The notes: generated by a model not told the origin, from the letters alone. Counted from the stretch's first letter, positions 1-64,000 are shown. The stretch is 64,000 nucleotides of DNA from Macrostomum lignano (GCA_002269645.1 NIVC01000019.1:1426001-1490000), one strand, 5' to 3'. Made by a program: numbers and translations.

Positions 1-13233: not shown

Positions 13234-16200
13234 CTACCGCTGGGTAGACCGGCGGGCTCTCCGGCAGGTTGGCCGGCAGGTTGGCCGGCAGGCTCTCCGG
13301 CAGGCTGGCCGGCAGGCTGGCCGGCAGGCTGGCCGGCAGGCTGGCTGGCCGGCAGGCTGGCCGGCAGGCTTTCCGGCAGGCTGGCCGGCAGGTTGGCCGG
13401 CAGGTTGGCCGGCAGGCTCTCCGGCAGGCTCTCCGACCAGGGGCCGCAGCTGTGAGACGTGGCGCATGCAGGACTGTTCGCCGCGTTGCAGGACACACGT
13501 GTCTCCCTGGACCTGCTTGACTGTCCAAGGATGTGGCTCGAACGGCAGCTGCAGTTTGTTACGTGGCTGCTTCTTTCGCAGAACTTTGTTGCCGACTTTG
13601 ACGCCGTGCTCCTTGACACCCTTGCGATCATCGAAGCGCGCCTTCATGTCTTGGACATAGTTTCTGTGCCAGCTCTGCACCTCTTCATGGTTAACGTCGA
13701 TGAGCTGTGATGGTTTGATGGTCGGGATGCCGTCGTTCATAGTCCTGCCCATGAGTAGCTCAGCGGGTGCGCGGCCGGTCGCTCGATGTGGTGTCGTGCG
13801 GAACGCCAACAGCCAGTCCTCGATAGCCTCCCGCCAGTTACGACCTTCGGCCACTGCCGTCTGAATCACTTTCCCGATGCTGCGGTTGACTCGCTCCGTC
13901 GCTCCATTGGATTCTGGGTGTAGCGGGCAGATGAGGCGGTGGTGAATGCCGTACGAAGCGAGGAAGCTGCGGAAAGCTGCCGAGCTGAATGGCGGGCCGT
14001 TGTCGGTGACCACCTCAATCGGGACGCCGTATCTGCCGAACAGCCTCCGCAGGAGGGGGATCACGCTCTCCGCCGTCGTCGAGTTGAGAAAATTGACTTC
14101 TGGGTATTTTGAATACAAGTCGGTGGTGACCAGGAGCATCTGGCCCTGCACTGGGCCGTAGAAATCCATACCTAGTAGCAGCCAGGCACCGTCCGGAATA
14201 TCTGTCGGCCTCAATGGTGTCTGTCGCAATCCGTTGGCCGCAGCCTGGCACAGTGTGCAGCACTGGACGAAGAGCTCGCAGTCGCTGCGCATCCGAGGCC
14301 ACCACACCTTCGTCTGCAGGCGTTTAAGGGTGCGATCGGCGCCCAGATGACCGGTGTGTGCCAGTTGAAGGATCGGCCTGCGCAGCGACTCGGGGATGAC
14401 GATGAGGTCACCGCGGAGTAATACTCCGTCGCTTTCCGACAGTTCGCCGCTGATGGACTTGAAGGAGCGCTGGGCTGCCGCTCGCATGTCCCAGCGGCCG
14501 GTTCGAATCGCGTTCAGCGCCGCCTGGACGTCCCTGTCGGTGCGCGATGCTTCCCGAACCTGGTCGAGACTGAAGCCCTTTGGCACGGCCCCGGTCGACA
14601 CGGCGTTGATGAAGGCGGCGTCGAGCTCTTCACCTACATTCCGACGCCGCTCTGGCAGAGGCTGCCGACTCAGCAGGTCAGCCGGGTTGGTCGAGCCTGG
14701 CCGGTAGAGCAGGTTGAAGCGGAGATGCTGAATGCGCAGCGCCATTCGCTCGATCCGCGGTGGCGGACGGGAGCCAGGCTTGAAAAGCGGCACGAGCGGT
14801 CGGTGGTCCGTCACCACGGTGAAGTCTGGGTCGCCAGCCAGATAGTGCTCAAACTTGAGACACCCAAATTTGATGGCCAACGCCTCCCGCTCGATCTGCG
14901 CGTACCGCTGCTCCACCGGCGAGAGGGCTCTGCTGGCGTAGGCGACGGGTCTGCTGTTGCCGTCTGGCTGCCGCTGCGTGAGGATGGCGCCGAGGCCGAT
15001 CGGCGATGCGTCCACCAGGAGCTCCGTGTGCAGCCTGCGGTCGAAAAAGGCCAGCGTGTCCGCGTCTGAGAATGCCTTCTTGATGCCGTTAAACGCCGCT
15101 GTGTGTTTTTCTGTCCACTCCCAGGCTTGGCCCTTCTTCGTTAGCTGCCGGAGTGGGGCCGCGAGGTCAGCGAAGTTCGGGATGAACTTTGCCAGGAAGT
15201 TAGCGGTTCCCAGGAAAGAGCGGACGTCGGCCACGTTGGAGGGCTCTCGGAAGTTCTGCATGGCGTCAATTTTCTCGGTGGCCGGTTGCATGCCCCGGGC
15301 GGTCAGGCGCATCCCAAGAAACTCTACAGTCGGCCGGGCGAACCTGCACTTGTCCTGATTGAGGGTGATCCCGAACTCTCGGAGGCGCTGAAGGCAGGCG
15401 TCCAGCCTCTCATGGTGCTGCTTCAGGTCGGAGGCGTATACCACCACGTCGTCGTGCGCCCACCGGACGCCGTCGATGCCGCTGAGGATGCCAAGCATGA
15501 CTCGTTGAAGGATTTCCGAGGCATTTGTGAACCCCATGCTGAGCCTCTTGAGCCGCATCAGTCCGAGGGGCGTGCTGAAGGTGAAGAGGTGACGGCTGCT
15601 CTCGTGGACTGGGATCTGATAAAAAGCCTTCCGGATATCGAGTTCGCTGAACAGCTTGGCGTCTGCCATTTCCTCGGTGATTTCATCCAGCGTGGGGATT
15701 TGCTGCTTCTCTGGGATGACGAAAGCGTTGAGATCACGGAGGTCCTGGCAGATTCGAACGCCACCGTCGTCCTTGGGCACCACCACCATGCGTGACACCC
15801 AGGCGCTAGGACCTTTGACTGCCTCAATGATGCCCTGCTCCTCCAAAGCCTTGAGCTCGTCCACTACGGCCTCTTTCAGGTGCGCCGCCACACGTGAGGG
15901 CGCCTGGCAGACTGGAACAGCGTCATCGGACAGCTGGATCTGGACCTCTACACCCTTGATGCAGCCGATGCCGTTGAAGACTTCTTTGTGCCTCTGCAGG
16001 ATGGCCTTAAGCTGGGGGTCGCTATACTGCTCGGAGGGTGTGGTGTCGGCGATGGCGTTTATGTTTTGCGGCTTGGTAGCTTCAGGTCGCTGGATCTTCA
16101 GCACTCCTAGCTTGAATGCGGGCTGACGCCCCAGTATCGTCAGGCCGTCGCCGTCCATGATGTGGAAGGTCGCGGTTGTTCTGGCAGATCCCACTTGGAT

Positions 16201-17292
16201 GTCAAGATCGGCGGTACCCACAATCCTGAGAGGTGTCGGTACCCCGTAGGCGCGAACTTCGGCTCTTGTTGGGCGTGGGCTTGGCAGGCTGAGCGCTATG
16301 AAGGTGCCGAGACTCATGATACTGCAGCTGGCTCCGCTGTCAATCATCATGGGAAGCTGCCGGTTTGCCACCTGCACAGTCAGTGAGACGTCGGATGGGT
16401 ATTTGTCGCGGTTGTACAGCGCGAACACATCCTCGTTGACGGAGCCGTCGGCAGCTGTGAATACAGCATTGGTGCTGATTTGCTGCTGTGGGATCCGGCT
16501 GCTGTTTGACTGCCGAGGCTGACGGCAGGCAAGAGCGAGGTGATTGGGCTTGCCGCAGTTGTGGCAGATCTTGCCCTTGGCAGCGTCGCAGGTAGCGTGG
16601 CCTTTCTCGCCGCAGCGGTAGCAGGTGCGCTGCTGCTGGTCGCCGGGCCTGCTGGTCGTCTGAGCCGGGCCACGCCTGTTCGTTCTCACCTTGTCGCCCT
16701 TGGCAACGCTGGCCACGTGCGAGTCTGTCTTCTCCATCTCGGTGGCTTGTTCCTCTGCAGCCTCGAATGCCCTCGCCTTTCGCAAGGCCTCTTCCAGGCT
16801 GATGTTCGCCTCCTGAAGCAGCCGCCTGCGCAGCTTGTCAGAGCTGCAGGTTGCCACGAGCTGGTCTCTGATGAGCGAGTCCTTCAGCTGCTCGAAGTCG
16901 CACGGCTCTGCCGCAGTGCGCAGTCTGGCGTACCAGGACTCGATGGACTCTCCGGTGGCCTGGGTGCATAGGCGGAACTGATATCTGGCGAATACCATGT
17001 TCTTTCTTCCGTTGAAGAATGTCTTCAAAGCGTCCAGCGTCTGCTTGAGGGTGACTTGGCCGTCCTCTGTGGTCGCTGCAGGCTTGGCCTCCTCGCGGAT
17101 GATGTCGGCGATTTCCTTGCCTGCTGTGTAGCTGAGTAGTTTGCACTTTTGCTTCTCGTTGGTGATGCCTGATGCATCGATGAAGTCTTCAAAGCGGTCC
17201 GCCCATTGACTCCAGCGCTTGCCCGCGTTGTGTGGGTCTGCTGATACTGAGAATGGCTCAGGTGGGGGCAGTGAGAGAAAGTTGGCTGCCAT
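13234..17292 (-). CDS. Gypsy Gag-Pol polyprotein, single uninterrupted ORF
   Basis: Zinc-knuckle-like motifs CYRCGEKGHATC and CHNCGKPNHLALAC; protease IDSGAS; RT with AHDD; RNase H LLVDAS...DHRPL; integrase HHCC with D-D-E (MDFYG, VTDNG, ATERV). Order PR-RT-RH-INT. Likely start MAANFL at 17292. Confidence 0.95.
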   Translation of the reverse strand: MAANFLSLPPPEPFSVSADPHNAGKRWSQWADRFEDFIDASGITNEKQKCKLLSYTAGKEIADIIREEAKPAATTEDGQVTLKQTLDALKTFFNGRKNMVFARYQFRLCTQATGESIESWYARLRTAAEPCDFEQLKDSLIRDQLVATCSSDKLRRRLLQEANISLEEALRKARAFEAAEEQATEMEKTDSHVASVAKGDKVRTNRRGPAQTTSRPGDQQQRTCYRCGEKGHATCDAAKGKICHNCGKPNHLALACRQPRQSNSSRIPQQQISTNAVFTAADGSVNEDVFALYNRDKYPSDVSLTVQVANRQLPMMIDSGASCSIMSLGTFIALSLPSPRPTRAEVRAYGVPTPLRIVGTADLDIQVGSARTTATFHIMDGDGLTILGRQPAFKLGVLKIQRPEATKPQNINAIADTTPSEQYSDPQLKAILQRHKEVFNGIGCIKGVEVQIQLSDDAVPVCQAPSRVAAHLKEAVVDELKALEEQGIIEAVKGPSAWVSRMVVVPKDDGGVRICQDLRDLNAFVIPEKQQIPTLDEITEEMADAKLFSELDIRKAFYQIPVHESSRHLFTFSTPLGLMRLKRLSMGFTNASEILQRVMLGILSGIDGVRWAHDDVVVYASDLKQHHERLDACLQRLREFGITLNQDKCRFARPTVEFLGMRLTARGMQPATEKIDAMQNFREPSNVADVRSFLGTANFLAKFIPNFADLAAPLRQLTKKGQAWEWTEKHTAAFNGIKKAFSDADTLAFFDRRLHTELLVDASPIGLGAILTQRQPDGNSRPVAYASRALSPVEQRYAQIEREALAIKFGCLKFEHYLAGDPDFTVVTDHRPLVPLFKPGSRPPPRIERMALRIQHLRFNLLYRPGSTNPADLLSRQPLPERRRNVGEELDAAFINAVSTGAVPKGFSLDQVREASRTDRDVQAALNAIRTGRWDMRAAAQRSFKSISGELSESDGVLLRGDLIVIPESLRRPILQLAHTGHLGADRTLKRLQTKVWWPRMRSDCELFVQCCTLCQAAANGLRQTPLRPTDIPDGAWLLLGMDFYGPVQGQMLLVTTDLYSKYPEVNFLNSTTAESVIPLLRRLFGRYGVPIEVVTDNGPPFSSAAFRSFLASYGIHHRLICPLHPESNGATERVNRSIGKVIQTAVAEGRNWREAIEDWLLAFRTTPHRATGRAPAELLMGRTMNDGIPTIKPSQLIDVNHEEVQSWHRNYVQDMKARFDDRKGVKEHGVKVGNKVLRKKQPRNKLQLPFEPHPWTVKQVQGDTCVLQRGEQSCMRHVSQLRPLVGEPAGEPAGQPAGQPAGQPAGKPAGQPAGQPACRPACRPACRPACRRACRPTCRPTCRRARRSTQR
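13249..13432 (-). repeat. 12-bp tandem repeat encoding (PAGQ/PACR/PASL)n at the integrase C-terminus
   Basis: Repeated gccggcaggctg/gtt/ctct units within the 3' end of the pol ORF. Confidence 0.9.
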
Positions 17293-17463
17293 GATTTGTT
17301 TACCGCGCGGTAGGCGGCTTGCGACGCCACTGTAGAGAGCGAAGCCGAGAGAGAGAAAGTTATGTGCTGTGTGTAGCCGATAAAGCCTCAAGCTATTGTA
17401 GGCTCTGTGCGATCGATTTATATATTTAGCAGCGACCCTGCAGTTGAGACTGCAGCGTACATT

Positions 17464-17843
17464 GAGCCTCTTCATATCACCGATTCGAAAAACGGAACCG
17501 GTTCCGAACCAGTTCGACGCTCTTCATATTGATGGTTCGAAAAACAGAATCAGTTCCGGAACATGGTTCTGGTTCTAGAATATGGTTCGAGAAATTTTGT
17601 CGAACCGTTGTCATGTTTACACTTTAACAGTAAAATATATTTGAAATCGTCAATTTTTTATTATTGTTATATAATTATTCCTTTTCTGTCATATCCAATA
17701 GGAAACAAAGTCAAAGAACGACAAAATTAAATTGTAAAGACTGTCAAACATAAAATGGGTTCGAAGCTCCTCATTTCACACTGGTTCTGGTTCTAGAACT
17801 CGAATTTATTCTGGTTCTAGAACCGATTTTCGTGAAGAGGCTC
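17464..17843. mobile_element. 380-bp MITE (PIF/Harbinger-like) inserted in the Gypsy 5' LTR
   Basis: 11-bp TIRs GAGCCTCTTCA...TGAAGAGGCTC and a 3-bp TSD ATT; the uninterrupted site (cgtacattaaaaacag) is seen in the other LTR; subterminal GAACC/GGTTC repeats. The superfamily call is inferred from TSD length. Confidence 0.88.
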
Positions 17844-18364
17844 ATTAAAAACAGAAAGCCAAGAATATTGGATGTACATCGGAAATGCACACCAGGACTA
17901 AAAACACTTATTATGCAAGCACTGGGCAGCAGGTGCTTACAAGGACTAAAATGAGTCTCCAACTTAGTCATAAAATAAGGGAAAGAAGGCTCGGCTCGCT
18001 CCTGATGCATATTAATAAAATTGTTGATAGCTTGTCTTGGTGGTAAAAGTTAAAAAAAAGACTTGTTGTTCAACCCTATATTATGAAGGGATATTAACTA
18101 GTCTGTGGCAGCGAACTACCAAACACGAGTCTTTAGTAATGTAAGATTACTACTAGGCTTTCGAGTGCGATAATAGTCTTGGCTCGAGTGCGCGAAGCCA
18201 TACGAGCTAGACATTTACGCACGATAAAACTGAATGTTCGACGCATTGTACGAACGCGAAATTATTCTCTCTCGTGGCCATAGACATCCGTTATCTGCAC
18301 GCTTTTCGGGTATCAGCGATAGACATATATCTATATAACTTTAAGAGCGTTTGAAGTTTAAGAA

Positions 18365-18937
18365 GTGCCTAGAAATCACGCGATCTACAACTTGACCATG
18401 GAGCCACCGGCTAAGCGTGTCTACTATGTAGACTACAAGAAACTGCCAGGCGAAGCCATTTCTGGAATGTCATCATCAAAGATTGATATTCTCCTTCAAC
18501 AGCAAACCGAGGAGCGGTTTTTGGAAAAGCAAATGGACGAGCGTCTGGTCGAGCAACCGTCAAATGGAGATGGCGAGTTTGAGCTGCCCGAGGATATAGA
18601 CCTGGATGGCATGTTCAACTGCGTGCCTAGCGTTAAAGACCTCGAAAAACCTATCAACGACCTAGAAGACAGTGTCGCGAGTAACAATACCAGACGACAG
18701 ACGGATCAGTACGTCAAAAGGCTGTTGGCCTTCATGCAATCGAATCCGTCATTAAAAATTGACCTGCTGACGGCTGATCCGGAGGATGTCAACCGTTTGC
18801 TGCGAGTGTTCTACGGCACGGCTTGTAAGCCTGACGGCGGATTTTATTCACCAGCGTCGCTAATCTGCATTTGTGCGGCCTTGACACTCAACTTTCATGG
18901 AAACGTGAGTATGTGCACCTTAAATTTGCCAAAATGA
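18365..18937 (+). pseudogene. Truncated Crypton-like (tyrosine-recombinase transposon) N-terminal fragment
   Basis: SNNTRRQT...VNRLLRVFYGTACKPDGGFYSPASLICICAAL resembles the region preceding DUF3504 in CryptonA and ZMYM/KCTD1/KIAA1958-type proteins; a gtgagt donor follows at ~18906; no catalytic part seen nearby. Confidence 0.55.
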
Positions 18938-19532
18938 CAGTACCTTTTTTACAACTACTTTAAAATGGACAATACTGCGAAAGTGACGCAAGCCTCTCAT
19001 ACAGTTCTTTGCAGTTGTTTCGTTAAATTCTTATTAAAATATACACACTGACAAACCATGTTAAAGTTTTGCCATAGACATCAATTATTTGCACGCTTTT
19101 TTATTATCAGCACGCTTTTTGTATAGACTGACTATAGGATTTTACCATAGACAGGCGTTATCTGCACGCTCGAGCGTTGTACAATGGTAGTAGGGACCTA
19201 ACCTCTAATCCGCAGATCAGAACGACAAACATAAAACCAGTTGCCTGAACTGCATGGTTACCATAAGCAAACAACTAATCATGTGGTTGTGCGAGTGAGG
19301 GAGAGGGAGAAACAAATGCCAATGCCAATTTACATTACAGCTTTTTGGATATTTGCAATATTCAACTCAACCGGTACCGATGATGCATTCATTCAATTTG
19401 ATTCGGCAAATACATATATTTGCTCCGAGATGCGGTAGCATATTTAGTCAGGCATTTATCTCACGACTGCTTTGCTCCTGCCTAGCTTCATCAGCGCGAC
19501 ACAAACAGAATAGGACCCGTGGGCCAGGCAGA

Positions 19533-20792
19533 ATGCTGACTGTTGCCTCAGTCCTTCTCTGTCTTCTGACAGCTGCTTCGGCTGCTACTGACTTCGAAGC
19601 GGATCTGCAGCGATACCTGAAGAATATTCCTGGCTTCAGTCCTGCGCTGTACCCGAGAATCAACTCGACTACGAGTCGCAACAAGATGCTCGACGTATCC
19701 TTCAATGCCATGCTCAGCCACATCGTGTCGGTGGACACGGCTCAGCAGAGCATGACAGTGTCTCTGTTTTTGGAGACGACCAGAGAGGAAGAGCGGCTCG
19801 TGTGGAAGCCGGCCGATTTTGGCGGCATTAACTACACCCGATGGGACGCTTCCCTCATTTGGCATCCAGAAATAATGCTATACAACGGCAATGGCGCCGA
19901 GCAAGTCCTAGTGCCGTTCAGCCACGTTGGGCTGACTTCGGTCAACGATAATTTGACTTCGGTGAATACTAAATGGCGTCGGGAGTTCGAATTCTATTGC
20001 AAATATGTTATGGCTGATTTTCCATTTGATTATCACTCCTGTAACCTTTTGCTGTTCTTGAATGACATGGAATACCTAGGCTCTATTCGACCAGTGATCG
20101 CTAATCCGGAAATTCGGTACAATATCACTGCGATATACAGGGAGAGCAGCGAATGGATTCTGACTGAAGCCACTACCGAAGTTAAAAAAGAAGATTACTA
20201 CATTTTTGAGAACAAAATCTTTCCAATAAACGTTTATCATCTGACACTGAAGATAAAGCGCGTTTCGACGTATTACATAGTTAATGTGATCATTCCGCTA
20301 CTACTTCTGACTCTGCTGCAGTTGCTGCTGTACTTTGTGCCTCTTGACTCCGGCGAGAAGCTGGGCTTCGGTGTCACCATCATGCTCAGCTACACTGTGT
20401 TCCTGCTCCTGCTTGACGGAATTCTGCCGAAGTCGGAGGACATGCCGGCCATCGCCCTGTTCATCACGGCCGCCATGGTGTTGTCTACCGCGTCGCTGCT
20501 GCTGACGTCGCTGACCATGCGGTTCCACTTCGCGTCGCCGACCGCGCGCATGTCGGCCTGCGCTCGAGCGGTCTTCGTCCGATTCCTGGGCCGCCTGCTC
20601 TGCCTGAACCGGGTGGGCCCGTCGCTCGCCGACGGTTCAGCTCGAGACAAGCCGGAAGAAGTTGGCGATGCTCCGACTGAGTCGGACTGGGCCGTGGCGA
20701 CCCGAGCTGTCGAGAGAGTCCTGATGCTACTCGGAGTGACCGCCACTGCCGTCATCATTGGCGCGTTCTTGTTCCGGTCGTATCCGGCTTGA
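19533..20792 (+). CDS. Intronless Cys-loop ligand-gated ion channel subunit (non-alpha nAChR/5-HT3-like, cation-type pore), paralog A
   Basis: Signal peptide MLTVASVLLCLLTA; WHPEIMLYN; C-x13-C loop CKYVMADFPFDYHSC; M1-M4; M2 GEKLGFGVTIMLSYTVFLLLL; no vicinal CC in loop C; 419 aa in one ORF. Confidence 0.93.
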   Translation: MLTVASVLLCLLTAASAATDFEADLQRYLKNIPGFSPALYPRINSTTSRNKMLDVSFNAMLSHIVSVDTAQQSMTVSLFLETTREEERLVWKPADFGGINYTRWDASLIWHPEIMLYNGNGAEQVLVPFSHVGLTSVNDNLTSVNTKWRREFEFYCKYVMADFPFDYHSCNLLLFLNDMEYLGSIRPVIANPEIRYNITAIYRESSEWILTEATTEVKKEDYYIFENKIFPINVYHLTLKIKRVSTYYIVNVIIPLLLLTLLQLLLYFVPLDSGEKLGFGVTIMLSYTVFLLLLDGILPKSEDMPAIALFITAAMVLSTASLLLTSLTMRFHFASPTARMSACARAVFVRFLGRLLCLNRVGPSLADGSARDKPEEVGDAPTESDWAVATRAVERVLMLLGVTATAVIIGAFLFRSYPA

Positions 20793-20972
20793 AGCAGTGG
20801 CGGATCCAGAAGGATTGCTGAAATGGATGAAACATCTTTAAAAAATTTTCTTTAAATTTGCTACTTCTTTTTTGTTTATCTGTTCTTCTAGCACACTTCT
20901 CTTAGTTAGCAGTGCACCAGTTCTAATGTAATCCATAATGAACTAATGTAAAATGACTTTTGTACGTGCTAA

Positions 20973-21180
20973 AGCGTTCTTGTTCCGGTCGTATCCAGCA
21001 TGAAGCAGTGGCGGATCCAGAGGGATTGCTGAAATGGCTGAAACTTGTATTATTTTGTCTTAAAATTTGTTAAATCTCTCTTGTTTCTCTGCTATTTGTT
21101 CCGATTTGTTCATCCGTTCCTCTTTGTTCGCAGTGCACCAGTTTTAAAGTAACGCATAATTAACTGATTTTTAAGTACGA
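20973..21180 (+). repeat. Tandem duplicate of the last codons and 3' UTR of channel paralog A
   Basis: gcgttcttgttccggtcgtatcc..tgaagcagtggcggatccaga..ggattgctgaaatgg repeats 20762-20830, and similarity continues to gtgcaccagtt. Confidence 0.85.
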
Positions 21181-22071
21181 GCTAGCTCGTAAAATGGCAG
21201 ACTAGTAGAAGAGCACGTTACGCAGAGGGATTTCTTAAAAAATTTACGAACAAAACGGATTTATTTAAGGAAGTCCGATTCCGCATTGACCGTAGTACTC
21301 GTGCAATTTACACCACATTTGAGTCTCATTTCTACCATTTTAATCAAATTGAAACCACCGGCGAGAGAGAGAGGAAGAGTCTTGGCGGAATTGTAAGCGG
21401 CGACCCTAAACGTCTTGGCGTTGTCAATTAATTAGAGAGGCGATTCCTGGTTTCGCCACGAATCGGCGCAAGCCAAATACAGAATGACTTTTGCTGTCAT
21501 GTCCATGAGAAGTATCTAAGGTGTAACGTGAGAGGTGTACAGCACGAGTGTTAAGCAAGCAGGTAAACTGAGCATTGAGGATTGAAGTGTTTAGCTCGAC
21601 CGTCTGTTATGGGCGAATGTCAAAAAGTCCAAATTTTGAAAGAGGGGCTACGAGCTAGAGGCAAGTACTGACAGCCGTGCTGTTTAAGTACGTCCTCGGG
21701 AAATTTTTAAATGATTAATAACACACAGAATGACAGTCAAGCGCATCTTTGTAAGCTTTTATAGGTGTGAAAGCGAACAGCAAGGGGCACAGCGCGAGTT
21801 TCGCAAGCGAAGCATTCGCGTGAGAAATATCATCTGGAAAAGTCGGTATTCAAGGCCGTTTATTGTCTTCATTTTGTCTCTTGTCTGACAGAACGCTGTG
21901 ACATACTCGTAAAATGCTAAAACGTCATCAAGGTAGTTGCGAAGTAAAAAATAAAGTATTTCCGGTTTCATCTGATCATTTTTGCAGTGGTTCAATAATT
22001 TATTGCTTCTAATATATAGAGAGGTCGCTGGCTTCCTGAAGGACATGTTAGAATTTTCAGAGCCAGACAAA

Positions 22072-24289
22072 TGATGTAACCGCCCTTGTCGCCTGCCCGC
22101 TCCGTAGAGAGACGAACGCATGACTAGAGGGGGCAATGACCGTAGGCTGCCTATGACCGGGCAATGACCTGACGGACCTCCAGCACCAGACTGTCCCGCC
22201 CACATGATTAGTAGCTTTGGTAGCGCTTCGTGACCAGAGGGCCAAGGACCCACATGGACCCCACCTGTAGCCAAGGTGCAATAGTTGGTCACTCGGTCAT
22301 AGTATGACCGAGTGGCTGCCACCACTCTATGTGACCTGGCGCACCTGGATCTTTCTACCAGACCTCTCGAGGCTAGAGCCCCGCCTGGATTGGTTACCAG
22401 GGGATTTAGGCTAACAGGGGAGACGCATGCAGCCGAGTACAGGGACTCTGCTTGGGGCATGATCGGGAACTCTGGGCTCAATCCTGGAGGATTTCTCAGC
22501 AGGGGATCCTTTGTGGCTGTGAGCGAGGCTGACTTGCGACTTTGATTACTAAGAGTAGTATGAGGCGAACATGTACTGTCTACAGTTTAGATTGCTCAGG
22601 GCGAAGGGACGCGTTAGCATGGGGTTGCAACCTTCCTACTGCCATTCTGTGCCAAGACTCGCTAATCCCTCTACTGCACGCACACGCGGCCCCGCAGCAC
22701 GCACTCACAGGCGGGCTGTGCACGGGGAGAGGCCATTAGCTTACCCAAACTTCCTTATGCTTTGCCACCCCGGGGGAAAGGCTTAGCAAGCCATGAGTGA
22801 AATGATGGTGAAAGATTGAATAATGATGAAGTTAGTTAATAGTTAATAATTAGGCCCTTAGGCAAATAAGCAGGCAATTAGGCGGCTTCACTATTGAGTA
22901 AAATACAGCAAAAGATACGGTATCACAATTGGCTCAGCTCTCTAATCAGACAATGGAAAATAGGCAAACCCCGGATAAGCAAAGGCAATTAGAGCACAAA
23001 TTAGTAGCAGGAACTTACCGGCAGCTGCACAGAGAGAGAGAGAGGCGGAGTGACCGAGGGCGGCTGTAGGCTGCAGTCAGGCAGACGGTGAAGCGGCGAT
23101 GCGCTGGAGCGACGAGGCGCTGATGTAGATCAGGCGATGCTGATGATGCTGGGCGGTATCAGACCGCTGGCCGATAGGCGAGCTCACTTGGGGAGCTAAG
23201 GATAACTTGGCGGTAACAGACCGCGGACCGGCAGGGATTCGTCTTATAGACGAATGGGTCAGAACTCAATCTGACAGCAAGTCCAAAGAAGGACGAGGAG
23301 AGGAACAGAGATAAACTCAGTTGAGTATTCTCATGCCGAAATCGCTTCCTTTTATAGACCTCACAGCCGCCTCCTCAAGGTCGTTACCATGGCTCCCTCT
23401 CTCTGATTGGCTGCCGGCAGAATGACGTCAGAATGAGTCATGATGAGAAGCATGAGACCGGCATAGCAACATGAGAAATCGGGAAATTGCGCAATCCGGA
23501 GGTGGGGTGGGGGGATAATTGGCGCAGCGGGTGGTCGCGAAAGTGTTGCGCAAGCAAACATTGAGAACAATAGGGCTGGGGTCGAGAACAAAGGAATTGG
23601 AAATCGGGGATAATTGGGGAAAACTGAGAACAATGGAAAAGTAAACATTGGAGAAAAGGTGATAATTAGGTGCGAAAACGAGAACAAAAGAAAGAGAAAA
23701 TCGGAGAAAATGTGATAATTGGTGGGGGTCGAGAGAACAAAAGAAGCAAAAACGAGAACAATAGAAGCGGAGGTGGGGTGGGTGTCACATGAGAAATTTG
23801 GGAAGGAGAACAATAGCGTGAGAAAAGGTTGCGCAAGAGAGGGGGATGAGTCATCGATGAGTCATCGGGGGGAAGAAGGGGTCACACGACTTGCGTCACC
23901 GTTTGGGAGTTTGGGAGGGGATGGGGAGACGGTGAGCACACAAAATACTGTAAGTAGACACAGAGAAGGAGGGGACAGCGCAGGAAAAGAGTGCAGAGAG
24001 AGACAAAAAGAGGGGGGAAAGGGAGAGTACAAGAAGAATAGGGTGGAGTGCAGGGGAGATAAGGTAGAGGGGAGGGTACAGAGAGGGGTAGGGGGCTCCG
24101 GAAAGGCAGGTGTGGCGGCAGGGGAGACGGGACCAAGGCAGCAGGAGGGGTGCAGCAGAGCGGGAGTCTCCAGGCCTGGGCAGAGACCTGGCCGAGTCTC
24201 GACAGCTCTGTGCAGAGGGTGCACGGGATAGGAGGCACTTTCGAAAAAGTTCCCATGCCCTATCCCGCGACCAGAGCGTGGTTACATCA
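22072..24289 (-). mobile_element. ~2.2-kb solo-LTR-like element
   Basis: Termini TGATGTAACC...GGTTACATCA form a 10-bp inverted repeat (TG...CA) with 4-bp TSD CAAA on both sides; internal minus-strand CCAAT and TATA; no recognisable protein. Confidence 0.7.
23350..23410 (-). promoter_or_regulatory. CCAAT box plus TATAAAA inside the solo-LTR-like element
   Basis: Minus strand has CCAATCAG (~23410-23403), TATAAAAGG ~50 bp downstream, and a gtaagt donor at ~23019. Confidence 0.45.
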
Positions 24290-27200
24290 CAAAGAAAAAT
24301 TGCGACTTGACTTACTTGACTAAGCTGCAGGGCGGTCCGAAGACACAGCGGGGAGGCGAGCGTCGCCCATTCCGCTAATCCCTGGAAGGCCCGCATAGGC
24401 TAGGGCGCGGGGCCGGTCAGGGAGGTCTGCCGGTCCTGTCTGCAGCGTTGTCTTCGGTGGGGAAGACGGAGGCTCGCTTGGTGGCCCGGAGGAACCGGAT
24501 GAGCCGTGGGATGTTCTCGGGCCGGCAAGCGTCGTCCAGGGACGGGTTGGGCCCGAGGTGATTGAGCCGGTCTCGGTTGAAGGCCGGGCAGTAGCAGATG
24601 AAGTGCTTGGCGTCTTCGTTCTCGAGGTTGCAGAAAGGGCAGAGTTCGCTCCAGCGAACACTTCGGAGGAAACAGTGCCTGGCAAAGCAGCCGTGACCTG
24701 TGAAGGTCATAGTGAGAGCGCGGATATTTTTTCGATTTTGGTCCAAAAGGATTCTCCGCAGTTTGAGGGAGGGATTGGGCACTGCCGCACGGGATTGGCG
24801 GCAGTTGGAGATACCATCCCATCTGCGCAAGTGCAGGATGTCCGCCCAGTCGTTAATCCGACGATTAATGACTGTGGCGGGGATGGGGGCCAGGGGCACG
24901 GGGTTAAGGAGCGAGCCGGAAAAACCCGCCTTAGCGAGGGAGTCGTTACCTTTGAAGCCGGCGCGTCCTGGGATCCACGGAAGCCGGGCGGTGTTCCTCC
25001 GAGCCAGCTTGTTGAGCTGCTCGATACAGTAGTGGTGTGACACAGGGCCTGCAAAGCGGCCTGGCTGTCAGAGTGAAAGAAGATTCTTCTGTCTTTGAAG
25101 TTCCTGCAGTGGAGCTCAGCTGCACAGGAGTTGATGGCAAGGACTTCGTTCTGGAAGACGCTGGAGAGTCTACCAGCGTGCTGGGCGTGAGTGGCGATCA
25201 CGCGGCCGTTGATAAGGATGCAGACTCCAAAGCCGGATAAACCGTCTTTGGAGGATCCGTCAGTAAAGCAGTGAACCTCATGAGGGGCCCAGCTGTCGTT
25301 GGCGTTCTCCCTAGAGGGGATCGTGACCTTGAAGCGTTGGTAGAGATTGAGGGAGCACGGCTCAGCGTCCGAAAGGACAGTCGCACTCCCACTCTCCTCC
25401 AGAACTTTAAGGCACAGGTCAGAGTGCGGCAAGAGCTTGCGCTTCGCCATCGCTCTTTGTGGCTTGAAGCTAACGCCAGCCTCGATGAACCGGCGGGTGG
25501 TTTTAGCAGCCTCGCGACGGACGAAGATGTCCAGGGGCGGGAGGCAGAGAAAGGCGTTGAGGCCGTCAAAGAGAGCAGAGAGCGGGGCATTCAAGATCAT
25601 GCGACATGCGCGTTCCTGCACTTTTTTAAGGGCTTCGTGGCAGGTTTTAATCTGCAAGACGCTGGTCTAGACCAGGCCGGCGTAAGTGACGGCCGGCCGG
25701 ACCATTGCGGTATAGATCCACCAGAGCCGCTTTGGGGTGAGGCCCCAGGTGGTGCCGACGGCTCTGCGTAGCTGCGCAAGAATCGCGAAGGCTTTTTTGG
25801 TTTTGGCCTGAACGTGGGTGGACCAGCTCAGCCGGTGGTCCAGCGTAACGCCGAGACACTTGATTTGCTTGCAGGATGGGATTTCCACCCCGTAAAGCTT
25901 TAGTGGGCGAATACGCCAGTTAACCCTGCTGGTGAACATGATCGCGACAGTTTTGGTCTCGGAGAGCCTGAGGCCGCACCTGTCCGCCCATTGTTCAGCA
26001 GAGCGAATAAAGTTTTGCAGAAGATCCCTAAGGGTTTCAGGTGACGGTCCGAATGCCACGGCTGTGACATCATCGGCGTAACCGATCTTACGGATGGGGT
26101 CAAGATGGATGTCCTGGAGGAGCTCATCGATGACCATGTTCCAGAGAACTGGAGAGAGGACACAGCCCTGGGGGCTGCCTTTGCAGACGGTTACCGTCCG
26201 TTGGTGGCCCAACAGGTGTGCGGTGGCAGTACGGTGGCTGATCATATACATGATCAACCGGGTGAGGTGCGAGTGGGTTCCTCTAGTACGTAGAGCTCTG
26301 TCAAAAGCCTCTGGAAGAGCCTGGGCGTGGCGAGGGTGGCATCCAGCACCTCCGATCGGCGTCCGTTATTGAAGGTAGGGGTACTACCCGAGTTACAGAA
26401 CTCAAGGGTTGTAGTAGCTATATAAGCCAGGAAGTCTTCACCTATCTGGTTAATATCAGAACTGCCCCAGTGGGGAAGGTGGGCGTTGATATCGCCTGCC
26501 ACAAGCAGCTCATAATTTCTGGTGGAGCAGAGCTCGACCAGTGTGACAAGCTCTCCTGGGATCATCTCGCCGTCGCCTGGTAGATAAACCGAGGCGATGA
26601 GGGTAGTCCTCCCAGGGAGTATGTCTTCGGATTGGATGACGCAGATGTCCCTGGTGGACAGGTCCGATCTGAGCCATGCGTTAATAGAACTGGACACCAT
26701 GATGCAGGATCTTGGTGCCAGGTTTCCCTCCCGGGTGCCAGCGGTTAGACACTGATAGCCGGTGGGGACATGTTGGGGGCTGCCCCTTAGCGTCCAAGGT
26801 TCCTGGATAAGGATAATCCTTGGTGCGTATTGGTCAGTGCATGTGCTTCAACAGGTTGACTGAAGCAGCAATGCTGTGCTGCAGGTTGACCTGCAAGCAG
26901 TGAATGCCCTGGGAGACAGTCATCTACTGTCCAGGGGATGAGAAAAGCAACTCATTCTCAGCCTCATCGGTGAGAGTTGAGTCGCCAATTTCCATTGGCT
27001 CGACAGGCTCAGCCTTGTTATGGCCTTATGGCCTGTTAATGGCCTTGTTAGGCTCGGGATCGGGTTGCTGCTGCCGCTTGGCCGGCGGAGCCTGAGCCCC
27101 AGCTCCGGGTGCGGCACGCTTCCTGTCGTTCTTAGTCTCCACCTTGCCCTCCTCGCAAGTGGAGACCAAGGTGGAGGTTTGAGCCGTGCGGTAGCCGCTT

Positions 27201-27324
27201 GGCCCATCCTCCGTCAGGCCGAGGATGATGGTGGCCCCGGTCGTGCCCTTGCGGACCGTGTTGTGGTACACAAGACCACTGGCGTCGAGATCCGGGTGCC
27301 GCTTGAGCAGGAGCTGCCACAGCT

Positions 27325-30300
27325 TGTTAAAGAAATAATCAAGTCTAATAAATCTGAGGGTTAGACTTTAACAAAAAACAGGTAAATGAGCCCTGTGGCT
27401 TAATTATTGCTTATATATTAAATTAAATCGATGTTCTCTCTCTCCAACTCTCTGACTCAACAACGCCTCACGCACATCAACCCCACCCCAACACACTCTG
27501 AGACGGGGACCGCCAAGTGTACACTGGCGACGCTACACATAGCAGAGGGTCGGTACGCAGGCACTCCAAATCCAATACACTCCCCCTAATGATGCTTCAT
27601 CATTACAGTACTTAACATTGATATTCGAAAAAAGAAACTCGCTATTAACTTAAATGAAATTAAACGAAACGAATAGCAAAAAACAAACGAACAACAAAAA
27701 ACGCTCCAACATTACAACAGACTTGATGACTAAAAATGTGACACACCATCACCAGAGTACTGAGTTAACGAAAAAGTAGGAACAAAGGGAAAACGAAACT
27801 CAAAAAAATCCAATCAGCGCTAAGGAGCTCAAAAGGTAAGATTGAAAGGGAGTGAAAATTACTGCGAACTAAAACTAAACAGAAACTCGAAACAACGATT
27901 AGAACAGTCATTGAAAGTCAGTTACTTAAGTTCATTCAGTTTTCACAGCTTCCAGCAAAATCAGGTTCTCCACCGGTCGGCGAATCAAGCATCTCCTGGG
28001 ACCGCGGCCAGGTCTGGGCGCGACTCGAACCGTTGCAGATCTCACCGCCCCGTCTCGGCCAGGATGCACCGACTCGATGACACCGGTACACCAGGTAAGC
28101 CTCGGCTGCCCGGCCTCACCTTTCACCAGGACGATGTCGCCGGCCGTCGCTTCTCGAGTTACGCCATGCTTGGGACTTAGATTATGTTCTCGCAGGCTGG
28201 TCAGATACTGTCGCTCCCAGCAGTCCCAGAAGGCTTGCAGTCTGGCGCGCATTCGCCTCAGCAGTGTTGGCAATGGCAGCAGGAGCTCGGGCGTACCGCT
28301 AGAAGTTGGCTCCGCCGTCAGCCGTTGCAGGACCAGAAAGTGCGCCGGCGTCAGGACTTCTCCGTTGGTTTCGGCATCCACGTAGAGTAGAGGCCGACTG
28401 TTGAGCACCGCTTCCACCTCCATTAGCACTGTCCGCAGTTCGTCCAGCGTCAGGGTTGCGTTGAGGATGGTCTTGCGCAAAGCCAGCTTGATGTCCCTCA
28501 TCAGTCGCTCCCAGAAGCCTCCTTGCCACGGTGCGCGTTCGACGATGAATTGCCAGGTGATTTTCCTGGTGGCGCAGAAGTCTTGAACTTGTCGACTCTC
28601 CGACGCCTGAAGTATTTTGGCAGCCTTGGTGAATGTCTTGGCGTTGTCACTGATGAGATTGGGAATTCCTCTCCGAGCACAGAACCGTCGGAGGGCTCGC
28701 AGGAAGGTCTCGGTCGTCAAGTCGCTCACCAGTTCCAGGTGAAGGGCTCGCGTGGCCGCACAGGTGAAAACCAGGATATAGCCTTTCTCGATCTCTGTGT
28801 CCTCCACAGTTTGACAGGTCCGCAGTAGTCGAGTCCGCACCACTCAAAGGCTCTCCCAGACTTCACGCGTGCTTCAGGTAAGGCTGGGATTTGCTTCACT
28901 GCATATGGTAGTCCTTGAAGACGTCTGCAGACAAAGCAACTTCTCAGGATCGACTTGACTCGCTGTCTTCCTCTGATTAGCCAGAATCTCTCTCGCAGCT
29001 TACAAAGAGTGCTGGGCACTCCCCCGTGCAGAACCTTGGCGTGAGCGTCCCAGATGAGAAGAAGCTCCAGGTGTGACTTGCTCGGGATCAGAATCGGACA
29101 GTCAACCTCGGCAGAGGCGTTGGACTCCTTCAATCGACCTTGGCTTCGGAGAATACTCTTGTTGTCGAGAAAAAGATTCAACTGCCTGCTGAGATCTGTA
29201 CTGGCCGCTGACTCCTGAATGTGAGCAATTTCGGCTTGAAAACTCCGTCTCTGCACTTCTCGCAGCCAGCGCTCTTCAGCTTCAAGGACTTCTGCTGCAG
29301 CCAGTGGTCCCACTCGCTCCTCCCCCGCTGCAGAAGTTCTAGCTTGCAGTTTCTGACGAAGCGTAGGACATAGGCTGTCACCCGAATCAGCTTGATCCAG
29401 GATGAGAAGTTCGTGTCATTGAGAACTTCCTGTAGACTGATGTCAGGACCGGCTTCAGTTAGCAGAACAACTGGACGGTTCGCTTGTGTCTTCTGCTCCT
29501 CGGCAACTGCCGCTGTCGGTAAGCTGAGAAAGGATTGGTCGGGCCAATCGTCAGGAGGTCGTGCCAGCCAGTCTGGACCGTGCCACCAGCTGTCGTCCGC
29601 CTTCAACTTGCTCGCTGATGTTCCTCGAGATGCAACGTCCGCCGGATTCTCCTCGCCTGGGACATGTCTCCAGGCATCCTCTGGCACCAGGCGGCGGATC
29701 TCCGTCACCCGATTATGAACAAAGAGCTTCCAGGGTCTGTGCTGCCGGATCCAGTAGAGCGTGTCGGCACTGTCTGTCCAGCAAAACACCTGGCGAACCT
29801 GAGGATACTGACTCATGGATGATGTCAACAGTCTGGCGAGTATCAAGGCACCCAGGAGTTCGAGCCGAGGAATTGAAAGAACCGACAGTGGAGCCACTCT
29901 CGCCTTGGCGGCCACCAGGTTGCAGCTGACGGAACCATCGGTGTACTGCACTCGCAGGTAAAGACACGCCGCATAGCATTTGATTGACGCATCACAGAAC
30001 CCATGCAGCTGTATCTCCTCGACCTCCTTCGTCGCCGAAAGCACCAACCTTGGAACTTGAAATCGACCTGCCAGCATCTCCTGCAACCACTTCAGCCACT
30101 GCTGCTTAATCGGCTCCTTTAGCGGGCAGTCCCAAGCGATCTTTTCAACGCACAGCTTCTGGAACATCGATTTCGGCAACGTAAGCAGCGGAACCAGGAA
30201 GCCCAGAGGATCGTAGACACGGGCCAGCAGCTGTAGCACGACACGCTTGGAGGGCGACGCCTTGAGCAAATCTTCTGGCGGAGAAAACTGCAGCACGAAC

Positions 30301-33300
30301 ACGTCCGATCCTGTCTCCCATCGCAGCCCGAGGACTTTTGACGATACGCCATCTTCGCCCAAGGAGGCGGCTGAATAGCTGGAGGGGTCCTCCGTGATGT
30401 CCTTCGTCACCGCCGACAACGCCGGAGCAAGAACATCACTGTCAAGTGTGCTGGCGCGAACCGCTTTCAATACATTCTTGCTGTTGGACTGCCAGTGTCG
30501 CAGATTCATTCCAGTCTGTTGGAATATGTGCCGGGATTTTTGGATGAGATCCAGGGCCTGCTGTTCATCCACGCACCCAGAGATCAGGTTGTCCACATAG
30601 ATTTCTTTGGACACCTTATCCACGAACTCTGCATGCTGGCCTCGGTGAGATGCCAAGTGGTGTTGAATGACAGTCTCCAGGACGGCAGGTGAGCAGGTGA
30701 GTCCGAACATCAGAGCAGCGTAGCGCAGAACAACGAGAGGTGAATCAGCTTGACTGGGATCCCGTGGCCAGAGGAATCGTAGAGCATCGCGGTCGTCTTC
30801 TGCAATTCGGATCTGCAAAAAAGCCTTCTCAATATCGGCAGTCAAGGCGATCGGATGAAGTCGAAATGCCTGAAGCAGTCGCGGAATCTCGGCCAACGAA
30901 CAGGTTCCTGTTTCCAGACAGTCATTCAGCGATGGACTGCACTGATCTCGCTTGGCACTCGCGTCGAAAACCACTCGAACTTTGGTCGATTCAGCTTCAG
31001 GACGGATTACGGCTCGGTGGGGTAGGTAGTGGATGAGATCGCTGGTCCCATCTGGAGCTTCTTCGACTACGCCAGCTTCCTTCTGACTGGTCAGAATGCG
31101 GTGGTACTCCTGAAGTAGCGCAGGCTCACGACGCAGCCTCGTCAGATTGGTCTTTAGTCTCTTGAACGCTACCTCGAAGTTGTCGGGAAATCTTAATTCC
31201 TTTTTGGGAATCTTCCACGGCAGCTGAACTGAGTAGCGACCCTCTTGGAACTGGGCATTCAGAGTCAGTGGACGCTGATCAGGCTCGGCTGCACTTCTGA
31301 TACCGAGACCTTCTAAAGTCCAGAACGCCTCGATGGTGCTGCTGTCCAGACCTTTCTCCGCTCCTTGAGCACAGCAGAGAAGAACCTGCTCTGACCTGGT
31401 CTCTAGCTCACTTGCGGCGAACCCATCTGACAGTGACCCGCACAGCAACCAACCGAGCTGACTGGATACGGCAACTGGACCGGAGCCGACCTCTGAGCGA
31501 ATCACTTGACCTGTGACGAGGTCGTAGAATTGGTCAGCTCCGATGAGGATACTGATCTCGGGATTCTGTTCACCACCGATGTCCCAGTCTGCCATGTCGA
31601 GGTGTTGAAAGTGCTTCATGCACAAGCTGCTGACAACTGGCTGATGAGAGCAGATGTAAGGCACTGTGTTGGCGCGCACTGTGAACTGGGCGGTGCTGTC
31701 AGATTTCCGAAGCTTGAACTCGACCATCGCAGTCTGCAGCACCTTGGCCTCTGTGCCACCGAATGTTGTCACCTCCATCGTCTCTCTGCCCATGACCTGG
31801 AGCCCCATCTTCTCAGCCAAGCTGGTCAAGATGAACGAACGGTTGCTTGCAGAGTCAAAGAGAATTCGCACCGGAGTCTCCTGATTGTTAACAGTCGAAA
31901 TCAGTACAGCTCCCGCTGTTGGAAGGATCACTGTTTGAGCTTTTGTCACCATAGCCATGGTCTTCACTTCTTGACTCTTCACATTCTGTGCAGCAGCCTG
32001 CTCGGACTTCTTCCGGTCTTCTCCCACCTTTCCAAGTGTGGAGCCGGGTGCCTTCGGTCCATCCTTACCCTGCAGCTTCTCCATGCGTGCGCTACAGAGA
32101 CTTGGGTGATGCTTCATCTGGCAGAATTCACATTGCTTCTTGTGGTAGCAGGTCTTGACGCTGTGTCCCTTGCAGAGACAGCTGAAGCAACGCCTCTGCT
32201 CCTTCAAAAACTGGAGTCGTGCCGCAACGTCTACCAGGCGAGTGCACTTCTCTGGAGCATGTTCAGTTTCGCAGAAGGGACAAGCCGTGCTGACCTTTTT
32301 GACCTTCGTGTGAAGCGCAGCCACTGTGCCGCCATCCCTTGTCTGTTTCTCACCAGCAGTCTTGGACGCTCCATTGGAACCGGACGTCTGCCCTGCAGCT
32401 CCAACGGCCGCCTCCTCCCAGACTAAAATCTCCATTTCCAAGACCTGCAGAAACTCCGTCACAGAATCTAAGCCATTGCCATCCCTCATCTGCGACAAGC
32501 TGCTACCAAAGGAATAACCGACGGAAGCAATCCGAGCAGTTCTCAGCATCCCGAGACGAACGACTTCCGGCAGCTTCGCCAGCAAGTTGGGCAGCAACAT
32601 GGACTCGTAAGATTCGACACTCACCCGAGATTCGTCAGACTGCGGACATTTCCATTGACTTGGTCGTAGAAATTCCTCAGGTGCTGTGCCGACGAACTGG
32701 AGCAGGTCAGCACCGAGAACTTTGCCAGGTGCTCGCGCACGGCTCCGTTGCGGGATCCAAATCGTCGTTGCAGGTTGTCGATGGCGATATGGTAGTTGTC
32801 CTTCGTGATGTTGAGACCAGCGATCGAGTTTCGGGCTTCCCCAGACAGACACGACTGCAGGTAGCTGAATTTGTCGACGACACTCAGGCTCGGGTTGTCA
32901 TGGATACTGGAGTTGAAGCGGTCCCAGAATTCCGTCCATTGGGTCCGATCGCCACTGAATGACGGTGGCGGCAGTTTTGGCAACCTGATGGTAGTCTGAG
33001 TCCTTGTCGTTGAAGAATTCTCTTCCGAAGACTTGGACGAAGTCGTCGTCTGTATGGCTGTATTCTGCAGCAGATTTGTTGCCTGCGGCGTGCCGGTCCG
33101 CGCGGTCTGAAGCTCCTGGAGCCGTCTGGTGAGGTTCGAGATCAATTTGCCAGCCAGCAGGTCGTACTCCATTGTCGTCTCTGCTTCAGCCTGCACGTCC
33201 TTCTCGTCAACCTCCGCGGCGAGCTCTTCATCTGCTGCTTGGAGCTGCTGCTTCTTGAACCGTAGAGCCTCTAGAACGCTGTCGATTTCATCTTCAGCAG

Positions 33301-33719
33301 CATCTGTTTTGAGCAGGTCTTCGGCTTTCTGTGCCAGTCTGGTGACCGTCGCTCGTAACACGCCTCTCTTCCTGGAGTCCATGCTGTTGTTGAAAAATCG
33401 CTGAGTCACTGTAGCACTCTTGCGCTCACTGCTTGATTTTACTGTGATTTTGGTTCGGGCGCCATGTTAAAGAAATAATCAAGTCTAATAAATCTGAGGG
33501 TTAGACTTTAACAAAAAACAGGTAAATGAGCCCTGTGGCTTAATTATTGCTTATATATTAAATTAAATCGATGTTCTCTCTCTCCAACTCTCTGACTCAA
33601 CAACGCCTCACGCACATCAACCCCACCCCAACACACTCTGAGACGGGGACCGCCAAGTGTACACTGGCGACGCTACACATAGCAGAGGGTCGGTACGCAG
33701 GCACTCCAAATCCAATACA
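27325..33719 (-). mobile_element. Full-length BEL/Pao LTR retrotransposon nested in LINE ORF1
   Basis: 255-bp TG...CA LTRs at 27325-27579 and 33465-33719, identical by eye; 5-bp TSD CAGCT; PBS TGGCGCCCGAAC (matches the tRNA-Lys PBS start); PPT attagggggag. Confidence 0.96.
27932..33382 (-). CDS. BEL/Pao Gag-Pol, broken by three single-base frameshifts in this assembly
   Basis: DUF1759-like FSGDRTQWTEFWDRF; Pao triple Cys-His cluster; protease ILFDSAS; RT YLPH...TADIEKAFLQI...YVDN; Pao RNase H FCDAS; integrase LDYCGP, ISDNA, GFWERL. ORF pieces 33382-32621, to 29178, to 28726, to 27932. Confidence 0.88.
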
Positions 33720-35396
33720 CAGCTGTTTCCCGAACTTGATTGCGCTGTCGGCCGGGACCCAAATCTGATGGCGGATGGTCTTCGGCCGCTCGCTCTCCAG
33801 GGCGAAGGTCAGCTGGCCCGGGTCGCTGTGCCAGTCGAACTTGGGCAGCTGATCCCGCAGGAGCTGGGTGCTTTCCTCGGATTTGCACCACAGTAGGATG
33901 CACCCGTTCGCCTTGGTGGACTTAACGATGTCCACGAAGACGCTCTCCAGGGTTAGATTGAGCAGGCCCTCGTCGATGGTGCGCCACGCGACGTCGAGCT
34001 GCTCGGGCGTCAGGTCGAAATCCCCGCCGAAGATCATCACGGCGGGTTGCAGCGGCTGCTTGACCTTGGAGGCGTAGGACTCGGAGGTCTTGAGCGGGGC
34101 CGCTTTGTACTTGGTAGGTGTTAGGCCGGCAGGGTTGTCCCCCTGAGAGTTCGAGGATACGGCGGTTCCTGACGCGTCACCGGACCCCCCAGAGGGCTTC
34201 CCTCCCGCGGTGGCTCCCGAAGGCCCGCCCTCCGCGGACGCAGCAGCAGCCCGCTTCTCCTGCCGCTTACGGTTGCGGCGGATATTTTGCTGCCGTCGGG
34301 ACTCGGCCGTGCGCGGTCGGCTAGACTGGCGGCAAAGACTATCGGCAGCAGCGTCAGCTGGCCCGGTTGGACCAGGTTGGACTTTGGAGCTACCAGTGGT
34401 AGCTACCGGAGCGGCTGATCCCGGTGGGCCAGTGGCGACCGGGTCAGTTTCGTTGGTAAAATTGGCGTTAGTGGCCATAGCTGAAAAGCGGAGGAGGGCT
34501 ACTCGTTATGCGAGTTGAGTACCCGACTGGCCTACACTCCAAGCCAGCCGGTTTGAAAAAGGGACCGCTAGCGACCGGACTACTCCCCGGCTTTCCAGCC
34601 CATTGGAACGGTCGATCACCATAGGCATTAGAGGGTACGTTAAGCAGTACCACGGCCTGCAGGCTGGTAAGCCGGACCCGCATACCCAAATTCGGCCGAA
34701 GCCACTGGATGGGTCCCCAGCGCTGGAACCCAGTCTGTCCAGCAGCCCTAGGGTCTGCCTTGAACACACGCGGGGACGTCATTCCAAGTGCTTGTGAATC
34801 ATTGAAATTATCACAAATCATTGAAATCATTTTTGCTGCTCAATCCCATATTTAATTTTATTGGGTCTACAGCAATTATTGTCAACCAATCATGTAGATT
34901 ATCTGTATCTACATACTGACAAAATAGTTACAGCCCTTAAAAGAGCCGTTTTATTACGTATCAGCTTCAGCTTACAACCTAATAAATATTGAAAATACGA
35001 GCGTATTGACTGAGTGACAAACTCAGATCCCCAAAAGCTGCAATCGATTTAGATTGTCAATAAACGTGCATGGAGTATGGAGTTACACGTATAAGAAATC
35101 GTTTATTTCGCAGTAGCCACTTACTGGCATATTTTTAAGCAAGTTTCAGAAAATGGAAAATTTACCATAAGCAGGAAATTATTCTTGCGATTTCTTGCAA
35201 GAGAAAGAGAGACGGAAATCAATGCAGCCAAATGCTAATACATGCTCCGTATTTAAATCAGGACTTATTTGACATTTTCAGAATTAATCGAAACCAGTGG
35301 GTGATGCATTCAATTTCGGCAAATATTTAGTCAGATACTTACTTCAATCGTTGCTACTACGAGACACAAACAGAATAGGACCCGTGGGCAAGCAGA

Positions 35397-36650
35397 ATGC
35401 TGACTGTTGCCTCAATCCTGCTCTGTCTTCTGACAGCTGTGCCGGCTGCTACTGACTTCGAAGCGGATCTGCAGCGATACCTGAAGAATATTCCTGGCTT
35501 CAGTCCTGCGCTGTACCCGAGAATCAACTGGACTACGAGTCGCAATAAGATGCTCGACGTATCGTTCAATGCCATACTCAGCCACATTGTGTCGGTGGAC
35601 ACGGCTCAGCAGAGCATGACGGTGTCGCTGTTTTTGGAGACGACCAGAGAGGAAGAGCGGCTCGTGTGGAAGCCGGCCGATTTTGGCGGCATTAACTACA
35701 CCCGCTGGGACGCTTCCCAGATTTGGTATCCAGAAATAATGCTATACAACGGCAATGGCGCCGAGCAAGTCCTGACGCCGTGCAAGCACGTTACGTTGAC
35801 TTCGGTCAGCGATAATTTGACTTTAGTAACAACCAAATGGCGTCGGGAGTTCGAATTCTATTGCAGATTTGTCATGGCTGATTTTCCATTCGATTCTCAC
35901 ACCTGCATCCTTTTGCTATTTTTGAATGACTTGGAATACTTGGGCTCTGTTCGGCCAGTGATCGCTAATCCGAAATACAATATGACTGGAATATACCGGG
36001 AGAGCAGCGAATGGATTCTGACTGAAGCCACTGTTGAAGTTAAAAAAGAATATTACTACATTGTTGAGAACTTAAACATTCCTATAAACATTTACCATCT
36101 GACACTGAAGATAAAGCGCGTTTCGACGTATTACATAGTTAATGTGATCATTCCGCTACTACTGCTGACTCTGCTGCAGTTGCTGCTGTACTTTGTGCCT
36201 CTTGACTCCGGTGAGAAGCTGGGCTTCGGCGTCACCATCATGCTCAGCTACACTGTGTTCCTGCTCCTGCTTGACGGAATTCTGCCGAAGTCGGAGGACA
36301 TGCCGGCCATCGCCCTGTTCATCACGGCCGCCATGGTGTTGTCTACCGCGTCGCTGCTGCTGACGTCGCTGACCATGCGGTTCCACTTCGCGTCGCCGAC
36401 CGCGCGCATGTCGGCCTGCGCTCGAGCGGTCTTCGTCCGATTCCTGGGCCGCCTGCTCTGCCTGAACCGGGTGGGCCCGTCGCCCGCCGACGGTTCAGAT
36501 CGAGACAAGCCGGAAGAAGTTGGCGATGCTCCGACTGAGTCGGACTGGGCCGTGGCGACCCGAGCTGTCGAGAGAGTCCTGATGCTACTCGGAGTGACCG
36601 CCACTGCCGTAATAATTGGCGCGTTCTTGTTCCGGTCGTATCCGGCTTGA
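35397..36650 (+). CDS. Intronless Cys-loop ligand-gated ion channel subunit, paralog B
   Basis: 417 aa; same architecture as 19533-20792; Cys-loop CRFVMADFPFDSHTC; M1-M4 segments identical to paralog A. Confidence 0.93.
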   Translation: MLTVASILLCLLTAVPAATDFEADLQRYLKNIPGFSPALYPRINWTTSRNKMLDVSFNAILSHIVSVDTAQQSMTVSLFLETTREEERLVWKPADFGGINYTRWDASQIWYPEIMLYNGNGAEQVLTPCKHVTLTSVSDNLTLVTTKWRREFEFYCRFVMADFPFDSHTCILLLFLNDLEYLGSVRPVIANPKYNMTGIYRESSEWILTEATVEVKKEYYYIVENLNIPINIYHLTLKIKRVSTYYIVNVIIPLLLLTLLQLLLYFVPLDSGEKLGFGVTIMLSYTVFLLLLDGILPKSEDMPAIALFITAAMVLSTASLLLTSLTMRFHFASPTARMSACARAVFVRFLGRLLCLNRVGPSPADGSDRDKPEEVGDAPTESDWAVATRAVERVLMLLGVTATAVIIGAFLFRSYPA

Positions 36651-37082
36651 AGCAGTGGCGGATCCAAAAGGATTGCTGAAATGAATGAAACATCATTTAT
36701 ACTTTTTTCCTTAAATTTGCTACTTCTTTTTTGTTTATCTGTTCTTCTACGAAGTAGCACGTTTTTCTAAGTTATAGCAGTTTCATTCAGTTCTAAGGAA
36801 ACCCGTAATTAACTGATAAAACTTATGTAAAACGGTACTACATTGTAGACTAATAGAAGGGTGCACTACCCTGAAGAATCCCCTAATTTTTTCAAGTTAA
36901 ACGATTTATTTGTACTCTTGCAATTTGCACCATAGATGCTTTCATTTCAGTCTTCTTCATAGCATCATTGTCGATGTTTTTGTTTGCCGACAAGCTTAAA
37001 AAAGCAAAATTGAGAGGAATAGGCGAACAGAGTACGCTGGGAATTGCTCTTAATATTGAAATAGCCCAGCTCGCAAAATTAA

Positions 37083-39100
37083 ATGATGCCCCAGGCGCAG
37101 CCGCAGTCTCGCATTAAAACCGCGGACAGGCGCAGGCAGACTGGCAGCGCCGGCGACTTCAGCCGAATCGAGCGGTGGCTGCAAGAAATTCGCGAGCCGG
37201 ATCGGCGTGCCATGCCTCTGGACTTTTTCGAAGCTATCGAGACTCTGCCGAATCAGCAGCAGTATCAGCATCATCAAAGTCAGCAGCAGCATTCTCATGC
37301 GGCCGTTAAATATTTTGATTATCGACACGACAGCGGCAGTTCTTCAACGTCGGACAGCGATTGTGAGTTTGCGGTACGAGCTGCAGTAAACTGCGATTCA
37401 GGTAGTTTAGACTGCGTGAGGAGGTTGTAGCCCAGTGGTTGGAGTGTCGGACTTACGACTGAAAGGTCGTTTATTATTATTATTGAGCAAGCGAATCCCT
37501 GAATTCAAACTGTGACCCATCCAGGCTCAAAGCTGTCGGCAACCGAGTCCGAGACCGAGTTAAAACAATCAGAGAGCTCTTCAGAATCTCTAGCTTCGCT
37601 TAACAGCAACAAGATGAAGATTTTCAGAGAGGAGCAGCAGCAGCAACACCAGCAGCAGAGTCAGAAGCCAAGCTGCCCAGGTGGCTGCGGTGATAACAGG
37701 GTGTCCGGCACGTCTGATCATGAGCAGCAACTGGCACCGACGTCCGCTAAGCAGGCTCCGGACGCGGCTCCGAATAGCGTCACTTGTCGCTTTCAACTGT
37801 ACCAACGCCGCTCTCCCTCGAATTCAAAGTTGTCATCAACAACGTCTTCGTCGTCAAGTTCATCAACTTCAACGTCCGAGTCAGCCTGCCCGAACAGCCG
37901 GCGGCAGCGGCATCGCCGACAGCTGACTTTGCTCCGGTCTCTGCAGCCCGACGACCCAGCTCTGGTGCGGATATCCGCTCACCGCGGTGTCAGCATCAGC
38001 CTCGGAGCTATTACTGACGATCGTCGAAGGCCAATTGCTGTGAGCGGCGCCAGCTGGCGCTCAGTCATGGAAGCCGTCAGCGACATCAGCCGGGCGATGC
38101 CCGGACTAATGAGCCCAGGCGATATAAAGTCGTCAATTTCGTCTTCTCCAGAGGCTGCGGCGGCTGCTGCAGCGGTGGATGCTTCACGGACAGAGACGGA
38201 AAAAAGTGCGAGACAGCAGCATAAGAAAGCAAAAGCTGTCCATGACGACAGACATGCTCATGCAGGTATGATGTAACCCGGATCTAATCCTAATTCCATG
38301 GCAACCAGGTCTACGACGATTGACTGCCGCAATTGGCCTGCTGCATGGTGAAGTTTTATTGTCAGCAATTTAACTGTCAGCAATTTAACTGTCAGCAATT
38401 TGACAGTCAGCAATTTGACTGTCAGCAATTTGACTGTCAGCAATTTGACTGTCAGCAATTTGACTGTCAGTAATTTGATTTTCAGCAATTTGACTGTCAG
38501 CAATTTGATTGTCAGCAATTTGACTGTCAGCAATTTGACTGTCAGCAATTTGACTGTCAGTAATTTGATTGTCAGCAATTTGACTGTCAGCAATTTGACT
38601 GTCAGCAATTTGATTGTCAGCAATTTGACCGTCAGCAATGATTCACAGCGCGATGATTAAACATTTTACCGGTTTGTAACAAACTTTTATGCTCTTCGAT
38701 TCCCTCAGCAACGCCGCCTACTCAAACCAAAGCTACTGAGCAGCTCAGAAACCAAGGTGCCGATCGCTCCGGCCAGCACAGGAAGAAGCAGCGCCAGTCT
38801 GAACAGCCGGATGCTGCGAGAAGAAGCAGCTACAAATTGGCTCAAAATGTACGGTTCCAGCTGATCACGCCTCAGCGGGAGAGCATGTTTGAGCAGGACT
38901 CAACCACCGGTAAACCAGTGCATCCGCGCCTACGGCACCTGCTAGACTCCATGGGTATGGACATGGTTTTCCTGGAGCGCACTGTTGGCCCCAACAATGT
39001 ACCGTCCGTAAAGGTTCGCTTCCTTTTGAATAAATTTGAACAGCTGACTGCGTTCTGCAGCGCTATTGACTATCAGCTGCCTAAGCAGGGTTCAACATAG
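37083..39100 (+). CDS. Orphan 3-exon Ser/Gln-rich protein with a small globular C-terminal region
   Basis: Exons 37083-37401, 37525-38265 and 38709-39100 join in frame through two phase-1 introns (TCAG|gtagtt...catccag|; GCAG|gtatga...ccctcag|). No family recognised. Confidence 0.6.
38359..38638 (+). repeat. 15-bp minisatellite CTGTCAGCAATTTGA, intronic
   Basis: About 18-19 copies within intron 2 of the orphan gene. Confidence 0.95.
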
Positions 39101-40102
39101 CCTGTCGTCGCAAAAAACCCGACATGCTACATGAGCACGGGCACATTGTCAATGGTTCCCTCCGTTCGAGATTGAGTAACCTCGTGTGTACTCCCTATCC
39201 TAATCAGTCATGCCTTCTATGGAAATATGAAAATAACATTCTAATGTCCCTTTTGGCTCTGTCCAATGGCCTTTATGCTTACACCATGTACCACTCCTCG
39301 TTTACAAAACGAAAAAGCATAACCATAAATATTTTTTTGTTTTTTTTCAAGTTTTCAAACCCCCGTTGAATTTAAAATACTCTCGTAATAAATATACCTC
39401 ATTAAAATTTACTATTTTAATACTTATCCTTCTTATTGAGCTGAAGTCACCTGTTCTAATTTAGATATCCTCTGTTTAAAATAAAAACGACCACTTTCCA
39501 TTTTTTGCCGCTGCTATGGTTAAAATATCAGCGAGATTCTCCATCATAGACCTGTATACAGGGGCGTTTCATAAGCACCAAATTTATTCTGCATGGCTCA
39601 AAATCATGACTAGGAGGTGGCTATTTGTCCCCGAAGTCATGGCGTGCCGCATGATTAGAAAAACGGTGACCGTTGGAGAGGACAGATGAACTGTCGCCCC
39701 CCTCCTCAACGGCTTTCACCAAACATCTTCTAGTGTGCGAATTTCTTTCTCCGCTGTGTTTTCCGATCGGTAATGAGACTCCGGCCTGTCAAAGCTCTGC
39801 TTGCACCGCTGTCCTGTCGACTGGGAAAATTGGGAAAAGGGACTCCGCGGCCGCGGATGAGCTGGGGCAAATTAGTGCGTCCAGCTTGACTGTCCCCCTG
39901 CCTATGCGTTCCTTCCTGTCTGACAGAAAGTGAAAATGAAAAACAACAACGAGAGGGGAAATTGGTCAGAAGGAGGAGGCAGCACGGAGACACCCAGGGG
40001 TTCCGAGCTTCGCTTCAAGAATTCCATTTAAGTCCTCAACCCGAGCAGGTCGAAATCCGATTTCTCCTGCCTGTTAGTCACATCTGCTGCTCGAGTCGCA
40101 AA

Positions 40103-46032
<5,930 letters not shown>

Positions 46033-46520
46033 GTTGAGTTTAGTTGAGTGTTCGAGGACAAGCACTGAAGCTGTAAGGCCTGTCATTGAGAAAAGTCGTA
46101 TCATTGTCAGAAACTCACTATTTTATCGCTTCATAATTGTGAGTATCATGCCATGCTTATCTCTAAAATTAATCCAACCAAATTTGACTGTTACTACTTT
46201 TTGAATAGTTATAAGTAGTTTCAAACAGTGTTGATTTACTATTACTGTTAATAAATGGTCGTGTTTAGATACTTAAATTACGTCATATGGTAGAAACACG
46301 TAGAATAACATCCTTAAGCTGCTTGCGTAAAAATCCCACTTTTAGACTTTACTGTACGTTTTACCTGCGCCCAAAGCTTTCCTGAGCAAAGTCTGTAGTT
46401 TAGACAGTCGATAAATAAAAGCGAATCTTTTGTCGATTCAAGATATCGATGAGAATAAAAAATTATGAATACGTTCCTCTGAACTGGATTCCTAATACGA
46501 GTAATTCAGTGGTATTTATT

Positions 46521-47403
46521 TGTCTATGGCTTCTGCCTTACCGCTGTGTCTGATGGCATCTGCCTTACCGCTGTGTCTGATGGCATCTGCCTTACCGCTG
46601 TGTCTGATGGCATCTGCCTTACCGCTGTGTCTGATGGCTTCTGCCTTACCGCTGTGTCTGATGGCTTCTGCCTTACCACAGTGTCTGATGGCTTCTGCCT
46701 TACCGCTGTGTCTGATGGCTTCTGCCTTACCGCTGTGTCTGATGGCTTCTGCCTTACCACAGTGTCTGATGGCTTCTGCCTTACCGCTGTGTCTGATGGC
46801 TTCTGCCTTACCGCTGTGTCTGATGGCTTCTGCCTTACCACAGTGTCTGATGGCTTCTGCCTTACCGCTGTGTCTGATGGCTTCTGCCTTACCGCTGTGT
46901 CTGATGGCTTCTGCCTTACCGCTGTGTCTGATGGCTTCTGCCTTACCGCTGTGTCTGATGGCTTCTGCCTTACCGCTGTGTCTGATGGCTTCTGCCTTAC
47001 CGCTGTGTCTGATGGCTTCTGCCTTACCGCTGTGTCTGATGGCTTCTGCCTTACCGCTGTGTCTGATGGCTTCTGCCTTACCACAGTGTCTATGGCTTTT
47101 GTCTTACCGCTGTGTATGACTTCTGCCTTACTACTGTGTCTATGGCTTTTGTCGTACCGCTGTCGGCTGTGTCTATGACTTCTGCCTTACTGCTGCGTCT
47201 ATGGCTTTTGTCTTACCACAGTGTCTATGGCTTTTGTCTTACCGCTGTGTCTATGACCTCTGCCTTACCGCTGTGTCTGATGGCATCTGCCTTACCACAG
47301 TGTCTATGGCTTTTGTCTTACCGCAGTGTCTATGGCTTTTGTCTTACCGCTGTGTCTATGGCTTTTGTCTTACCGCTGTGTCTATGACTTCTGCCTTACC
47401 GCT
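46521..47403. repeat. 27-bp minisatellite TGTCTGATGGCTTCTGCCTTACCGCTG
   Basis: About 21 homogeneous copies, then degenerate ~25-bp variants towards the right end. Confidence 0.97.
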
Positions 47404-47902
47404 ATACGAGCGTACATGTACACATATGGCTACTATTCTATTGGTTTTTACGCAAAAAATCGACTTAAAATATGGCAGCAACTATTTATAATATTAAAAT
47501 CCTTAATTTTTGTCAACATCCGCAACAAAAATTTAATTTAATTCACGAACTTTGAACTTCTCCCTCGTATCTGCTCTGCCCTGGCAATCAGTTTTGCAAA
47601 ACGTTGCTTTGCCGAATCGTTTCTTGAAATGGAGATAAGTCTGAAAAGATTTGCAAGAGTCCACAGTCCATGTATGCCGCCTGCCCTGTGCGCCCGTACA
47701 AACAAGACACCGCAGCAGTGTCTGTAGGACTAAGAAAATCAGAGAAATATTTAGCTACGGAAAAAAGTTTCGTGTTTCCATGGAAACAGAGCCTATTTCT
47801 CTATCCAACAGTACAAAACTGAGCTTGTCAGTGCGCGTTCTCGAGTTTTTATTCTTTTTTATAAACTTTTTGTCAAGAAAGTTCAGCTGGAATCCAGCCG
47901 CA

Positions 47903-48021
47903 ATGACTCACAGAGCCCGACGTGACTGGAGCGGCCCGGGGCTGTCCAGCTGGGTCTCGGAGATCAGCCTCGGTAGGCCTGGTCGCCAGCCTTCGAAAGC
48001 GCTGCATCAGCCGAGGTACTC

Positions 48022-48071
<50 letters not shown>

Positions 48072-48562
48072 CAAGAGCGCCGGTCAAGCGCCGGTCGATG
48101 CACCGGACTCTGCCGGATCTGCGGCACCCCATCGGCAGGCAGACTCAGCCACAGCAGCCACAGCAGCAGCAATCGAAGCAGTCCAGATTATTGCAACCTA
48201 CTATTGCTTCTAAAAGCAGAAGTCGAATTGAGCTATTAACGCCGAGGCTGTCCGTGGCGCAGCCTCCTGCGGCGCCGAGGCAGCTGCATCGCCAGCCTCT
48301 TCACTCGCACAGGATTCCCACGGCCACTACCGGGAGTCGAACCGATGAAGACGGACGGCAGAGAGAAGCCAGCTTCTCTTCTTCATCATCATCTGCGGCG
48401 GCGTCTTCAAGCTCGTCTTCTTTGTCGTCTCCCAAGACCGATGCGGACTGGAGCCACGGCTACCTGACCGCCGAGGAGGCTGACAATGTCTCTGTCTGGC
48501 TGCAGCAGGTGCACCGGGCTTATCGACAGGCCGGATTCCTGACCGCTGCCGCCGAAAGCTGA
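47903..48562 (+). CDS. Putative orphan Gln/Ser-rich ORF with a (CAG)16 tract
   Basis: ATG at 47903; GC-rich open frame between AT-rich DNA; polyQ at 48023-48070; no recognisable domain. Confidence 0.4.
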
Positions 48563-48584
48563 CCAGATTTTTTGTTGACGGAGA

Positions 48585-49195
48585 ACTATGGGAGATTTCT
48601 GAGGAAGAATTAGGAAAGAAGTCTGAGAAACTACTGGGAGAGAATCCTATAGGGAGTTTTCGTGGGGATCCCATGTTGGATTCTATTGGGGAATTCTATG
48701 GGGAATTCTATTAGGGATTCTAGGGGAGATTCTCTAGAACTATAGGGGTAATTCTATGGGCAGTCCTATTTTGGATTCTATGGGAAATTCTCTAGGAGAA
48801 TTCTATGGGGTAATTCTATGGGGAATTCTATTTTGGATTCTATGGGAGATTCTCTAGGAGAATTATATGGGGGAATTCTATGGGGAATCCTATTTGGGAT
48901 TCCTTGGGAGATTCTATAGAACTATAGGGGGAATTCTATAAGCAATCTTATTTTGGATTCTATGGGAAATTCTCTAGGAGAATTATATGGGTGAATTCCA
49001 TGGGGAATCCTATTTGGGATTCTATGGGAGATTTCTTGGGAGATTCTATAGAACTATAGGGGGAATTCTATAAGCAATCTTATTTTGGATTCTAGGGGAA
49101 ATTCTCTAGGAGAATTATATGGGTGAATTCCATGGGGAATCCTATTTGGGATTCTATGGGAGAGTCTCTAGGAGAACTATATGGGAATTTTTTTA
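48585..49195. repeat. Degenerate tandem repeat built on GGGAATTCTATGG/CTCTAGGAGA motifs
   Basis: Recurrent gggaattctat, ttttggattcta and tctctaggagaa blocks, with longer blocks duplicated. Confidence 0.8.
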
Positions 49196-49269
49196 GGGTT
49201 TTACGGGGACAATCTGTCTTCTAAAGAATTCCAAAGGAGGAACTAGATATTGGAGTATGAAGAAGGTCA

Positions 49270-49440
49270 ACTCTGTGCACCGATTTACCCTTCTGCTTAA
49301 CTTTCTCCAGCTATTTCTGTCTTCGGTTAGTCCTCTCCCCGTCTGCCAGCGCTCTGCATATGCAGTGCGGATTCCCATAAGATTTCCCTTGATAGTTCTC
49401 AGCCTAACGAGCCAAATAAGGCGGACAAAATACAAAATTA
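49270..49440 (-). mobile_element. Possible LINE 3'-end fragment
   Basis: Minus-strand LTEDRNSWRKLSRRV resembles the C-terminal A-x-DR-x-x-WR motif of RTE-type ORF2. Confidence 0.35.
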
Positions 49441-49854
49441 TGGGCTAATTTGCGAATAGAAGCCCAATGCTCTTTTTAAGCTACCTAAGACACAGTAGGG
49501 GGGCCAATAAGGCATAATAAAATTACTGAATCGTTAAACTCAGTTAGGAGAATCTGTTTCGAATTCCTCAGTTCGTCTTTTCACCTGTCTTCGTCTCCGT
49601 ACTTCTGCGCGCGATATTAATCTCTGCATATTACGCTGTATTGCATGTCCGACTACTACGAATGCTGGCCAAATATAGTTTGATATTTTGTTTATTTGCT
49701 AGCCGTTAATAAACTTTTGATGGTTCAAGTAAAAAAATGTGCGACTAATTGTAACAACCTTTTTTAAAAAGGTGAAGTCACTTAACAAATTCTCACTTCA
49801 ATTGAACAAAGAATTCTTCAATTCTTCATTATTTTTAACAAAGAGGAAAACTCT

Positions 49855-50240
49855 CTGGGAAACTTTTCTAGGAAACTCTCTTTCTAGGAAACTCTCTTTC
49901 TAGGAAACTCTCTTTCTAGGAAACTCTCTTTCTAGGAAACTCTCTTTCTATGAAACTCTCTTTCTATGAAAATCTCTTTCTAGGAAACTCTCTTTCTAGG
50001 AAACTCTCTTTCTATGAAACTCTCTTTCTAGGAAACTTTCTCTCTAAGAAACTCTTCTTTGTGTGAAACTCAGGAAAACTCTCTGGGAAAATCTATTTCT
50101 GAGAAATGCTCTTTCTAGGAAACTCTCTTTCTGAGAAACTCTCCTTTGTGTGAAACTCTAAAAAACTCTCTGAAAACTCTCTTTCTGAGAACCACTCTTT
50201 CTAGGAAACTCTTTGTGGAAAACTTTCTTCCTAAGAAACT
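49855..50240. repeat. 16-bp minisatellite AGGAAACTCTCTTTCT
   Basis: Tandem copies that degenerate rightwards. Confidence 0.9.
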
Positions 50241-50971
50241 CTTAAGACACCATTTTTTTCAAAAGACTCTCCCACATAGACACTAATTATTTAAGGAGCA
50301 ACTTTCTGTTTAAAATACTTGAAGTATTTTGCTTAGATTCATGCACTCAAGTCTCAATTTAGAAGCACTATACGCAACCGTCTGTTTCGAATGTTTCGCA
50401 AATTTCGGTTTAAAGTTCAAAGGTTAAAGTCTCCATTTTTATGCTCTTATAGGCAAACTCTTCCTATCTAGCCGTATGTGCAGCTTGCGGTAAACACTCT
50501 CTCAACTGATTTGGTGTAAAGCAGCAATGCTGTGCTCATTAATTCTGTCTCTGACACAGAGCAGCAAATTCATGCGGCCAGTTTACAGTGGACTGGCCAT
50601 ACGCTCGTAAATTATATGACCAGGCGCCCAGAAACACACCGAGAAAAAAATGGACAGAAAAAACTTCTATAGTTAAAGGTTTATGAGATTGCGCTGTGGC
50701 CAAACAGCATTTGAGATTTGGATCACGCATATATTTGGTGTGCAATAGCTGGATAGCAGATCCGCCATCAGGGGGCTCTCACCTAATTGTTATTGAAATC
50801 TGGGGTCTTTGAACTTTAGACTGGATATTATTTTAACTTAATTGGGAGTAATTCCAACAAAATTTTTCATTGAATTACTTTCCTAGATTTTCAATGCACC
50901 CTGAAATTATTACAGCAGCAACTGTCAAACAATGCTCCAGCCCCATGCAGCTGCTTTTTGAGTCAAAGTGA

Positions 50972-51490
50972 TCACATCTCTTCCAAGTCGCTCCTTGCGT
51001 CGTTTCGCTTTCCTAGAAATCCGGAGTAGGCGCCGCGCTTTCCTAGAAAGCCAGAATAGGCACCGCGCTTTCCTAGAAAACCGGAGTAGGCACCGCGCTT
51101 TCCTAGAAAGCCAGAATAGGCTCCGCGCTTTCCTAGAAAACCGGAGTAGGCGCCGCGCTTTCCTAAAAATCCAGAATAAGCGCCGCGCTTTCCTAGAAAA
51201 CCGGAGTAGGCGCCGCGCTTTCCTAGAAAACCGGAATAGGCTCCGCGCTTTCCTAGAAAACCGGAGTAGGCGCCGCGCTTTCCTAAAAATCCAGAATAGG
51301 CACCGCGCTTTCCTAAAAATCCAGAATAGGCGCCGCGCTTTCCTAGAAAACCGGAGTAGGCGCCGCGCTTTTCTGCGTCCTCAGCTTTGGCCTCAGCAAG
51401 CGCCGGCCGCAGGCAGCAACAGCAGCAGGCGAGAAGCAGGCAAATTACGAAGCCGTTTCTCCAAGCACTTTTCGGTCGGGCCAGCAGCAT
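50972..51490 (-). CDS. Neuropeptide precursor releasing 12 copies of GAYSGFL-amide
   Basis: Signal peptide MLLARPKSAWRNGFVICLLLACCCCCLRPALA; acidic spacer; 12x GAYSGFL-G-KR (amide-donor Gly plus dibasic cleavage site); short acidic tail; single exon. Confidence 0.95.
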   Translation of the reverse strand: MLLARPKSAWRNGFVICLLLACCCCCLRPALAEAKAEDAEKRGAYSGFLGKRGAYSGFLGKRGAYSGFLGKRGAYSGFLGKRGAYSGFLGKRGAYSGFLGKRGAYSGFLGKRGAYSGFLGKRGAYSGFLGKRGAYSGFLGKRGAYSGFLGKRGAYSGFLGKRNDARSDLEEM

Positions 51491-52021
51491 GATCGCAGTC
51501 TCAAGTTGCTTGGCTCTCTGCTTTGCGGCACTGGAAAGAATGTTTATAGGGAGGATTTTTTCTGGTTTTACGAGAGCACAGCAGAGAATCAAGTCATCGA
51601 CCACCGGCTGCTGGACAAACCGGATAAAAATTGAAAAATCTTTATCCGTGAGAGTCGATTTTCACGGCCCATCAGGTCGGGACCAGCGAGTCGTGAAATT
51701 CTTTGTAAAATTTATTGTCTCCTGCTTTTCCTGCCCCGTCTCGGGGTGAAATTCAAAACCGCAGCGAGGAAAAAAAGTGGATCAAAAATTGCACTGGCCA
51801 TCGCTTTGAATAAAAAGTTTTTTCTGCTATTCAGAAAAATTAGGGGACTAAGGATTTATTGACTGCCAGCTTTTTCAGAATAACCTGCCTGATAGAGCAG
51901 CAGCTGAGGGCAGCGCAGTTCACCGGGCCGACCCCGTGTGCGGCCATGTTTGGGGCTTGTGCACAAAAATTGGGGGTTGTCGTGCAATTCAAAGCCTTCA
52001 GGGCCAACCCCCAGGCACAGA

Positions 52022-53284
52022 GAGAGTGTACATGCCTGACGATTAGAGAGAGAGTGTACATGCCTGACGATTAGAGAGAGAGTGTACATGCCTGACGATT
52101 AGAGAGAGAGTGTACATGCCTGACGATTAGAGAGAGAGTGTACATGCTTGACGATTAGAGAGAGAGTGTACATGCCTGACGATTAGAGAGAGAGAGTGTA
52201 CATGCCTGACGATTAGAGAGAGAGTGTACATGCCTGACGATTAGAGAGAGAGAGTGTACATGCCTGACGATTAGAGAGAGAGAGTGTACATGCCTGACGA
52301 TTAGAGAGAGAGTGTACATGCCTGACGATTAGAGAGAGATTGTACATGCCTGACGATTAGAGAGAGAGAGTGTACATGCCTGACGATTAGAGAGAGAGTG
52401 TACATGCCTGACGATTAGAGAGAGAGTGTACATGCCTGACGATTAGAGAGAGAGTGTACATGCCTGACGATTAGAGAGAGAGTGTACATGCCTGACGATT
52501 AGAGAGAGAGAGTGTACATGCCTGACGATTAGAGAGAGAGTGTACATGCCTGACGATTAGAGAGAGATTGTACATGCCTGACGATTAGAGAGAGAGAGTG
52601 TACATGCCTGACGATTAGAGAGAGAGTGTACATGCCTGACGATTAGAGAGAGAGAGTGTACATGCCTGACGATTAGAGAGAGAGAGTGTACATGCCTGAC
52701 GATTAGAGAGAGAGTGTACATGCCTGACGATTAGAGAGAGATTGTACATGCCTGACGATTAGAGAGAGAGAGTGTACATGCCTGACGATTAGAGAGAGAG
52801 TGTACATGCCTGACGATTAGAGAGAGATTGTACATGCCTGACGATTAGAGAGAGATTGTACATGCCTGACGATTAGAGAGAGAGTGTGTACATGCCTGAC
52901 GATTAGAGAGAGAGTGTACATGCCTGACGATTAGAGAGAGAGTGTACATGCCTGACGATTAGAGAGAGAGAGTGTACATGCCTGACGATTAGAGAGAGAG
53001 TGTACATGCCTGACGATTAGAGAGAGTGTGTACATGCCTGACGATTAGAGAGAGAGAGTGTACATGCCTGACGATTAGAGAGAGTGTGTACATGCCTGAC
53101 GATTAGAGAGAGAGAGTGTACATGCCTGACGATTAGAGAGAGAGTGTACATGCCTGACGATTAGAGAGAGAGTGTACATGCCTGACGATTAGAGAGAGAG
53201 TGTACATGCCTGACGATTAGAGAGAGAGTGTACATGCCTGACGATTAGAGAGAGAGTGTACATGCCTGACGATTAGAGAGAGAG
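52022..53284 (-). repeat. Second array of the AATCGTCAGGCATGTACA(CT)n satellite, inverted
   Basis: About 40+ units of gtgtacatgcctgacgatt(ag)n; flank ccaacccccaggcacagagag is also present at ~2607-2627. Confidence 0.97.
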
Positions 53285-55050
53285 GAGTCAGCGGAATTCC
53301 GTCCCAGAGTCATTGCAGGTAACACAGGTGAGTAGGAAAGAAGTGACTCCAGACCATTCTAAAACTACGAGATGTCACGGTACAAGTCGCCAAAAAGTGG
53401 GTGCCCACAGCCCTTATGCAGTTATTATTAATTCTCGTACTATGCTACAGACTCTGCAGTCTACTCGATCTCTGTCGGATTCCATTAACTTTCTTCGTTA
53501 ACCGCAAACTCTTTATTGGTAGTCATTGCAACAGCATCTAAAATCGACCACAGCATCAGGCTTCAATTGGTCTAATTAACTTCAATGAATTTCTGGTGCT
53601 GCCACATCAGCCGGTGAGAAAACTGCACAATTCAGACAGGCGTGCTAGGGCGTCTGCCATTCAACTCTCGTGCAGCCTCTTGCCTTACAGGAAGGTCATA
53701 TTTCATGGCAGGCCAGCGAAAGTGAACACATTTTTTATGACCGCTGGCTGACTCTTGCTGTTTCCATCCTTCCCTCTAGAGGCAGCGCCGTCGGCTGTGC
53801 ACGCAACTTCCCTTGGAGAAAGTTTCTTCCCACGAATCATTATTTACACGCCATGCCCCGACTAAATCAGAGCCGGTCGCGGGGAGCCGGGGTTATTATG
53901 CTCGAAGATTTTCGCTTGACGTAAAAAAATATCCAAACGAGTGACCCTCGTCATCAAACTGTGTGTCACATCTGAGTCGTGCCAATTGCTGGGCCTGGGC
54001 TGGGTGAGGCCCGGCAGCGCCCACCAGTCTACGTGATCAATTAGCACCTTTGAGTCGAACGCCTCCGGGGGTGTGGGCAAAGTCAGAGAAGCTTTCATGC
54101 GCAGCTCAGCTCCTTCACCTGCATTGGCAGCGGAGGGAATCCGACACGACAAACTAATGGACACTGGCTGCATGCGCCAGTTCATATAACGAGCTGGATT
54201 CCTCAGCAACTCGCCAGGTGATTGGAGTGGCGCCCAGTTCGGTTAAGATTTCGCCACTTCGCTTCTATCGCAAGCCTCCCAGAGTCAACTCAAATACACT
54301 GGTCTGGCGCGCTACTCTCTTATCATTCTGCACTCTGTCTCTTATAGAATAGAATCGGGGAGCTTCTTCCAATCGGTCTTCGGTCAGTTTCCTCTCTCAC
54401 TGCCGAAGTCAGCTGGGCCGAGCAGAGGGTCTGATGGCCCTCCGATGCTAATTAACATCGGCTGCGAGGCGGGCGGGCGAACACTGTTGATTTATTTTAG
54501 CTATCAGAGACGAATTGGACGGAGATTTTCGTACTGTTGCATGAGCTCAAACCCTACTCATAAGATGGTAACTGATGAATTTCACTGCTCAAGGAGTCTG
54601 CAATTCGGTCGGATTCTACTTTTATCATTCTGTGCCTGATTTAAATGCTTGCATTTAGAGATAACTGTAACTGATTTACATAGCAAAAATTGCTTGGCAC
54701 TGCACCGCGAACCCTCCAAGATTTGCATTTTCTCCCGTCAGGTTTCATTATTATTCTCTAATTTATGTAATTTTTGCTTCATTAGGCTAAGAGCCTTAGG
54801 TTAACTGCATGGGCTGCCTCCAGGAGTGCCTAGGGCTTAATTGAGCCAATTATCTTTCCACTAAGGGGTCTTTTTGGCTTCTATGAGGTCCATTGTATCG
54901 AGACTCAGGAGGCTCGTACTGTACTTATTTTTTAGCTTTCACTTTTGTTCTCCAATGCACAGATCGGCGCAAAGACTTGCGTTGGGACGCCCAAAAGAAT
55001 TTGAAAACTTTTTCTAATTGGTCGAACGACTGAAATAATTGTTTAGTCTA

Positions 55051-55892
55051 GTGGGTTTCTGTTCGGTATTCGACTCTCAGGGCTCATTAGGTCGGTGGGT
55101 TTCTGTTCGGTATTCGACTCTCAGGGATCATTAGGTCGGTGGGTTTCTGTTCGGTATTCGACTCTCAGGGATCATTAGGTCGGTGGGTTTCTGTTCGGTA
55201 TTCGACTCTCAGAGATCATTAGGTCGGTGGGTTTCTGTTCGGTATTCGACTCTCAGGGATCATTAGGTCGGTGGGTTTCTGTTCGGTATTCGACTCTCAG
55301 GGATCATTAGGTCGGTGGGTTTCTGTTCGGTATTCGACTCTTAGGGCTCATTAGGTTTGTGGGTTTCTGTTCGGTATTCGACTCTCAGGGATCATTAGGT
55401 CGGTGGGTTTCTGTTCGGTATTCGACTCTTAAGGCTCATTAGGTTTGTGGGTTTCTGTTCGGTATTCGACTCTCAGGGATCATTAGGTCGGTGGGTTTCT
55501 GTTCGGTATTCGACTCTAAGGGATCATTAGGTCGGTGGGTTTCTGTTCGGTATTCGACTCTTAGGGATCATTAGGTTTGTGGGTTACTGTTCGGTATTCG
55601 ACTCTCAGGGATCAGTAGATCGGTGGGTTTCTGTTTGGTATTCGACTCTCAGGGATCATTAGGTCGGTGGGTTTCTGTTCGGTATTCGACTCTCAGGGAT
55701 CATTAGGTCGGTGGGTTTTTGTTCGGTATTCGACTCTCTGGGATCATTAGGTCGGTGGTTTTCTGTTCGGTATTCGACTCTAAGGGATCATTAGGTCGGT
55801 GGGTTTCTGTTCGGTATTCGACTCTCAGGGATCATTAGGTCGGTGTGTTTCTGTTCGGTATTCGACTCTCAGGGATCATTAGGTCGGTGGGT
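55051..55892. repeat. 44-bp minisatellite GTGGGTTTCTGTTCGGTATTCGACTCTCAGGGATCATTAGGTCG
   Basis: Period of 44 bp, ~19 copies with point variants, no spacers. Confidence 0.96.
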
Positions 55893-56502
55893 TGCTATTT
55901 AGTGGTAGACTAGGTGGTCAGTGGTTTTTTCTATTTTATATCAAGGATCAGTAATGCTAGATTGTTTAATCAAACGAAGAAAATATGATACGGATAACTC
56001 ACCTTAAAACTGGTTTATCAGTGAGTTTTTTATGATTTAGATGGCTGTCGTGTCGGCTCGCGAGTCTTGGGCCGACGTTTTTACTCGTTGTTTTATAATT
56101 CTATCATCTCGAGCCGGACTGAGCGATTTCTATTGGCTGAATCCGCGGTAGGCCGTCGCACTTGGGCCAAGTCAGTCGTGCGAGATGCAGATCGGGGCAA
56201 TGCCAGTAAGATATAACTCTGGAACAGTTAGACTGTTAATCTCATGACCGAACGGATTTTAGGTCTTATCAAATCACTTCGATAGATCGATTAAGCCAGA
56301 AAAATGTGAAGGTGTTTTCGTACACTTAGTGTCCTATGGTAAAGGTTCCGTGTGCGCGCTCAGGGTCAGTGGAATTGGGCTCGACTTGCTTGCCTTCTCT
56401 AGCTGGGTCGGATCGACTGTCGCCTTGACTTGTGGCAGTCAGTGGATTTTAGTTGGAGGTCACCGGAACACTAAAGGGGAGCAAAAAATTGATGTTTTGG
56501 TG

Positions 56503-56704
56503 GGCGCCCTTGTCTCTCGATGGGCGCCCCTGTCTCTCGATGGGCGCCCCTGTCTCTAGATGGGCGCCTCTGTCTCTTGGTCATTCTGCACTCCGCAAGA
56601 CGCCCCTGTCTTTTGTTAGGCGCCCCTGTCTCTTGGTGGACGCCCCTGTCTTTTGTTAGGCGCCCCTGTCTCTTGGTGGACGCCCCTGTCTTTTGTTAGG
56701 CGCG
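56503..56704. repeat. ~19-20-bp minisatellite GGGCGCCCCTGTCT(CTCGAT/TTTGTTA)
   Basis: About 10 copies with two alternating variants. Confidence 0.88.
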
Positions 56705-58127
56705 CTCAACCCAATCTCCTAAGCCGATGAAAGCCCAAGTCCAAAAGGTGGCAGAAGTTGAGCTCTTGTCGTGTGTCGAGCTTGGCTAACTCACGTTTAG
56801 TTTTCGTAGGAGTGCAATTTTTATGCGGGCAATGCTTGGGGACCCAAAGCCCCATGCGAACTAGCACTTTATGCTTGAAATTCTGCACTCTCACGCCACT
56901 CCGCAAGGTGCACTCTTGTCCGCCATCGGTAGCAGCAGCAATTCCATCGCGAATTTCGATTGCGATCCAGCTGAATTTATGATGATGACCAGCATCCACT
57001 GGCTTGCTGCATCAATAATTGCACTGAGGCCCTGATTGCATGCAATTTCCAGCAGAGACAAGACCCGGGTTCGAGTGGAGATCCCTCCTCCCTCGAATGT
57101 CGGAGAGGGGAGGGGAATGGAGATGAGGCGCATGATTCTGAGCTCCTATTGAAGCAGCATCCACTTGTGAGAGTGGCAATATCATTGCATTGGCACAATC
57201 AGTGCAATTGAGAATTTCGTGTGTGCATATCGCTTTGAATACGATTACATCGCATTCCATGCGGAAGGACAAGACTATCCAATGGATAAGTCTGCTGCCG
57301 CCCTGTTAATCATCCAGCCACCTGTTCACTGAGCATAGCGTGATTGACAGTGGCTGTGGTAAGTGCTTTTGGAGCCCTCATTGTCCGTAGAGTCACGAAT
57401 TGCTGCTGCTGAAAACCTTCCAATGACCGAGTTCAGAGTGCAATCGATTGTGTTTGCATTCAATTTGAACGGAAATCTTCTCTCTGCATAGGGCAATTAA
57501 AACACTATTGAGAATCTAAAATTGATTGGCAGTGAATTCGAAAGTGTAGAATTTTATTAGATAAATCTAGATTTACTTTCAACAGTTTTCAAGTCAATGG
57601 AAAAACTGTGAGCCTCCACAGGTGTGCCGAAGAATACGATTCAAACTCGCCCAGGACCGGCTGTAGAGTTCTTTCGAGGCCTACTAATTGTTTAGCTGAA
57701 CTTAATCTCTAAGCTGAATGTAGTTTTCTTGCCTGTGGACGCAACCGTTGGAATTTATATTTACACTCTACACCGTGCTGGCTTTGCTAGAGGGGACATT
57801 GCTCGTGTTACAGGACACTCTTCGACAGCTATTGAGCGCTATATTCAGTTTGACGTACAAGACCATTTTAAAGTATCGCATGATCTTCAATCTGATGGTC
57901 AGTCATCAAGTCCGTCTCTTGAATCCAATCCTGAGCGCTCTGTTCAAGCTATGGAACAAAGCAACGTGGTGAGTGCTAATCCTGCAAAGGAAATGAGGCG
58001 TAGCATCAACGGTAATACTAATACTGTTGAAATCGTTTTTGAGTGAGTGCTTACAAGGCAGAAGGCGCTTCTATTTATTACCTTTTTGAACTTCCTCTTG
58101 TTGTTAGTTTTGTTAGTTTACATTTGT

Positions 58128-59150
58128 TAACAACAACAACAACAACAAAATACGTTGTCAGTTGGTCAGCAGACAACGTCACAGGGCGCGTTTCAAGGCC
58201 TGGGCGCGAACGTAGGCCGCACCGCCGGCAGTGTCCGGGGCGCCGGCATCAACCAGCAGGCAGTCGACGAAACGCCGAGTGCGCACCTGCCCCCGCCGGT
58301 AGGGTGCCTGCAGCGTCGGCAGCAGCACCTCCTTCACCGGCTGTGGGCATTACAACTTGGCTCGGATGATCTGCTCGGATGGCCTGCCAGCAGGAGTTCC
58401 CAACGGCGCAACAGTTCGCTGGGACGGGACAGGTCGGTGACTCGCAGCAGGCCAGCGTGCGCCGCATCGACCATCTGTTCGAGCAAATCCGTCAGCGTCC
58501 AGGTCTAGGCGTTGTAAAACAAGACGGTTTCGATCACCGCTTGGAACAACGCCGCCCTCTGGCGGTCGGGCAGGGCCTTAGACTGCAGGACAGCCCTCAC
58601 GGAACGGAAGGCAGCCCAGGCAAGTCCATGGCGACGTCGCAGGTCCTCGCGAACGTCAGGCACCAGACCGCCGAGGTAGACGAAATTCTGACAGCACGGA
58701 AGCTTCCTCACCTGCGCGTCAGCGCTTTGGCAGAAAATAGACACCTCGATGTCGTCCGGCACGCAGAGCACGACGGTTTTCTGCGTGTTGACCACCAGGC
58801 CGACACTCGCCGCAACGCTTACCAGCCGGTCAAATGGCGCTGGGCGCTCTCAATGGTTCAGGACAGCAGAGCGATATCATCGGCGTAACCAAGCACAAGC
58901 TTGAAGCAAGCTGAGCCGCCTTTCCGGTTGGCGTCGACCCACGCGTCGCTGCAGCAGGAAGCCGTCGTCGTTAGAAGGGAGAGCAGTCTGCAACATTTGT
59001 TAAATACAATTGTAGCAGGACTGAGAACTATTTCTCAGACCTCGTATGGGGACTGAGAGATGGCTTTCAGTCCTCCTACAACCGATAAATTACCATAGAA
59101 GTTGATGTTCCTTTGGATGAGACTGGAAAAGAGGCGAGAAATGCACTTTC
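58128..59150 (-). mobile_element. 5'-truncated degenerate RTE-like LINE
   Basis: Minus strand LGYADDIALLS, GLVVNTQKT, FVYLGG, AWAAFRS, LFYNA*TWTLT; (GTT)n tail at ~58128-58148. Confidence 0.85.
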
Positions 59151-59223
59151 TGTAGGTTAAACTTCAATAAGAACAAGTATGAATTTCTGATGCTATTCAC
59201 AATTTTCTGATTGGGACTCAGCC

Positions 59224-60894
59224 ATGATTCGCGGGAGCAGGCGAGGCGTCAGCAGCATCCGAATGCTCCGACCAAACGCCGTCGCAGCTCGCGAGGAGTT
59301 CCTCATTCCGCTGACCAACGGCAGCGTCAGTCCGGCCGTGGACGATCCCACACTGCGACGAATTTTACAGCGTCACCGGTGCCGCATCAGCTTCCTGACT
59401 GTGACACCGCCGCCGCCTCCTCTGCCACAGAAGAGCTCGCTTGGACGGTCTCGGTGTCCGATAAACTTTGTTTTGCCCCGCTGTCGGGTCCGAGTTGTCG
59501 GCGAAGATGCGGCTACTGTCAGGCGATGCTGTCGCCAGCTCGAGTCCAGCTTTCCCGCGTTCGCCAACCGGATGTCCGCTGCTGCGAGCGCCGCATCGCC
59601 GAGTGCCGCAGGTGGAGGTCGTGCGATCGCCCCGAACATTCTCAACGATGGCAAGCTGAGCTTTCTCTGCGCCAAAAGGTGACTCTTTGTAGTAGTTGCG
59701 TTCTCCCAACGATAGAAAAAGACAATTTCAGAGGAGATAGGAAGTAACCTAAAGCATACAAAAACATCGGGTTGCCTCTGCAGAAAGCCTGCACAATATC
59801 ATCAAAATCGACTGCTGCTCCAGCACTCTGCACTCCGCTCGATCCTTCGGTTACCCGAGACGACGATGCACTGCGGCTGCTCCGGCTGCATCAGCTGCCA
59901 GCAGTTTCCCAGCGACGCTTACAGCCCGTACTTTACTCAGACAGACGACGCTGAGGATGCCAGCAACAGTCCCTGCGTCATCTCCAACTGCGACGCAGTG
60001 GCCTCGGGGACGTCAGTGAGCTCGTCCGGGATAGAGAGACTTCGGCACAAGCGTCAGCGACGTCGAAAAAGTCGAAAGCTTGACGACCGGAGGTCCAAGT
60101 CGTTAGATACTGTTTATTCAGCAACCCTAAGCATTTCAATGGCAGGAGATTGCGAGCTGAATATGCTGGGTGAGCGCTTCGACACCGTTTCTTTTTGTGC
60201 ATCAACCACTAGCATGGTCAGGTTGTCATGCAAGTTCAAATCGCTCTGCATCTTTTCCGTCGGTCATTATAGTATATAGTAGCTTATTATTATTATTATT
60301 ATACGTCGTATCATGTATTGTACTTAGCTCATTTTTCCATCACACCAACCAATAGTCTACTGCAGTTTCATCGCAACCTGCAGTCTCCATTCTGAACTCT
60401 TTCCCGCTATTTCCGCTACAGACGAATGGCTGAACGAGGCTGACAGCACCTGCGTCAGCAGCAGCGCTAGCAGCGGCAAAGCGGTTATTAGCGACGAAAG
60501 TGCATCGAGAAACGTCCCTAGCAACAAGGCCAGACAGCAGAGCAAAGTCGCCGATGCTTGCATTCAAACGTCGCCAGTTCCCTTGGCTGCTGAGAGCCAC
60601 AATAATCAAGCAATCAAAACTCTGCAACGATCGTCAACTGACTCGAAATCAACTGAAGTTTACGCTATTCGAACTACTCGAGGGACATCGCCTCCCAGCA
60701 ACAGCCAGACGTTGCTAGAAAAGAAAAAGGCGAATTTTTCTACGCCTGCAGCTGCTGAGTGCGACGTCGGAGGCTACACGGCATGGCCAAGAGCGCACGG
60801 CAGAGTCGCCCACCGAAGGATCTCATGGTTCCTGCGTGCGCCATCGGCCAGACTCAAAGGACGGCGCCGTCCTTTGATAGGGCTTCATTATTAA
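59224..60894 (+). CDS. Orphan 3-exon protein with a putative N-terminal globular region and a Ser-rich tail
   Basis: Exons 59224-59678, 59784-60169 and 60422-60894 join in frame (phase 2: AAAG|gtgact...ctgcag|; phase 1: CTGG|gtgagc...ctacag|). Confidence 0.55.
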
Positions 60895-61519
60895 AGCCAG
60901 TATTGCTTAATTTGTACTCTGTAGTCTGCAGGTCCGACTTAAGACTCCCGAGACCCTATTGCTTTCGTGTTACTTGACTATCAATCCAAATTTTATAAAG
61001 AAAATACATACGTCTTTGGTTGGAGTCCCTAACTATACTACGCAGGTTGTGAATATCACATGCTCAGCTGTGCCAGTTGAATTTAGTTCTTCTATGTCAG
61101 ACAAAGCATTCACACTTTTTATGAGCCTTTCAATCAATAGATCTTCCGTTTCGACCACGTTGCTTTCATAGCATGTCGCCAGTGTTTTTTAAATTAAAAG
61201 TGTCAAAGAATCTTTTCATGAAGATAAAGAGTATTGAAGCTGGAAACGTTTTTAACAGCCTGCTTATGAATAAAATGAAGCGAACCTGTTCTAGTATTAG
61301 CGCAACTGATCGTGACAGTTGTGGTTCACGGGTGATTGATTGTCTTCCTCAAGCTTGATAATCTATAAAGGCTGCTACGGAATTTACCATAGAGACTAGC
61401 GCCATTTTTCTTATTCATTCTGCAATGGTAACGCTAAGCGAGCAAAGCTAATCAACTGAAAAAAATTCCGAGCTGTTCTATCGGCAGTTCGCCTCGCAAG
61501 CGACCGCTAGACGAGACAG

Positions 61520-63549
61520 ATGGGCAACGCGCCCGGCAAGCCAGCGGACTCGCCCATGCTGGACCCCATGGGCACGGGCGAGCAGGCGACGCCATTCAGT
61601 CGGTACTACGAGATCAGCAAGGCCAGCGCTCGCGAATGGCGCTCAAGATTTTTTCAACGCCTGGCCGACGGCATCATGAAGGATTTCTGGAGCCCGCCTC
61701 CCAATGCTGAGGTGACAGCCGACAGTCTGGAGGAGTTCGTGCCCATCGACACCGGCTACCGCCTGCCGCACGGTCACTTTGGCATTTTTCCTCTGGTGAA
61801 GTACAGGCAAACAGGCAAACTCTACCGGATGAAAATTCACTCCAAAAAGCTGATGCGCGAGTCCAGCATGCCAAAGTGCTCAGCTAAAGTGCTCACTGAA
61901 CTGCAGATTCTTGCCAACGCTGACAATGTTTTCATACTTAAGTGAGTTAACAACCTTAACATTTTCTGGCTATCAGTATACCAGATGTACCAAGTACCTA
62001 GGCCAAGGAGTGTCCCAGAGTTGTTTCATAAAATCGTTGCAGGTAAACTTAGGTAAAATAAACGACGCTAGAACGACGAGAGTCGCCCTAAGAGTCCATT
62101 TGAAGCGTTTTATTGTCTGCGACTCTGGAACGACTCTGGGGCTGTAGAATCGCTGAGTTGCGTCTAAAGTGCATCTGCGCCACTTGATGAAATAGAATCG
62201 CATTTTGCATTTATAACAATTCTGTTTAGTCTACTCAAGTTAGTGAAAATGGAAAATGGAAAATGGAAAATGGGCATTACGAATTGTTTCACTGGTTGCA
62301 GGGCAGCTGTCACCTGGAATTACGGCAGTTTCCCCGCAACTAAACCTTATAACCTCGTCCCATACTCATAATCATAAGCAGCGGGTTTTTCTCAAAAATC
62401 GTGGCTGGATTTTAATATGTCAATGCTTCTAACTACCAAAGACCATATTTGTATTTAACATGTACGAGTATTTTTTGCCATAGTTAACTTCCGTCGCATC
62501 TTTAACTGCTCAACAGACTGCAAGGCTACTTTTTGGACTACATGAATATCTACATTGTCATGGAGGACTATCGAGCAGGGGACTTGAATTCGGCTCTGAT
62601 TCGCAGTTCATCTGTATTCCCAGGTCTACGCGAGGCTAAGATTTTGTCGGAGAAGGAAGCCCGTTTCCTAGCTGCTCAGCTAATTTCGGCAATTCACTAT
62701 CTGCACTCGATAAATGTTATGCATCGCGACATTAAGCCGCAGAATGTGCTGCTCAAATTCAACGGCTACATGGTGCTCTGCGATTTCGGGTTCTCTAAAT
62801 TAATGCGACAGGAGCACAGGTGAGTTTTTGGATGCAACGCGATTTAAATCGTGTTCAATATTTTGACGAAGGCTATACAATATAGTACTGCCAACTCATT
62901 TCGTTTGTGTAACAGGACTTACTCGATTCTTGGTACTTGGGAATTCATGGCTCCAGAGATTCTTCGCAATCAAGGATACACCTACTGTGCTGATTTCTGG
63001 GGCTACGCCTGCATTCTGCATCAACTAGTTGCCGGCTGTCCACCTTATAAACGAGTTCCAAAGACTGGCAACGGACTTCACTTCGAGTATCGAAATCTTA
63101 TGCCACCAGTACCGTTCATCAGACGTGACTCGTTTAGTGTTCGCAGCTCTCAGTATACATGGGAGGAGTTTGATAAGCTAATGTTTGAAAGGCAAAGTAA
63201 AGTAAGTTCTTTGTTATCTGACTTGCTATTCCATTTGCTGCGATTGGATCCATATCAGCGATTAGGCAGCTCCGTAATAGTCGAGCGGAATCCTGATCGA
63301 ACAGGCTGTGGAGCCATGGAAATAATGTCTCATATGTGGTTCAAAGACATCGACTTTATCAAGCTACAAGAGCAAAGTATTCCAGCGCCATGGAAGCCAC
63401 GGTACTTTGAGTACACAAACGCATCTGAAAGTGACTGGATTCGTTTTGATGTGGTAGAACATGTCGATCCAAATAATACCGAGAGGCAGCCTCAAATGCG
63501 TTCAATCCAGCACAATGATCAGCTTTCAAAAATGTCTATAACAACTTGA
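61520..63549 (+). CDS. Divergent PKA catalytic-subunit-like AGC Ser/Thr kinase
   Basis: MGNA start; beta3 Lys (YRMK); alphaC Glu; HRDIKPQN; DFG; GTWEFMAPE; ADFWG; C-tail APWKP. Exons 61520-61941, 62517-62819 and 62916-63549 joined by two phase-2 introns. Confidence 0.9.
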
Positions 63550-64000
63550 AGATCAAAAACAGGTTGTAACAGATGTGTTAAGAACACGAAACAGTTGACT
63601 ACCTTTAAAATCATCGAGTTGTGCTTAAGCACAAAGATGAGAGTATCGTATTCAATTTAATGCTATTTTAACATAATCATGTGGTATGTGTTTCACTCTG
63701 CATTTCATTTCTAAATTTTACTAATGCTGTTACGCATAAAGCGTTTACAACGTGGTTCTTTTTATTTACACATTTAGTTTTTCATTTTCTTAGAAATAAA
63801 GTATTATCAAGCAACTGGCAAAACTGCCCTGAACAAACTGTCTGTTGATTTTAAAGTCAGTTAATGCTTGTCTTATCAACAAAACAGTACTGCACTAGAA
63901 CGTAAGATAAATAAGTATATTGAAGAAAAGACAGTATTAGTGTTTAACTGGTGTTAATGATATATATCTAACGATCTTATTGTTTGACAGTGACCATAAA

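What the first reader, a model, noticed from the sequence alone, without database searches (positions are those of the whole stretch)
19533..36650. Intronless Cys-loop channel paralogs with a conserved pore and diverged ligand-binding loops: candidate flatworm chemosensory receptor family
Seen: two single-exon subunits ~15 kb apart. From M1 to the C-terminus (~180 aa) they differ at only 2 residues, both in the M3-M4 loop. The stretch from loop A to pre-M1 has ~25 substitutions plus a 2-aa indel, densest around loops E, F and C (e.g. VPFSHVG/TPCKHVT; DYYIFENKIF/YYYIVENLNI). Both lack the loop-C vicinal cysteines and the loop-B Trp, have Phe at the loop-D Trp position, and keep a cation-type GEK/9'Leu pore. 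Known: cephalopod chemotactile receptors are intronless, tandemly arrayed, nAChR-derived, lack ACh-binding residues and diversify in the binding pocket. Inference: this may be an independent, undescribed sensory receptor expansion.
Basis: partly seen in the sequence, partly recalled or inferred. Interest (0 to 1): 0.85.

Follow-up and report, generated by a model that had tools for sequence, protein, structure and literature searches.

The report
Flatworm orphan nicotinic-like channel gene pair
Two neighbouring intron-free genes in a Macrostomum flatworm encode unusual nicotinic-receptor-like ion channel subunits that lack the usual acetylcholine-binding residues, but their identical pore halves come from gene conversion, not special selection, and a sensory role is untested.

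Summary
Two intact single-exon Cys-loop channel genes (19533-20792 and 35397-36650, both +) are 92% identical. They differ at 2 residues from M1 to the C-terminus, and at 26 residues plus a 2-aa indel between loop A and pre-M1. The loop-B Trp, loop-D Trp and loop-C Cys pair are missing. The cation-type GEK/9'Leu pore is kept.

The host is a Macrostomum flatworm. The genes belong to a small Macrostomum-only clade with 5 distinct intact gene types known. It is monophyletic in 49/49 NJ bootstraps and at most about 36% identical to any other protein. All members are intronless, and M. lignano carries a 3-gene tandem array.

The selection reading does not hold. Synonymous divergence is also mosaic (dS 0.29 in the divergent ECD segment, 0.034 from M1 to the end). 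Older paralogs show the TM region has no synonymous constraint. A third sequence groups with copy A in the central ECD but falls outside A+B elsewhere. This is gene conversion. ECD dN/dS is 0.39, significantly below 1. Loops E and C are 0.6-0.8, not distinguishable from neutral.

It is a new flatworm example of the known lophotrochozoan intronless tandem nAChR-like expansions. Ligand and tissue are unknown.

The parts
19533..20792 (+). Copy A: single-exon gene for a 419-aa nAChR-like pLGIC subunit (signal peptide, ECD with Cys-loop C156-C170, M1-M4)
   Evidence: ORF; Pfam; AlphaFold model pLDDT 86.5 with the full nAChR fold
35397..36650 (+). Copy B: single-exon paralog, 417 aa, 92% identical to A
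19258..21326 (+). Approximate full extent of duplicated unit A. The non-coding flanks align to unit B at about 78-81% with indels. No poly-A tail.
   Evidence: blastn core 19495-20890 at 93.8%; local alignments of flanks score above shuffled nulls; sequence read
35162..36953 (+). Approximate full extent of duplicated unit B
19848..20252 (+). Divergent central ECD segment of A (aa 106-240: loops A, E, Cys-loop, B, F, C). Its partner in B is 35712-36110. dS 0.29, dN 0.11, omega 0.39. This is the part that escaped homogenisation.
20253..20890 (+). 3' homogenised tract of A (M1 to stop plus about 100 bp of 3' flank). Its partner in B is 36111-36749. dS 0.034. It contains a 253-nt perfectly identical run.
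19495..19847 (+). 5' more similar tract of A (38 bp upstream plus aa 1-105). Its partner in B is 35360-35711. dS about 0.11, omega 0.09 for aa 19-105.
20763..21184 (+). Local 211-bp tandem duplication at the 3' end of copy A (last 30 coding nt plus 3' flank, repeated at 20974-21184)
27325..33720 (-). BEL/Pao LTR retrotransposon inserted between the two genes. Its 256-bp LTRs are 100% identical, so it is much younger than the duplication.
   Evidence: Pfam; repeats
24417..26700 (-). Non-LTR reverse-transcriptase fragments in the spacer between the two genes
   Evidence: ORFs; RVT_1

Best explanation
These are two same-strand paralogs of a small clade of intronless nicotinic-receptor-like pentameric channel subunits found only in Macrostomum. 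Shown: each gene encodes a complete subunit with a cation-type pore (GEK, 9'Leu) and an nAChR fold. The orthosteric site is non-canonical: the cation-pi Trp of loop B is Met/Leu, the loop-D Trp is Phe, and there is no loop-C Cys pair. Shown: the pair arose by DNA-level duplication of a unit of about 2 kb, similar to the 2-3 kb units of the three-gene array in M. lignano. It was later spread to 15 kb by retrotransposon insertions. Shown: the mosaic similarity is produced by gene conversion. Conversion homogenised the M1-to-3'-flank tract strongly and the 5' third more weakly. The central ECD segment, which carries the binding loops, stayed unconverted at the age of the duplication (dS about 0.3, flanks about 79% identical). 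Shown: both copies are under net purifying selection, so both are probably functional. Inferred: the subunits do not bind acetylcholine in the canonical way. They are either orphan receptors for another ligand or non-binding partners. A and B probably differ in ligand or interface specificity, because loops E and C evolve nearly neutrally while loop B, loop F and the Cys-loop are constrained. Selection against converting the central segment is possible but not demonstrated.
For: Gene models, domains and fold. Binding-site and pore residues. Organism. Clade: exhaustive HMMER over 1.84 billion representatives finds only M. lignano proteins as close relatives, and every other protein is at most about 36% identical. 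An ECD-profile word search finds only P0001, P0002 and P0129. NJ monophyly 49/49 with stem length 0.67. Intronless tandem array in M. lignano: L001 7884-9188, 10001-11305, 12825-14105, plus a truncated copy at 16333-16674. DNA-level duplication: flanks are alignable at about 79% and there is no poly-A. Gene conversion: dS is 0.29 (aa 106-240) against 0.034 (M1 to end). Synonymous-only codon counts are 14/102 against 5/170, Fisher p=0.0011, and the 253-nt identical run has P<1/20000 under uniform differences. Region-wise incongruence with P0001: in aa 106-240, 26 sites are unique to B and 6 unique to P0001; in aa 241-419 the counts are 0 and 5; Fisher p=0.0011. Control: older paralogs have M1-M3 dS of 0.7-1.5, so TM synonymous sites are not constrained. 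Purifying selection: omega is 0.39 in aa 106-240, binomial p=0.002 against neutrality. By loop: E 0.59, C 0.81, A 1.33 (not significant), B 0.13, F 0.21, Cys-loop 0.22.
Against: The maximum chi-squared test on pure synonymous codons alone is only marginal (permutation p=0.063). P0001 is known only as protein, and whether it is an orthologue, homeologue or paralogue is unknown. The incongruence argument therefore shows recombination but not its direction. No B-type ECD was found in M. lignano proteomes; this could mean loss, missing annotation, or fast evolution of B. There are no data on expression, assembly or ligand. Two-sequence dN/dS cannot detect site-specific positive selection.
Confidence: 0.8

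Rival explanations
1. The clade is a flatworm chemosensory receptor family convergent with cephalopod chemotactile receptors. Its binding pocket diversifies under positive selection while the pore is held constant by selection.
For: It shares genomic and sequence hallmarks with CRs: intronless, tandem, nAChR-derived, canonical ACh residues lost (CR features in PMC11526382). Loops E and C have the highest omega (0.59 and 0.81) and are not distinguishable from 1. Across the clade, ECD dN is 4-5 times pore dN. The central ECD is exactly the part that escaped conversion.
Against: Region-level omega is 0.39, significantly below 1. Pore identity between A and B is due to conversion, since the synonymous sites are also identical. 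Only 5 distinct intact gene types are known. No expression or ligand data exist. Differences also fall in the Cys-loop, which is not part of the pocket.
Confidence: 0.12
2. They are non-alpha 'structural' or accessory subunits that co-assemble with canonical alpha subunits into heteromeric acetylcholine receptors. In that case their own degenerate binding loops are irrelevant.
For: There is no loop-C Cys pair, which is the formal definition of a non-alpha subunit. The cation pore is strongly conserved and the loop-A Tyr and loop-C Tyr190 equivalents are kept. The best sequence and structure matches are heteromeric muscle and neuronal nAChR subunits. The NJ sister group includes an Aplysia 'unc-29-like' beta-type subunit.
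Against: The loop-D Trp used by complementary-face subunits is also lost, and the loop-B Trp, which is W in 49 of 54 aligned relatives, is absent across the whole clade. The very long stem and lineage restriction are unusual for core synaptic subunits. Net purifying selection on the ECD loops (omega 0.13-0.22 in loops B and F) suggests that the ECD does something specific.
Confidence: 0.25
3. There was no gene conversion. The duplication is very recent, so the TM halves are identical, and the central ECD of B diverged rapidly through positive selection or local hypermutation. A variant is that B's centre was imported from an unseen third paralog.
For: 26 of the 28 differing positions (26 substitutions and 2 indel positions) in aa 106-240 are unique to B relative to A and P0001. 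No B-type ECD was found in M. lignano proteins.
Against: Synonymous divergence in the central segment is itself high (0.29). That value matches the roughly 79% identity of the non-coding flanks, which indicates an old duplication. P0001 has 5 unique changes in the TM half where A and B have 2 and 0, so A and B were homogenised after P0001's lineage split off. The import variant is still a form of gene conversion and is not excluded.
Confidence: 0.06

Closest known systems
Lophotrochozoan expanded intronless, tandemly arrayed nAChR-like genes (Jiao et al. 2019, BMC Genomics, PMC6896357)
   Same: Intronless, in tandem arrays, lineage-specific, divergent in sequence, and from a spiralian host. 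The NJ sister group of the Macrostomum clade is a set of gastropod proteins (Batillaria, Bulinus, Aplysia), several of them fused tandem gene models.
   Different: That study sampled molluscs, an annelid and others but no flatworm. Those expansions reach 99-217 genes, whereas only 5 distinct intact gene types are known here. The sister relationship rests on an NJ tree only, and identity is at most about 36%.
Cephalopod chemotactile receptors (CRT1, CRB1; van Giesen 2020, Allard 2023, Kang 2023, as summarised in PMC11526382)
   Same: nAChR-derived cation channels, intronless, lacking canonical ACh-binding residues, with variation concentrated in the ECD.
   Different: No close sequence relationship: every non-Macrostomum protein is at most about 36% identical and the clade is monophyletic. 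No evidence of diversifying selection (omega 0.39). The family is far smaller. Sensory expression and hydrophobic-ligand gating are untested. No CR chain is among the 50 listed structural matches, which are all nAChRs.
Alvinella pompejana Alpo4 orphan nAChR-like receptor (eLife 2023, PMC10338036)
   Same: A lophotrochozoan nAChR-like subunit without the loop-C Cys pair, not responsive to ACh or 5-HT, with an unknown ligand. It is a precedent for an 'orphan' status.
   Different: Alpo4 keeps the aromatic cage, including loop-B W159 and loop-D W65. The Macrostomum clade has lost both Trp residues.
Vertebrate and invertebrate alpha7/alpha9-10/ACR-16-type and muscle nAChR subunits
   Same: These are the nearest named sequences by distance and the best PDB matches (E about 1e-40; TM-score 0.72-0.79 normalised to the query, 0.73-0.89 to the target). 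They share the same fold, Cys-loop and GEK/9'Leu pore.
   Different: Only 23-31% identity. The loop-B Trp, loop-D Trp and vicinal Cys are absent here.
Schistosome acetylcholine-gated chloride channels (SmACC; PMC4055736) and schistosome channels with an atypical Cys-loop (PMC9874803)
   Same: Divergent pLGICs specific to flatworms.
   Different: The window proteins have a cation-type GEK motif and an intact C-x13-C Cys-loop. They therefore lack the features highlighted in the titles of those papers (chloride conductance; atypical Cys-loop motif), which were not read in full.

Membership tests
Pentameric ligand-gated ion channel (Cys-loop) superfamily | Neur_chan_LBD and Neur_chan_memb domains, with four TM helices | tested here: met
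   Pfam E=4e-22 and 1e-19, above cut-offs. The AF2 model has a beta-sandwich ECD plus helices 246-266, 276-297, 306-332 and 385-416.
Pentameric ligand-gated ion channel (Cys-loop) superfamily | Cys-loop, C-x13-C | tested here: met
   C156 and C170 are invariant in all 58 aligned sequences.
Cation-selective nAChR/5-HT3 branch | GEK (-2' to 0') with Glu at -1' and no Pro insertion; 9' Leu | tested here: met
   DSGEKLGFGVTIMLSYTVF: E275, K276, T282 (6'), L285 (9'), V289 (13').
Nicotinic acetylcholine receptors (functional ACh-binding subunits) | Aromatic box: loop-A Tyr, loop-B Trp (cation-pi), loop-C Tyr190 and Tyr198, loop-D Trp | tested here: not met
   Y117 and Y222 are kept. Loop-B W is replaced by M/L, loop-D W by F, and Y198 by F/I.
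nAChR alpha subunits | Vicinal Cys pair at the tip of loop C | tested here: not met
   I224-F225 (A) and I-V (B) align to alpha1 C192-C193. There is no CC in the ECD of any clade member.
Nicotinic acetylcholine receptors (functional) | Gating by acetylcholine | not testable with these tools
   Requires electrophysiology.
Lophotrochozoan intronless tandem nAChR-like expansions (Jiao 2019) | Single-exon genes | tested here: met
   A, B and the three M. lignano paralogs are uninterrupted ORFs from signal peptide to C-terminus.
Lophotrochozoan intronless tandem nAChR-like expansions (Jiao 2019) | Head-to-tail tandem arrays | tested here: met
   A and B lie on the same strand with a TE-filled spacer. 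The M. lignano array has 2-3 kb spacing.
Lophotrochozoan intronless tandem nAChR-like expansions (Jiao 2019) | Large copy number (tens to hundreds) | tested here: not met
   Only 5 distinct intact gene types were recovered from public protein data plus two loci. Whole-genome tblastn was not possible.
Cephalopod chemotactile receptors | Common descent with cephalopod CR genes | tested here: inconclusive
   The clade is Macrostomum-only, monophyletic 49/49, and at most about 36% identical to anything else. CR sequences themselves were not placed in the tree.
Cephalopod chemotactile receptors | Diversifying selection on binding-pocket sites | tested here: inconclusive
   Region-level omega is 0.39, below 1 (p=0.002). 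Loops E and C are 0.59 and 0.81, not significant. Site models need more sequences.
Cephalopod chemotactile receptors | Expression in sensory cells and gating by environmental hydrophobic ligands | not testable with these tools
   No expression or functional data are accessible.
Schistosome ACh-gated chloride channels (SmACC) | Anion-selective pore | tested here: not met
   The window proteins have a cation-type GEK with Glu at -1'. That anion-selective pLGICs instead carry a Pro-Ala-Arg-type motif is from my own knowledge.

The most novel reading that the evidence does not exclude
The Macrostomum clade is an independently evolved environmental (chemosensory or contact-chemical) receptor family. 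It would be built, like cephalopod chemotactile receptors, from intronless nAChR-derived cation channels that lost ACh binding. Selection would keep the binding-loop segment from being homogenised by the gene conversion that erases differences elsewhere.
Probability: 0.12. Interest if true: 0.75.

Novelty: new member of a known kind. Interest (0 to 1): 0.4.

Why it matters
If followed up, this would extend the phenomenon of lineage-specific, intronless, tandem nAChR-like 'orphan' channels from molluscs and annelids to a free-living flatworm that is a laboratory model (M. lignano and relatives have RNAi, transgenesis and in situ methods). That makes the function of such orphans experimentally tractable. 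The pair is also a clean small example of domain-restricted gene conversion in a receptor gene: the pore and 3' flank are homogenised and the binding-loop segment is spared. It shows that a 'conserved pore, diverged pocket' pattern must not be read as selection without checking synonymous sites. Practically, two of the three intact array members in the M. lignano assembly are unannotated, so pLGIC counts for flatworms are probably underestimates.

Tried and rejected
1. Retroposition as the origin of the A/B pair was rejected. There is no poly-A tail, and the flanks are alignable about 275 bp upstream and about 300 bp downstream. Intron loss must be older, at the base of the clade.

2. Synonymous constraint or codon bias as the cause of low TM dS was rejected by the paralog control.

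3. An overlapping antisense gene as the cause was considered. Long antisense ORFs exist over the TM half, but a similar ORF is present in M. lignano c3 while M1-M3 synonymous sites are free to diverge among the older paralogs (A vs c3 dS 0.70, c1/c2 vs c3 0.86-0.98). It is therefore probably a by-product of Leu/Ala-rich codons.

4. The first word-indexed homology search returned only 4 hits, probably because Leu-rich TM words swamped the candidate list. I repeated it with an ECD-only profile and relied on the exhaustive HMMER search.

5. Exact-sequence look-ups of A, B, P0001 and P0002 found no records, so the species below genus level and the P0001 locus could not be determined. There is no shared repeat DNA between the window and L001.

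It was rerun without them.

7. van Giesen 2020 (PMC7605239) is not held. CR features were taken from the review PMC11526382.

8. The maximum chi-squared breakpoint test on purely synonymous codons gave only p=0.063. It is reported as marginal and not used as the main argument.

9. Inverted satellite pairs flanking the region were checked as possible ends of a large mobile element. Only the arrays match, not their flanks, so this was dropped.


Full report
OBSERVATION. The window contains two uninterrupted ORFs on the + strand, 19533-20792 (419 aa from the conserved ATG) and 35397-36650 (417 aa). They are 92% identical with a single 2-aa gap. Both carry the Neur_chan_LBD and Neur_chan_memb domains above Pfam's cut-offs. 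From M1 to the C-terminus (aa 241-419) there are exactly two differences, L365P and A370D, both in the M3-M4 loop. Residues 106-240 hold 26 substitutions and the 2-aa indel. The quoted peptide strings are present. No further copy exists in the window apart from a short 3'-end relic.

WHAT THE PROTEINS ARE. The best solved-structure relatives are muscle alpha1, alpha3, alpha4 and alpha7 nAChR subunits (E about 1e-40 to 1e-33). An AlphaFold2 model of copy A is confident (mean pLDDT 86.5, pTM 0.78). It shows the beta-sandwich ECD and four TM helices. All 50 listed Foldseek PDB matches are nAChR subunits, with TM-scores of 0.72-0.79 normalised to the query and 0.73-0.89 normalised to the target. 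In a 58-sequence alignment the Cys-loop cysteines (C156, C170) are invariant. The pore-lining M2 has the cationic signature: E at -1', K at 0', T6', L9' and V13'. The loop-B Trp is Met/Leu (W in 49 of 54 relatives) and the loop-D Trp is Phe (W in 43 of 54). The residues aligned to alpha1 C192-C193 are Ile-Phe in A and Ile-Val in B. The loop-A Tyr and loop-C Tyr190 equivalents are retained. The same losses hold for the more distant clade members. It follows from established nAChR pharmacology that canonical cation-pi binding of acetylcholine is unlikely. This is an inference and has not been measured.

ORGANISM. A 903-aa single-exon cadherin ORF at 3590-6301(-) is 86% identical to a Macrostomum lignano protein and 51% and 45% identical to two others. 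All other hits are at 31% or less. The channel's close relatives are all M. lignano entries. The exact proteins are not on record, so I cannot tell M. lignano itself from a congener.

FAMILY. An exhaustive HMMER scan of 1.84 billion representative proteins finds P0001 (95%) and two fragments as the only close relatives. Every other protein is at most about 36% identical. P0002/P0274 (50% identical; PAA92206.1) maps to M. lignano contig NIVC01000059.1 as a single 1,305-bp exon. tblastn and ORF listing of that locus reveal a head-to-tail array of three intact intronless paralogs (L001 7884-9188, 10001-11305, 12825-14105) and a truncated M3-M4 copy (16333-16674). Two of the intact genes are not annotated. 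The database fragments collapse onto these genes: P0127 is part of c2, and P0129 is a 93% variant of c3. An ECD-only profile search of 5.8 billion clusters adds nothing. That leaves five distinct intact gene types: A-type, B-type, c1, c2 and c3. In an NJ tree of 171 domain sequences the clade is monophyletic in 49/49 bootstraps on a long stem (0.67). Its sister is a group of gastropod proteins, several of which are fused tandem gene models. The nearest named sequences by distance are alpha7-, alpha10- and ACR-16-like subunits.

HOW THE PAIR AROSE. blastn aligns only 19495-20890 with 35360-36749 at 93.8%. Sensitive local alignment extends the homology at about 78-81% with indels, to about 19258/35162 upstream and about 21326/36953 downstream. 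There is no poly-A tract. The unit of about 2 kb resembles the 2-3 kb spacing of the M. lignano array. The 14.6-kb spacer is largely transposon sequence. It holds non-LTR RT fragments (24.4-26.7 kb) and a BEL/Pao element (27325-33720) whose 256-bp LTRs are 100% identical, so it is far younger than the duplication. Copy A also carries a local 211-bp tandem duplication of its 3' end.

WHY THE PORE HALF IS IDENTICAL. Nei-Gojobori estimates differ sharply along the gene. dS is 0.11 for aa 19-105, 0.29 for aa 106-240 and 0.034 for M1 to the end. Counting only codons with unchanged amino acids, 14 of 102 differ in aa 106-238 against 5 of 170 in the TM half (Fisher p=0.0011). The longest perfectly identical run is 253 nt (P<1/20000 under uniform differences). 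A maximum chi-squared test on synonymous codons alone is marginal (p=0.063). The high-identity tract continues about 100 bp past the stop codon. As a control, the older paralogs have M1-M3 dS of 0.7-1.5, so synonymous sites there are not intrinsically constrained. A third sequence gives independent evidence. In aa 106-240, 26 sites are unique to B and 6 to P0001, so A groups with P0001. In aa 241-419, none are unique to B, 2 to A and 5 to P0001, so A groups with B. Fisher p=0.0011. Together these results show gene conversion of the 3' half, and probably an older or partial conversion of the 5' third. The central ECD segment was left at the age of the duplication, which matches the flank divergence.

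SELECTION. The divergent segment has omega=0.39, significantly below neutrality (binomial p=0.002). By sub-region: loop A 1.33 (three changes, not significant), loop E 0.59, loop C 0.81 (neither distinguishable from 1), loop B 0.13, loop F 0.21, Cys-loop 0.22. Both genes are therefore under net purifying selection and are probably functional. Loops E and C are the least constrained. No positive selection is demonstrated, and two sequences cannot test individual sites. Across the clade, ECD dN (0.47-0.61) is 4-5 times M1-M3 dN (0.08-0.15). Protein-level conservation of the pore is therefore a genuine family feature on top of the A/B conversion.

COMPARISON WITH WHAT IS KNOWN. Jiao et al. [quoted passage not shown] Their text mentions no flatworm. 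Cephalopod chemotactile receptors are nAChR-derived, intronless cation channels gated by hydrophobic molecules. Their pocket sites are under diversifying selection, and there are 26 genes in octopus and 6 in squid (PMC11526382). Alpo4 from Alvinella is an orphan nAChR-like receptor without the CC tip, but it retains the aromatic cage (PMC10338036). The Macrostomum clade has the genomic style of the first group and the loss of ACh residues seen in the second, and it goes further than Alpo4 in losing both Trp residues. It does not show the copy number of the first group or the selection signature of the second. It is not an SmACC-type anion channel and not an atypical-Cys-loop channel. Searches for Macrostomum plus nAChR or ligand-gated channel literature found no description of this clade.

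VERDICT. This is a genuine, previously undescribed flatworm-specific clade of intronless, tandem, non-canonical nAChR-like subunits. However, the 'conserved pore, diverged pocket' contrast between the two copies is mainly a gene-conversion mosaic under purifying selection, the family is small, and a sensory role is speculation. I rate it a new member of a known kind, with moderate interest (0.4).

Noticed in passing
window 3590-6301 (-): A 903-aa single-exon protocadherin-like ORF with six cadherin repeats in a GC-rich (about 0.65) stretch. It is 86% identical to M. lignano A0A1I8GZ04 ('PCD16') and 51% and 45% identical to two other M. lignano cadherins. This suggests a Macrostomum cadherin paralog family with large single exons.
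   Followed up: partly
window 27325-33720 (-): BEL/Pao LTR retrotransposon with gag (DUF1759), protease/RT (Peptidase_A17) and integrase ORFs. Its 256-bp LTRs are 100% identical, so the insertion is very recent and the element is possibly still active.
   Followed up: partly
window 13234-17475 (-): Intact 1,413-aa Gypsy-type gag-pol ORF (PNMA-like gag, zinc knuckle, RT, RNase H, integrase) with a 12-mer repeat at its 3' end (13249-13430).
   Followed up: no
window 8188-9070 and 52019-53284; 11341-11530 and 41290-41499: Two satellite families (a 28-mer and a 21-mer) each occur twice in opposite orientation, nested symmetrically around the channel-gene region. Only the arrays match, not their flanks.
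   Followed up: partly
window 1-1729: An (ATCT)n microsatellite of about 432 copies at the window edge, at 99% purity.
   Followed up: no
window 20763-21184: A 211-bp tandem duplication of the last 30 coding bases and 3' flank of copy A. The second copy is about 89% identical to the first.
   Followed up: yes
window 20390-20758 (-) and 36248-36760 (-); L001 13667-14062 (-): Long antisense ORFs (122-170 aa) lie over the M3-M4 half of both channel genes, and a similar one lies in an M. lignano paralog. They are probably a by-product of Leu/Ala-rich sense codons, but the recurrence was not examined further.
   Followed up: partly
L001 7884-9188, 12825-14105, 16333-16674 (M. lignano NIVC01000059.1): Two intact intronless pLGIC genes and one truncated copy flank the single annotated gene PAA92206.1 and are not annotated in the public record. 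Flatworm pLGIC counts based on annotation are probably too low.
   Followed up: yes
search hits P0125, P0126, P0128, P0130-P0135: Many of the highest-scoring database proteins are 800-1,200 aa gene models containing two or three complete pLGIC units. They come from bivalves, Owenia, a hemichordate, a tardigrade and M. lignano. These are most likely adjacent intronless tandem genes fused by gene predictors.
   Followed up: partly
window 18365-18937 (+) and 37512-38276 (+): ORFs just upstream of copy A (weak QRICH1-domain hit, below cut-off) and downstream of copy B (Gln/Ser-rich, no Pfam hit). Their status as genes is unknown.
   Followed up: no
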